From the NCBI GenBank assembly GCA_000002445.1, contig CH464491.1, positions 672,001-736,000 of the forward strand: 64,000 nt of DNA, written 5' to 3'. The stretch is from Trypanosoma brucei. Taxonomy: Eukaryota. Below are positions 1-64,000 of the stretch, piece by piece; position 1 is the first letter of the stretch, and each line of letters begins with the position of its first letter. Both the position numbers and the translations under genes were made by a program. Below the pieces are notes generated by a model. It did no database searches, was not told where the DNA came from, and worked only from the letters and a program-made list of their open reading frames with translations.

Positions 1-137
1 GTCAGTGAGAGCCCTTTGGCAAAGAAGATAGGGGCAATCCCAGGGCAGGTATGCGCCGTATGGAATTACACTAATCGTCGCAAGTTTCAACGATAACATT
101 ATCAAGAATTATGAACTGAGAACCAACTTTGTATATT
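1..137 (+). repeat. Left arm of a perfect 137-bp inverted repeat. It is a copy of the ingi 5' hallmark in plus orientation.
   Basis: Checked base by base: the reverse complement of 5741-5877 equals 1-137 (137/137). Identity breaks at 138. The repeat abuts the window edge, so it may extend further left. Confidence 0.9.
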
Positions 138-179
138 TTGGAGGTGCGCAGGCAACGTTGAGTGAATTATTCAGGGGAA

Positions 180-191
180 TTTTTTTTTTTT
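180..191 (-). repeat. T12 on the plus strand, i.e. the A12 poly(A) tail of the minus-strand ingi.
   Basis: A homopolymer run lies directly 3' of the element's 3' UTR (ORF stop at 453). Confidence 0.6.
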
Positions 192-452
192 GGAATTTTC
201 TTCGTGCCTTCGTGGGAGTTTCCCCCCACTGGCGCGGCCATCAGCCATCACCGTAGAGCCCTGAGATGCTATCGGTCTGGCGACTGTGGCAGAGTCTCCC
301 TTTTTTATTCATCCTAACACTCCCTCTATAATTTTTGTTGTAGCTCCGCAGTTGAACGGAATACAGCAGATGGGGCAAGAGGCCCCCCACTCCGGACTCT
401 CCAAAAGATGTCAATTAGCAATCCTTTTGTTTTGATTTTTGTTATTCGTTTA

Positions 453-2162
453 TTATTCTCTCCCCCTCTTTCTGTTTCTGTTGCTTGTTGACTGCATACC
501 TCCTCTGTCTCTGAGGGTGTCTGGACTATTCCTGCGTCCGGTGCTTTTCCTGCTGGCTCCACACTCGGCAATAAGGGGGGAAGTTGCAGAAGGGAGAGTG
601 GGTTGTATGACTGTTACCTTAGGTGAGGACTTCACCTGTGGCCGGCTCCGTTCAACCGCAATGAGAAACTGCGCCAGCCTTTTGGAGAAACATACATCCT
701 GCACACACACACCTTCTACCGCAAACCTGACACGTAACTCCTTCAAACCGGGACAGCTCATCAAGTGCAGCGACGTTTCTTCGCAGTCGCCGCGTTGGCT
801 GGTAACAGCGCGCTCTACCTTCATACCGTGCATCTTCTTTTGATGTAGGGTGAGGCCAGTTTTGCTAGCACACTGCCTTCCGCATGTCGGGCACACCAAC
901 ATGGATGCTTTTGTATGCGGGGAATCAGTGGCACAAAATTTTGTGCTTTTGCTGCATTTAAGCTCGACTCCCTCACCTTTGTGGAAAGCCTTGCAGTGTC
1001 GGATGAGGGAGTCCCTGCAACTGAGCACTTTTTGGCACACACCACACTGCACCTCGCCTTTCCCCGGGACGTCAACGTTTCCCTCACGGGCACGCTTACG
1101 AGGGAATTGCACCAACACCACGGTACCGTCCTCCGTCACTATGCTTTTATGTTTGAATTTCTTGTGTAGTGTCAGGGAAGAACGTGTACCGAAGCTCGCC
1201 TCGCACAGGTCACATTGAAACGGCAGCTTCCGTGTATCCTGAGAGGCTGGCGCTGCTGGGGCTCTACCATCTCCTTGCAATGAGTCCTCGTTCTCTCGCC
1301 CCCTTTTCACGCGGCAACTACCGCTGCCTATGCCATGTATTGTTCTAAGGTGGTGTAGTAGTCGGCCTGGCACTGCGAATTTGGAGGCACAGATGGTACA
1401 ATGAAGCACCTGCGGTCTCATCGGGACTCGTGTGCTCGATGGTAGAGGAACGATCGCCACCACTGGAGGGGGCTCCGGGGGGATATCCACTGCAGGTGTT
1501 GCATCGCCGTATTTGATCCTCCGGAGGGCATCAGCTCGCACAAAGCCATGTTTGTTTACCATGTGCGTTACAGCACTCGAGCGGCATTGGTATGTGGCAT
1601 CACATTCCGTACATTTGGTCGGTTCGGAGGTTCTCTGAAGAGTGCGTGTCGCAACAGTTGGGGCCGTTTGTATTGTTGGCCCTATCGCTGCATGTTGCGG
1701 GTTACACCATCGGCACTGTGGAGGCACACTCGGGTTGATCTTTCGCAACATCCATCCATAGTGTCTTGAAGACCCAACCCGAAAGCGTGCCAGTGCCGTT
1801 TCTTCTTCCCTCGTCAGTTCTTCTTTATGTTTTGTTGGAAAGTGGTTGCCCGTGATACCAAACCTATGAGTGTTCTCATGGACTTCTTCCGACCTAAGCA
1901 CTCGCTTCGCATAAGCAATGATGTCGGGGATCCATGTATCTCGCAACTGTGGTAAATCTGCGGCCTTTTTGGCCATTTCATCGCAAACCTCATTCCGTTT
2001 CACGCCACAATGGCCAAACACAAATTGCAGTCGGATACGTATCTTCCTTCTCTGAACTTGAAGCAGAAGCCTCCATAGTCGTCTTAGAATTGGGTCCGTT
2101 ACGGCTAGGGGGCCTGTCTGCAGTGCTGTTAACATTGATAGAGAGTCAGAGAAGATGGACAA
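453..2162 (-). CDS. ingi ORF, C-terminal 569-aa segment: end of RNase H plus 5 C2H2 zinc fingers. It is displaced by frameshifts from the upstream segment.
   Basis: GHCGVKRNEVCDEMAKKAAD resembles the RNase H C-terminus. Repeated C-x2-C...H-x3-5-H units are present, e.g. CTECDATYQCRSSAVTHMVNKH, HCTICASKF...HHLRTIH, FQCDLCEASF...HKKFKH, CGVCQKV...RHCKAFH and CPTCGRQ...HQKKMH. Confidence 0.8.
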   Translation of the reverse strand: MSIFSDSLSMLTALQTGPLAVTDPILRRLWRLLLQVQRRKIRIRLQFVFGHCGVKRNEVCDEMAKKAADLPQLRDTWIPDIIAYAKRVLRSEEVHENTHRFGITGNHFPTKHKEELTREEETALARFRVGSSRHYGWMLRKINPSVPPQCRWCNPQHAAIGPTIQTAPTVATRTLQRTSEPTKCTECDATYQCRSSAVTHMVNKHGFVRADALRRIKYGDATPAVDIPPEPPPVVAIVPLPSSTRVPMRPQVLHCTICASKFAVPGRLLHHLRTIHGIGSGSCRVKRGRENEDSLQGDGRAPAAPASQDTRKLPFQCDLCEASFGTRSSLTLHKKFKHKSIVTEDGTVVLVQFPRKRAREGNVDVPGKGEVQCGVCQKVLSCRDSLIRHCKAFHKGEGVELKCSKSTKFCATDSPHTKASMLVCPTCGRQCASKTGLTLHQKKMHGMKVERAVTSQRGDCEETSLHLMSCPGLKELRVRFAVEGVCVQDVCFSKRLAQFLIAVERSRPQVKSSPKVTVIQPTLPSATSPLIAECGASRKSTGRRNSPDTLRDRGGMQSTSNRNRKRGRE

Positions 2163-2287
2163 CCTGCTCGGTGTGCTTCTGTATGCCAGAAGCCATTTCA
2201 GCAGCCGTTGCAGTCCTATCTCTAATGCTACGCATTCCGCTCTGTAACTGCATGAGAGTTCCCCTGCTCCGGTCTTGGGTGCACAAA

Positions 2288-5200
2288 TCAGCGCTTGTTT
2301 CTATAGAGCAGGGCAGCTGCTCCGGACTTCTCACCGAGGGACACGGATCCATCAGTCCACAATTCGTAGTGCTCTCGCCGCGGTGGCTCCTTCCCCCTCC
2401 GTGCAAAATGCCGTGCAATCCACTTTTCGGAAGCCTCCCTTTTGACATCGTCAGGGTCATCAGCGCACACAGGCTTTATCTGCGTGTGAAATAGTGGTCG
2501 GCAGCTGTGGCGGAGCGTCGATGTCTCTAGTGGGTGCTCGCGTGGCTCAATGCGGAGGTGGGGGTAGAACCGCATGATGCGGGAATGTGAGGCTCTGTCT
2601 GGGTGTTTGCTGTGGTATACTTCTTCAGCACTGCGCCGCAAACATCCGCCTCGTGACTCACACATCAGCATGAATTTCATGCTGCGCACAAGAGTGGTCG
2701 TCTTGAGTGGCAGGAGGTTTGCTTCCAGCAGAGAGTCCTCTTTGCGTGTCCCATGGGGTATGCCAGCTATGATGCAACTGGCTTTGTGTTGTGCTGCTGC
2801 AAGGAGATCGCGACTTCGTTCCGAAGCGTCCCAGTACCATACCTCAATGCCATACATGGTGTGTGCCTGTACGAGTGCTAGATAAAAAGCTCTCAGCACT
2901 TGTCGTCTTGGCCCCCATGTAGAAGCTGAGATGGCTGCTATCTGCAGTAGTCTGAAGTCCATCTTGCGTCTCGTTTCGGTCGTATGTGTTGCCATCCCTT
3001 GCAGACACTGGAATGTTACTCCTAGAAGCTTCGGTGTCCTGTCAGCTCCTATTCTTTCGCCGTCCAGTTGTAATGTAAGGGGGTGGCGCTCTATACACCC
3101 GAAGAGTTTGCACTTTGTTTTCGCTACGTTGACAGACATGAAATACTCTTTTGACCACTGTAACACCACGTTGAGACCGCATTGTAGTGTGTGGTTGATG
3201 ACATCCCTCTCGGTGTGCCTCGCAAGTAGCGTTAGGTCGTCTGCAAAGAATCCGTGCTGCAGTAACGGCACTTCTACAAGCCGCTGGCTCAACGAGTTCA
3301 TGACAATAATGAACATGATTGGGCCAAGGACAGTTCCTTGTGGCACTCCTCGCTCAAATGTTCTGCTTCTGGAAAGCTTCTCCTTGAATCTCACTCTGCC
3401 AGTTCGGTTACTCAGAAATGATACGCACCACTTCACAATGTGGGGTGATACCTTCATTCTGTGCATTTCCCTCGCAATTCTGTTGTGTTCTACTGTATCA
3501 AATGCCTTCTCGTAGTCAACGAATATAGCACCCGTACGAGATTGGTGCGTGGGACGGCAGAGGGCAGCGCGGACGTGCAGGAGTTGTTCGAGCGTTGAGC
3601 ATCCGCGGCGAAAGCCTGATTGCTGCGCCGTCAGCTGGGACTCAACAGTGTCTCTAAGCCTCGTGGCAATTATGCGCTCCATGACTTTGCATAGACAGCT
3701 CGTGAGCGTCACAGGCCTGTAAGAATCGAGGTCCTCCGCCTTTTTTCCGGCCTTCAGGATGGGGATGATAACACCAATCTTCCATGCAGGCGGCACGACT
3801 CCCGTTCGTAGGCTCTCATTGAATAGCCTCAGAACAACATTCAGCGCTGTTCTGCCGAGGTGTTGTAGTGCCTCGTTGTGTAAGCAATCAGGTCCGGCTG
3901 CGGATCCACTCGGTAGCAGTTTGATCGATCTCCGTAGTTCAGCCATCGTGATGGGACTGAACTCACTCGCTATCGTCTTTATTGGTGCCGGTGGGTGTGA
4001 GTCGGGGTGTCTTCTTGCGCGGGACGAGTACAGTTTAATGAACCTCTCAGCTTGACAGTAGTCCGTGATGGCCGCGTTATCAACAAGTACAGCCGGTGTG
4101 GTTAGTGGTCGTGGCGCATATACCTTCTTGACAATGTGCCAACTGCAGCGGTCTGACACCGCAAGTCTGGAGCATAGCGTGCTCCATCTCTTCTTTGTGG
4201 TACGGTCCAGGATCTGCTTACGCGTGGCTACCAACTTTTCCCTTCGGTGGGAGGGTCCGCATCCAGCGATCTCTTCATCGAGTTTCGCGAGCTCAGGTGT
4301 CCAATGTGGTGGCGTTGCTCTGCAGCCACGGGGGACGGAGACCTTCGTCGCAATGCGGATGGCGGAGCTCAATTTCTGTTCCAGGGTGTTGACGTTCTTC
4401 TCTCTACCAATTTTCCTGCAGAGCTCGTCAACCTTGAGACGGAAATTCCTCCAGTTAGCTTTTAGCCATGCGTACATGGGCTTTCGAAGCCGCGGGCAAC
4501 TCAGTGCATCTGTGTCGTCTCCAACGATAACGTCGAAAAATATGTGATGGTGATCGCTATCGGGAGAATACAGCGATGTCCACGTGTACACTGTGCAATT
4601 CCTTGACAGTGTCACATCAGGGGTGGACTCCCCGTGGTGGCGCGCGTACCTGGTGCACTCACCAGTGTTGCAGACCAGAAACTGGTTGTCAATGCACCAC
4701 TGTGTGAGGGTTTCACCCTTGGTATTTGGTGGGCTCGCGCGATCCCATGCCAACGCGTGTGCGTTAGCGTCTGCACCGATGAGCTGGGCACCGTCAGTCG
4801 TCAGAAGCGTATCTAGGTCAGTTGCCGTGAAGGTGTGTTTTGGTGGGATGTATGCCGACGTGACAGTCAGCGCCGTTCCACGTGCAAGGTGAATTGTTGC
4901 ATGCACTTGTTCAATGCGACCAATAACGGCCATACCGGTCTCGACTGGTAGGTCCTCCCTCACTAGTATTGATACACCACCTCCTTTGCAGTTACGAGCT
5001 ATTCCGTAATGTTGGTAGCCAGCAACGCTAAAGCAAGCCGCCTCTCCAGGCGTCATCCTTGTCTCGCTCAACAGACAAAAGGCGATCCGCTCATCAACAA
5101 GGGTTTTGTGGAGTGCTAATCTCTTTCCTTGAGATAGCCCGACGCAGTTCCACTGCATCCCGCGCAACGACGGGCCGGGATTCTCTTCCACATCACCGGA

Positions 5201-5473
5201 CAGCAGCATCTTAGTGCGGATGATACTGCTGATGGCACGCTGGCACGTGCCCAGGGACCGACAAATGAAAGACGGTGTCCCAGCAAGACGCTGCTGATCC
5301 CTGTGCTGTATGATGCCGTAGCCGGAGCACAGCAGTGTTCCCCATGAAAGGAACGCTGCTGGCTCTTGGCTTCCCCCGATGATACGGGGTACTGGACCCT
5401 GGCACCACGTTGAGGTGGCCGGCATCGCCAGGGTATTCAGGGGAACTGCGCCCGCAGAAAATAATACACACAA
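2288..5473 (-). CDS. ingi ORF, N-terminal 1061-aa segment: 2A peptide, AP endonuclease, reverse transcriptase, start of RNase H.
   Basis: Translation contains LLSGDVEENPGP, then an APE-like region (WNCVGL...SETR). RT motifs follow, including FADDLTLLA, and the segment ends ...YELWTDGSVSLGEKSGAAALLYRNKR (RNase H). Reading continues in other frames at 2146-2460 and 453-2162, so this is a frameshifted segment of one ingi polyprotein ORF. Confidence 0.85.
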   Translation of the reverse strand: MCVLFSAGAVPLNTLAMPATSTWCQGPVPRIIGGSQEPAAFLSWGTLLCSGYGIIQHRDQQRLAGTPSFICRSLGTCQRAISSIIRTKMLLSGDVEENPGPSLRGMQWNCVGLSQGKRLALHKTLVDERIAFCLLSETRMTPGEAACFSVAGYQHYGIARNCKGGGVSILVREDLPVETGMAVIGRIEQVHATIHLARGTALTVTSAYIPPKHTFTATDLDTLLTTDGAQLIGADANAHALAWDRASPPNTKGETLTQWCIDNQFLVCNTGECTRYARHHGESTPDVTLSRNCTVYTWTSLYSPDSDHHHIFFDVIVGDDTDALSCPRLRKPMYAWLKANWRNFRLKVDELCRKIGREKNVNTLEQKLSSAIRIATKVSVPRGCRATPPHWTPELAKLDEEIAGCGPSHRREKLVATRKQILDRTTKKRWSTLCSRLAVSDRCSWHIVKKVYAPRPLTTPAVLVDNAAITDYCQAERFIKLYSSRARRHPDSHPPAPIKTIASEFSPITMAELRRSIKLLPSGSAAGPDCLHNEALQHLGRTALNVVLRLFNESLRTGVVPPAWKIGVIIPILKAGKKAEDLDSYRPVTLTSCLCKVMERIIATRLRDTVESQLTAQQSGFRRGCSTLEQLLHVRAALCRPTHQSRTGAIFVDYEKAFDTVEHNRIAREMHRMKVSPHIVKWCVSFLSNRTGRVRFKEKLSRSRTFERGVPQGTVLGPIMFIIVMNSLSQRLVEVPLLQHGFFADDLTLLARHTERDVINHTLQCGLNVVLQWSKEYFMSVNVAKTKCKLFGCIERHPLTLQLDGERIGADRTPKLLGVTFQCLQGMATHTTETRRKMDFRLLQIAAISASTWGPRRQVLRAFYLALVQAHTMYGIEVWYWDASERSRDLLAAAQHKASCIIAGIPHGTRKEDSLLEANLLPLKTTTLVRSMKFMLMCESRGGCLRRSAEEVYHSKHPDRASHSRIMRFYPHLRIEPREHPLETSTLRHSCRPLFHTQIKPVCADDPDDVKREASEKWIARHFARRGKEPPRREHYELWTDGSVSLGEKSGAAALLYRNKR
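5171..5194 (-). other. 2A-like ribosome-skipping peptide motif (DVEENPGP) near the N-terminus of the ingi polyprotein.
   Basis: The exact consensus D-x-E-x-NPGP is preceded by LLSG. Functional 2A sequences are established for L1Tc and ingi elements. Confidence 0.7.
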
Positions 5474-5740
5474 ATGGGAACTGCCCGGTCTTGGCAGAAG
5501 AACTTAAACACTTCCCGCTATCACTTTAAATACTGCGAGCCACGCTGTCACAACGAGACAACGGGGGCTCCAACCCAAACGATCCAGGGCCGGAGTTACC
5601 GCGCAATTGATTGGTGTAATAAACGGGGGAGGGCCAACCAGAGGAGGCAGCGGTAATATTTACTAAATGCAAAATGGTATTAATCCAGTGGGTCATTGAT
5701 GCGGCATTGCGGCGCTAAAGGGCTGCGCAGCGGGCCCCTT

Positions 5741-5877
5741 AATATACAAAGTTGGTTCTCAGTTCATAATTCTTGATAATGTTATCGTTGAAACTTGCGA
5801 CGATTAGTGTAATTCCATACGGCGCATACCTGCCCTGGGATTGCCCCTATCTTCTTTGCCAAAGGGCTCTCACTGAC
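5741..5877 (-). repeat. Right arm of the 137-bp inverted repeat. It is the 5' end of the minus-strand ingi.
   Basis: Same as above. It contains the CCCAGGGCAGGTATGCGCCGTATGGAATTACACTAATCGTCGCAAGTTTCAACG signature-like core. Confidence 0.9.
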
Positions 5878-8103
5878 CAACATTGCCGAATAGCACACCG
5901 ATTAACAAAAGAAAAAAAGTAATCGAATGCACTTGCGGGAATGTAGAAGTCTCTGAAAATTAACTGCAGCGACAACTCAACCACGTTTTCCAGCGGTCAG
6001 AGGGGCGGGCCACAGAACCGGCAACTGGGGAATGCAACATTATACGGCACTTGGCGTGTGCGCTCGGAACTCACCGTATCCCGTGGTGGCGGGAAGGGGC
6101 GGGTAAGAGAAGCAAAACCCCCAAACCTTCTGGCACCCGCTTCCCAATCAATAAAAGTGACATCGCAACACACGAAACAAACGGCTTAGTGTGAAAAGGC
6201 AAGTTTACTGAAGACGAAGGGTGACAGCGCCGGCTCAGTAGGAACCAAGGGTGCAAAACCCCGCGAACCTTCTGTTTGGGCCCCGTTCGAATGAGAATAT
6301 GTTATGGTGCAGGTGCCGGGTGGTTTTCCACTCGGCCCAAATAAGCAAGCACAGCTGAAGAACCGCGGCTGGGGAATTTGCGGGGAAGGTGGTGCGCAAA
6401 GGGATGATCGAATATTGCGGAACACTCGGGGCCAAAGAGGGCCAGTTTCCCGATACGTGGATGCGGCCATATCCCTGCAACAACAAAAAAAAACACTTCA
6501 CAAGCGGCCCAGTTCAGCGGAAAGATGGCGGTTCGAAACGGACAACTGGCTTCCCTTTCCGTGAGGAAAACATGGTGAGCCTCCCATCCCAATAATTTAT
6601 ATCAAAACATTTGCACTGGAAGACTTGAAGGCTAACGAACTGGACGGCGGGAAGAGGACCCACACATTGCAAAGGGGAAGGTGGATTGGGAAAAGGATTT
6701 CGCTGGGTGTGACCGCCATCGCCTTAATCGGGTGGGGAAAAAAGGATAAAACAGCATAGGGGCGCTGGGAGGTTGGGCAGCAGCTATCGTGCGGAATTGG
6801 TGGTGGTGGGGGTATGGTTGAATAGGCTACTAAAATAAATAAATAAATAATGAAGGACAAACCTTCGTCGTGGATAACATCGCAGGCATTGGCAGGCACT
6901 ATTTCTCTTAAGGCATCTTCCACATCGGGTGGAAGATGGAATATTTTTGTGTGTGTTATATAGTGGTCAGTTCCGACGTTCATTAGTAGCAACGCGGTGA
7001 TATCAAAATTTACTGTTTTTTTGTTTTTTTTTTTAGTTGCGGCATGGAGGAAAATGAATTAGCGGACGAAGTCGCAGATAAGAGAAACAAACGCACTTAT
7101 TAATTTTGAAGCTAGTGCGACGAGTTCTAAAGCTCTCCAAGTTGTTGGAACAAGAAGAAACCCATCACCATGCAGTATACGCCCAAAGGGAACATAAGAA
7201 GCGCGTCAACATCTTTCCCTCAGTTAATGACCATTATCCTACTCCCCCAATGTTGCAAACGAAACCAAAACGTCACCATATTTCGAAAAGCAATTAAAAG
7301 GTCCCAGTCGCCTTATGAAGCATTGGTGTTCTGCAGAATAACAAAGGTGGCACAATGAGTTTTTCAACAGTTACATAAAAGGGGAAGAAAATAAAAAGGA
7401 TAAGAAAACGGATCTTCTGGCAAACTCAGCTTCCTCGCCGTGAATGGCGGTAGCGGGTAACGTCATGTATAACTATAAAAAAATATATGAAATGTCAATA
7501 CTTTTTGTAATCCCTATGTCTCCTCCTCGTGCTGTTGCCCGCCAAAAAGTGATACTCTTTCATTAGAGTGCGTCAATTACCTTAAAGTGTCGCTCAATCT
7601 GCAATTCCCTATATTCAGTGGGAAAGGCGAAGGAAAGTAATGTTGCTTCTATGCTTCACTTGCCGGCACCGATGTGCAGTTGCTACTAGAGACAAAAAGA
7701 AATCCCCCTACTACGCTAAATAGAGAAGAACCAAGCAGAGAACGAAACCAGAAAGGAGGGTTCATTGGATAGAACGAAGCAAATATACGGAACAAAGAAT
7801 GAAATTTTTAAAAAAGGTGAAACTTTGTTGTTGGTGTTGATCATCACTCATTCATTTACCTCACTATTCGGTTGTCCTCCAGTGTTTCGGCCGCATGGCT
7901 CCTCATGAAGAAACAACCTGACAGGAAGGTTAAGTTCAACAAAATGCCCCTGTCACAAGCGTTTGGGGGGCAATGAGGTGACGTTTTATTACAAAAGTAA
8001 AAAAGAATTCTGACGCTCATTACAGAAATACGAAACAAAATTTAATGCCACCGTTTGTACTTACTGGAAATGTGGTGCGCACTTTGTGCTGCGGCCTTTA
8101 AAA

Positions 8104-8126
8104 AAATAATAATAATAATAATAATC
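8104..8126. repeat. (AAT)7 microsatellite.
   Basis: Seen directly. Confidence 0.85.
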
Positions 8127-8732
8127 AAGTAAACAGAAAATAGTATCGATCGTGGGAGGGAAAAAGGTATCAGAGCGAATGCACGGGCGACTATATATGT
8201 ATACAAATTCATATAAGCATATATATATGTGCACCTTCTGCCTCTAATGCATTTAAGTTCATGCATGGGTTTAGAAAGGAACGACGACAGAGGAGTGAAT
8301 ATTCTCACGATACATATGCGTATGCCTCCTCCGCAAACAGTTCCCCTTTCCCCATTTCTTATCTTCGATTTCTGCGTCGAAGTTGCTTTACCCCTGCTGA
8401 AACAATTCGAGTAAAGAACAAACAGTATCACACACAAAAAAAGTAAAAGAGTAAAAGATACATTTTAAAACAAAACAGTGAAGACAAAAAAAGCTTTCTA
8501 ACGCTAACAAAACTGAAGAAAGAAACTCCTGAGGGATATTGGTCAATCCTCCCTATTTGCGGTATTTTTTTTTCTCCCTACTTATATTTATTTACGCTCC
8601 ACTTTCTTTCTTTTCTCCCCGCCTCGCCAAGGAAACCTGCAACTACAGATCAGTTTGAAATATTTTAATTTCACATTCCTCGTTCCGCACGTTGTGGGGT
8701 TCCTACCTCTTTTTCGTTGACGCGCCCATGCG

Positions 8733-9401
8733 TTACGTCGAACTCGGAACAACTTTAAACTTCGCGAGCTCAGTGGCCATTTGCTGGGCAACAATGGCGC
8801 TGCACGCCGCATATTTTGGTAGTGCCGACCCAATGAATACCGGAATGAGACTCGCAAGTTGTTTAATCTCCGCGTTGAGAGTTTTCTTGGCCTGATCATA
8901 CTTTGCGAAGGCGGCATCACGGTCCTTGGATTCTTTTATGAACGATTTACTTTCCGTGAGGGGTTTGTCCTTCTTTGCGTAACTCTTCTCAGTTTCCTCC
9001 ACGTTATACTTGTGTTTGTCGTATGCGTGCCTGAGGGCCACGGCATTGTTGTAAAGTCGCATAACCTTTTCCTGCTGTATTTTGATGGGACGACCTGCTT
9101 CCTTCACATTGGTTACGAAGTCTTGCTGCAGGGTCGAAAGCATCGGGCCAATCTTAAGTTTCCGCACTTCCCCTTCGAAACTCACTGCCAACGAAGCCGC
9201 TTGCCCATCCGTGCCGTGTGCGAACTCCACAAATGATTGCGATGTGTTCTCATACGCCTTTATCAAGGACTGGAACGCCTGAGTTGTGGCGGTGACATTC
9301 ACCTCAAATTTTTCTATCACCTTCCCCAGACCTCGGATATACGCTCCCTTGTCGTCGAGATCCTTATCAACTGTTTCGGGGATGTTGCTGCAGCAGGGCA
9401 T
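8733..9401 (-). CDS. Hypothetical 222-aa protein. It is predicted mostly alpha-helical (possible BAR-like three-helix bundle) with an N-terminal MPCC di-cysteine, a candidate acylation site.
   Basis: Clean ORF with protein-like composition on the same strand as its neighbours. No family confidently recognised. Confidence 0.6.
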   Translation of the reverse strand: MPCCSNIPETVDKDLDDKGAYIRGLGKVIEKFEVNVTATTQAFQSLIKAYENTSQSFVEFAHGTDGQAASLAVSFEGEVRKLKIGPMLSTLQQDFVTNVKEAGRPIKIQQEKVMRLYNNAVALRHAYDKHKYNVEETEKSYAKKDKPLTESKSFIKESKDRDAAFAKYDQAKKTLNAEIKQLASLIPVFIGSALPKYAACSAIVAQQMATELAKFKVVPSST

Positions 9402-9678
9402 AATTGCTCCTTTTCTTCTCTGTCTTGCTTACCGTGTCTTGCTTCTCGACAATGTTTATTGATTGTAATCCTGAAAGCTGAGATATTACTGAAAGGAAAA
9501 GAAAAAAAAAGGGTAGAAGCATAGGCATAAGGGAACACACACATTCACATACATACGCATATATATCTGGGTTCACACAAAACTGATGTTAAGCAACACC
9601 ACTCTGTGACAAAGTTCTGATGGAAATCCACATGCAACATAAATGATGATGGAAGAAAAATGTTTCCAATGAAATAGC

Positions 9679-11619
9679 TCACAGTGGTGTCATGTTCGTT
9701 GGATCCCTAAGGAAAAGTGTGTGGAAAATATCATTGAAGAACGTTGGATGATATTTGCAGGCGCGACGGCAGTCCGGACTGAAGGTGATTTCGAGTAACG
9801 AAGGCTCAAGTGTCAAAGCGCCCGTTTCAACACAGCGCTCCGTCCGTAGCATAACATCCACACCATACATCGCACGGCATCGACTGTGATCCCCACCCCT
9901 CGTTACCACCATGCCAAATGCTTCACGAAGCATTTTCAGAATCTTCGGATATGCAATTTTTTCCCATGCTGCTTCACCGTAACCACTCGAGGCATATTCC
10001 TCGTTAAACTCTTTCACAAAGTCATGGTCATGCAACTGAAGCAATGCCTCGGGGTTGGTGTAATTCATAACCGTCCAGTGCTTTTCGTAGCAGTCAAAAT
10101 CGTCGAGTGAATATTCCTTTAGCGCAAATCGAGTCCAGAAAGTGTTATAGACGTACGCCTCCATGGAGGAGGAATGCTCCGACGTAAAGGAATTTACTGC
10201 CACGATGAAACGAAGGTCAAATTTCCGCTTGCGCAGCGTCGCTGTGTTGGCGATATACTTACAGATTACCTTAGGTCCTGTTTCCACGGCTCTCAGCAGT
10301 TCAGTGAGGTTGGACGAAAGCGTCATGTCGATGCTTCGTGCCAAATTGGTGGGTTTGCTAATCCATAAATTTGTCCCGTCGTTGCTGCGCAACTTGCCGA
10401 TATCCTCATAGGTAACCAATGGGTCTGTATCAATCTTCTTGTCTAATGCGGCCTTGCGCACGATGAAGTCACCAATTAGTTCCTTTAGCTGTGTCGTCGA
10501 ATCGTAACTTGTTTGATACCAGTCGACGTAACCATAGGTCTCCTGAATTAGTCGTAACAGCCCCTGTTTACTTGTGAACTCAGACTCCTCAGGGAACTGC
10601 GAAATATATTGTGCGTGCCCATAGTCGTTTAAACCCTCGATAGAATGGTGAACAACCCATACGATGTGCGCTTCCTGCGGCAGATCGACCACCACAAAGT
10701 GATTCGCATCAGTGAGATTTTGTGAAAGCTGTTGACTGTCCGTGAAAACACGGAGCGGGCCACTCGGACACCTCTCCACCGGCGCTAGCGCACTCTGTTC
10801 CCGTTGGGCACGTCTTCCAGGAACGCTTTCCAAACGTTTCACCAGACGTCGCCACGCTTCTACGCAAAGAAGTTGGGCGGAGCGGTAGGGATCTTCTTCT
10901 GTTTCTTCCTCGTGTCGTGTGTTGTATATAAGCGACAGTATTTCCTTCCCGCTTGTCGCTTCGAGCGTTGATGCCGCCCGCCTCGTGGCAACTTCTTCCT
11001 CTTCCATGTCCTCTACGCACCACATCGCTGAGAACACACCGCCCTTTTCCGGGAAACAAATGGGTATCGGTTCCAACTTCATATTCGCTTTCTCATTCAC
11101 TACTGTTGTTATGGCGCTGCCCACTTCGTCATGGATAAACCAGTAGCTTTCGTACTGGGAATCATCTCCGTCCGCCGATGTCGGAAGGCGATACGAACCC
11201 ACCTTGTTCCACATGTGGTCAAATATCAGTTGCGCTCCATGTCTGTTATCGGCGCCCGAAAGGTTCACGGCCAAAACACGACCCAACCGCGTGCGGAGGG
11301 CCTCATTTGCTTCCAGATGAGCGCGAAAATCTCGCAGGCGGAAGGTACAGCAGTGATCAATAAGCCAAATATCGTCATTAGCCTTTAGATTCTTACTCGC
11401 CACAAGAACATAGTTACCAGCAGTTTCCGAGGACTGGTCCTCCGCGTCGACTTCATCCTCGTCCTCACGCGCTACAACCGCCAGCGAGAAAGAGGTTCCA
11501 GCGTCAAAGACGTCATTGACCAACTTTTCAAATAACGACCGCTGCAAGTGCTGAGGCACGCTGTGAACGACGAACCAGTCCGCTAGGACTCTCGAGAATG
11601 CTTCAAAGTCTTTCATCAT
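9679..11619 (-). CDS. Tubulin-tyrosine-ligase-like protein, TTLL12-like architecture (N-terminal non-catalytic domain plus C-terminal TTL ATP-grasp domain), 646 aa.
   Basis: The C-terminal half has TTL-family motifs: LWISKPTNLARSIDM (cf. WIVKP..GRGI), KFDLRFIVAVNSF...AYVYNTFWTRFA (cf. FDLRFYVLVTS) and CRAMYGVDVMLRTE (cf. F.LYGFDFM.D). Human TTLL12 is of similar length (about 644 aa). Confidence 0.6.
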   Translation of the reverse strand: MMKDFEAFSRVLADWFVVHSVPQHLQRSLFEKLVNDVFDAGTSFSLAVVAREDEDEVDAEDQSSETAGNYVLVASKNLKANDDIWLIDHCCTFRLRDFRAHLEANEALRTRLGRVLAVNLSGADNRHGAQLIFDHMWNKVGSYRLPTSADGDDSQYESYWFIHDEVGSAITTVVNEKANMKLEPIPICFPEKGGVFSAMWCVEDMEEEEVATRRAASTLEATSGKEILSLIYNTRHEEETEEDPYRSAQLLCVEAWRRLVKRLESVPGRRAQREQSALAPVERCPSGPLRVFTDSQQLSQNLTDANHFVVVDLPQEAHIVWVVHHSIEGLNDYGHAQYISQFPEESEFTSKQGLLRLIQETYGYVDWYQTSYDSTTQLKELIGDFIVRKAALDKKIDTDPLVTYEDIGKLRSNDGTNLWISKPTNLARSIDMTLSSNLTELLRAVETGPKVICKYIANTATLRKRKFDLRFIVAVNSFTSEHSSSMEAYVYNTFWTRFALKEYSLDDFDCYEKHWTVMNYTNPEALLQLHDHDFVKEFNEEYASSGYGEAAWEKIAYPKILKMLREAFGMVVTRGGDHSRCRAMYGVDVMLRTERCVETGALTLEPSLLEITFSPDCRRACKYHPTFFNDIFHTLFLRDPTNMTPL

Positions 11620-12585
11620 TTGTAAAACTGGTTATTGTTCGCGTTATTGCCCTGGTAGCCGGCTTATGAAACCGACCCTCAGTTGGCACCTCTAAGGATA
11701 GTAACCGATTGCCAGCCGCCTTTCTTTAGCTTCAAACTTCCACCGAAAACCACCGTTCCGCAGCTTGCTCAATGGTTTCGGTGCACCTGGGAGAGAAACA
11801 TAACAGATAGGGAAACAAGGGAAAAGGTCGGGTTTGGCGTGTAACCTCAAATGTTGGGACTCATTGTTACTGGCGCAAACGCAAAGGAGAAGATGAGCCT
11901 GCGGTCCCCTTTATGCATCAAAAAGTGCGAGGGAGAATACGCACCCCCCGTCACAGGATATACGAATGGGTGCCGACTACAACCACTTGGAGCAGGCTAC
12001 CGTACGGCGTCCCGCAACGGTGACTCTCCGGCCGTGATAAAAAAGTGGCAGCAATAACAATTGTTTCATCACCTACATCGAAAAGGATGGCACTGCCACC
12101 AAGGCACCGATTACCAACCCGATGTGCTCATGCACATAGAGGGGAAGTGCACAAAATTTAAAAAGCAACGACAACAACGAATGAGGCGCAGGAAGATGTA
12201 AGTGCAATCGAAAATACTTTATAAGGTGACACACCAGAAACATTTGTTCGAATGGGTGCCATGCCATGGCTTCATTTCAACTTGTTTCTACCTTTCTTAT
12301 CAGTAGGATTGATATATACTTCTTTCAATGAAGTATGTACATATATTTCTTCGATTCTTTGATTTCTCTATTCTGGAGTTGGATAAAACAGATGCTACTG
12401 TTATATGTACCTTCCTTTCACTCAACTTACTAGCTGTTACCGTTTTTCTTTTTAGTTTCCCATCTTTACATTATTTTCTGTCGCTCGTACTTTCAGTACC
12501 CACGCACTTCTTCTACCGCAAATAATGTGGTGATCCCAGTGTTACTCACCGCCAGCTTTCCGCTGCTGCTACCCCACTCATTCCA

Positions 12586-15500
12586 CTAAACAGACATGAG
12601 GAAGGCGGCCACTCCTCCAAGTAAGAGTTGTTCATCCTTTTCCTCACCGCCAGGGACGGAGATATCGAGAATTTTGGTGCTCCGCGTGGCGTTGGTGTAG
12701 AGAGGAATATGTGCACCGCCACTCTTATCGCTGCCATACATCCACCACACCTGCACTTCAGTGGGCATAGGCATGGAGGACGGCGAGCTTGACGAAACGG
12801 GTGAAACGGTGGCTTGAGCGTCAATCAGCGAACCCTGAACTTGTATGGACTCACCCTTTATCGTAATGCATGGGGTGCCAGAGGCTGGTGAGGCACTGCC
12901 CTTACCACCTTTTGGAACGGCGACGAGCGACATATCAACAAGGGGTGCTTTGGTAGTACGAGCTGTGTACTGCCGCAGTGCGATGAGAAATGTTTGGGGC
13001 CTTAGGAAGTCCACCAAGTCAAATACACCACCACTGGGGGAGAATGCCCGCTGCGCATTGGTTGTCATGACCGTCAGCCTCCGGTTCAAAAGTTGTAACC
13101 ATAATCCAATTTCCTTCGGCCCGTCCATTTGGTCTAGCCAATTAGAGGGGGCGCGGCCACTAATAAGCTCTGCCGCTTCCTCTCGTAGTGCTGCCGAAGG
13201 CATTAACAAACCATCTGCCACACACTGCAGGTCAGCAAACTTGGCGGCAACGGATTCCACGATCTCCCTGAGCAGCCCTGCCTCACTAATAAAGAATACC
13301 TTCATAGGGTCGTAGTTTCCTTGCCCTGCGCTCAGTGCCTGAGTGCTTCCACCCTTTAAACCGCTGTTTTTCCACACTTCAAGTACTGGCACGAGCAGGG
13401 AGCGCCACACATCCTTTGCAGATGCACTGACACCTGCACTGTGGACAAATGAGCGCAATTCTTCCCTTAGGCGGTCTGTGTGCTGCTCCTTCACCGCGCG
13501 GTCTGCGTTGTCTGGCAGGCACAAAAGGGCTGGCGTGTCTACATCGGAGACGTTATCGCGGATGAACTGTACAACCTCACTATGTTCACTGGTGGTTGGC
13601 ACGTGCAGTTTCTCGTGCAGGGCTTTGGTACACGAAACGAGAAGTTCCTCATTAAAGATCTTGGAAATAAGCTTCAGCAGCACCTGTTCATCACGTACAT
13701 TCTCCAACCTTCCACCATAGATACAGTTCTGCAACATACCTCGGAGCGTGACCCAGTCCATGTTGTTGTGACTTAGCATACAGAAAACGTCTGATGCCGC
13801 TTTCATGTCTGCAAGTGAAAACTCGTAGAACTTTATCCATCCCTGTGGAACATAGTTTCTCCTCTCCTGCAGCAACGCGTGGAACCAGGCTAAACCAAAC
13901 AGCATCTGCGAAAGCGTTTTTGTCTTCAACCGCAGATAACCTTCGTCCCACATGATGTAAGACCGCATAAGATTCTGCTTCACGCCAGGGGGTGCCTCAA
14001 TTGTCATCTTTAAGGACATCCGCAGCAGCACCGTTGGGAAGAGGTCGTGGGGTTCAGTGGTTATAATAAGACGGAAGTCTTGGTTAGGTGGGGGCATAGC
14101 ACTCAGCTCTTTTTCTAACACGTAAGCCCAGTCCAGCACAAGGTGCAAATTCTTCAAGAACAGCCAGTCGCCCTGTGCTGCGCAGCGGCGGAGGTGCAAC
14201 ATTGCATCGTCCGTCTGCCCACCACCTAACGCAATTTGGGTGAAGCGCTGTCGCTCCATGCGACGGTACGCTACTTCCTGCACCTCTTGACTTGGATCTG
14301 CTCCACCTGAAGTAATCAGAATTATTGGAGTGGTAGCACTGGCGCCAGTGAGCATCTCTTCCAACGATGTTAAAGGAGTCAAGGAATCAAGCTGTAATGA
14401 GTGCATAATAACATGGTGCGCGAGATCCGCAAGTCGATCCGGCCGGAAGGTGTCCACGATGAGCAGTTGCTCCATGAAACTCAGTCCCGAGTTCTTGGTC
14501 AAACTCTCCTCGGGCGTGTTCTCCAGGATCCAACTTCCCCATCGCTTCTCATCGTTCAAATCCCACTTCTTCACGTGTTCCGAAGCTGTTGCATCCGCAA
14601 GAAGGGCTGTAAATTTAGCGCGTGACATGGGTGGAGCCCAGATTGGAAGCTGCACACTACCATCTGAGGCGGCATTACCCTCAGTATTGGCACTTCCGGC
14701 GGAGGCACCAACAAGCAGGTTCCATAGCGATGAGGGGAATTTTTGTGGGAAGAAACCGTGAATGAGATGCATACCAAAGACAAGCCGATCGCGCTCTAGA
14801 AGGCCGCGGCTCACGTGGACAAAGCACTTTTGTATGAAATTAGTGGCAAGTCCCGCCATTTTCGCCTCTATGTCTGTCTCCCCCTTGTAGCCACTCAAAC
14901 ACTCAACGAAAAGCCGTACGAAGTCATTGAGACCAAAGTGATACATACGATTCAAGTTCTCCAAGTCCTTGACGAGGAAGAAAATCGTCGACCCGTTGCT
15001 GGCGAAGGGACGATAAACCTCTCGCTTTTCATTAAGCTCCGCTTCTAGTTTATGAGACTTCTCCAGTGCCTCGGTGATACTCGAAGCTTGCACTTTCACA
15101 TCATTCAAAGCTTGTATGAGAGCAGTGTTCTCCAGCAGATCACCAGAAGAGTTGGCGAGGTCACTTAACAGTCGTTCCTCCAGTTTATTGAGCTCCAGCT
15201 TAAGGCTTTCCTCTTTTTGAAGCAATGCAGCACGTTCCTGCTCCAACTCAGGTCTCTCGTGCTGAATAGTTACACCCAAAAGCTGATTTTCCAGACCAAA
15301 CTTCGTTACGGAGAAGTTCACCACCAATACCAACGCAGCGGCGCCTGGTGGAAGATCAATATCTGTTCGTCTGGTGAAGAGCATAATGCGGAACTTGTCC
15401 TGCCAATCTACTTGCTTGTTCCCAACCTGTACCACCTGCTTAGCCCCTGCTGTGAAGATATCGCGACGAAGTATTGGATACAGGATGGGTTCTACACCGT

Positions 15501-18500
15501 CAACATCCATGACGAGCAGCGTCTTACCGAAACGCACCGCGAGTTCAAGGGTGTGGGAGAACCGCTCATCGTGCATGGAGGTTACTTCCGACACAATGTT
15601 GTTGGTCTTTAGGTTCATTTTTACCCACTCAATAGCCTGATTGGAAGGATCGATAACCAGGGGTGTCTGCACAGAATCGAGCATTGCAATTGCATTCTCC
15701 TGACTGAGGTCGTCACTTGGAAGCCCTTCACTTTTCCACTGCAGAAGTTCACCGTCCGTGCGCATATATCCCGTAAGCTTGACAACGTCGGGTAGATTGA
15801 GCCGGCTTGACCACTGCTTCAAGTAGCGTTGGCGAACATCTTCAGTTTCACGTGCGATGTATGTGATAAAAGCCGCTGCAACGAGGGCGCGCTTTGGAAG
15901 CAGCTGGTTGCTTGATTGAATCTTCTGAGCATCCTGTGACCACCGTGTTTTCTCCCCACTGAGTTTCTCAAGCAAATCCTTCGCTTTGGTAAGCTCCTTC
16001 TGCGCCTTCTCAAGTGTGTCCTTGATTCGCTCCGCGTCTTTGCACTTCTCAGAGAACTCCTTCCGTAACTTCGCAACGGCTTCATCGATTTTTTTCAGCT
16101 TGCTCTTGAGTTGTTTGAGTTGTTCCTGACCCTTTGCGCTGTTTGTCTCCAAATCCTCAAGTTGCTTGTTGAGCGGACCAATGCTTTCGAGGATGGTGGA
16201 GTAATCGATCATAGCCTTCACCCACGCTGCCATCGGTGCGGCGGCGACAGAAGCACGACGGATAGTTTCCTGCTTGAAAGAACCGGCTTTTTGATTCATG
16301 AGCCGCGCGACGTTCTCTCGGATGGGAGTTGAGATATTCTTTGCGTCGAAATCAAGAATTCTCTCCTTGACACCACGCTCACCAAGAAACTTGCGCATAG
16401 ATTGCCATGACACATCATTCACACCAAGTAGCGCAAGGACAGCCTCCAGCACGTCTTTCACTGGCTCTGGTGGCGCCTTGAGTGACCGAATTTCGTTCAG
16501 TTGCTCACTTCGAATGGAGCTAACAGCCTCACGCGCGGATTCAAGCATTGGTGTGATGCCGCTCAACTCCTTCGTTACCTTCTCCCTCTTCACCGCAATT
16601 TCCTCTTGTTCAGTGCTCAGTCGCGCTTGCAACTCCTCTGCCGTGTCACGCTGCTCTTTTGACTCCTCCATCTTCTGTTGAATCTCCGTCAGGGCTTTAT
16701 CGGCTTCCTTTTGTTTTTCCTCCACCTTCTTTTTCTTGCGCTTAACGTCCGACTGGATCTTCGCCACGCTTTCCTCTGCCTCGTGCAGCTTCGCAAGGCC
16801 CGCATCAAGTCGCTTCAAACTAGCCTCACCGCTCTCACCTTTCTTTTGAAGAATTGATTCATAATTTTCCATCAGTACTCGGAAGCGTTCGGGCGTCGCC
16901 TCTTCGCCGAAGGACTCGTGCACAGAGAAGAGCTCACGGTGTAAATGAAAACCTTTATTCGCAGAATCGGCACCAATGTTATCAATTACAGCAGCAAGTC
17001 GTTTCTTGCATATATTGCGAGTGGCGTCGTTGCTCCACGCGCCCATCCACAGCAAATCGCAGTTGCTTATGAGCCCTGGGTTAGACTGTAGCCTAACCAA
17101 AAAGAGAGGGTGGCAGTTGTCCATCACTAGTGCGATGCGGAGGTTTCGGCGAAGGCGCTGAAGGTAGAAGGATGCAATAGATCCCATGTATCCATCATTG
17201 GCGGCATCCTCACGCAATGAGGCACACATTGTTTCCACCTCCTCCTGTGTAAAGAGACCAGGCACCTCACCGCTGCTCACAAGACTGTTGATCATCTCCA
17301 AGAAGGTTTCGTCGACGATGTTGTGATCTTCGAGCATAAGAACCAACCGCTCGTTCTGTGTCGTTGCTCGCTGTATAAACTGCCTCAAGTCTTGGCGAAA
17401 GTTTTTCAGTGCGTACTTCTGCATCATATTGAGTGTCACCACGTTCATTTTTAGGAGAAATGCAGCGAGGCAGACGGCGTTACGTCGCCCCACACCGGGG
17501 CGGCCCACCAAAATAAGATGACCGAACGGCCGGGTCAGCACACGGTCCACACGCGCGAGCCACCCAACAACTTCAGGAATTACGTGGATATTCAGAGTTT
17601 TGTGTTCACGGCTGTACTTCACTATTCCCTGCTCAACCTCAGCAGCAGCAGCTTCGTACGATACACCCTTCAGACGTTTCTGACCGCGTTCGTCTGCCTC
17701 ACTGAGCCACGAGACAAACAGGATGGAATTTGCGTCATCAGCAGATGAGGAGGAAGTGGAGGAGTACCCTATCGTGGCGAGGGACTCACTTATGGTTTTC
17801 CGGGCCTTCTTGATGTCTTCAGCGCGAGGGAGACAGTCAGCGAAGATGCACGTCGCTTCGTGTCCCAAAACAGCGGGAAGCGTTGTGGTTTGTGAGTCAA
17901 TCTCATACATGAGTACATTGGTGACCCAATTGGTGATACTGCGCGGGCAGAAGAGACAGTGGGCATACTCCTCCCCTTCGCGCTTACGGCAAATCTTCTC
18001 AAACACGTTAATCACAAACCCCGATAATGTAGGGCAGTTTGCGAGGTCACAACCCAGATCGGGTACACTGCTAATGAGTGATTTGAAGTATTCCGTATAT
18101 ATCTGGTTGAGGCCCGCCTTTGAAGGGTAGGACATGAAAACGATTCCCACAACGGCGAGAAGACGAGGTGTAACAGCGTAACGACCAGCTGACACTGTGG
18201 GGTTCATACTAGCCACCAGTTGAACCTTCTCGATGCCAATCCACTCTAGGTCGTTGTTGTAAAACCCTTGGTACATGATCAACTGCATCATGAAGGCGTG
18301 AAGTTCCACAGTGCCATACCTATCCGGTTTGGGAAGATTTACGTTCTTTAGAATAATCACTAGTCTTTCACCCTCCTTAGGACGGTACACATGCCCACTG
18401 CTTGTGCTGGATATGGTGCACATTTGCTCTAGTTTTTGAATGAGGTGAAGCGAAGTAGTTTGCGCGCTGCAATGAAGGACGGTGATCCTCACACCACTGT

Positions 18501-21500
18501 GGCGGGCAAAGCACTGTTGCAGAGTAATGCTCTTTCCACTTCCCTCCGGACCGACGAGGAACACTGGACGGCAGTTGGTGTCGCTCACCAAAGGCTCAAG
18601 GGTTGCCATAAGTCGCTGCACGTCCACAGTGGGAACAATTAACTCACCCTTCAGGAGTGATCCGGACGAACTGTCCACTGTGAGATTCGAGGCGAACTCT
18701 TTTAGACATTTTTTCTCGTGATCGTAGTAAGTATCCAATGGTCGCTTCTTGGACACAGGGCTAACTTTTCCCATTTCGTACACTGCTGTTGTGATAGTTT
18801 TGGCGCCTTCAGGGTGGAGCATACCACAGAGCCCGCGAAGCAGCGAGAACACGAAGTCTTCTTCATTGGCCACATGCAAAATGTGTGCAAGACAACAGTT
18901 AAGAATCCCCATACCGGTTGTAGGTACCACGAGGGCGTCCAGTCGCAGTGTTTGATGCACAGCGGGAATAAGGTATTTTTCAATAAGAGGCCCAAGGAGC
19001 TCCCGACGCTCCTCTGGTTGCTTGTGGAGAAACGAGCGTACAGCGGGCTCAAGACTAACATCATCTTCGGAGAACAGGATGACACCCATACGGGATACAG
19101 TGGCAGGAGAGGCATATGCGAGGCTGTGTGTCTCAAAAATAAAGTTCACATTCTTACCAAACTGGATACGCACACCATTGGGAAGTGTCAACAACTTGTT
19201 GTCGTCAAGGACAGAGTTGAGCGACTCAACCCATTCAGGGTCAATATCGCCATCACATAGAATCCACGGCCGAGATTCTTTCGGTTGTCTCACAACATCC
19301 CGCGCAGCGGCGGACAGCACACCATCGTACCACTCTCGTGTGTCCGGGTCCATATAACCCAAAAGCTGCTGTCGGTGAATAGCCTTAGGGTTCATTACAT
19401 GCAGCGGGACTTCAATCTTTAGTATTTGCATCGCTTTGCGGAGAATGCGAAGAAGTGTGCTCTTTCCACTACCGCTTGGACCAACAAGCACAACTCCCAT
19501 ACGCTGACCCAGCGCCTCGTATAACTGAAGGACCTTGTGAACCTGGGACTTGACGAGCTGCAAACCCAGCTCACGCACAGCCACTTCAATGGCAGATTCG
19601 AGCTCCCCGTACGCAATCTCGCGAATACTCACCTGCGGGAACACATCCACTGCTAATTCCCTGAAGAGTCGTGCGTCATCGACGGAGAGTTTGCTAAGCA
19701 TGTTGATGCTAAGCGATTGCAAAACCAGCTCTTCTTCCTGTTTCTCACTAGCTGCATTACCTCCGTTGTCTGCCTTCCACTTTTGCACCAAAGACCCTGC
19801 AAGGTGAAGCACAGCCTTCAGTGAACGCAGACCCCAGTCGTAGTGCTGCTGCTTTGACATTAGCTGCCCAGAAAGGCGGTACATTTCCACGATTTTCTTT
19901 GCTAGGTTTTTCGCATGAGTAAAACCCTCTGACAACAACATGGTCGACGTGATAAGCTCGTTGTTGGGCTGTGTCATGGCAACCTCACGGAACAGTTGCC
20001 TCAAGTTATCCGGTAACTTAGAACGTCCACCGTAACCTTTACCGGCGGGGTTCAGTGTAACGAAGATACCAGCGTTCTTGTTCACCTGAATAAGCCGGTT
20101 TAGAAGTGTGCAGGAGGGCTCGCGATTTTTAATTGCCTCCTGGATTACTTGAATCATTTGAGATATGGCTGAAAGCTGATCTATTTTGAGACGATTGAAC
20201 TCATCGAAGCAGCCCCAGGCACCGCACTTGACAATTCCCATGAAGATACGCCCCATAGACTTAAAGTCAATACCCTCATCGCAGTTGAAAACAAGCACTT
20301 GCCGCCCCATTGCACTACCCAGCGCTTTCACAGATTCCGTTTTACCTGTACCTGCAGGTCCGTACGGATTACCACCATAACCAAGTTGCATACCTTTGGT
20401 AAGAACCAAGTAACACTTGTCAGTCAGCGGAGTGTGCACAAGTTTTGCCGCATTGCCTTGGTATTCGTACGTATAATCAAACTTTGTGTCCATCATCGCT
20501 ACGTAGCATAGTTCGTTTTCGTTCATGTAGTAGCGCAACTGCTTCTGCCACCACCAAGACTCCGTGGAAGTCACTCCTTTCGCCACCAGTGCTTCTACGA
20601 CTTCAATGTGATGAATAACATCGAGGATAAGGGCTTTCACCTTCAACTTGGATACAGGGTCGGTATCAGCAGGAAACATTGTCAACTTGTTCAAAACGTT
20701 CTTCAACTCACCTCCCAGTGCTGATAAGGAGTTTTTGCTGATTGCTTCTTCTACAGCTGCACTGAACTGCACCTGCAGTGTCACTTGAAGTACTTGCGAG
20801 GGGTAACGGTTTATTGGCTCAGGGTCAATGATATTCTTCACTTTCACACAAGAGGCCAAAAGTCGTTGTAACGTTTCCTTCATGCACTGGTCCAACGCAA
20901 CCAGCCACTTCTCAACGTCATCCTCCTCGATAGACACGGGTTTTGCCAATTCCACTTGCTCTCGATCTGAGGACACCATATGCGTGATAAACTTATGATC
21001 CTCGCTGAAGATCACGGAGTTAATTCCCATAAAGAGTTTCTTGAGGTGGGCCTGAATAACAGATGGGCTCTTGCTGTGACCCAATATTTCAAGCATATCC
21101 TCGTCACTAATAAAATAGAAACGGGAGAAACTCTCACGTTTGGACTCGAGAAACTCCATCAGTGATTTCTGGCAACGCTCAATTTGGTCGAGAATAGTCT
21201 TCAAGCGGTCCACAATGTCCGCCTGCGATGCAATCGTCATCACGCGTGGATCTGCCTCTACATCTTGCATGATAGACACAAATTCTTTGTCCACACGCTT
21301 AAAGCGAGCCTGTTCCTGTGGTAACGCACCACGAGCGAAGATGGGTTCCAGGTATGTCCATTTCCGTTGTATCGTATTCATCAGCATAAGAGCTTCATAC
21401 AAGTTAGCAAGTTTGACCTCCCACCCGTTTGCCTCATCCGCAAAGTGGGAAAAGAATGGACTGTCTTTAAGTGACCCAATCAGTGACTGGTTGTCACTCA

Positions 21501-24500
21501 CTTGTGCTAAAGTCTCCTTCCACTCAGAGATGAGCTTCACCTTCGCCGGTGTTGCACTGTCTGCTGGGGCGATGAGAGTAAAATTGGCCTCCAAAGCCCA
21601 CGCTCGGAGGTCTTGCAGTGCCTCACGTATTTGCACTTCACCCTGAACCCTTGCATGAAGTTGTTTCAGCTCGGTTTCTGCTGCTACAAGCTGTTTGTGA
21701 TGGTCGAGGATATGACCGAACGTAAGATCCGTGCTCGTCATCCCCTTCTCTATTTCAAGCAGACGAAACATTTCGTTCCAGTGTTCCGTCATCATACCCT
21801 CACCGCGAACAAAACGGAACATGGGGACACAAATTGCCCACCCCTCAAGCATGTTATGAAGGTATTGTGCGATGACATCCGTATCACTACCCATATGGGA
21901 TGCGTTAGCAGTTGCAGTCAGCTTTGCTTTCCATTCCTTCATGAAGTCCTCAAATACGTATGTGTGCGACCGGAAGGTCAGCCAATCCTCCTTGCGCAAT
22001 GTATCAAGGCTCTCTCTGAAGTTATCATAGAGAGTCCACATAGTGGCTGTCTGCGAGACGTCATTAAGCGTGGTTTCCAGTTCATGGAAGTTTGGTGGTG
22101 GAAGTTTAAAGTGCAAGCATTTAGCTTCAAGCTCTTTTGATTGAGTTTTCAGCTCATCCAACTCGTTGTAGCTGTCCTTCATCTGCGTCAAGGTAGTATC
22201 GATCAACGCAGGTTTGCTCTCTTTAAACGCCTCGAGAAGCTGCGCTTTCATTTTATCCCACTTGGAAGAGAAGCGTTGCCCATCTTTCATATGCTTTTGG
22301 ATCATGCTGTCCAGCGAGACCCGCATTTTTGACATAGAAGCGTCAATAACTTTGTGGTGTGACGCGATTGCCTCGCGCAAGTGTTCCCAACGGGACTTTG
22401 TGGAACCGATGTCAATAACCGTTCCAGTGTGCTGCCGGAGCACCCGATTCAATTCCTCCGCCTCACTAAACTTTTCTTCATATGATGGCATTGCTGCCAC
22501 GAACTCTCGATAGGCCTTATTTGCCTGTCCAACCTCTTCCATAGTAACAGGTTGCCGTGTGATGACGTTAGAGGCGTTGTACACAAAGGTGTCAATTGCT
22601 GACAGCGTCTGCTGCATCGTCTTACGCATGGCGTTGAGCAATGCCTCCTCGAGGCGATGTAGCTGCTCCTCAACACTCGCCTTTATGGGAATAGTGCTAA
22701 TAGTGAATCCGTCAATTTTCATATTATCATCGATGTCACGAAGTTTATTTAACTGCTCCTTCACAACATTAAAACCATCCGAGTAGTTCTTGAGATTCGC
22801 GCAAGTTGCTTCGACAAGTGCGTCAATGTCAGGGCCACCATTTATGCCGCAAGTTCCTACCAGCACATGTGTGCGGAACGCTTTACGCACACGGTTAAGC
22901 TTTCCGAAGAGCTCCACCGCCTTGAGGTGGACGGTAACGATACGGTCCTTGTTTGAAAGTGGTATCAATTTGTACAACTCGTAAGGACCCCCCGATTCCT
23001 TCTTCTGTTGGAGGCCGCGGAAGCGGAGCGGAATACCCACCAACTCGCGCACCTGCTGGTAGTACGCCTCACGCACCGCTTCAAAACTGGGCTTGAACTG
23101 TACCTGGCCCTGTTTGAACACCAATTCCACCTTAAATTCCTGCATCTTCTCATGCATTGTTTCCAAACCTCGCTGGTATTGGTGCTCTAGCGCTTTGTAG
23201 ATTTGAGCATCGAGATGACGCCGCCAATTGTCATAATTGTCGATGTTGTGGGCATTCAGGAACTCCTCGAATAAGCGCCGCAGACCATCTACAGCCGTAC
23301 GCCACTGATCCGTTTGGCCGGCAAGTTCGAGGTTGTGCAACTCTGCCACCTGATTCATGAAGTCAACATGAAAACGGCGGATGCGGCGGTTTTCCACGCA
23401 CAGTGCGTCCACTGCGTTTTGGAACCGCATGTTGAGGCCGTCAATTTCGTTGTAGTTAGCAATAGTTACTAACCGCTTGTCGGAGCCCTTGTAGAGCAAC
23501 TGTGACAAGGCATGATTCGAGGCTGACTCAAGCATCGACCGCGTACAGTGAATGATTTGCCGTTGCACGGTGTTGTAGTTGCTCACGACCTGCATACTGC
23601 GAGTGGTGGCTTTAATAAGTTTTTCACAGGCCTTAATTACACCCTCCCCCTCCTCACTAATGCGCAAAAGCTCCTCGTGGCGACGACCGCACCAACTACG
23701 CATGCTGTATATCTCCTGTAAGCACTGTTTGATAGATGGATGCACAGTACATGTGATACACTGCTTGTTGGATCCGTTAAATACAACAGCATCTGGTAAA
23801 CTTGTTAACTTCTTGCAATGGTTTTCCATGTTCTGCCTCCAAGCTGCTAATGCCTCGCTCTCCTCTTTTTGCATTTCACCCATAATACCCTCAGCGACCT
23901 TCACAACCTGGTCAAGGCTTGTGGATTTTCCAAAGAGGATGCCAGCAATCTCTGGTATCTGCGCGCACTCCGTCTGGGCGGACTTGGCCATTTTTACAGT
24001 ATGCAGGTCTGTCGTAGACCGCCGCTTGTTATTCTCATAGCGCACTTGGATCTTTTGCAGCTGCTTGATGAGGTGTTCAGCAACACTGGCCATATCACCC
24101 TCGACGCCGTTTTTAATCCCCTCCCGGTTAAGCAGAGTTCTGTGCTGCTTGAGCGTACGGATCAAATCTTCCTGACCCCGCTGATTACTGCCGAAGAGCT
24201 GCTTCACGCGACCACGAAGATGGTCCTCCAGGAAAGAGAACTCTTTTTCAAATTTGCCGATGCACGTTTTCCAGCGGTCATCGGATGTCACCCTCCGGTC
24301 CGTAACGCTTTCTCCGTCAAACACAACTTCGGGTGCAATGCTCTCTGGCGCCTTTCCTGGTGAAAGATTCTCTGCACTGGCCAGCAGTTGCCGAATTCTC
24401 AACACGTCCCGCAAGCGTTGTTCAAAAGCACTCTGCACTCCACCCTTTTCAGATCCCACATCCACATCTTTCCACTCTCCTCTCAGCAGGACTTCCTTCA

Positions 24501-25509
24501 TTGATCCCCACTCCGCAATCAACTCCACGGATTTCTCCAGTTGATCAATATTCATACGCCATATGCCACGCCAGTCTCTTCCATCGAGTAGTAGTTGGCC
24601 TTTAACGTACTCCTGCAGATCCCCCGAAACTATGGAGAGCAGCACCGCCGCGTCCATTTTATTGCGCTCACTGTGAGGGTTGCGCTTCCAGTAAGAGCGG
24701 AGCGTCTCATACACAAGTCCCAGAACCTCCCGTGCCTCTGCCAAAGCGAAAGACTTTTGACGCCACTGAATTGGTAATTCATGTTCAACTGGGGTGGCCG
24801 AATAGGAAGCAACAGCACTGGCCAATACACGCATATTAACCCATACTTTTAGTTGCGGCTCCCCGGAAGACTTCTTGGTAGCAGCTGCCCCTCCACTAAC
24901 GCCGTTCGTATCGGCATCTTCATTTTCCTCCTCATCACCCGCGGGGCGCGAGGATTTGGCCCTTTCCATGGGAAGCGGGGTGGAGAGATTAGAGTACACT
25001 TGCACACAGGATGCTTTCCTCATTACCAGATCCAGCCGCTTACCCGTCGGGCACATAACCTTTGGGAACTTTTCCACCATCACCGCCCCACTAGGCAGGT
25101 CCGACACAACATCGTTGTAGAGCGTTTCCAACACAAGGTGAATGTTCGGTTGGTCGGATACCTCATCTATATTGTCGGGAAAGTCATCAACAGCCCCTAC
25201 CTCCTTCAAAAATTTATCGAAGGGCAGCACCTGCTTCTTCACCAGTGTAAAGTTTGTTTCCTCACTTTCTGAGGGAAGTCGGAGGCTCGTACGACCACCT
25301 GTCATATCCCGCACGATTGTCAGGCATAACCGCTGAAGATCATCTGTCAATCGTGCTTCCTCTTCACCACCAATGGGGATCGGCTGCGCAGTAAACAAAA
25401 TGCAACCATCACCACGCGTTAAGTTCCCTCCACCGAATATAACGCGCAGGTGACGCTGTACAACGTTCAGTAGTTGCGACTCAACAACGATGGGTCCTGA
25501 GCGCTCCAT
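12586..25509 (-). CDS. DHC2: Cytoplasmic dynein-2 (IFT retrograde motor) heavy chain, 4307 aa. Probably the DHC2.2-type paralogue.
   Basis: Single 12.9-kb ORF with four P-loops: [15 protein letters not shown] (AAA1), GPSGSGKST (AAA2), GPEGSGKS (AAA3) and GRPGVGRRN (AAA4). The AAA1 block [39 protein letters not shown] matches DYNC2H1-type dynein-2 far better than axonemal (GKTETTKDL) or dynein-1 heavy chains. Its size matches DYNC2H1 (about 4300 aa). Confidence 0.9.
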   Translation of the reverse strand: [4307 protein letters not shown]

Positions 25510-25959
25510 TGGTTTAATAATAGTATCAATAACAGCAAACTTCCTCCTCCTCTTTTCTTCTAGTTATATGTTCTGACCTTCACCACGACGCTTGTCTCTT
25601 TCCTTCCCTCTCTTTTCCGCTGCACTCGAGACACCCCAACACCACCAGCTCACACCTTCTCTCAACTCAGGCAAACCCTCCACAACACCTCTTTATTTCT
25701 TAATTACTTTCCCGCCACAGCTCGCAGGATACTAAATTCTGTTGCAGTGTTTGCCCGGTGATTTCAAAATGTATTTCTTTCCTTCCTCTTCCTTCCCCTT
25801 TGCTTTCTTTCTCTGGGTTGTCAATTTGTTTTGTAGTTTTGATTTTTTTTTTTTAAATTTCTCCTCTTGTTTATTGTTCTTTTTTTCCTTTTCGTTCTCG
25901 AAGGAAGCCTATAGCAACAGCAGCAACAACAAAACAGTGATATGTCGATGCTGGTGAGG

Positions 25960-26110
25960 CTCGACAGTACCGAATAAAAGAAGAGAGAAAAAAAGAAATA
26001 TTTCCTCTCCCCCGTTACCTCCGAATATTAGAGTCAAATGTGTTTGTTTTAGTGTGAAGTAAAGCAGGAAAAAAAAATAAAAAAATTAAGGATAAAGAGA
26101 AAGAGGAAGA
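25960..26110 (-). promoter_or_regulatory. Candidate polypyrimidine tract(s), in minus-strand sense, upstream of the dynein-2 heavy-chain gene. Possible spliced-leader trans-splice/polyadenylation signal.
   Basis: Purine-rich on the plus strand (gaaaaaaaaataaaaaaattaaggataaagagaaagaggaagagggacgaaaag), hence pyrimidine-rich in the transcribed sense, 0.5 kb 5' of the start codon. Confidence 0.3.
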
Positions 26111-27639
26111 GGGACGAAAAGCATGAATTCAGATTAGTAACAGAAGCATTTGACAGCGGAAAAAGGAATGGAAAACAAACAGCCGAATTAGAACAAACAC
26201 ATAGCACCGCTACGGATTGCAAACAGTGATGTGTGTGAGTGGAGAAGTAAAGATCTACGCAGTTGAAACAACACACCAAAAAAAAAAAGTGAGGCATGTT
26301 CAGTTGCTAACCACAAAGGCAGGAGAAACAAAAGATTCAAAGAGAAATGGATGAGAAAACGGGAGGAGGGAAGGGGAAGTGTGGGCGGGGTAAAAAGTCG
26401 TAAAAAGACGTTGCACGTATTTGTGTCGAGGAAATTAAACTGAGAGAGCAATTGAATTGCGCATGTAAAAAAAAAAAACCACCGATACACTTCATTCATT
26501 TTAACCCCGTGCGTTTAAACCTGCACACGATACTTGCATCGTACTTAAAAAGTAAATATAACAGATGCCACACTACCTTTTTCTCCTGTTCGCTCCCATT
26601 TTTTTTTTCTGTTCTTTTCTCTTTTCTCCTCACAGGTCCCCAATTCCCCCTACCCTTCAACATTGTGTATTTCAATGTAAATGCCTCACACCTTTATAAT
26701 CACTTCGATCTCGTGTCATCGCGCTTACATGCACGCAACATTTTGGGTGTTGGAGGCAAAAAGTACATACGAGGGAAAACAGACACAACAGAAGTAGTGA
26801 AAAGTTTTGCACGGCGCTACCAGTTTGCAGCTGAGAAAATATAAAAAGATAAAGAAGAGATCAAGAATTCAGAAATATCTCTCTTCCCGTCAACTGCAAT
26901 CAAACACCTGTATATAACGGGACGGATGGCTGCAAGGGGGAATGAATGGTAGAACCAAGCATACAAATGAATGTATGAATATATACTACGTATAAATATA
27001 CATATAAGTAAACAATATATATATATATATATTTATTTATTATGGTATAGGAACGGACAAATGTAAAAAAAAAAATGCGATCTGTTCACACTGTCCCCTT
27101 CTTCTGTCACAGCACAGTGGCCTGCGTTTCGAATACAGAAGTATATATGCACTTGCACACCTTCCATCATTTACTCTAACCTCAAAAAACGCCGTTCCCC
27201 ACCACCCATCCATCCATCCATCCAATTTTCACTGACTAATAACTATTTATATTGCAAATATAAATGAATATAAACGTATGTTTGCCACCACGCACACCCA
27301 AATCACCCCTCCTCACCAAAGGCAAGAGCGGAAACAGAACCTATGAAACACACAAACTTGGGAAGGAAGAAACGAACAGAGAGCAGAAAAACTGCATCGT
27401 TAATTCGCCGTCGGTTTGCCGGTGTGCTTCCTTACTCGTCCTTACACAATAAACACAAACATAATTTTTACTCATAGTTCTTAGGCTCAGAGCTCCGCAC
27501 CATTTCGTGTAAATGAAACCCACACACGCACCTCACTGTACCCTCTTTCTTCCTCGCCGGAGTAACAGACAATCACAAAACAAAAAAACAAAAACAGCAC
27601 AAATAATCCATCCACCCGTGGTGGACGCACTGATATGCC

Positions 27640-29289
27640 CTACGACTGGCCGTTCGCATTCTTACGGAGAAGGCTGGCCAGTACTCGCTCCTGCCCCACA
27701 CGCCGCAACCAGTCAACAAAAAGTGTGTGCACTTTTCCTCGTAACTCATCTGCTAAATCTTTCCTTCCATCCGCCTCGAGTCGTTCATATGCCTCCCGCA
27801 ACTGCCGCGAAGTTTCCTGAAAACGTCGCACGCGCCGCTCCATCGCGGTGGCATACGGCGGAGGCGGCGGACACGGATTCGTGCGGGTGGTCACCACAGC
27901 GCTGGTGTGCGGGGCGACGGGAAAACACACGGGGGTGAATTCATCTGGTGGTAGGATACAATGCGGGGAAGGGATACCAACATTCCATAAATTCATCATG
28001 GGGTTTACCCCGGAGTTTGCCAGATGCTCCTCTAAGGTGGAGTAGTGCGAGTTGTACGGGGCGAAGCGGACATTCTCTGAGTTCTCGCTTCCCTCGAGCT
28101 GGCAGAGTACGGGTGGACTGTTCGTACAGATGAATATGTTCACATTGCGGCATCGGTTCACCACCACAGCAGTGCACAAGGCTGAGATATTGGTGTTCTC
28201 GCAACGATCTATGTACAAAACTCCCCCGACTGGACCTAAAGCAACGGTGCAATTGACAAGTTGAGTGAGCCGTGTGTGAGGAAGGTCGGAAGTAACATAA
28301 AAGCTAGTTTGCGAGCACTTCTCGACGGTGTAGCTGGAGGATATAGCTAACTTCGGGCTATAAGTTACCACTGGGCACGTAGGGATGCAAATAGTTCCTT
28401 GCAAACCCTTAACTACAATGTTGTTGCTAAAAGGTGACGAGCGTGAAGTGGCGGCTAACTCACTAGGCACCGTTATCCTAGGACGTATGAACTGAGAGAG
28501 TATTGTAATGTCGATCGTTTTCTCAGACCGCGGCCACAGAAAGCCGATGCTGGTGCCAAAAGGTTGCTCCACGCCATTAACGAACTCCCGAAGCAAAATT
28601 CGAAGCTCTTTCGAATCACTCAACGTTAATCTTCCTGGTCGCGTGATGGCTACTACACTTATGTAGTCATGAAGGTGTTGACGCACACTTGCCATAACGC
28701 GCTCCCGCTCCGACTCACCCGGTAGTACTCGCTGAGTTTGCTCCACGACAAGTTGGGCGAGCAGAAATATGATGAGTGCCGGTAAACCTATTTGCCTAGT
28801 GGCGGAAACTACAGGCCAGCGGGCGACGTCTACCGTTCCGCCCATCTTTTTAAGTAATGACCGGCTTTCCTCCTGCCTGCATTCCACCGGCGACCTCACC
28901 TCAGGGCTGCCGTTGCCGCTCCCTGTACTGCTTCCTAGTGATGCTGCAGTGTATTGAGTGTATCCACCTGTTAATGCGTATACCACATCGAAAATTGAAC
29001 TGGCAACGGACTCGCGCATGCCAAGAACATTAATGGCAATATCTACCCAAACGGAGAGTGAGATGGCAGTACGATTTGGACACTCCTGACGAATTTTCAT
29101 CACTGATGAAGTTGTGAGACCACTGGGCACTTCAAGAAGGAGGCCACAGCTCTGAAAAAGAACCGAGTTGACACAAAACACCACCTGATTGGTGCCCAGA
29201 AGTGCAGATGTGGGAGAACTGTCCCCGTAATAGGGGTTTCCAGGGGCGTATTTGTTAGTCATTTGGACACTAAAGCGAGACAACACCAC
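27640..29289 (-). CDS. Hypothetical 549-aa protein. It is Cys-rich and has a hydrophobic segment (IGLPALIIFLLAQLVV), a PPPPPY motif and a C-terminal coiled-coil tail.
   Basis: Long clean ORF on the polycistron strand. No family recognised. Confidence 0.6.
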   Translation of the reverse strand: MVLSRFSVQMTNKYAPGNPYYGDSSPTSALLGTNQVVFCVNSVLFQSCGLLLEVPSGLTTSSVMKIRQECPNRTAISLSVWVDIAINVLGMRESVASSIFDVVYALTGGYTQYTAASLGSSTGSGNGSPEVRSPVECRQEESRSLLKKMGGTVDVARWPVVSATRQIGLPALIIFLLAQLVVEQTQRVLPGESERERVMASVRQHLHDYISVVAITRPGRLTLSDSKELRILLREFVNGVEQPFGTSIGFLWPRSEKTIDITILSQFIRPRITVPSELAATSRSSPFSNNIVVKGLQGTICIPTCPVVTYSPKLAISSSYTVEKCSQTSFYVTSDLPHTRLTQLVNCTVALGPVGGVLYIDRCENTNISALCTAVVVNRCRNVNIFICTNSPPVLCQLEGSENSENVRFAPYNSHYSTLEEHLANSGVNPMMNLWNVGIPSPHCILPPDEFTPVCFPVAPHTSAVVTTRTNPCPPPPPYATAMERRVRRFQETSRQLREAYERLEADGRKDLADELRGKVHTLFVDWLRRVGQERVLASLLRKNANGQS

Positions 29290-30550
29290 ACTTCCTTCTT
29301 TTTATTTCTTTCTTAATGATAGAAAGGTACGCTCTCCAAAAAATGAAAAAAAAAAAACTAACCTAGTGCTCTCCGCTTTGTTTCCTGCTCTTCTACGTGC
29401 TTTCCAGATAATCTATTTCCTTTTTTGCTTTTCTTCTTTTGGAAAAATAACTTCTCAAAAACTACAATAGCAGCTTTTGTATATGTGAGATGATAAATAA
29501 TTTTCTTACAACCCTTCCCTTTTTGGTGGTGGAGGCAATGCAAATACGCAGCTCCTCTCCCTCTATATAAATGTCTGCTTTTCAGTAGAAACAAGAAAAA
29601 GAAAAAAAGAAAGAAGAGTTTTCGACGATAAGTAGAGCAACACAAAGAAACCTGTTGAGGGACAGTTTCTTCTCTTTTTTTTTTTAAAGTATGTACGAGT
29701 TTGTGTGAGAGGGAGATGAAATGGAGAAACGGAAACAGAAGAAATACCATCAACAATGTTAGTGATACAGAGGACAGAAATTGGGAAGAGGAAAGTATAA
29801 AAAGGGGGAAAAAATAAAAATAAAAACAGTGTTTAGTGTATCCATTCATCCGATCAGCTACGCGCATTCAACACGCACGTGCAGTGCACGAGCGTAAAAG
29901 TATTTGTTAACGTATTTATTTTGTTGCTGATCCCATCGAGCATATCAATTCATCCCGTCCCTTCCAAACAGCGGAAAAGAGAAGAGGAGAAACGGGATGA
30001 AAAAGTAGCGGGGTGTAATGAAATAAGGAGAACAGATGGGGTACCGCACAGCAGCGGACTTCCATGTTTTAAAAATAAACAAATAAGTGATTAAGGGAGT
30101 ACGTGATAAAAACCTTGTGAATACACATCAATAACAATCGACAAAAACAAGTATAACACGGAAAACAGTTAAAAAAGATAAAACAAATAAAAACTCAGCC
30201 ACTGTTAACGATGATAGCAAAAAAAAAAAGAATAAATTAGCACGGGAACCACTTAAAAGATAGTTCGTCGCTGTGACGAAAGAGCCAAATAAAATAAGGA
30301 AGAGAATAGAGTGGTTACTTTCACCTTTACCTTCCTTGCCATTCCCCACCTTTTCAAAGTATCGCCCACATATCACCGGGGTCGGTACAACTGCGGCTAA
30401 TTCATACAATAACTGGAGAAATGACTAACTCTAACCACTTCTCCCCCCCCCCCCCGAGAAAAGGTTAGTGGATCATATTATTTCATTATTACACCACAAA
30501 TAATTCCCGTTTGTGACGCATTTTACGAACCTCTCCTGCACCCTCCCGTC

Positions 30551-31480
30551 TCAACTTTGAAACTTCCCTGGTGAAGGTCCAGTCATTTCCCTTTCCTGTT
30601 CAATCGGATGAATGGCGCTATGATAACCTGTTCCGGTACCCGTGATGGCAGCGGAGCCGGAAGGTACACACATTGAGCGCTGCAATGATAGCATGGAATT
30701 CAGAATATGTTGTTGCGGAATGTAACCGGGAGGCAGCGGTTGAGCAACAGAAGACGCAGCAAACATGGAAAATGGTTCACTCGGACTGTAGTTTTGTTGT
30801 GTATTGTTCAGGTTGTTGCCGGAATACATCTGAAGTGCACCACTGCTCTGCATTGGGTAGTTTGGCGGTATGCTCCCAATTGTCAGTGGGGGCGTCAAGG
30901 CGTACGATTGAGACGGAACCATTGCTGTTGGTTGCAGATGATCGTGCACTTGCTGCTGTTGTTGTTGTTGTTGCTGTTGCGTGTTGTTGTTGCTACCAAC
31001 ATATGTTTCGTCAGGTCTCCGATTATCCCCGGTGTCGTTACTCCCACTCCTCCGCCCTCCCATGAACTGACGCATGATACACATATTACAACAACCAGCA
31101 AGGAGGAAAAAGACAAGTGCTAATCCCACGAGTCCGAACAGCGGGTTGCGAACGATCTTAGCTAACGAGAAACCCAAGTAGCCGGAGGAATCGGTGTCGG
31201 TTGAGTTATCTTTTATTACTGATACGTTGCACCAAATGTACCGCGGGTTCAGTACGTCCTGCTGAACAGAAGTAATCCAGTCTTCATCGCACACGCATGT
31301 TTTATTTTCTTCAAACCACTCCCCATGCATGCATATATTCACAGTGTTTTTGAGGTACGGAGGCAGTTCAACACTTTTATTTGGGAGGGCAGCATATGAT
31401 GGCAAAGTACTGTCTTCCATTAATGACAGCAAAAGTAACACCCAGGACAGAAAACGCACTTCCGCCAGCATCGATAACAT
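30551..31480 (-). CDS. Hypothetical type-I membrane protein, 309 aa. It has a signal peptide, a Cys-containing ectodomain with several N-x-S/T sites, one TM helix and a cytoplasmic tail carrying a Q10 tract.
   Basis: N-terminal MLSMLAEVRFLSWVLLLLSLM. TM helix LFGLVGLALVFFLLAGCC. The polyQ tract is encoded by a (CAA/CAG) repeat (TTG/CTG on the plus strand) at about 30936-30972. Confidence 0.6.
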   Translation of the reverse strand: MLSMLAEVRFLSWVLLLLSLMEDSTLPSYAALPNKSVELPPYLKNTVNICMHGEWFEENKTCVCDEDWITSVQQDVLNPRYIWCNVSVIKDNSTDTDSSGYLGFSLAKIVRNPLFGLVGLALVFFLLAGCCNMCIMRQFMGGRRSGSNDTGDNRRPDETYVGSNNNTQQQQQQQQQQVHDHLQPTAMVPSQSYALTPPLTIGSIPPNYPMQSSGALQMYSGNNLNNTQQNYSPSEPFSMFAASSVAQPLPPGYIPQQHILNSMLSLQRSMCVPSGSAAITGTGTGYHSAIHPIEQEREMTGPSPGKFQS

Positions 31481-31959
31481 TTTTTCTTTCTTTGTTCCCT
31501 TCGTTTTTCTTTTTTACCTTCTCGTGATCCTACAAGCAAATACGACCAAAATAAGATTCGAAATGACGTCAGAACAAATGACGTGCATGCCCAGACGAAA
31601 GAGCATAAACACACGTATAAATAAATATATATTTATTTAAGTACAAGCGATATCAAATTGCAACAATCAAACACAGGAATTTTAAACAAAGTGGCGATAC
31701 CACAGATCCCAATTGATGTAACTGCCCTGTACCCACGTGCGCCGCTTAATGCGTATGCTTAACGATAGTAACAATATTAATCGTCATCACAATAATGAGA
31801 CTATATATTTTGATGATTTCTTCTATTATTTTCTTTTGTTGCATACACACACTCGTATTACATTTTTGAACAAGCCACTCAACAGCCGCGTCACCGTTTT
31901 CGCATAATTGAACAACGCATTTCTTCCTTTCCTTTTTCATTATTATTGTCATTGTTGCT

Positions 31960-32012
31960 GTTTTTTTTTTTTTCGTGCGTGTGTGTGCAGGTTGGGTGTG
32001 GGGGGGGGGGGG
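31960..32012. repeat. Homopolymer cluster: T14 (about 31960-31973) and G13 (32000-32012). A C13 run lies at 30443-30455 in the neighbouring spacer.
   Basis: Seen directly: tgtttttttttttttcgtg ... gtgtggggggggggggaag. Confidence 0.85.
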
Positions 32013-32156
32013 AAGAGAAGGGGAATGGAAAAAAACAAGCGTGAAAAAGTGACCGCACAAACATGCAGACATGAGTAAACAAACAAACAAACAAACAAAT
32101 AAATAGATTTATATTCATATGCATATTCATTCCACTTGATGTACTTATGTAAGTGC

Positions 32157-32438
32157 TCAGTCGCTGCCGGTGTTGTCGTCATATGTATACGGTGATGTTT
32201 CCAAAAACTTTGGTACATTTGCCAGTGGCGTATCCATGCCAAGAGCCGATTTTGGATTTGCCTGAAACCATTGTCCCTTCATGGGTTCCTCAATTACAAC
32301 ATAACGGAAGCAATCGCGACCTCCATAACTCCACATAAATAACTTATATGTTCCCACAATACCAACTATAGTGGAAATGGGCCAAATCATACAAACGGCA
32401 TAAATCTCAAAGCGCCGCATCCAACGAGGCACGGCCAT
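32157..32438 (-). CDS. Candidate small 93-aa single-pass membrane protein, possibly a small subunit of a mitochondrial or membrane complex. Uncertain.
   Basis: It is the only non-low-complexity ORF in the 2-kb spacer between the 309-aa gene and the aminopeptidase. One clear TM helix (VCMIWPISTIVGIVGTYKLFMWSY). Same strand as the polycistron. Purine-rich (on plus) tracts lie upstream in the transcription sense. Confidence 0.4.
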   Translation of the reverse strand: MAVPRWMRRFEIYAVCMIWPISTIVGIVGTYKLFMWSYGGRDCFRYVVIEEPMKGQWFQANPKSALGMDTPLANVPKFLETSPYTYDDNTGSD

Positions 32439-33547
32439 TTATTACTAAACTAAACCACATTCCGATGGAAATGATGCGGGGTGTAGACGGAGAGGGGAAA
32501 GGAGGTATGTGTGCGTGTGTGGAGGAGGAGGGACAAAAATAATTATTTTAAGGCGTTCAACAACAAATAAAAGTAGGAGAGCTCATTGATAATTATTCAT
32601 GGAAAAATAAAATCATACAATATTAAACAATAAACAACACCTACAAGCGAAGCAACATGTTTAAAAACATAATGCACAGCAACGAGGTACAAAAGGCATT
32701 TCTTTTTTTTTTTTGCGGTGACATGTTAGTTTCGTTTCCTCCTGAGAGAAAAAGAGACTGCAGGTGAAAAAAAAAAATTGAAAACATAAAAATGAAAAAG
32801 AAAAAGGTTTGACACCACACCGATACAAAAAAAAAAGGAAGGGCGATTTGGTATGCTATAAAACCGATAGTGCAGGGCTGTTAATTGAAGCGAAGAGCCA
32901 CTTGATACTTATTTTGTGAGAAGTTTTTTTTTTTTTACCTCTCTTGGACTTTAATTGCCCGTGTATGTATGATATGTCATCGGATCCGGAAGAAGAGAGA
33001 AAAAAAATCAAGGAAATAACCTGGTACACTCCTCACTTATGAGAATGTTCCTCCTTTTTTTCTTCTTTTCTAACCCCGATGTTGTCACTTTATTACTATT
33101 ATCATTATTATTATTATTGTAACGGTTGACTAACCTTCAGTCCGCAAAACTCTCCCCTTTCACGCTCATAAAGATATCTGTCGGTTTACAACATTCGATA
33201 GTAAATTTGAAACGTTTTCGCATTCTTAGCGTTATGCGAAAGTAATAAACACCATACCATATATATATATATATATAATTTTACACCATCACGCACATCA
33301 TAAACTTACTTCTCCCTCCTCCCCTTCACACACCAATAGGCGTGGCTGTTGGTGCACATTTTCTTTACGATTATATGTCTTTCATTCCATCAGCACCACA
33401 CCTTTTTTTTTTCGTGTTGACGTCCACACAGGCCCCTGCTGCACACCACATGACTCATCTTCATTCTTACGTATGTAATCAATTTGCATGTAAATGCATG
33501 TGCGTGGTTACAAAAAAACACACTCTCACACTCCTATTTGTGGTGCA

Positions 33548-35245
33548 TTATGCTGTCCCAAAGAGTGAGGCTGCAAAGGTTTGTAGGAGTAATGTTACAC
33601 CGAAACCTGTGGCGTCACCGCGGGTAGCAGGTGCTGCGAGGTCGACGTGTGCCCAATCCCCCTTGTATTTGCTGTCTATGTGACTCCCAACAAAGTAACC
33701 GGCGCAGCTAACTTGTGCATTCGAGCGATTCAGCACGGAGTTACGGCTGTCTGCTACACTGCTTCTGAACTCGGGGCACTGGAATTCTGGACAGAAAACA
33801 ACAGGGAAACAGAGGTCACCGCAGCGGCGTCCCGCCTGAAGGACGCGGTTTTCAATTTCCTCACTACTGGCATATAATGCGGCATGATAGCGGCCAGTGG
33901 CAATACCCTGAGCTCCCGTAAGCGTCGCCATGTCCACAATAACATCAGGTGTATAAGGCAGAAGAGCCGAGGCGTGGTAAACTCCATCGCCAAGTACCAG
34001 TCGACCTTCAGCATCTGTGTTATTGATCTCCACAGTTTTCCCTGATCTCATCCGCACAATATCGTCATTGCGCTGAGAGCGGGGTCCAACAGCATTGTCA
34101 GCAAGGCACAGAATGGACGAAATACGGTGAGGGACGCCGATCATTGCAAGTCCAATAAACCCACAAAAGACAGCAGCCGCACCGCCCATATCGTGCTTCA
34201 TCCCACACATGCCCGTCGTGGGTTTAATGGAGAGACCGCCAGTGTCGTATACAATACCCTTTCCAACAAAGGCCAATTTTTCTTGGGGATTTATGCCGCT
34301 GCCCCCGGCCGCATTGGGCTCGTAGGACAACGTTACCAAGTGCGGTGGATATTCCGCTGCCTTTCCAACACCATAAATTCCACCATATCCTTTTTCCCGC
34401 AGATCCTCTCCACTGATGATGTCAATGGAAACGTTGCGCTTCAACTTATTTTTCAGTTTAGCGATGTGTCCAGCAGCGATCTCCGTGAAAGTCGTTGTGT
34501 CCAGTAGGTTGCAAGGAGAATCAACCAAGCGTTGACAAAGCTGAATGGAGAGAGCTGCCGCATCGAGGTATTCCCGCTTTCCACATGCAAAAGTGTCACT
34601 TGCCTCGCTGAGGCTCTGCTTTCGCGTGTCTGGGGCAAACACGACTCGGACAGGAATGCCACGATTCCAGTACGACTTCTCAGCGTAACCATTCTTTGCA
34701 GAAAAACTTTGATTGGCGCCACGCGCAACGGCAGCCGCCACGCAAAGCACGTTTTCGGCTTCGCAACAGTAAATATCGAGCGCACCTGAGGCTGCTGTGA
34801 CACCCTTTACTTTCTTGGCATATGCCACGGCTTCCTCCACAATGTTGGTGATGGAGTCGGGCCGAAGAGGACAGTTATGGCGGGAGAAGGCTCCTGCTAT
34901 GACTCCAAGTGTAATACGTAACTCGTGGTTAGTGCCACACCGGTAGCCATCACTCCTGAAGCTTGCCTCGTCGATTTCGTCGATTAGTTGATCTAGCTCA
35001 GGTTTGTGGTACGGGAATAACTGGCTGAGTCCTTTACTTTTCAGCTGCTGGCGAGTTCCAAGAAGAAGAATAGTGTGGGGTTGAGGTGCGCTGTTGGAGG
35101 TGAGAACTTTGGCCATATGCTTTCCTTCAGTTGTGGTGTGAAACGTTACATTTGGCACAAAGTTAACGCAACTGTCAACAAAGCTCGACAAGTTGCTTTC
35201 CTCATAAACCGAGTTGCTGCGTTGCCGCTTGAGGGTTGCAGGCAT
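33548..35245 (-). CDS. M17 leucyl/cytosol aminopeptidase, 565 aa.
   Basis: Carries the M17 signature NTDAEGRLVLGD, VGKGIVYDTGGLSIKP (metal/substrate site) and MKHDMGGAAAV. The N-terminal domain is of typical length. Confidence 0.85.
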   Translation of the reverse strand: MPATLKRQRSNSVYEESNLSSFVDSCVNFVPNVTFHTTTEGKHMAKVLTSNSAPQPHTILLLGTRQQLKSKGLSQLFPYHKPELDQLIDEIDEASFRSDGYRCGTNHELRITLGVIAGAFSRHNCPLRPDSITNIVEEAVAYAKKVKGVTAASGALDIYCCEAENVLCVAAAVARGANQSFSAKNGYAEKSYWNRGIPVRVVFAPDTRKQSLSEASDTFACGKREYLDAAALSIQLCQRLVDSPCNLLDTTTFTEIAAGHIAKLKNKLKRNVSIDIISGEDLREKGYGGIYGVGKAAEYPPHLVTLSYEPNAAGGSGINPQEKLAFVGKGIVYDTGGLSIKPTTGMCGMKHDMGGAAAVFCGFIGLAMIGVPHRISSILCLADNAVGPRSQRNDDIVRMRSGKTVEINNTDAEGRLVLGDGVYHASALLPYTPDVIVDMATLTGAQGIATGRYHAALYASSEEIENRVLQAGRRCGDLCFPVVFCPEFQCPEFRSSVADSRNSVLNRSNAQVSCAGYFVGSHIDSKYKGDWAHVDLAAPATRGDATGFGVTLLLQTFAASLFGTA

Positions 35246-36471
35246 AATCAGCTGATATTTACCAGTTTTCTTCGTGTGTCTGTGTGTGTGTCTGTTCGTA
35301 TTTGTGTCTCAGTGTAATTCACTGCCTTCACTCCTTCCTCTTTTTTGTCGTACAAGTGTACCTACTCTTCGCGATGCACCCGACAAAGCAAAGTAAACGC
35401 CTTTTCTATATTGTTTCTTTAAGTCTTTCTTGTTTGATTTCTTTGGGGTGATCCTCGTTATTTGGTAGGCGTTATTATTTTAGATTATTTCTCTTTAGCG
35501 GCACAACGCGAAGTTCTAAAGAAGTAAATTATAAAAAAACCAACAAAATAAATTAAAAAGAGAAGGAAAATGAGCAAAGGGTAAATGAAACAATGAATGG
35601 TAGTTATAATAAAATAGCAGCAACATCAATAATAGAGGTATTCGTTGTAAACACCATCAACAAAAAGATGAATAACAAGCACATTGAAAAAACAGGATGA
35701 AGATGTAGCCTGTGTGTCCCTTTTTTTTTCTCTTTCAAATGAGACAAAGCATCTCACTACGGCAAACGCAATGACAAAGGAAGAGAAAAGGAGAGCGAAG
35801 GGGAGTTCAACGACAAGATAAACAAAAAAATTATTTGTTACTTTTCGTCTCTTCGTCTGCTTGTCCTTCTTTAAATACAGCACTTCAAAACCACTCCCTG
35901 ACAGATAGGAAGAAAGCAAAAGAAGATAAATTTATGACGACAATTTACGCCACTACACCAGCACAAAGCACATAAAGCACACAAACAAACAAACGAGTTG
36001 ACGCTGCTATCAAATTCCCCCAACGAGACAAAGAAAACATTCACTAGTATCAGCACGCAAACGTGTTAACCCATATATAAATATACAATAACACATATTA
36101 ATGTAAATATAAATGCATATATGTGTATATATACTTTTACATGGGTTTTTTTTCTCTTTCCCATAATTTGTGGTTTGTACCAGAGTCGTTGAAAGGATAT
36201 ATCAAACAAGTAAAAGGAGAGAAAAAAAACAAGTACAAATCATGTAAAGCATCCTTTCACAGCAGGTCAGTAAAATCTTGCGCGTTAGAGAACATAGCAA
36301 ACCACATACCATCATACACGAGAAGCACACCTCACGCGAATTTTGAGGTCCCGATGTATTAGCACCAGAAGCAACGACCATAACAATTATAACAATCATT
36401 ATCGAAGGAGAAAATCAAATAAAAGGGAAGGAACTACTGAAAAATACACAATTGGCGGTGCCGACAAGCAA

Positions 36472-36472
36472 T

Positions 36473-36514
<42 letters not shown>
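36472..36514. repeat. (AC)7(AT)14 compound microsatellite.
   Basis: Seen directly: acacacacacacacatatatatatatatatatatatatatat. Confidence 0.9.
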
Positions 36515-36517
<3 letters not shown>

Positions 36518-37086
36518 GATTTATGAAAACGTTGCGAGCTCGTTTACTGCTGTTGTTAATATGGCTATAACCATTATTTCATCTTCTTTCTTTTCCTTCC
36601 TTCTTCTCGGTTTACGTACTTCATTCGTCAGCATCATTTTCCCCTCTGCACCCATCACTTTCGGGAGAGGTAAGGGAGAAGCGTGAAACGGTAAGTGGAA
36701 ACAACAGCATAACCTCGTCAGCAAAGTCCGCCGGCCGGCAACATTAAAAAATGAAAAAAAAAGGAGAATGAGCAACCGAAGAAGAGACCTAGTAGAAAAA
36801 TTAAGAAAAAGTGCAGGTACGAGTGTATAGAAAACACATGTGCGTTTCGTCTGCTCCGCAGTGCTATCCACCATCAGCAAATAGTTGCAATTCAAACAAA
36901 AAACAAAAGGAAACAAAAGTAGCGACCGCTTGCAGAGGGGTGCAATGGAGGAAGAGAAAGGGAAAAGAGAGAACAATGGAAGAAGGTGCAGTAAAATTCT
37001 TTTCTTTCCGGGAACTTCATATCCCACAACTTCACAGTCACACATATTCCCAACGCGGACTTTGCACGAATGAGCCCCACACATAA

Positions 37087-37108
37087 GTATATATATATAT
37101 ATATATAT
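37087..37108. repeat. (TA)11 microsatellite.
   Basis: Seen directly. Confidence 0.9.
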
Positions 37109-37700
37109 TTACACACATAATTTTAATCAATTCAGTGCGACTCCCTTTCGTCAAATTCCATTAACGTGCGTTCTCTTCCTCCCCCCCCTCTCCCTCCTAC
37201 CGTTGCTGCAAAACGGTTTATGGTAGAAGCTTTACACGTAAAAGAACACAACCTAAGTGCTCTTGTACGCGCATGCTTCATCCAGCAACAAGTTAGAGAG
37301 GCTCCCTCCGTGGTTTGCACACAAATAGGACCTTAGAGAGAAAAGAAAAGAGAAACAAAGTGTCTACTGCAAACAAAGCACGAGCAATGCGGCAAGGGAG
37401 TAGGAATCAAGGCGGACACTTCCATCTGTGTGGTGAACACTTCGAAAAATGGAGGATAAAAACACAGGAAGCTCAACGTGCAACTAAACCACATTATGCG
37501 AGGTGGGGAGAGACGCCGCGTTTACAACGAGTAACATCCTACTAACATTTATGACTACAAAGCGGATGTGAACCAGCTTCCCACTTACTGTTCCCCTCTC
37601 CCTCAACTTCATTCATATACAAACACGTGTATGCCCTTATTTATTTATATATGTACGTACAAGCAAGCTCGCATGTTGAATTGCATCATCACTATACAAA

Positions 37701-40700
37701 CTACGTCTGTGCAAGCACGTCAACAAGGCGGTCCAAGGCACAGCACTCACCCGAATGGTCCCCGCAGCTTCGAGCCTCTTTCATTGCCTGCAGTGCCGTC
37801 TTCAACTCATTCAAAGCGTTATCAGTCAACAACGAATCTGAGCACACACGTCGGAGGGCTGCCTCAACGTCAATCGGCTCCGTATGGTTTCGCACGAAGG
37901 GAATAACAACATCATTCAGTTCGTCCTCCTCGTCGCTATTACCACTACCATTTTTCACACCTGCTCTCGAGCCACCTTGACGACTTCTTTCGATCTCCAT
38001 AGTGCCACCGGCTCTGCCTTTCATGGATAGCCTCGGTGTGGTGCCGCGTGGTGTCATGAGTGCTGTGGCTTCACGCTGCTTTATTTTCTCTAAGGAGTTG
38101 ACATTCTCGTCCACATGTCTCCAGTAAGTCAAATCACCGTGCACTTCTTCGGCCTTCTCTCCATCCTCCAGCGCCCGCCGCAAGCAGAGGATACTCTCCT
38201 GGCACGTTACACCGGGGCTTTCATACAATATGTTCCGTATGACATGACGAAGTCCATCGTAGAACTCGTCACTGTTCTCCATGTCGTGAAATGTAACAAA
38301 GAGAGAGCGTTGCACCATGCGCAGCAGTGCACGGCTCCCGGGTGAGCTTATCACCCACATGGTGTTTTCCCAGAACTGACTGCTGCCTACGACATATACA
38401 CTGTTGGTCGCGACCACAGACGGTTCAGTGCCCTTTGTATTGTTACTGCTACCATTGACATTACTGCCTACGCGGTTTCCACCCTTGCCGTCGTCTTGTG
38501 AATTCGGGTTCCACACCAGATCTTCCAACTTGACGCAGCGGGCCGTGGCGGGCCCGAGGTAAACTTTCTTGGCACAGTGCGCCACACGACTCACAATGCG
38601 CGAGAAAAAGTTGTGCGGCACCATGTTCAATGTAAAGCGGTAAAAAGGACCATGTAAAAACGATGGCACGTGCATGCAGAACGAAGAGGGAGTGGGATTC
38701 ATGAAGCACGAGGGTATGAGCACAAAATGCTCTGACTCGGGACCACCTGAGGGACCCGCAGATTTTTTCCGTCCAAGCCCGGATCCAACTTCCCTCATGT
38801 CTTTCCCAGCATTCGTCGGCGACGACTGTACGCTTGTGTTTTCATCGTTGAAAAAAGAGTACTGAAGTCGACTACCCATAATGATAAAGTCATAACTGCG
38901 CAACAACTCCAGCAACCCACCTAGTTGTGCGAAACCATATCCCTTTTCCTTTAGTACTCCATCGAATAGAGCTAACGCTGTCCTCATTGTCAAAACACCC
39001 TGAAGCAAGGCTCCACATACATCTTCAATTAGAACAGCATCCACATCGAATGGAAGGGATTTTCTCATGCTTTGCATAACCTCTCGGCACAGGACGAGTG
39101 GCACGGAGCGGAGAGACGAGTCATTTCCAGGGAGTTTGGGTGTCACAGTAGAGCAGCATGACAAGGTAGCCACGACGCGAAAAACCCACGGTGTGTCCAC
39201 AATTACATACTTCCTCATGGCACGGTGCCTGTAGTGGTGATGCAACACACCCCAACTCATTAAAAGTTGAATATGTCGATGGAGGTCGTCCAAATTGTCA
39301 CTGTAGCGGTTATCCAATGCATTGGCAACTGATTTAAACTCTCCAAAGGCTACACACCACTTCCCTTCACGGTTTATTTCTTTCGTTCGCTTCCCAAGGG
39401 ATAGCAGCAACTTTGGAACCTGAGCATTTGGAAAGTCAGCATCATTGCGGCAGCGCCGAATAGCTTGATCCCCAAACCAGGAAAGCAAATCAGGGAATTT
39501 CCTCAACCGCTCAAACATTGGTGCAAAAACAGTGCGGTTAACATTATCCACAGCGAAGCACCCAGCGATGGAGGGCCGCATGTCTCCAACAACTTGCAGC
39601 GTACGAAAGTAATTGTTCACTTGCATCTCAAGTTCGGAGAAATGTTGAGCTAACTTACTGCTCTTAAGCGGGGAGCGGTCGAGGTAAGTTCCAACCAACA
39701 CCACAGAAGTGTCTCGGGTGGTGGTGTGTGAAAGAATAAACTCCAAAAAGGGCAGAAGGCCTTCGAACGGGACGCTCTGAAGAAGTGAAAAGCATAACAC
39801 ATAAGTTGCACGGCGCGTTGGCAGAAGCCCCTGGAGAAGAGAAAAGCAACCAGTCCCCCCTAATTCCATCACATTCATCTCCACAGACGGATACTCCCCT
39901 GTGCTTGAAATCGTTGTTGACTCTACTCCAAAGGAGGGTCGCAAGTTCTTTTGATCACTAGTGAAGATCGAGTACCATTTGTCCTGTTTGTGCAAGTTTT
40001 CGCGGAAAGAAGTTTTCCCGCAGCTGCCGCAACCGAGCACAAGGAAGGTGTGACGATAAATAACATTGTATTCGTCGTCTCTGAGTTTTAACCTCCTTGC
40101 CGTCTTCACTGCACGAATTCGCTCCATACCTTCGCCAGCACCAATACGACTTCTCCCTACTCCCTTTGCAGTCCTTGGTAAACGAACTGACGTGGGTCGG
40201 ACGTCGGCCGCCACTGGGTCTTTGTGAGTTGGCGGGCGATAGGTGTTTGTTTGGGCCTGGTGTTGCAGAACATCTTTCAGCTGCAATGCTGGAACAAAAG
40301 GGGAAACACCACTACCCGCAGTAATGGGGGGAACAACAGGTACTGCACTACCACCATTACCAGTATTAGCGGCACTAGACGCGATGCCTCCTCTCGGACT
40401 GTTAGTGGCGGCAACGGTAGTGATACCAACACCCACACTTTGTGTTGGTGCAGGGATTCTCAAGCTAGGTACGGAGCTTTCGGAGATGCTTTTAAAACGA
40501 GGTGAGAGTATTGTACCCTCCGCCGAGCGCATAGGACGACGCCGCGCAGTCATCGACGGCGCTGTGGGGTCTGTGAACTTGAACTGCAGAAATTCATCTC
40601 CAATGCACACCACGGTACCACTCATTAACGGGACGTCCCTCGATATTGGTTCCTGTTCGTCATTAATGTACGTGAGGTTGCCCTCCAGAGGTCGAAGTAA

Positions 40701-42419
40701 CACACAACCATTTCCCTGGCGAACGAAGCAACAGTGCCGTGGAGCGACTCCGCTGGTTCCCTCTCCACTCACTGTGATGCTCCGCCACTCGCTCCCTGGT
40801 GTTGGCTCTTCTGTTCCAAGGTATGTGGTTCCAGCCACAAGGTGCTCAACCACCCAATCCCCTACACCTTCCATATTTAGAATAAAGGGCTCATTACGGT
40901 CTAACTTAATTGTTGGGTGCGTTGGCCTTGGTGCCTCTTGCTGTTTCCCTTCCGCTTTGGTGAGTTGCTTTATAAGTTCTTCCGCCTGCTCCAATTTTGA
41001 TAACAAAACAGCAGCGTCATGTGGCCTTCGTGGTGTCATGGAGGGGATGCTACTCTCTAGATCCTCCATGTTACTGGCGGGGCCGTGGCCGCCCCCAGTG
41101 GAATTGGGTAACCCACCAGGATTTGCTAAATCTGGCATTACTCCTCCCCGAAGAGCAAGTTCCTCGTAGTGCTTCATCTTCTCTCGCAGTTGCTGTACCT
41201 CTTCTTCCAACTCACGTATTCTCTTATCCCCTGCTGCGGCGTTTACAACTGCACGGGTGACGATAGACTTAGCACGATCCGCATAGCGCAGCGTGCTCAT
41301 CGTTTCGTCGTAGTTTGCCGCTGCCGGGCTGAGCGTAGACAACATGAACGTTTTACTGTTCCCGCCGAGAGACTCCTTAAGGATAAATGTTAAGGTGGAG
41401 TCACGATACGGGACGTGTCTTCGTCCACCAGCATCCGGCTTGCTTTTTCCGATGTCTGCTAAGGCACTAATCACCTGACCTAAAACCGTCAGAGATTTGT
41501 TTATATTTGCTCCCTCACGCAATGTGCCACCTTCTGCACCCGTAGACTTTGCCCTCTCACTTCCTGCAAGGTCCACCAGGTTAACTTTTGCACGGAGCTC
41601 TGTGCATGACACCGTACCATCTTTTACCTTCCCCATACGCTTCTGGATTACTGTGATTGAGAATATGGCGTGAGATCTACTTGAACGGTCATTCATATTT
41701 GTTGCTGCAATGTGACGACTTTGATTTCCTCCGTGCATCACTTGCATCATACTCTCCTCAGAATCCACTTGCACCTCCGAAATACCTTCAACATATACAC
41801 CCAACACCTTGTGCTCGCGGACTTTGAGGTTCTCACACTTTGGATTAAGAAGGCAGTTGACACGCTCCTGGTATATTTCCATGTAGCTCACGAGAACTGT
41901 AATGTTCAACTGCGGTGGAAGTGCATTTTCCTCAACGCCTGATGAGCGCGCCGCCTCTCGTTCCCGCTCGTTCTCCGCCACTTCCTTCGCAACCATCTCA
42001 AAAAGACCCCTGGAAAGTCGGGGAATAATACCGGGGTCAACCACTACATCACGGCCACCCGAAGGACCCATCATGGAGTAGCTCTTCCCGCTTCCAGACT
42101 GGCCATATGCGAAAACACATGCATTGAAACCTTTAATGGTTGCCTGGAGAACGGGGATACCAAGATACTCGTACACAGTTGTTTGGCTGTCGTTGCTGTC
42201 AAAAGCTCGGTCGAAGCTGAAGCACTTTCCCCCCGCCGCATCACACCCTGCGTCAGCCGCCGCACCGTTGGGGACACTTGACTTGTAAATACTAACCGTT
42301 TTTCCATTTTGGAACTGTAGGCAAATGGGTGAGTTGAGACGCTTCTCCCGCTCGTTGAGAGGTCGGGCACGCACGCAAACGGTCACATGCCCCTCCTCCG
42401 CATCGCGTGGCTTCGACAT
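37701..42419 (-). CDS. Kinesin motor - FHA - Roc GTPase - COR(A+B) multidomain protein (kinesin-ROCO fusion), about 1572 aa from the likely start MSKPRD. The longest ORF extends to 42569.
   Basis: Motor: GQSGSGKSYSMMG (P-loop), SSRSHAIFSI (switch I), VDLAGSER (switch II), then neck. FHA-like region at about aa 560-670. Roc: LVLGCGSCGKTSF (G1) and VVLVGTYLD (G4, cf. LRRK2 ILVGTHLD), correctly spaced. COR-A: LLMSWGVLHHH...YVIVDTPWVFRVVATL (cf. LRRK2 FLNESGVLLHF...YFVEPKWLCKIMAQIL). COR-B: PFYRFTLNMVPHNFFSRIVSRV (cf. PYFPMGFWSRLINRLLEI). Confidence 0.8.
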   Translation of the reverse strand: MSKPRDAEEGHVTVCVRARPLNEREKRLNSPICLQFQNGKTVSIYKSSVPNGAAADAGCDAAGGKCFSFDRAFDSNDSQTTVYEYLGIPVLQATIKGFNACVFAYGQSGSGKSYSMMGPSGGRDVVVDPGIIPRLSRGLFEMVAKEVAENEREREAARSSGVEENALPPQLNITVLVSYMEIYQERVNCLLNPKCENLKVREHKVLGVYVEGISEVQVDSEESMMQVMHGGNQSRHIAATNMNDRSSRSHAIFSITVIQKRMGKVKDGTVSCTELRAKVNLVDLAGSERAKSTGAEGGTLREGANINKSLTVLGQVISALADIGKSKPDAGGRRHVPYRDSTLTFILKESLGGNSKTFMLSTLSPAAANYDETMSTLRYADRAKSIVTRAVVNAAAGDKRIRELEEEVQQLREKMKHYEELALRGGVMPDLANPGGLPNSTGGGHGPASNMEDLESSIPSMTPRRPHDAAVLLSKLEQAEELIKQLTKAEGKQQEAPRPTHPTIKLDRNEPFILNMEGVGDWVVEHLVAGTTYLGTEEPTPGSEWRSITVSGEGTSGVAPRHCCFVRQGNGCVLLRPLEGNLTYINDEQEPISRDVPLMSGTVVCIGDEFLQFKFTDPTAPSMTARRRPMRSAEGTILSPRFKSISESSVPSLRIPAPTQSVGVGITTVAATNSPRGGIASSAANTGNGGSAVPVVPPITAGSGVSPFVPALQLKDVLQHQAQTNTYRPPTHKDPVAADVRPTSVRLPRTAKGVGRSRIGAGEGMERIRAVKTARRLKLRDDEYNVIYRHTFLVLGCGSCGKTSFRENLHKQDKWYSIFTSDQKNLRPSFGVESTTISSTGEYPSVEMNVMELGGTGCFSLLQGLLPTRRATYVLCFSLLQSVPFEGLLPFLEFILSHTTTRDTSVVLVGTYLDRSPLKSSKLAQHFSELEMQVNNYFRTLQVVGDMRPSIAGCFAVDNVNRTVFAPMFERLRKFPDLLSWFGDQAIRRCRNDADFPNAQVPKLLLSLGKRTKEINREGKWCVAFGEFKSVANALDNRYSDNLDDLHRHIQLLMSWGVLHHHYRHRAMRKYVIVDTPWVFRVVATLSCCSTVTPKLPGNDSSLRSVPLVLCREVMQSMRKSLPFDVDAVLIEDVCGALLQGVLTMRTALALFDGVLKEKGYGFAQLGGLLELLRSYDFIIMGSRLQYSFFNDENTSVQSSPTNAGKDMREVGSGLGRKKSAGPSGGPESEHFVLIPSCFMNPTPSSFCMHVPSFLHGPFYRFTLNMVPHNFFSRIVSRVAHCAKKVYLGPATARCVKLEDLVWNPNSQDDGKGGNRVGSNVNGSSNNTKGTEPSVVATNSVYVVGSSQFWENTMWVISSPGSRALLRMVQRSLFVTFHDMENSDEFYDGLRHVIRNILYESPGVTCQESILCLRRALEDGEKAEEVHGDLTYWRHVDENVNSLEKIKQREATALMTPRGTTPRLSMKGRAGGTMEIERSRQGGSRAGVKNGSGNSDEEDELNDVVIPFVRNHTEPIDVEAALRRVCSDSLLTDNALNELKTALQAMKEARSCGDHSGECCALDRLVDVLAQT

Positions 42420-43193
42420 CCCAATACGAATATATGCGTCGCAACGAATCAAAACGAAGGAGGGTGTGGTAAGGAAAGAAGGACGAGGGGTTTCTTCAAT
42501 AAAGATAGAACAACCCCCAAAATCTATATCTGCACCCTTTTGATGGTAATTTCTGTAACCTTCGGCCACTCAACTTCTTGTTCTTTTTCGTTATCCCTCG
42601 CTTATGTTCTATTAGTAACCCTCCTTTAAGGTACTTGGCGGTACACGAACTGAAATCACAAAGTAATTCACCGTGAGGTGCGTACTTAGAGAGAGAGAGA
42701 GAACGTGCAAGTCCAGCCTGTGATAGTTGGGTCCGATGAAGGCTGTAACACTTCAGCACGGGAAATATCCGCACCTTCCACCTAACAATAGCAACTTTCC
42801 TCGTCCTTTCCGTCGTTGTTGCCGTTCCTTTTTGGTGAGAGAACTTTTCTCCCCTTTTGCCTGTATGTGTTTCCTCTCTTTACTCAGGTTTTTCGTCTAC
42901 CTTTCTTGTTCACACCTCGTTTGGACTACTCTCCAGAAAGCCTTGATTATTTTTTTCTTCCTTGCTTTTTCTTTGTTGGCGCTACTGACGTGATGAATGC
43001 TCTTTGTTTTTTTTTGAAAAAAAAAAAAAGAAAAGCAACTCTCAATTCCACGTCGGCCAATTCTTCAACAAAAATGTGGTCCCTCCTTTCCAGCAGACGC
43101 GTTAGTAATAAGCTACTTCTGCTAATGCTCTGCGTATGCGAATGTATGAGTGAAACATACGAATACGAGCATTGTTGACGTTATATGTGCGTG

Positions 43194-43258
43194 GAAAGTG
43201 GAGGAAGGGTAAGGATAAAAGGAAAGGAAAGCATCAGAAAGCAAAGGATGAGAAAAAT
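43194..43258 (-). promoter_or_regulatory. Candidate polypyrimidine tract (minus sense) between the M32 carboxypeptidase and the kinesin-ROCO gene. Possible trans-splice signal for the latter.
   Basis: A 65-nt almost pure purine run on the plus strand (ggaaagtggaggaagggtaaggataaaaggaaaggaaagc...). Confidence 0.3.
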
Positions 43259-43910
43259 TCGGTACATTCAATAACATTTATAGTTCTGAAGAGGAGTAAA
43301 ACACACAACTCCGTGCATCGCGAACATCAGATAGAGGTATATTATTCATTAAAGTAACCACATTAATATTTAAATAGAAGATTAAAAAAAACATAGCAAA
43401 AGAAGTAGCAACATAACATATGTATGCATATGCATATAATAAAAAAAGAGAAAGGAGAAAGGGAGGACATTGTAAAGAAAACCCATGGCAAAGGCAGGGT
43501 TTGGTTTGTACTTCTCTTCCTTTATTATTTTTTTAAATGTAAATTCGCTCCTAAAACATTCCCTACTTTGCACCAGAGATCCGCATTTTTTCCAGCCGCG
43601 CAAATGATAAATACGGCGGCGCAGTCGTTCAGTTGTTATGAGAGGCCAAAGAAGTTTGGTCAATTATAACCTTTAAAATAAATAAATATATATATGTTTC
43701 CCTTTCCCTATAAAATAATATAGGAAAAAAACACAAAAGGGGAAAATGTGGCGATAACAGAACTCCGTAATATAAATGACAGCGTAGGAAAGAGAAAAAA
43801 GAAAAAAGAACAACAAGGAACGCTGGAAAAAAAAACGTAAAAAAAAAGATAGATCAAGATGACCAACCATTCATACAGAATGGAAAGGGGTAACGACCGG
43901 TTTTTTTTTT

Positions 43911-45422
43911 TCAGTTGGCATCGTCACGGTAGCGACGCTCCAAGTGCTCCCGGTGGTATTGCGGATTGAGCGGTTCGCCGGTGGCTTGCTTGATGAGTTC
44001 TTCTGTTAAGAGAGAACTTCCATGACGCCAGATCTTCTCCTTCTGCTTCGCAAAGATTACGTCGAGGTCTGCTTTCATGAGGCAGTCTTCCACAACGTTT
44101 TCCCCGAGCTCCCGCCGTACGGTATGCATCAGCTGCGCCGCAAGCATGGCACCCAGGAGGTAAGTGGGGAAGTAACCAAATGCCCCACCAAACCAGTGAA
44201 TATCCTGCAAGCAACCCTCCTTGTCATTACCGAGGGTTTCAAGACCAAAATAGGCCTTCATCTTCTCATTCCATGCACGAGGAACATCCTCTGCTTCGAT
44301 TTTACGGTCGATTAAGTCACGCTCGATCTCACAACGCAAGATGACGTGCAGGGGGTAGCAGAGCTCATCGGCCTCAATGCGAATAAGGCTTGGTTGCACC
44401 TGCTGCAACACTCTCTTCATGTTTGTTGGAGTGAAGGCGGGTTGCTCGCCAAAGTGCTCCACGAGCATGGGGGAAAGCGCGTTCATAAAGGCACCCGAGA
44501 GTCCAATTTGCATTTCCGCAAAGAGCGATTGGCTTTCGTGTACCCCTAGAGAACGGGCCCTACACACAGGTTGGGTGGTGAACTCGACAGGACCCAAATT
44601 TTGTTCGTACTTTGCGTGCCCAGTTTCGTGGATGACACCAAAGAGGCTTTTGGCGAAATCGTTTTCATTGTAGCTGGTCGTAATGCGCACATCCTCCTTG
44701 ACGTTACCACAAAATGGGTGAGCGCTTACGTCCAGTCGGCCGCCATCAAAGTTAAACTTCCACAACTTCATGCACGCACGTCCGAGAGTTTCTTGCTTGG
44801 CAATAGGGAATGGTCCCTTGGGTTGCACAATAGATGCGTTAAGTGATTTCTGCTTCTCCAAAACTTCTTTCAAGAGGTTGGGTAGCCATGACTTCACATT
44901 TTCGAATATTATGTCCAGTTGCTTAAGCGTCATGCCAGGTTCATAGACGTCAACAAGGGCCTCGTACGGGTGCACGCCGGTGGTTCCTGCAAGAAGCTTT
45001 CCCTCCTCACGATACAGCTCGACGAGTTCTTTAAACGTGGGAAGAAACCCAGCGAAATCATTTTCCTCCCGGCACTTCTTCCACAGTTGTTGTGAGTTGG
45101 ACGTTAGGAGGGCCTTACGTTCCACAAATGCCTCAGGAAGGCGATTGACCTTCTCCCAACTTCGGCGGATTTCTCGCAAATTGGCCCGTTGAAGTTCATT
45201 AAGTTCCCCCACAGAGCCCTCCGCTTCCTCAATGAATGTCTTCACTTTGGGGTTGGTAATCTCTCCGTGCATGAGCACTTCCAATTCCGCAATTGCTGCA
45301 CCACGTGCTTCCATTGCATTGGGGGGCATGATGGCTTGCATATCCCAACCAGCAAGGTTCATGAAGTGCTCATAGCGGTATAGTTTAGTGAAGACGCGCT
45401 CGAGCTCTTTGTATGCCTTCAT
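43911..45422 (-). CDS. M32-family metallocarboxypeptidase (Taq-type carboxypeptidase), 503 aa.
   Basis: HETGH zinc-binding HExxH. HESQS, IRIEADE and GYFPTYLLGAM are characteristic M32 blocks. Its length matches trypanosomatid MCP-1 (about 500 aa). Confidence 0.85.
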   Translation of the reverse strand: MKAYKELERVFTKLYRYEHFMNLAGWDMQAIMPPNAMEARGAAIAELEVLMHGEITNPKVKTFIEEAEGSVGELNELQRANLREIRRSWEKVNRLPEAFVERKALLTSNSQQLWKKCREENDFAGFLPTFKELVELYREEGKLLAGTTGVHPYEALVDVYEPGMTLKQLDIIFENVKSWLPNLLKEVLEKQKSLNASIVQPKGPFPIAKQETLGRACMKLWKFNFDGGRLDVSAHPFCGNVKEDVRITTSYNENDFAKSLFGVIHETGHAKYEQNLGPVEFTTQPVCRARSLGVHESQSLFAEMQIGLSGAFMNALSPMLVEHFGEQPAFTPTNMKRVLQQVQPSLIRIEADELCYPLHVILRCEIERDLIDRKIEAEDVPRAWNEKMKAYFGLETLGNDKEGCLQDIHWFGGAFGYFPTYLLGAMLAAQLMHTVRRELGENVVEDCLMKADLDVIFAKQKEKIWRHGSSLLTEELIKQATGEPLNPQYHREHLERRYRDDAN

Positions 45423-46061
45423 GTTCTCAAGCGACCGTATCTTTTGTATTCTTTATTTTACTTGTGTTGGTTACCGGTCAAATACGATTCCCTCAGAAAA
45501 GGGGGAAAGTTCGTTCTTCGTTTTCTTTGTAAGGTATTTCTTCTTTCGCTCTCAGTCTTCACCACGGTTGCTAATTTGATTATTGCCACTATGAAAACGT
45601 ATGGCAGTACAACAAAAACTAATGCTTGAACTATAGAGAACCCCCCCGAAAAAAAAATAATAATAGAGAGGAAACATGCATTTAAAGACACAATAAATGA
45701 GTTTTATTTGTATGAATCACACTCACGAGATTATGCGAAAAAAAAAACAACTAAGTTAACTGCGTGATACCCCACAACTCTCCTTCACCTCACTCTGATA
45801 CATACGTGTACACGTATGTACGACAGGTGAGGAAGGAACGTCAGTTGAAGCTGAATCTCTCTTGTTAGTTCTGTGGTTATCGGACATTAATACTGACACA
45901 AAACACGGCTCGAAAGCTTACACAAAGTCAAAAGGTACAGCATGGGTAACACTAAACCTCAACGAGTTTAAACGATTACATTTACCTAGTTAAAAAAAAA
46001 AAACGCTACATTCACGGGATTTCCTGCTCTCCTCCTTCAGCCATTTCCCTATGCCCTCCAT

Positions 46062-49000
46062 TTATTGGCTTAGATTCACTTTTTGTTTTTTCTCTGCCCT
46101 CCGTTGCTTAGCGAGTTTAGAAAGTTTAGCCTTGTTTCCCTTTAAGTTACTTCTTTGTGCTACAACTTCCAACCGTTGTATTGCCTCCCGCTGGTGGCGC
46201 CGATTCATGTACTGCCTATTGAGTGGCACATACGCGTAAGGGGCTAAACCACCACGACGCACGTCGCCCTCACCAGTTCCTTTAAACTCATCACCACGGA
46301 TGATATCTGCTTCGACGCGCGCGCGCTTGAGCTCCCGCTTCTCCTGTTTCTGCTCACGAAGTCGCTCCACTTGATTGACACCTGGTCCCACAACCCGACG
46401 AGCAGCCGCTGCAGCCCCTTCATTATTGATCTTGTCTCCATAGCGCAACAATAGTTCATCATTTTCAAAGTCTTCAACGTCATTACGAGTTCGCTTCCCG
46501 CGCTGCGCAACCGCACCCTCATTAAGCGCATCCGCGTGAACAAGGCCGTTGCGGGAGCGGAGGAGTTTTTTGGCCATCTCTTCGCGTCGTCGACGATCAT
46601 CCTGCTTTCGCTTCTCTTCCGCTGTCATGATATGAAGCTTGCCTTCTTGGAATTCGATGTGCATGTTGTCCAGTTCGTCATCATCTTCATCCCCATTGTA
46701 GCCTCTGCCAGCCGAACCTGCATTGAAGGAAGGCGAAGCATAAGCTGAAACAAAACTTGTGAGTCCGCCAGCCTGCAGAAGGTCACGCTCTGCATCATCC
46801 TCCGTTCCAGCCTTCATGCCGGCACCAAGGAAGAGCCTGTCAAACTCATTCTTCCGCTCTTCAGTGCGTTTGCGGAGCTCTCTCTCTTCCTTCTTCTGCT
46901 CGCGCTTCATCATCTTTTGCGTGTAACGGAGGAAGTTCTTAGAGCCAATGGGAAAGGTGGGCTCAAGTCGTTCGTAGCCGAACCGCTTGATGCACTTTTC
47001 CAGTATCACGCGCATCTGAAGACGGGTGTTGCTTGACACACGCGGTTGCGAGGTTGTGAGGGCGATTGCTAACATCAACTTCGAAATAGACTTCTCTACC
47101 GCAGCCCCTACACGTCTGCTCCGCTTCATCATTTTGAGCAGCATACGTACAAACATCGCGGCGGCTGAGCGCACGTCAAGAGCCGTAGATTCCATCATGC
47201 GAATTCCTAAAGCCACTGCCGCATCAAGATCTTTCTCAGGAAGCTCTTCATGAGCGACAGATACAATCTTTGCCATAGCCACAAGCGTGCTAGAAATCAT
47301 CCATGTGGTTTTCCCAGAGAATCCAGCGAGCACAAGGTGCAGCAGGGTGTTGACAGGATTTCCAGCGCCAATTAAGTAACGGTGCATTTTTTCCAACAAA
47401 TCCATGGAGAGTGTGCGAACCTCACTAGAGCGTTCGCGGGAAAGTGTGATGGTTTCTCCCACAATCGCACGTATCATTGTTGTGACGTGATCCGGGTAAA
47501 ACATCTTACAGGCATCAAGGGCCCACACAATGCACCGCAGACGCATTTTAATGCCAGATATAGTAACGTTCTGGCGTCCTACAGAGAGAATCCCTGAAAT
47601 GCGCGTGAACAGCGGGAAAATGTCCTTGCTACGGAACTCAAACATCGAATAGAGAAGTTTGTATGCTTTTTTCTGCAGCAGACGTGACTCGGGTGCTGGG
47701 TCCATTAGTACCGGTTCGATGATGTCGTCGAACAGTTTCACCAAATGTTCCTTCTCGAGTTGTTCGACAACGGCACAAGCAATGTCGAGTATCATGCGGC
47801 GCTTTCCAGTCAAAGGCGCATATCCCGCCTTCTTCACTACTTTGTCACCCCTTTCCTCTGCCTTTTCTTGCAGTAACTGTTGTTTATGTGCGATATTAGC
47901 CCCGACGTCCAGAATACCCTTCAAAATAACCTGCATGACCTCCCGCGAGCATACCCGAGAAAAGCTATGAATGGCGCGAAGGATGGACGTGGAGTTGTGA
48001 GTTTCGAAAGTGTTGCACAACTTGGGCATTATGTTCGCACTGAAACGCGAAAACACATTACCACAGACGTCCTTCGCTGTGGTTTGGGAAATGCCATGGT
48101 AAACATGGCGGTTCCACGTGGGGTCATTTAAAGAAAGAAAGAGATCATCCTCATCCAGGCTGTTCTTGTGTCCCAGTCCGACCTTCGCGCGAACTCGGTT
48201 CGAGGAATCCTCCTCTTGCTGTTCATCTGCCAGCCACCCCTTCTCTTGTTCCTCTGCCTCTCCCACGCCATCATTGATATCATCATCATCATCCACTGGT
48301 TCTGTCGATGCCAAATCGTAATAACCACTGCAGAGCATATGCAGAGCAGTAGCACCTGCGTCAGCGAAGAGGGGGTGAGGAAGGAGGCCAACAAGTTGCT
48401 TTGCGACGTCACGGAAAGAGTCTTTATCCACTATACGGGGATACTGACAGAACCCAATAGCCAAACGCCAATATTGCTGCAGCAGCGCTGTCCATTTCGC
48501 TGCTAGCTCTACCTGCTGCTGGCGCCCATACTCTAGGGCCACGCCACTAGTAAACTGAATGAGTGGGAAGAAGTACTCAACAAAAAAGGGCAGTGAGTCA
48601 TGCGACGCCGTGCGCCTAAGCACGCCCATCACATAACTATTTATCCACGGATCGTCGTCGGGAGACGGGTACGCGCCACCGATGGCAGTGCCCCTCAACT
48701 CCGCCTCGTAGACTTGGCGGGGATCAAATGGAATGATATCCACAAATTCCCGGACCGTCATACCTCTGCCTAAAGCGACCATGGCACGTTCGATTGCCCC
48801 ATTTAACTTACCATCATCCATTCTCCGCATTTTGTTCAGTACGCGCAAGAGGAAGTGAAAGGAGGGGAAGCGTCTCGTCAGTAGCATGGCATCGCCAGCA
48901 GCTGTGCGCTTAAGATAATTGATTCGGTTGAATAGTGCCTCAAGAATTTCCAAGGCATAGCTCCAGTACACCTGACAATGCGGTTTCAACAATTCCAACA

Positions 49001-49943
49001 GCCGATTTGAAACAATTTCGTCAATCATTTCCCGTCCCTCAGCCGATTCGACGATGTAGGGAGAAATAGTCCGCCGGATTAACACGGTAAACTCTGCAGT
49101 GGTGGAAGAAACGACACTTAAGGGGGCGTCAGTGAAGTTGCTGACACAAAGAGCCGCAAAATGCCGAACCCCCTGTACGAAAAAATTTTGATTATCACTC
49201 AGTATGTAGACACCACCTTCTGAGACGTTGTTCCTGGTGCCTCCAATGGATTCATCGGTTGGGGAATGTGCTGCCGATCTTTCGAGAAGTTTACGGAAGG
49301 CCACCAAGTACATTTTCATGATGTCAACTTGCATTTTGCTAGGCTCCAAGCGAGAAAAAACATTGAGCACCTTCATGGAAGGCGATTCTACAGAGAGGAC
49401 TAGCTGTTGGGAAAACTTCATTGCCTTCGCCACCGCGAGGTAATTGCTCGCTATGTTTTCCGCAATGACTCGTTCAACAGTTGCAATAGATGGTTCCAAC
49501 TGATGCAGCAGCATCCCTTGGCTTAGTCGCGGAGCGCAAGCCGACAGGATGGCAAGGATGTACGGCACGTGATGTTTCTCTGGCGAAAGGGAAAGGGCCG
49601 TAGACGCTGCCATAAAGAGTGAGAGCGGAGTAACAGGTTCACCAAGGCTCTCAATTGACTCCACCAGACCGCCCTGAACACTCTGAAGAATGCCTTGATC
49701 AAAGGTTTTGTGAATTTTCTTGTTTTGGGCAGCCAATACCCGTTTTGTTACCTCCCTCTTCTGCGCGGATTTCTGTACCTCAGTCTTCTGTCGTTTTACC
49801 ATGAGGGCCTCCCGCTGCAGACGCAAGAGCTTCTGACGACTCAAATTGGTACCTTTACGGAGTTGCTTGAGGGGCGTCCTGGTGCTCTTGCTAGCGAAGG
49901 CGCCTTTGCCTCTTTGCGCAGCCGCACTAGGAGGTTTCATCAC
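46062..49943 (-). CDS. RRP12-like large HEAT/ARM-repeat nucleolar protein, a candidate pre-ribosome export factor, 1293 aa.
   Basis: Helical-repeat composition throughout. The C-terminal block IKRFGYERLEPTFP...FLRYTQKMMKREQKKEE aligns with the human RRP12 C-terminus ([33 protein letters not shown]). An acidic/basic low-complexity tail follows. Size equals RRP12 (about 1230-1300 aa). Confidence 0.55.
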   Translation of the reverse strand: MMKPPSAAAQRGKGAFASKSTRTPLKQLRKGTNLSRQKLLRLQREALMVKRQKTEVQKSAQKREVTKRVLAAQNKKIHKTFDQGILQSVQGGLVESIESLGEPVTPLSLFMAASTALSLSPEKHHVPYILAILSACAPRLSQGMLLHQLEPSIATVERVIAENIASNYLAVAKAMKFSQQLVLSVESPSMKVLNVFSRLEPSKMQVDIMKMYLVAFRKLLERSAAHSPTDESIGGTRNNVSEGGVYILSDNQNFFVQGVRHFAALCVSNFTDAPLSVVSSTTAEFTVLIRRTISPYIVESAEGREMIDEIVSNRLLELLKPHCQVYWSYALEILEALFNRINYLKRTAAGDAMLLTRRFPSFHFLLRVLNKMRRMDDGKLNGAIERAMVALGRGMTVREFVDIIPFDPRQVYEAELRGTAIGGAYPSPDDDPWINSYVMGVLRRTASHDSLPFFVEYFFPLIQFTSGVALEYGRQQQVELAAKWTALLQQYWRLAIGFCQYPRIVDKDSFRDVAKQLVGLLPHPLFADAGATALHMLCSGYYDLASTEPVDDDDDINDGVGEAEEQEKGWLADEQQEEDSSNRVRAKVGLGHKNSLDEDDLFLSLNDPTWNRHVYHGISQTTAKDVCGNVFSRFSANIMPKLCNTFETHNSTSILRAIHSFSRVCSREVMQVILKGILDVGANIAHKQQLLQEKAEERGDKVVKKAGYAPLTGKRRMILDIACAVVEQLEKEHLVKLFDDIIEPVLMDPAPESRLLQKKAYKLLYSMFEFRSKDIFPLFTRISGILSVGRQNVTISGIKMRLRCIVWALDACKMFYPDHVTTMIRAIVGETITLSRERSSEVRTLSMDLLEKMHRYLIGAGNPVNTLLHLVLAGFSGKTTWMISSTLVAMAKIVSVAHEELPEKDLDAAVALGIRMMESTALDVRSAAAMFVRMLLKMMKRSRRVGAAVEKSISKLMLAIALTTSQPRVSSNTRLQMRVILEKCIKRFGYERLEPTFPIGSKNFLRYTQKMMKREQKKEERELRKRTEERKNEFDRLFLGAGMKAGTEDDAERDLLQAGGLTSFVSAYASPSFNAGSAGRGYNGDEDDDELDNMHIEFQEGKLHIMTAEEKRKQDDRRRREEMAKKLLRSRNGLVHADALNEGAVAQRGKRTRNDVEDFENDELLLRYGDKINNEGAAAAARRVVGPGVNQVERLREQKQEKRELKRARVEADIIRGDEFKGTGEGDVRRGGLAPYAYVPLNRQYMNRRHQREAIQRLEVVAQRSNLKGNKAKLSKLAKQRRAEKKQKVNLSQ

Positions 49944-50615
49944 CCTGTTGTATTACTTTCCTTCTTATGGAGTGTACCTTTCCACCTGCTATTCCGTCTT
50001 ACTGCCGATAAAACATAATGGTCGCAAAATAATAATGGCAATAGTAACAACAACAAAAGAGAATCAAACAAGAATCATTTGTTTTATTGCGGTATTCAGT
50101 GATGTTAACACTTTCCTCCACCACAGTTCACCATCCAGGTAGGGCATTAAGAGACCACCGAGAGAATGCAGTGCCGAAGAAAGATCCATATACTTCCAAC
50201 AGTACAAAAAACTAAAGAAGGTGCGCGAAAAGTGGTTGGGGTCGACCATTCCAGAGACAACTAGCGGAGAAAAAAAAATGACAACACACATCATCTCAAC
50301 CCATTTGCTACGCCCCAAAAACACTGGGAGCGGAATGGACAAATTAAAAGATAAAAAAAAATCAGACCCTTTGGACTTGCGGGGGTACTTCATTTAAGGA
50401 ACCATCTTCCGTTCCAAATACAAGTGTGTCACCCCCCCCTCTCTCAATATGCATCAGCACACTTAAAGTTTTGGCCTCAAATGTATACCTTCCCCTTTGT
50501 TTGCGCACCCTGACATCGTGTCACTGGAGTTCATGTTGTGAGGCAATTGCCATTTGCGCGGATTCGAGTTCCTTTCTTCATGAGCTTCCGATAAACCGGG
50601 CGCTGCAACGTCCAC

Positions 50616-52253
50616 TTACATGTTCGATGATTCGGAGACCACCTCATCGTCCCTGCGAATGAATATGACTGGCGGAGGGTTACGAAGCAGCTGATGGATG
50701 ACGCGTGGGAGATGCTGGCGGAGCCCCTCCCCACCAACAGAAACGAGTGGTGATATCTCTGCTTTGATGGAACAGCTTCGCATCACTGCGACAGCTTCCT
50801 TTGCCTCGGTTACATCGACACCTCCCCTAATGCTCTCTTGCTCATCTGACATCGCAGCAGTCTCGAGAGCCGTGATTAACCACCGCGTGTGTTGGGAGAG
50901 CAAAAGTCGCACTGCATCTGCCGGTGTGTCTGATGCCGCTCCATCAGCATTCTTAACGGGGCCAAACTCATCATCGCGATCCACTTGCATGATACGAAAA
51001 GCCCCACTATCCTTTGGTGGATGGTCGCATTCATCAACGAAGCGGAAAAGGTCAAAGAGGAATGCCTCCAGTTTGATACCCATGACTGGGCCTTTGATCG
51101 TCGGTATCTTTTTACGCGCAGCGTGATACTGCGTGAATGACTTCATGCGTTCGGCTGCCAGTGACATAAAGTGAAGACTGCAGAGGTTTGAAGATATATT
51201 GGCGCAGTTAAACTTCAACTCACCAGTAGCATCATCGATTTCCTTCGCCCGATCACCAATTTCAGTATACTCCACCACACCCCATTTACCGCTTGCGCGA
51301 ACAAAAACGCCAACGCGCTCATCTGGGCCCCGTTTTGGGCACGTCTTGACGACAACGTGCGCCTCTTCTTCAATGGCATAACCAATGAACACTGGATCAG
51401 CAACGTTTGCTAGAAGGTTGTCGATGTTTCCAATCTGCACATATGCTATCCCAAGCTTACGCAAGTGTTGCAACAATGACTCTTTCACTTGCAGAGTCCC
51501 GTCCTTGTCTTTTGTGGCTCGGGGTGCGGCGAGTGCAGCAAAAACAGCGCCATTTCCACCCGGGGCGGCGCAAATACGACCGCGATTCTCCATGATAATT
51601 CTTCCCGTATTCTCGTCATAGCACGGCACAGATGATTGGGCAAAGAAATGCACCTGCTCCCTCTCAAGTCCAAAGTAGGAATTCTCCTCGAAGAACCGCT
51701 GCGTTTCGGCGTCATTTTGTCCTGATGTCATCACAAGAAGCTGCACCCGCGCTTTCCTCCCCGACCCAGATATGGATTCAGCAATCTCCTGGCGCCTACG
51801 TATCTTCTCGCAGTGCATCATGAAGAGTGACTTACGCTGTTGGAGGCCATCACATGTGAAGAATCCTTTCGGTTTATCGAACCCGAGTCGGGTACCACTA
51901 CCTCCTGCAAGGATGAGGAACGCTATTTGGCCCTTCTGAATAGCCTTATACCCAACTGCCTCCAAATTCTTTATACGTTTGGCTTGCCCACGACGGCGGT
52001 CTACGGAGGAAATATCGAAGAAGGAATCCTTTGCGGGTGGTTCAGCCAATGAAGCCGTCGAGCAGTTCTTCGAAATTTCTAAGCTCTCGCGCAGGACGTC
52101 GTTAAAGTGCCTGAAATCCACGCCCGCTAGTTCATTGGTGATTTGCGCCGTTAATGACGCCCTTTCCGCTTCACTTCCGTGCTCCAGTGCCGTGAGAATG
52201 TGATCCTGGTTTGCTCCAGTGAGGCGCTGAATGCACACGTCCCTGTCACTCAT
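50616..52253 (-). CDS. UAP: UDP-N-acetylglucosamine pyrophosphorylase (UAP), 545 aa.
   Basis: Nucleotidyltransferase signature LILAGGSGTRLGFDKPKG (cf. LLAGGQGTRLG..PKG), GGNGAVFAAL (cf. GNGGLY) and a UAP1-like overall length. 545 aa matches my recollection of T. brucei UAP. Confidence 0.8.
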   Translation of the reverse strand: MSDRDVCIQRLTGANQDHILTALEHGSEAERASLTAQITNELAGVDFRHFNDVLRESLEISKNCSTASLAEPPAKDSFFDISSVDRRRGQAKRIKNLEAVGYKAIQKGQIAFLILAGGSGTRLGFDKPKGFFTCDGLQQRKSLFMMHCEKIRRRQEIAESISGSGRKARVQLLVMTSGQNDAETQRFFEENSYFGLEREQVHFFAQSSVPCYDENTGRIIMENRGRICAAPGGNGAVFAALAAPRATKDKDGTLQVKESLLQHLRKLGIAYVQIGNIDNLLANVADPVFIGYAIEEEAHVVVKTCPKRGPDERVGVFVRASGKWGVVEYTEIGDRAKEIDDATGELKFNCANISSNLCSLHFMSLAAERMKSFTQYHAARKKIPTIKGPVMGIKLEAFLFDLFRFVDECDHPPKDSGAFRIMQVDRDDEFGPVKNADGAASDTPADAVRLLLSQHTRWLITALETAAMSDEQESIRGGVDVTEAKEAVAVMRSCSIKAEISPLVSVGGEGLRQHLPRVIHQLLRNPPPVIFIRRDDEVVSESSNM

Positions 52254-52734
52254 TATCTATAACACACGGAGCCAAAATGATTGACGATAACGAGGAAAAG
52301 GGATGTCAAAAAAAAAAAAAGATGAACAGTATCGTCTTCGCACAAACACTTTTAATCTCCCCCTTGCGCCTCCTGAAACTTTCTCGGGGTTGCAATACAA
52401 ACTTTTTCCTTTCCTTTGTCCAAACCTTTGTACGGTACCCTGTTACGGTGGCTGGGCAAGTTTGCAGGACAATCCTCAAGTCTGCAAACAACAGTCCACC
52501 TTTCCAGTAAATGAAGTATTCGTATGAAAGCGGGAAAACTTTGAAAAACAACACTGATTTCTACAAAACCAAAGAGAAAGGAAACAGAATGACGTCGCGA
52601 AGACATTATAGTTTTGTAAGGGAGAGCGCAGGCATACACAAATTAGTGTATATATTTTTTGTTGTGCACGCATCTATATTTTCACCAAAAAAACAAACTG
52701 AGTTTAAAGCTAAATACTCCCCGCCACCTGTGAG

Positions 52735-52757
52735 GACACACACACACACACACACAA
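52735..52757. repeat. (CA)11 microsatellite.
   Basis: Seen directly. Confidence 0.9.
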
Positions 52758-52897
52758 ACAAAAAAAAAGGTGGTGATAACAAAAAGACAGTACGTAAGCG
52801 AAAAGGAAAATACAAAACACATGAATTTGTTGTAACGCGTTCCTCCGTCGGAGTTCCCATACAACGGTAGCACCAGAAGAGAAGGACTTTTTCACAC

Positions 52898-55141
52898 TCA
52901 CAAACTTACCTTCCCTACAGAAGGGGGCGCCATCCACCGCGTATAGTCGTCTGCACGTGCATCAGTGGGGAAACCCGTATCATCCAAGGACCGGTTAGCG
53001 AAAAGCATGTAACGACCCAGGCGACGCGCCAGCTGCTTTTTGTCGTTCTGGGTGTCATTGAGTGTTTTTGTGACGTCCGTGACATCGTGTTTGTCCCTCA
53101 GAATAGTGGTCCATTCCTGCTCCACAAAGTTATCAAGCAGCGAGGCAGCCACATTAACCTTTTGCCTATTAACACGTCGCACTGTTTCATTGTGGTACTC
53201 CAGTGCTGTATGATATAGTGCCCGAGCCAGGTAGTAAATACGTTTCTCCAATTCCTTGTGCTTTGCACTCCCTTCCTCTGAAGAATTACGATCCGGTAAC
53301 CCAATATGTAATAAAAAAGAAATGTGTGGATCTTTCTTAATAATTGCTACAAAATGTGGCAACGTTGGCAAGTATGGCGGCATCGTGCGGTCGCGCTCGG
53401 TCACTCGCTGTGTGTGACAGGCTTGAACATCCTCGAAACTATGACGATAGATATCATTTGTTGCTGAATCATACAACTTTAGTGCCTCGACAGCTTTCCG
53501 CGTGAGACGGTCACGCTCCTCCGCCCGTACGGCGCGTGGGTTGAAGTAACTCCAATCGGAGTAGCTGCTAAAGGCGGAGGGACTATCTTCAGCGTGGGTA
53601 CTCCGTAGCAGTTTCTGGAAACTGACAATATCATCCCGATGGTGTTTTTGCTGCAACCTTCGTATATCTTGAGCTCGGGCGTCGATTGAGGTGGCCGTAT
53701 TACGTGGAAGCGACGGAAGCAAATGACCTCGCTTTTCGGCCATGACATTGGCTAGACTCATACCATCGGCAAGCGTGCGCGACGAGTCAGTTGAATATGG
53801 CCTCGTCAAAAACCCATGCGCGCTCGGAAACTTTACAAATGGGTTCTCGGACACTATCAAATTAAATTCACCAAAAAGAAGAACTTTGAGGAGTGGTAAG
53901 TTCTCCTCACAGCGCCATAACATATCAATAGGCGGGTAGGCGCCAGGTAGAACAGGAGGTCGCGCGGGCCTCCCCCTACTACCTTCGGAGGTTTTCTCGC
54001 TGTTTTTCTTGTTATCACTATTACCAATAACGCTACCTTCACCTCCAGGAGGTAATGTGGGGTCAGAGACAGCAGCTGCAGCCGCCACACCGCGTTGTAT
54101 ATCGGCATTCCTTAATAGTTCAACCGCTTTCATTATCTCCGTATCGTCCTTCGGCGGTGGATTGGAAAACAACAAATCAGCTGCATTCGGCTCGCGATGA
54201 CACCGAAGTACCACATGTGCTTCCACTGCGTTATCAATGTAGTACTTCTTCACCAGGTACACATAATAGTAATACGCCTCCAGAGTTGGGCACTTCGCTG
54301 CCAATGGGTGGCTGGAACGATCGTGCCCCTCTCCCCCAGAGCCTGCCATTTCCATCGGTGTCGAAATGGTTGGGGCGAAAACGGTGTCTTCAACTGCGGT
54401 GAAGATGTAGTGAAAGGATGTTGGATATGACGGCTTTCGCTCCGAGAGTATGGCACGGTATAGTAGAGCCTTCTCCCATATCATGTTGCTGTCGAGTGAA
54501 CGCTCCAACACCATTTCCTTAAATAGTTCCACCAGATGGAAGCGGCTACACCTATCAATGTGGATGGCTGGGAAATGTGGTTGGCGCTCGAACAGGTCAA
54601 GCATACCCTGCGCCCTCGCCACTTCGTCCAGGATTGATTGGGCTCTGCGACGCTTCAGTTCACCAGCCAGACGTCTGAAAGAGTGCGCTGGACGAAGAAA
54701 CATACCCGGTGGTGGCGCACCAGGGAGGTTATGATGGTCATTATCGACCGTATCACCGCGGGTGTCTCCTCTTTTCCCCTCCCGCCTGTTAACTGCAGCC
54801 GACAGTTCGCTACTGACGATATTGCCGTTAAATTTTTTCTCTGCTACGGCGCGGGCATCCATATACGTCCCCTTTGCCTTGTAACATCTGTGGAGCCAGT
54901 CTAGGTAGTCTGGTGTATATGCAACTCGCAACGGCCCGGGGTTTGTAATAAGTTTCTCAAACGCTTTCACATCTCGCGCACGCACTCCGCGCTCCATAGC
55001 ATACGAGAAATTGTGAATAGGGTTAAACTGCCCACGGCTGGTTATGTTACGGCACGTCCACACGTAAGCAGAGCCTAAACCAAGTGGCACATCGTCTGCA
55101 CTGCGGTAGCGGCACGTTGAGGCAAAGGAACACCGCCGCAT
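52898..55141 (-). CDS. Hypothetical conserved protein, 747 aa. No recognised domain. The true start may be an internal Met.
   Basis: Long clean ORF on the polycistron strand with protein-like composition. Confidence 0.6.
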   Translation of the reverse strand: MRRCSFASTCRYRSADDVPLGLGSAYVWTCRNITSRGQFNPIHNFSYAMERGVRARDVKAFEKLITNPGPLRVAYTPDYLDWLHRCYKAKGTYMDARAVAEKKFNGNIVSSELSAAVNRREGKRGDTRGDTVDNDHHNLPGAPPPGMFLRPAHSFRRLAGELKRRRAQSILDEVARAQGMLDLFERQPHFPAIHIDRCSRFHLVELFKEMVLERSLDSNMIWEKALLYRAILSERKPSYPTSFHYIFTAVEDTVFAPTISTPMEMAGSGGEGHDRSSHPLAAKCPTLEAYYYYVYLVKKYYIDNAVEAHVVLRCHREPNAADLLFSNPPPKDDTEIMKAVELLRNADIQRGVAAAAAVSDPTLPPGGEGSVIGNSDNKKNSEKTSEGSRGRPARPPVLPGAYPPIDMLWRCEENLPLLKVLLFGEFNLIVSENPFVKFPSAHGFLTRPYSTDSSRTLADGMSLANVMAEKRGHLLPSLPRNTATSIDARAQDIRRLQQKHHRDDIVSFQKLLRSTHAEDSPSAFSSYSDWSYFNPRAVRAEERDRLTRKAVEALKLYDSATNDIYRHSFEDVQACHTQRVTERDRTMPPYLPTLPHFVAIIKKDPHISFLLHIGLPDRNSSEEGSAKHKELEKRIYYLARALYHTALEYHNETVRRVNRQKVNVAASLLDNFVEQEWTTILRDKHDVTDVTKTLNDTQNDKKQLARRLGRYMLFANRSLDDTGFPTDARADDYTRWMAPPSVGKVSL

Positions 55142-56414
55142 AACCTTGACGTTGCTGTTTTTCGACCCACTTTCCCCCGAAACGGAAGGTACAGAAACCT
55201 TTCACAGATTAAACCCCCTTTTTCCTATCCCACCACCGTATCCACGCTGCGGTCCACCACTTAGGATGACACCTGCCTAATACTGGCCTCGCAGTTATTA
55301 TCCAACTCTCGATGTTTAGCTGGTTATGTTTTTCTCAATTAACGGTAACAGATCCTAGAGTGGCACTCGGTAAGCTTGCCGACAGGTTTCCCTAAGTGAA
55401 CAGTGCACCGGCTGCCGCGGCAGGAGCCACAATTTTTATTTTTTCAGGAGTTATTGGCGCCCTCCCTAAACCCTTAAATGCGCAGATCTGTACTATATGG
55501 GACTCAACAGTGTGCCAGTATTGCTGTAACAAAGGTGCTGGTGCGAATTAACACGCATAGACACACGCCCGCGCATTCCAACGTTACAGGTCGATACGGA
55601 GGAAGTAGAAGAAAGAAAAAAAACAAAAAAGGGGGAAATGGAAGGGCTTGTGATCAGCTACACAACTCGTTGGGCAAACTATGCCTTCTGGGCATGCTCA
55701 AGAAAATACAGAGATCAACATTTGGGGAATGTTTCAAATGAGGTACGCAGCGCACGGCACACGTACGGTTGTGGCGAGGGGCACACCTTCAACGGTGAGG
55801 AGGAAAGGGGGTGATAGAGGACAGGTAGTGCTCCTCTTGAAAATGAAGCTATCGAGAGGTTAGTGTTGGATGCATCACCGGTTTTAACCCCCGTACGGTT
55901 ACCCAAACGCCGGGACCGCAATCTGTACATAAAATGTTGGAGCGCGGAGAAGAGAGGTCACGAAATGCCTGCCGTAGTCAATATAACAAACGAGTCACAA
56001 CTGTAAAACAAACAAAAAGAAAGCACACAAAAAGCACCACTGAACCATTCAACTCCCTCCGGTGCTACACCCATCAATGTTGTTCCCGTCTCTTCTAGGC
56101 GATTGTTTTACACCAAAAAGGAATCCGTAGAGTTCGGCGAGTACTGACCCAGACGAATAATACGTCTCACTTCCATTCTATATATATATATATATACTTT
56201 TTGTAAATTGGGAATACTCTTCACCCTCTATTCAATTACCGCAACCCTCTCCTATCTAATTTCCTTGTATTCTTCTTCTCTTTCCACTTGCATCCACAAC
56301 TTTCACAATCCCAATACACCACCTACGGCTGCAACATAAGGGACCTCCCCTCCCCTTGTGTCCGGATACATATAAACAAGCTCATAAACACATATACAAT
56401 CACACCAGTAGATT

Positions 56415-57308
56415 CTACAGTTCAAAGGCAATGTCATGGTTTATATTCCCGTCCCCCATGTAGACCGTACCGTGTTTGTTCGTTTCCGGTACGTGATAGA
56501 AGACAGACCCAATGAATTTTGCGCTCATCCCCAAGACGACATTGCGAACGGGGTCGTACCGCAATCTCCACACACCACCAGGTAGATCATCACTGATTGG
56601 AAAGAAGATGGCATCAATGTCCTGGTCTTCCCCTAACCGCTCTAGTCCAGACTTCTCGTGCGTTTGCGTTCCCTGATTCCGCGCGAGTAACTGAAGGTAG
56701 GGATCCTCCGACCGCAGGTGGTAGTAATTGCGCAACGAAAGTGCCTCCTCAAAAGTGCGCTTGAGCCCTGCAAAGGCAATGTTTCGTTTAATCTCTGATG
56801 GGAGTTCGGTATTTCGCTGTTCTCGGTAGTAAGCACCACGCGGGGCTACGCGGCAGTGGTAATCGTGTGCCTCAACAAATAGCACGAGCCGTAGTGACTC
56901 CTTGTAACTCGCCGTGCTTCCCGTTAACTCATCGACCACACGATATTCATATGATGGATCACCCATGAAGGGGCCTCGCAGCTTGTACATGAGGGCTTGC
57001 TTATGCTTTGCTGTTTGTGTCATGTCCATACTCTTAGGGAATAGCGAGTCTGTGGTGCCGAGGTACACAAAGGAGTAGCCACCGTCCGTGGAGTAGTAAA
57101 TGACGGGCTGTGCGACAAGGTCGTCATCAAACGCCTGAAGGATAATATAATCGCTTTTAAACCCGTAAACTTTCCCCCACAGAATCATGTTGCGCCGCTT
57201 GCACTTCACTGTGAGTAGTGGAAGTGATGTTGCGAGTGCAACCCGTTCACTAGTGGAAAAGACATGCCCTGTTGCGTGGGCAAATGCAAAAATATCAGCC
57301 AGTGACAT
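56415..57308 (-). CDS. RSP9: Radial spoke head protein 9 (RSP9/RSPH9) homologue, about 298 aa. The longest ORF extends to 57464, but the N-terminal 52 codons look like read-through of 5' UTR.
   Basis: Blocks match human RSPH9: MILWGKVYGFKSDYIILQA (VLFWGRILGLVADYYIAQG), GPFMGDPSYEYRV (GRFMGDPSYEYEH), YYHLRSEDP (YFHFREP) and GSVFYHVPETNKHGTVYMGDG (GLTFYHAPRTKNYGYVYVGTG). Confidence 0.8.
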   Translation of the reverse strand: MSLADIFAFAHATGHVFSTSERVALATSLPLLTVKCKRRNMILWGKVYGFKSDYIILQAFDDDLVAQPVIYYSTDGGYSFVYLGTTDSLFPKSMDMTQTAKHKQALMYKLRGPFMGDPSYEYRVVDELTGSTASYKESLRLVLFVEAHDYHCRVAPRGAYYREQRNTELPSEIKRNIAFAGLKRTFEEALSLRNYYHLRSEDPYLQLLARNQGTQTHEKSGLERLGEDQDIDAIFFPISDDLPGGVWRLRYDPVRNVVLGMSAKFIGSVFYHVPETNKHGTVYMGDGNINHDIAFEL

Positions 57309-57654
57309 AAGTAGCGCTACACAAGTTAAAAGGTAAAGGATTCCAAGGCACCAAAGATAGCAGATGATGGAAGAGGAGAGATGAATAAGTGATATATTAA
57401 CACGGTTCAAAGCAAGTGAAGGCAGGAGAGAGACAGCACTCAAGCGGGTGCAACACGTCCCCAAAAAGCAAGAAGTGCACCGTCATTAACACTCACAAAA
57501 AAATGTATCCACATGGATGGGATACATGGTCAGTAGAAATCGTACACATCGCGCACGAAAAAAGCGATTCCGTTGCGCAAGTTTCAACTGTTATACGTCT
57601 TGCATTGACTTTCCATTTGACAGCTGCCAATAGTGAAAAGTTGCCCGAGGGCAA

Positions 57655-59178
57655 TCAAAGAGTGGGTCGGAAAACATCGCGCACACCTCTATGACTTATG
57701 GAAAAACAACACTGTCCCTGCGGCTGTGCGGGGCTTTTTACGAGCCGTGCCACACGGTGCTGAGCTGCATGAAGCCGCTTGCTACCACTTCCGCCATCAG
57801 AATCGTTGCAGCTGGTGGTACTATCCTGTCCTGACGGCATCACGAACACCATGTTGTCATGGCACTTCTCTCCTCGCTTTTCTATTTCATTGTGATGCAG
57901 CACATCGTGCTGATGAGTAAGAAGAAGACGTGTGGAGAGGGCGTACGCCCATGAATCGCCTAGAGCTGGCACAAGAGTCCGGAAACCGCCATCCACACCA
58001 CGAATATCCCCCATACGTGTTGCCATTTGATTACTCACTACAATACAGAGGTTCAACTCTCGTGCATGATCCTGCAGTAGCTGTCCACATCTGAATAGCA
58101 ACCTTGCGCGCTGCCAGCCAAGTTGTCTAGACGTCGGAATGCCACTGTTCATGCCGGTTGAGTCATCAACGCCGGCCACGCTCTTGCCCACCGCCCCGTG
58201 ACTTTCAGTAACGCCACCACTGTTGGAGTTGACGTTCAACTGCAATAAAGAGCGAAAGGGAAATGCGATAGAGTCGATGATCACCATTCGGATCCCTGGG
58301 TGGGAGGCAATGTACGCGGGAAGTCCGTTCAGCAGTGCCATAAGAGACACTACATCCAACACGCGAACGTACTGTGTTCGCTGAAGAATATAATCTACTG
58401 TGAAAGAGCCAACTATTGCACCAAGCGGGGGTGGGACCGCAGCCTCAACCCTTCCCCTCTTGCGAGATTCTACTGAGGACGTGGTGCACGTCTGCTCTGC
58501 TGTCACCTCATTCATCGCACCATTGAGGAAAGATGCCTGCCTCACACCGTTTTCCTCGTTTGTCACCCCAACATTACCTGCTCCGAGTCCTTCTTTCTCA
58601 CGTTGTAGTACGATTTCCCTCACATGCCCCACGGCAGCTGATGCAATCTCCCGAAACCGTTCAGGTAAAAAGCTCCCCTCCGTGTCAATAAACAAACACC
58701 CGCCCTGTAACCCACCAAGTTCCTTCGGCAAAACGCAATTCACCGCCAGCTGCATTGACAGTTGTGTTTTACCAACTCCCGGGGGTCCACAAATCTCCGT
58801 AAGGGTTCCCACTTGCAATCCACCACCCAAAAGAATATCAAGACTCCGGCAAAGTGTTGTTACATTTTCTATGCCCTTGGTTGCCTCAGCATCGAGCAAT
58901 TCTCGTAACGTACGAATAGCAGGAGTCCTGCAAACAGCGGAAGGTAAAACGACTCGAGCCGTCTCAATCGCCTCTGTGTGTGTGAGTTGTGAACAATTCT
59001 GCTGTAGGCGCTTCGCCGCAGCATTGAGGTGAGAGTCATCCAAAAACTTTCCTACGTTGAATGTTGTTTCAACACCGCCTTGAGCACACCGACATAAATC
59101 TCTAAGCCACAGGAAACCGGCGTTTTGCAATTTTGCCTTTAGGGAAGGGGTAAGTGAGGAGCATTGCTCCACGGACAT
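57655..59178 (-). CDS. RAD51/RecA-family paralogue (RAD51C/XRCC3-like), 507 aa. It has an insertion between Walker A and B and a C-terminal extension.
   Basis: Walker A ICGPPGVGKTQLSMQL, then FIDTEGSF, then a Walker B-like MVIIDSIAFPF. An N-terminal helix-hairpin-helix-like region is present. It is about 150 aa longer than canonical RAD51 paralogues. From memory it may correspond to T. brucei RAD51-3. Confidence 0.75.
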   Translation of the reverse strand: MSVEQCSSLTPSLKAKLQNAGFLWLRDLCRCAQGGVETTFNVGKFLDDSHLNAAAKRLQQNCSQLTHTEAIETARVVLPSAVCRTPAIRTLRELLDAEATKGIENVTTLCRSLDILLGGGLQVGTLTEICGPPGVGKTQLSMQLAVNCVLPKELGGLQGGCLFIDTEGSFLPERFREIASAAVGHVREIVLQREKEGLGAGNVGVTNEENGVRQASFLNGAMNEVTAEQTCTTSSVESRKRGRVEAAVPPPLGAIVGSFTVDYILQRTQYVRVLDVVSLMALLNGLPAYIASHPGIRMVIIDSIAFPFRSLLQLNVNSNSGGVTESHGAVGKSVAGVDDSTGMNSGIPTSRQLGWQRARLLFRCGQLLQDHARELNLCIVVSNQMATRMGDIRGVDGGFRTLVPALGDSWAYALSTRLLLTHQHDVLHHNEIEKRGEKCHDNMVFVMPSGQDSTTSCNDSDGGSGSKRLHAAQHRVARLVKSPAQPQGQCCFSISHRGVRDVFRPTL

Positions 59179-59532
59179 TTGTCACCCTCTATTGTTTGCT
59201 GGCTACAAAAGTAACGCAGCGTGAAAATGTGAGAAAAGAGAAATGTGGTTGAAAACGAAGTTTGCCTTCGGGAGAGGCCAAAGGAAAGGTAGCTACCAAT
59301 GAAATAAATAAGGCGTGCGAAGAACGCATTGCAATTTATGGTATTTCCTGAAATTTGAACACGGAGGAATTTATTTCCCTTCCCTCCCGGGAACCCCGCC
59401 ATACAGTTACTGCCTCTCGCTCGTCCCCTCTGCGGTTCTTTTTATGAGTATACAACACAAATCCAAGCCGCCATCAGTGGATGCACCACCGCATTCGCAC
59501 TTCCCTTTCCTCCTTTTCCTCTTCCCTCCATC

Positions 59533-60831
59533 TCAACAAAAAAAACTTTTTTGCAACTCCATAGGTAATGGCCACGACCTGTACTGTGACAAACAGTCAC
59601 GTTGAAGCATCAAACAAACCGCGAAGAACTTACTGCCATGTGCGCTACACAGAGATGTAGAGGAGACGGTTGGGTGCACATGGGAGCAAGTTTCTGCCGC
59701 AGTGCCGTCACAGCCAACGGGCGCCGCATCCATAGTAACTACGGGGCGCCACACATTTTGAAGTTGCATTTCCACAAGTCTTCGGCGCACGACCATGTGG
59801 AGCATCACCTGAGTAAACAAAAAAACGAACGGTGGGAATGGAACAAGGACCTCGCTCCCCCCATGAAATCCGTGTGCGATACGCTGATACAGGCGAGGAC
59901 AATTGTCAGTTTCCACCCAATTGGCCATGCGCGATATCGTGTAAAAAAAATCTATCCTGTACCCTCCCGTCTCGTCCAGCACATCTGATGTATATCCCAC
60001 CTCTTCTGCGCAGTGCAAAACCCTCTCCAAAATCATTACTGACTTGCTGGCGGAGGGCCCATCTTGTGTATAGAGATAATATAATAATGTACACGCTAAC
60101 AACACATCACCGTCAGCCAAGGGCACGAAGGTATTGTGGTCATTACCACAAATCAATGTGTGTGCAACTGTGGAGCACAGAACAACATCCTCACTATTTT
60201 TACCCTTCTCCATGCCACTGTCAGGAATACTGTTACTCTGGCGGACACTCCGCTGTTCACACTCTCGGCTATACGTTTCCAAGAGCTTATGCGATTCAGC
60301 AAAAGACATACCGCAGATAAGCAATTCCAAATCATTAAGAATCACAGCTACGCACAAGCACAGCATGCAAACGCGTGCACAAAGTTTATCCATTTGGGTA
60401 CAGCCATTCGATGCCTCAGTTGTCTGAAGAGAGGGAGTGCTACCAGCCCAGGCACAAAATTGTTCAAATGATTGCGTATCCACCCCTTCGCGGACTACAC
60501 GTCCTGATTGCGCCGTCATCTCCTGCATAACTGCCCTTAATTGACTCGCCAGTTCCTCTAACTTACGGGCAGCCTTGCGCTTTGTCGTCTGCTGAAGAAT
60601 TCCCTTCACATCAGTTTCAGTAACCAGTTGCTCCAATAATTCGTACCACTGTGTTGTGGCGTCTACTGTGGACTCTTCCAACTGCGCCAGCGAGCGTAAT
60701 TTCACCGGTATACTGCGTGTGTACGGGCGGCGAATCCATTCCTCTTTTTTTTCATCTGTCATCCCACAGCAGGAGAGGCAAGTGATGGGAATACACGGGA
60801 AGTCGGAGCAGTAAATTATCCCCACCTGCAC
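59533..60831 (-). CDS. Hypothetical protein, up to 432 aa (the start may be the second Met, MTDEKKEEW, at about 60762).
   Basis: Clean ORF on the polycistron strand. No family recognised. Confidence 0.5.
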   Translation of the reverse strand: MQVGIIYCSDFPCIPITCLSCCGMTDEKKEEWIRRPYTRSIPVKLRSLAQLEESTVDATTQWYELLEQLVTETDVKGILQQTTKRKAARKLEELASQLRAVMQEMTAQSGRVVREGVDTQSFEQFCAWAGSTPSLQTTEASNGCTQMDKLCARVCMLCLCVAVILNDLELLICGMSFAESHKLLETYSRECEQRSVRQSNSIPDSGMEKGKNSEDVVLCSTVAHTLICGNDHNTFVPLADGDVLLACTLLYYLYTQDGPSASKSVMILERVLHCAEEVGYTSDVLDETGGYRIDFFYTISRMANWVETDNCPRLYQRIAHGFHGGSEVLVPFPPFVFLFTQVMLHMVVRRRLVEMQLQNVWRPVVTMDAAPVGCDGTAAETCSHVHPTVSSTSLCSAHGSKFFAVCLMLQRDCLSQYRSWPLPMELQKSFFC

Positions 60832-60872
60832 ACCCCCTTTGGTTGTTGGTTGTGAACCTTATATTGAGTGTT

Positions 60873-60898
60873 TGTGTGTGTGTGTGTGTGTGTGTGTG
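60873..60898. repeat. (TG)13 microsatellite.
   Basis: Seen directly in the intergenic spacer. Confidence 0.9.
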
Positions 60899-61574
60899 GA
60901 GGGAGGGGGGTATAAAAAAGAAGAGCAAAAAATAAATAGACGTGGTGAACGCAAAGATACAGTGAGTGGAAGATAGAAAAGTGCAGAAAGAGTGCATCAA
61001 CCATGGTCAGTTTATGCAACCACACAACTGCTTTTCTGCATTACCAACAAAGTTGAGTGCGCCTTTCATTCATACAGGAAGCAATGCACTTTCCGCGATA
61101 CCGCCATCTATAGGGTCCTAGAGAGGTGGGAGGTGCAGAGAAGAAAGAAAAAGGCAGAGGAACATTATGGCACCATATTGGCATGCCGAGGAAAGAGAAA
61201 GCACGAAACATGGGCACCGGTGAAGGAAGAAGGCAGAAAAAAAAATGAAAAAGCGAAGTCACCGTAGCGAGATGGTTTATGAAGGAGAGGTAAGGTGAGG
61301 TAAACATTTGGTGGTATGGCAATATCGCTATTAGAGGTCGCGTGAGCATACCTTTACCTTCAGATATACATTTCTAAATTACTATTTTCTTTTTTTTTTT
61401 TTCCTCCTGTCTCCATCATATCATTCTTGACTAATAATACAAACTGCTTCAATACATAACAAGCACCGCCCCTTTGCTTTTTGCATTAATTCCACTTCTC
61501 TCACCACAACTTATGCCGAGTGATTGCCGTCCCATCCAAAACTATATTTGCTGTACGCCGATGGTGAGGACTCA

Positions 61575-61614
61575 AACACACACATACACATACACACACA
61601 CGCACACACACACG
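61575..61614. repeat. Imperfect (CA)n microsatellite.
   Basis: acacacacatacacatacacacacacgcacacacacacgc. Confidence 0.8.
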
Positions 61615-61797
61615 CAAAGACAAATGGACGACGACAAAAAAGGCAGACAAAGTCAACAAAAGTCAGCACGGAGTGAACTGACTAATGCAACCAACGCGGC
61701 AAGGTAGTAGCTGAGTGCGATATCACATCGGTACAAAAAGTCTCAAAAAGGAGGGGTAAGGGATCTTAAGGGTCAGAAGGCGTTGTGCTTCGATTTA

Positions 61798-63519
61798 TTA
61801 GTAATCCTTCAAAACGTGTAGCATCATGAGGCAGAACTCATCGTAGTGGAGCCTTCCACGAACCTTAAACGCGTATTTGTGTAACATCTCCGACGCTCGT
61901 GCCCTAACCGCGTCATCTTGCATTGCCTCTTTCAAGTTACAATAACGTCGCAACACTGCGCTAAGGGTGGCTCGGTTCCCTTCCACTGATTTCAGTTCAT
62001 CAGACACCGGTAGGAACCCTGAACCACCCTTGACAGAACAAAAGGTGGATGGTTGGCACATTAAACTGACTTGCTCCATGTCATCACCACTCTGCAATCC
62101 TTTACTATGAGGAGAATCGACCTTTTCACTACCTTGCTTGTTGTACACTCCAACACTTAAAGCTTCTCGGTACGCGGCTAACATCTTCATTGCCCCATTT
62201 CTGTCCTCGTATACCCCTAGTGGATCCAATTGTCGGAGAACCTTGACAACTTCTTGCTCAGTGACGTAGCCTCTCCTCATCACATCCAGTTTAGTAAACA
62301 ACGCATGTGCGGTCACTTCGTCGACAAGGCCTTTATCCGTCACGAAGCTCTCGATTAGGGCGCTGATATCCTGCAACCTCGCTTCACGCGCTGCGAGTTC
62401 TAATGCTTCCTTATTCAGCACCTTTTCCTCTTCGTCCACTTGATGAACACTGAGAGTTCGCCCACCAGTGGGAGAGAAGAATGGATTGTGCTCAATTATA
62501 TCTGAGCCTTCATCCACTGCTTTAGTTTCAGCAGCGGCACTCTCACCTGAAATTGTTTTACCACCATCTATATTAGTAGTGGGGCGCCTGCCAGCACTCG
62601 TCACGGAGACACGCGGTTGCGGAAGATCTGCTGCTTTTCCAACCGCTGATACCCCAACATACTCCTGCTCCTTCTGTTGGCTCTCCGATGCCGCCGCAGC
62701 TGCCGCAGCAGCCGCAGAAGCTGCAGCAGCGGCCACCAATCTCGCACCTTGAAAGTCATCCTCAAGTCGATGGTTCAACATTTCCTGGTGCTTGAGTTCA
62801 CGTCTGGTGTGTGACCAGGCATCAAGGGCCTTTTCCATGATCCTCAAAATTTCGGGACGCTCAAGTACTTTGCCCCTGTTCACAGACAGACGGCACACAG
62901 CCTCTTCTAGGTCATGATACGCGGAGTCATACATTGCCTCGACAGACCGCTTTATGCGCGGAAGGGCTATCGAAAGAAGATACTCGGAAGCCGCCAGAAC
63001 AGTTCGTTCTACATACTGCTGCCAAAAGTGCTTGATATCATTGAATAAAACTTCATCCTTCGTACTCGCCGTTCCCTCAGGTGGGAGAGCCACGTCTACT
63101 GTGAAGTTAGTGGAAACATCTACGAAACACTTGTTAGGGTTAGTTGTCACTCTGGTAACAGTGAATGTCGTAACGGCGCTTTTTAGTACACGTGTTCCAT
63201 CGAAGCCGAAAGGTGAGCGCCGCCTATCATCACATGCACATGGCAAATACTCCATGCGAGAAATCATTTGATGAGCTCCATTAGTTACCTCTATGAGTTT
63301 TTCGCGAAGCACTTTGTCCACGTACATTGGAATGTTGAGTGTTATGCGGCGCACGGCTCCAATGTCCGTTGGCTTGCAGGCATTCTCCTGTAAGCAACAT
63401 GTCATAAGTCCCGAGACACCAAATTCCTTCATAAACATAACATCAGAAAAAAGAGATGCTGCCGCACATGGCGGGACACCGACAACAGTTGATGCGTTGC
63501 AGGTTCCTGTCGCCACCAT
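61798..63519 (-). CDS. Hypothetical 573-aa protein with a poly-Ala tract and a degenerate EF-hand-like loop (DVMRRGYVTEQE) near the C-terminus.
   Basis: Long ORF. The Ala run is encoded by a GCN repeat at about 62690-62750. Confidence 0.55.
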   Translation of the reverse strand: MVATGTCNASTVVGVPPCAAASLFSDVMFMKEFGVSGLMTCCLQENACKPTDIGAVRRITLNIPMYVDKVLREKLIEVTNGAHQMISRMEYLPCACDDRRRSPFGFDGTRVLKSAVTTFTVTRVTTNPNKCFVDVSTNFTVDVALPPEGTASTKDEVLFNDIKHFWQQYVERTVLAASEYLLSIALPRIKRSVEAMYDSAYHDLEEAVCRLSVNRGKVLERPEILRIMEKALDAWSHTRRELKHQEMLNHRLEDDFQGARLVAAAAASAAAAAAAAASESQQKEQEYVGVSAVGKAADLPQPRVSVTSAGRRPTTNIDGGKTISGESAAAETKAVDEGSDIIEHNPFFSPTGGRTLSVHQVDEEEKVLNKEALELAAREARLQDISALIESFVTDKGLVDEVTAHALFTKLDVMRRGYVTEQEVVKVLRQLDPLGVYEDRNGAMKMLAAYREALSVGVYNKQGSEKVDSPHSKGLQSGDDMEQVSLMCQPSTFCSVKGGSGFLPVSDELKSVEGNRATLSAVLRRYCNLKEAMQDDAVRARASEMLHKYAFKVRGRLHYDEFCLMMLHVLKDY

Positions 63520-64000
63520 TTCTCCTCGTGCTTACTCTGTAAAGTTGCTTCGTTTGGTTACTCCTTTCCTTCACTACTGTTGCCCTTCTTCTAACCTGCT
63601 TGTGATCTCTTCTTTCCCTTTTTACCTTTAACAGAGTGAGTGTAAACTTGTTTCCGCCGCCGTGTTTGAGGCAGCTGTCGGTGTCGGTTGCGTCACAGAG
63701 TTCGGAGGGCAGATGAAGACCTCTAGATGTTTTCTAACGCTGATGGCGAACACGTTCCTTGACTGTTTTCCCCCCACACTCTTCCGTTGCGGACTTCTTC
63801 CTCACCCCCTATCCAAATTGCAATGGTCTTTGTCTTCGCGGTATTCCTAGGCGCTGTTACGCAATTTTAGCCTCAGTTTGTAGGAAACATACACCCAAAC
63901 AAGCAAGCAAAAAAAGAACAGATGGTAAACAAGCAGTCATATCAACGAAAGCAATGCCAATATTCGCACATTAACTCATGAGAAGGGGGGAGCGAACTAG

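What the first reader, a model, noticed from the sequence alone, without database searches (positions are those of the whole stretch)
37701..42569. Kinesin motor fused to a Roc-COR (ROCO) GTPase module
The N-terminus (aa about 51-440) is a canonical kinesin motor with P-loop GQSGSGKS, SSRSH and DLAGSE. It is followed by an FHA-like region, as in kinesin-3. About 400 aa further on there is a second, Ras-like P-loop domain whose motifs and spacing match Roc: G1 LVLGCGSCGKTSF, and about 57 aa after the G3 region a G4 VVLVGTYLD (LRRK2 has ILVGTHLD). Downstream of that are sequence blocks matching COR-A (WGVLHHH...YVIVDTPWVFRVVATL versus LRRK2 SGVLLHF...YFVEPKWLCKIMAQIL) and COR-B (FFSRIVSRV versus FWSRLINRL). 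The G3 DxxGQ is degenerate (MELGGTG), so the GTPase may be non-canonical or regulatory. To my knowledge a kinesin-ROCO architecture is not described, and I do not recall ROCO proteins being reported in kinetoplastids. That makes this the most unusual gene in the window. Approximate coordinates: motor 41252-42419, FHA 40562-40892, Roc 39647-40058, COR 38370-39422.
Basis: partly seen in the sequence, partly recalled or inferred. Interest (0 to 1): 0.78.

Follow-up and report, generated by a model that had tools for sequence, protein, structure and literature searches.

The report
Kinesin-3 motor fused to Roc-COR GTPase
This trypanosome gene encodes a kinesin-3 transport motor whose usual cargo-binding tail is replaced by a Roc-COR GTPase module, the core of the Parkinson's protein LRRK2; the combination is conserved across kinetoplastids and diplonemids and I found no description of it in the literature I could search.

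Summary
One uninterrupted minus-strand ORF (CDS 37701-42419, 1572 aa from the conserved ATG) encodes, in order: a kinesin motor (Pfam E=8.5e-103, closest to KIF13B/KIF1A), a neck coil with a CC1-FHA tandem (family profile vs KIF1A CC1-FHA, E=3e-24), a disordered linker, Roc, COR-A, COR-B and a 158-aa tail with no match.

On the window sequence alone, Pfam evidence for Roc/COR is marginal (Ras 16.9-21.9 bits, COR-A E=0.01-0.19, COR-B nothing). Three other lines settle it:
- Homologues from diplonemids and a prokinetoplastid carry Kinesin, FHA, Roc, COR-A and COR-B in one chain. Their Roc and COR-B scores exceed Pfam cutoffs.
- The family profile hits LRRK2 first in the PDB (E=4e-25).

The Roc P-loop, G4 and G5 motifs are conserved. 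G3 is E-L-G-G instead of DxxG in all kinetoplastids.

The likely mechanism is inferred, not shown: a built-in G-domain and COR-B dimerisation module controls the monomer/dimer activation of the kinesin-3. Verdict: a new variant of known kinds; interest about 0.66.

The parts
37701..42419 (-). Complete CDS of the kinesin-3/Roc-COR protein (1572 aa from ATG M51, plus stop at 37701-37703)
   Evidence: ORF. Orthologues from T. vivax, T. cruzi, T. conorhini, T. rangeli and T. grayi start at the equivalent Met and align end to end.
42420..42569 (-). In-frame upstream extension back to a GTG (aa 1-50 of the mechanical ORF); probably not translated
   Evidence: No orthologue has this extension. The ORF listing is purely mechanical.
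41262..42371 (-). Kinesin motor domain (aa 67-436) with P-loop GQSGSGKS, switch I SSRSH and switch II DLAGSE
   Evidence: Pfam Kinesin E=8.5e-103, 344 bits. Motif positions. Best PDB relatives are kinesin-3 motors: KIF13B 331 bits, KIF1A 314, KIF14 270, versus kinesin-1 237.
40905..41261 (-). Neck linker/neck coil, a low-complexity stretch and the CC1 helix (aa 437-555)
   Evidence: AF2 helices at model residues 12-39 and 82-107. The profile matches the KIF13B/KIF1A neck (positions 1-37) and KIF1A CC1.
40545..40904 (-). FHA domain (aa 556-675), kinesin-3 type
   Evidence: Pfam FHA 23.1 bits, above the 20.7 cutoff. Family profile vs KIF1A CC1-FHA 4egx E=3.3e-24. AF2 beta-sandwich with pLDDT 84-95. 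The top 15 Foldseek hits are all kinesin-3 CC1-FHA or FHA structures.
40071..40544 (-). Disordered, low-complexity linker (aa 676-833)
   Evidence: 26-35% identity with 46-55 indel columns among Trypanosoma orthologues. No domain hits.
39513..40070 (-). Roc (Ras of complex) G domain, aa 834-1019. G1 GCGSCGKT (K852/T853; 40005-40043), G3 E902-L-G-G905 (39849-39869), G4 T961-Y-L-D964 (39678-39704), G5 FAVDN
   Evidence: Family profile vs LRRK2 Roc i-E=6e-19; LRRK2 Roc-only chains 7e-22 versus the best non-ROCO GTPase, RhoG, at 2.6e-14. A kinetoplastid-only profile still ranks LRRK2 Roc first. Pfam Ras 21.9 bits on the isolated domain. AF2 pLDDT mostly 82-95. Motif conservation.
38883..39497 (-). 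COR-A (aa 1025-1229), helical/winged-helix part, including WGVLHHH and VDTPWVFRVVATL
38727..38882 (-). Variable disordered loop between COR-A and COR-B (aa 1230-1281)
   Evidence: AF2 pLDDT below 50 at model residues 417-455. 27-38% identity with many indels.
38178..38726 (-). COR-B (aa 1282-1464), the presumed dimerisation half of COR, including GPFYRF..VPHNFFSRIVSRV, FWENTMWV and SRALLRM
37704..38177 (-). Conserved C-terminal tail of unknown fold (aa 1465-1622)
   Evidence: 45-57% identity among Trypanosoma. No Pfam or PDB sequence match. Not modelled.

Best explanation
The gene encodes a kinesin-3 family motor (motor domain, neck coil, CC1-FHA). The region where animal kinesin-3s carry a PH, PX or CAP-Gly cargo domain is occupied instead by a ROCO-type Roc-COR-A-COR-B module, followed by a short tail with no match.

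Shown here: the architecture, its homology to LRRK2/Roco Roc-COR, and its conservation as one polypeptide in kinetoplastids and diplonemids.

Inferred:
1. Roc still binds a guanine nucleotide, because the P-loop K852/T853, the G4 Asp964 and the G5 Ala are kept.
2. COR-B dimerises, as in C. tepidum Roco and LRRK2.
3. The nucleotide state of Roc shifts the monomer/dimer or open/closed equilibrium of the tail. This would gate the monomer-to-dimer activation and release of autoinhibition that control kinesin-3 processivity. The effect would be to build in cis the small-GTPase control that Arl8 or Rab proteins exert in trans on KIF1A-type motors.
4. The conserved C-terminal tail, or the Roc switch surface, would bind the cargo.

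Confidence by part: about 0.95 for the architecture and ROCO homology, about 0.6 for nucleotide binding, and about 0.3-0.35 for the dimerisation-gating mechanism.
For: Architecture:
- Pfam Kinesin 344 bits and FHA above cutoff.
- The motor is closest to KIF13B/KIF1A.
- CC1-FHA profile vs KIF1A 4egx E=3.3e-24, and the fold agrees.

Roc-COR:
- 36 family members scanned: Roc in 10 (best 7e-13), Ras in 15, COR-A in 15, COR-B in 9 (best 1.3e-9).
- Single chains carry Kinesin, Kinesin_assoc, FHA, Roc, COR-A and COR-B: P0036, P0027, P0024 and P0020.
- Family profile vs PDB: LRRK2 4.3e-25, LRRK1 3e-15, next RhoG 2.6e-14. The Roc and COR-A segments are collinear.
- AF2 pLDDT 80.7, pTM 0.83.
- The top 7 Foldseek hits are all ROCO proteins with 424-717 aligned columns. 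Plain small GTPases align only about 210.

Selection:
- Roc and COR-A are indel-free at 51-60% identity across Trypanosoma; the linkers are at 26-38%.
- G1, G4 and G5 are conserved across the family.

Mechanistic premises:
- The C-terminal half of COR is the Roco dimerisation device, and Roco proteins cycle between monomer and dimer with nucleotide state (review PMC6337361; PMC5714945 abstract).
- Activation of kinesin-3 by dimerisation and by Arl8/Rab GTPases is established knowledge of the KIF1A/UNC-104 family. I state this from my own knowledge; it was not checked here.
Against: - The window sequence alone does not pass Pfam cutoffs for Roc, COR-A or COR-B.
- G3 is E-L-G-G rather than DxxG, with Thr at the Ras-Q61 position. 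G2 has Ser where relatives have Thr, and G4 has Tyr where relatives have His. GTP hydrolysis, or even Mg2+ coordination, may therefore be altered.
- No dimer was modelled. No biochemical, localisation or knock-down data were found.
- Kinesin-3s already have a neck coil for dimerisation, so COR-B dimerisation may be redundant or serve another purpose.
- The AF2 alignment contained only 14 sequences. AF2 has also seen LRRK2 in training, so model confidence is not fully independent of the known fold.
Confidence: 0.6

Rival explanations
1. Roc here is a pseudo-GTPase. The Roc-COR module is a constitutive structural scaffold (a permanent dimeriser and/or cargo-docking platform) with no nucleotide-driven switching. 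The motor would then be regulated only by the usual kinesin-3 CC1-FHA autoinhibition.
For: - All kinetoplastid orthologues replace the G3 Asp with Glu and lack a Gln at the catalytic position. The window also has Ser in G2 and Tyr in G4.
- Some family members have a further degraded G4 (THAH, THAN, TFY).
- The window Roc falls below the Pfam Roc threshold.
Against: - The P-loop GxxxxGK[ST] is present in every member that covers it. The G3 Gly is invariant and the G4 Thr/Asp and G5 Ala are invariant or nearly so in the 14-sequence alignment.
- Roc is indel-free and as conserved as COR.
- Diplonemid orthologues keep DxxG.
- LRRK2 itself lacks the Gln (DFAGR, visible in the alignment), so its absence does not disqualify a Roc.
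Confidence: 0.28
2. The Roc-COR tail is mainly a second microtubule- or cytoskeleton-binding element, as LRRK2's Roc-COR faces the microtubule in LRRK2 filaments. The protein would then be a crosslinker, tether or slider for the subpellicular or flagellar microtubule array rather than a vesicle transporter.
For: - LRRK2 Roc-COR contacts microtubules (titles and abstracts of PMC9758056 and PMC9290818, listed). PDB entry 7thy, 'ROC domain interacting with the microtubule', appears among the fold hits.
- Trypanosomatids have many kinesins with cytoskeletal rather than transport roles (abstracts listed).
Against: - Nothing in the sequence was tested for tubulin binding.
- LRRK2 filament formation also needs the kinase and WD40 domains, which are absent here.
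- The family has the full kinesin-3 transport-motor layout.
Confidence: 0.08
3. The second P-loop region is not ROCO at all but an unrelated P-loop NTPase (AAA/STAND, septin, or another Ras-like family), and the COR resemblance is chance.
For: - Weak AAA_16, AAA_22, MMR_HSR1 and nSTAND hits occur on some homologues.
- Single-sequence PDB hits of the window are all E>0.1 and mix Rac, Rit and LRRK2.
Against: - Those AAA hits cover only about 20-50 residues of P-loop and are below their cutoffs.
- Roc and COR-B exceed Pfam cutoffs in homologues.
- The profile prefers LRRK2 by about 10 orders of magnitude over non-ROCO GTPases.
- The fold matches ROCO structures over 400-700 positions, including a COR-only structure.
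Confidence: 0.02
4. The fusion is an artefact: two adjacent genes (a kinesin and a ROCO) read as one because of an assembly or annotation error.
For: T. congolense and Angomonas database entries contain only the C-terminal part (P0001 881 aa, P0002 734 aa).
Against: - The window has one 4.9-kb ORF with no stop.
- The same full-length architecture occurs in 5 other Trypanosoma species, Bodo saltans, Leptomonas, Papus and several diplonemids, from independent genomes and transcriptomes.
- P0001 and P0002 look like truncated gene models: their sequences begin partway into the family alignment.
Confidence: 0.01

Closest known systems
LRRK2 / LRRK1 and prokaryotic Roco proteins (ROCO family: C. tepidum Roco, M. 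barkeri Roco2)
   Same: - Tandem Roc G domain, COR-A and COR-B in the same order and with the same fold.
- LRRK2-like G4 (G-T-H/Y-L-D) and no catalytic Gln, as in LRRK2.
- Conserved COR-A 'WGVL.H' and COR-B 'P..FF.RL..R' blocks align to LRRK2.
   Different: - No LRR, ankyrin, kinase, WD40 or death domain.
- The partner domain is an N-terminal kinesin motor. The ROCO review consulted lists none (0 mentions of kinesin).
- G3 is E-L-G-G in kinetoplastids.
- Only 11-17% sequence identity to solved ROCOs.
- The lineage (Kinetoplastea/Diplonemea) is not among those listed for ROCOs in that review.
Kinesin-3 family (KIF1A/UNC-104, KIF13A/B, KIF16B, KIF14)
   Same: - The motor is most similar to KIF13B/KIF1A.
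- A neck coil directly follows the motor.
- CC1-FHA tandem by sequence profile and fold.
- Kinesin_assoc domain in 12 family members.
- Public annotation is 'Unc104-like kinesin'.
   Different: - No PH, PX, CAP-Gly or MBS/DUF3694 tail. A Roc-COR module and an unmatched tail take their place.
- The K-loop is only weakly basic (GKSKPDAGGRRH; read).
- Regulation by a small GTPase would be intramolecular, not through Arl8 or Rab in trans (inference).
Motor-less trypanosome ROCO-like protein (T. cruzi TcYC6_0050350, P0045) and diplonemid 'clade B' kinesin-ROCOs (P0036, P0038)
   Same: Same Roc-COR family: P0045 matches profile positions 10-571 at E=1.5e-96. P0036 and P0038 also have the kinesin-3 front end.
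   Different: - Clade B keeps canonical Roc motifs (GH.EVGKT, DFAGQE, THLD/THKD, AVSCK) and passes the Pfam Roc cutoff (43-49 bits).
- P0045 has no motor domain.
- The window protein belongs to the other, G3-divergent lineage.

Membership tests
ROCO (Roc-COR) proteins | Ras-superfamily G domain of the Roc type | tested here: met
   - Family profile containing the window sequence: LRRK2 Roc i-E=6e-19. Roc-only chains score 80 bits versus 55 bits for the best non-ROCO GTPase.
- A kinetoplastid-only profile still ranks LRRK2 Roc first (E=0.0015).
- Homologues pass Pfam Roc: 49.3, 45.2, 34.8 and 32.4 bits, cutoff 27.
- Caveat: the window sequence alone gives only Pfam Ras 16.9-21.9 bits and no PF08477 hit.
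ROCO (Roc-COR) proteins | COR-A domain immediately C-terminal to Roc | tested here: met
- Sequence: a collinear COR-A match to LRRK2, i-E=0.016.
- Pfam COR-A appears at the right position in 15 of 36 members but always below cutoff (max 28.4 vs 35.3). Window E=0.01-0.19.
ROCO (Roc-COR) proteins | COR-B domain (C-terminal half of COR, the dimerisation device) | tested here: met
- Pfam COR-B is above cutoff in orthologues P0020 (38.5) and P0027 (28.1).
- There is no Pfam hit on the window segment itself.
- Dimerisation itself was not tested.
ROCO (Roc-COR) proteins | Canonical nucleotide-binding motifs G1-G5 | tested here: inconclusive
   - Present: G1 GCGSCGKT, G4 T-Y-L-D and the G5 Ala.
- Divergent: G3 is E-L-G-G (Asp to Glu) with Thr at the Gln61 position, and G2 is Ser instead of Thr.
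ROCO (Roc-COR) proteins | GTP binding/hydrolysis and nucleotide-dependent monomer-dimer cycle | not testable with these tools
   Requires recombinant protein. The premise is taken from the review PMC6337361.
Kinesin-3 | Kinesin motor domain with ATP-binding and switch motifs | tested here: met
   Pfam Kinesin 344 bits over the full 327-position model. GQSGSGKS, SSRSH and DLAGSE are present.
Kinesin-3 | Motor groups with kinesin-3 members | tested here: met
   phmmer vs PDB: the top 26 distinct sequences listed are KIF13B, KIF1A, KIF14, the KIF1C-related Neurospora motor and KLP-6, at 240-331 bits. The first non-kinesin-3 is kinesin-1 at 237 bits. This is a similarity ranking only; no formal phylogeny was made.
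Kinesin-3 | Neck coil followed by a CC1-FHA tandem | tested here: met
   Profile vs KIF1A CC1-FHA 4egx E=3.3e-24 and KIF13 5djo 2.3e-19. AF2 shows two helices plus a beta-sandwich. The top 15 Foldseek hits are kinesin-3 CC1-FHA or FHA structures. Pfam FHA scores 23.1, above the 20.7 cutoff.
Kinesin-3 | C-terminal lipid/cargo-binding domain (PH, PX, CAP-Gly, etc.) | tested here: not met
   No such Pfam domain at E<=10. Roc-COR and an unmatched tail occupy the region. This feature varies within kinesin-3, so its absence marks a variant and does not exclude membership.

The most novel reading that the evidence does not exclude
The Roc-COR module is a working, cis-acting G-protein switch. Its nucleotide-dependent COR-B dimerisation turns a kinesin-3 on and off. 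That would make this the first described molecular motor with a built-in Ras-like regulatory GTPase. It would also show that the functional link between ROCO proteins and microtubule transport, seen for LRRK2 only in trans, arose independently or anciently in Euglenozoa. Motility would then be a direct single-molecule read-out of the disputed Roc-COR monomer-dimer cycle.
Probability: 0.3. Interest if true: 0.82.

Novelty: new variant of a known kind. Interest (0 to 1): 0.66.

Why it matters
ROCO proteins are studied intensely because of LRRK2, but how the Roc-COR nucleotide cycle and dimerisation are transmitted to an output domain is still debated (PMC6337361).

Here the output domain is a kinesin-3 motor. 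Its activity depends directly on oligomeric state and can be measured molecule by molecule. The host, a trypanosome, is genetically tractable.

- **For kinesin biology:** this would be a motor that carries its own small-GTPase regulator instead of recruiting Arl8 or Rab proteins.
- **For evolution:** it adds Kinetoplastea and Diplonemea, and a motor partner, to the ROCO repertoire. It also shows two paralogous Roc-COR lineages in these protists.
- **For annotation:** a whole orthologue group labelled only 'Unc104-like kinesin' should gain Roc, COR-A and COR-B domains.
- **A side note from the literature:** one study lists the kinesin-3 KIF16B among the proteins that co-evolve most closely with LRRK2 (PMC13304329).

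Tried and rejected
1. Single-sequence searches of the window C-terminus were uninformative. NCBIfam gave nothing. PDB phmmer gave only E>0.1 hits mixing Rac, Rit and LRRK2. This is why a family profile was built.
2. The word-indexed homologue search found few relatives (2, 7 and 2 hits). The exhaustive representative search supplied the useful diversity.
3. The window protein is not on record in the contig index, so the source organism was not identified directly. The closest relatives are T. congolense (59-62% identity) and T. vivax (55-60%). An ingi-like retroelement at 453-5473 fits the T. brucei group, but that link rests on my own knowledge.
I found no description of a kinesin-ROCO fusion, of ROCO proteins in kinetoplastids, or of this gene's function. 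The library lacks most subscription journals, so absence is not proof.
6. AAA/STAND/septin identity was considered and rejected: only short sub-threshold P-loop hits.
7. A gene-fusion artefact was considered and rejected, because the architecture is conserved across independent genomes and transcriptomes.
8. Functional linkage to neighbouring genes (dynein heavy chain, TTL, TBCC-domain protein) was considered and set aside. Gene order in trypanosomatid polycistrons is not a guide to function (established knowledge).
9. The antisense ORF 40243-41169 (+) has no family match. I treat it as spurious.
10. The C-terminal tail has no Pfam or PDB match.


Full report
**1. Observation**

The window carries one uninterrupted minus-strand ORF at 37701-42569 (1622 aa from a GTG). 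All full-length orthologues begin at the equivalent of Met51 (MSKPRDAEEG, ATG at 42419). The protein is therefore 1572 aa, and the 50 upstream codons are probably untranslated.

All ORFs of 250 aa or more lie on the minus strand, apart from one antisense ORF inside this gene. This fits a trypanosomatid polycistron. The neighbours are unrelated genes: M32 carboxypeptidase, RRP12-like, M17 aminopeptidase, a TBCC-domain protein, UDPGP, TTL, a dynein heavy chain, Rad51-like, and a non-LTR retroelement.

**2. The N-terminal half is a kinesin-3**

- Pfam Kinesin matches the complete model (E=8.5e-103).
- Among solved structures the motor is closest to KIF13B (331 bits), KIF1A (314) and KIF14 (270). 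Kinesin-1 scores 237.
- A profile of the neck-to-FHA region (A5, 12 family members) hits the KIF1A CC1-FHA tandem at E=3.3e-24. It then hits KIF13A, KIF1B, KIF1C and KIF13B FHA domains.
- An AF2 model shows a neck-coil helix, a CC1 helix and a confident beta-sandwich (pLDDT 84-95). Its top 15 Foldseek matches are all kinesin-3 CC1-FHA or FHA structures.
- Public names for the orthologues are 'Unc104-like kinesin, putative'.

**3. The C-terminal half is Roc-COR**

The window sequence alone gives only marginal evidence:
- Pfam Ras scores 16.9 bits on the whole protein and 21.9 on the isolated domain (cutoff 21.6).
- COR-A gives E=0.19 (whole protein) or 0.01 (isolated domain).
- Roc (PF08477) and COR-B give no hit.
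- PDB phmmer hits are all E>0.1.

An exhaustive phmmer search with aa 817-1466 found 35 cluster representatives. The named ones are:
- Trypanosoma species;
- Bodo saltans, Leptomonas pyrrhocoris, the prokinetoplastid Papus ankaliazontas, and the diplonemids Diplonema ambulator, D. papillatum, Flectonema, Sulcionema, Lacrimia and Namystynia;
- the diplonemids Diplonema japonicum and Rhynchopus.

Scanning all 36 sequences against Pfam gave Kinesin in 22, Ras in 15, COR-A in 15, Kinesin_assoc in 12, Roc in 10 (best 7e-13), COR-B in 9 (best 1.3e-9) and FHA in 7.

Single polypeptides carry the entire series in order. Examples are P0036 (Roc 49.3 bits), P0024 (45.2), P0027 (Roc 34.8, COR-B 28.1) and P0020 (COR-B 38.5). 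Three of these are related to the window C-terminus at phmmer E=1e-26 to 1e-38; P0036 is more distant at 3.3e-5. The homology is therefore transitive but secure.

A 14-sequence alignment with the window sequence first (A4) was searched as a profile against all PDB sequences:
- LRRK2 is the top hit (E=4.3e-25), then LRRK1 (3e-15), and only then RhoG (2.6e-14) and Rab6.
- The match has collinear Roc (i-E=6e-19) and COR-A (i-E=0.016) segments.

As a control, a profile built only from the window, T. congolense and Angomonas still ranks seven LRRK2 Roc chains first (E=0.0015-0.005). Rap and Rab follow at E>=0.05.

**4. Fold**

AF2 on aa 825-1470 with A4 gave mean pLDDT 80.7 and pTM 0.83. Low confidence is confined to three loops and the termini.

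Foldseek against the PDB: the top seven matches are all ROCO proteins.
- LRRK2 8fo9_A: E=4.9e-15, 629 aligned columns.
- LRRK1 8e05_A: 7.9e-15, 717 columns.
- M. barkeri Roco2 RocCORdC 4wnr: 3.3e-12, TMt 0.68.
- Other GTPases follow from E=2e-7; plain small GTPases align only about 210 columns.

Domain limits from the model (aa from the GTG): Roc 834-1019, COR-A 1025-1229, loop 1230-1281, COR-B 1282-1464.

**5. Motifs and selection**

Across the family the P-loop GxxxxGK[ST] is present in every member that covers it. The G3 Gly is invariant, and the G4 Thr/Asp and the G5 Ala are invariant or nearly so in A4.

| Lineage | G3 motif |
|---|---|
| Kinetoplastid orthologues (including the window) | E-L-[GS]-G; window E902-L-G-G905, with T906 at the Ras-Q61 position |
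| Diplonemid orthologues | D-x-S-G |
| Second lineage (P0036-P0039, P0045) | canonical DF[AP]G[QE] |

All.

Among six Trypanosoma species, identity to the window is:
- Roc 51-54% and COR-A 51-60%, both with no indels;
- COR-B 54-66%;
- the linker and inter-COR loop 26-38%, with many indels.

The module is under purifying selection as a folded unit.

**6. Mechanism**

Shown: the architecture, the homology and the conservation.

Inferred: Roc binds a guanine nucleotide, because G1, G4 and G5 are intact. COR-B dimerises, as its C. tepidum and LRRK2 counterparts do (PMC6337361). Roco proteins cycle between monomer and dimer with nucleotide state (PMC5714945 abstract). Kinesin-3 motors are activated by the monomer-to-dimer transition and by release of CC1-FHA-mediated autoinhibition, often triggered in trans by Arl8 or Rab GTPases (established knowledge of KIF1A/UNC-104; not checked here).

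Putting these together, the most economical model is that Roc-COR is a cis-acting, nucleotide-sensitive dimerisation and conformation switch for the motor. The unmatched tail (aa 1465-1622) or the Roc switch surface would be the cargo site.

The main rival is that the kinetoplastid Roc has become a non-switching structural module, given the Asp-to-Glu change in G3. My probabilities are about 0.3-0.35 for the switch model, about 0.28 for the pseudo-GTPase scaffold, and about 0.08 for a microtubule-binding tail. The remainder is unassigned.

**7. Comparison with known systems, and novelty**

It is a member of the ROCO family by all structural criteria tested, and a member of kinesin-3 by motor similarity and the CC1-FHA tandem. 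It differs from every ROCO group listed in the 2019 review. That review names prokaryotes, metazoa, plants and Dictyostelium, lists LRR, kinase and other partners, and never mentions kinesin. It differs from known kinesin-3s in lacking a PH, PX or CAP-Gly tail.

Ten full-text searches found no description of this fusion, or of ROCO proteins in kinetoplastids. The library omits most subscription journals. Some database entries also already carry automatic Roc or Ras hits (P0045, P0001). 'Undescribed' is therefore likely but not certain.

ROCO proteins are known for promiscuous domain combinations. I therefore rate this a new variant of known kinds rather than categorically new.

**8. Limits**

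- No biochemical, localisation or phenotype data were found.
- No dimer was modelled.
- The source organism was not identified directly.

Noticed in passing
P0045 (T. cruzi TcYC6_0050350, 987 aa); not in the window: A second trypanosome ROCO-type protein without a kinesin motor. Pfam Roc scores 43.3 bits (above cutoff), its motifs are canonical (GHQEVGKT, DFAGQE, ATHLD, AVSCK), and it matches the family Roc-COR profile over positions 10-571. By motifs it groups with the diplonemid kinesin-ROCOs P0036 and P0038, which suggests two paralogous lineages and loss of the motor in one.
   Followed up: partly
window 42420-42569 (-): The mechanical ORF starts at a GTG 50 codons upstream of the conserved ATG (42419). 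No orthologue has this extension.
   Followed up: yes
window 12586-25509 (-): A 4307-aa dynein heavy chain with a DYNC2H1-type AAA domain hit. It sits in the same polycistron as the kinesin, a TTL-family gene (9679-11619) and a TBCC-domain gene (27640-29289). The clustering of microtubule-related genes is probably coincidental.
   Followed up: partly
window 453-5473 (-): Two adjacent ORFs with endonuclease, reverse-transcriptase and RNase H/zinc-finger domains: a non-LTR retrotransposon. It looks ingi-like, which would fit the T. brucei group; that link is from my own knowledge.
   Followed up: no
window 40243-41169 (+): A 308-aa ORF antisense to the FHA/linker region of the kinesin gene. It has no Pfam match and is most likely spurious.
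   Followed up: partly
window 37704-38177 (-): The 158-aa tail after COR-B is conserved among Trypanosoma (45-57% identity). It includes VDEN.NSLEKI..RE, IPFVRN and a terminal LDRLVD.LAQ block, but has no Pfam or PDB match. It is a candidate cargo or regulatory region.
   Followed up: partly
window 40071-40544 (-): The linker between FHA and Roc is low-complexity. The window has roughly 40-45 extra residues here relative to other Trypanosoma species (SPRFKSISESS...NTGNGGSA).
   Followed up: no
P0013, P0014, P0016 (P0013 is Leptomonas pyrrhocoris; the other two are unnamed): These homologues are much longer (1906-2168 aa). In P0013 the kinesin motor hit is split into two stretches, implying large insertions. 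G4 is degraded in some (THAH, TFAD).
   Followed up: no
P0001 (T. congolense) and P0002 (Angomonas deanei): Database entries for these orthologues contain only the Roc-COR half, or start inside Roc. They look like truncated gene models that hide the fusion.
   Followed up: partly
literature: PMC13304329: A 2026 study lists the kinesin-3 KIF16B among the ten proteins that co-evolve most closely with LRRK2 (Jaccard 0.83). This is an independent hint of a ROCO/kinesin-3 functional link in animals.
   Followed up: no
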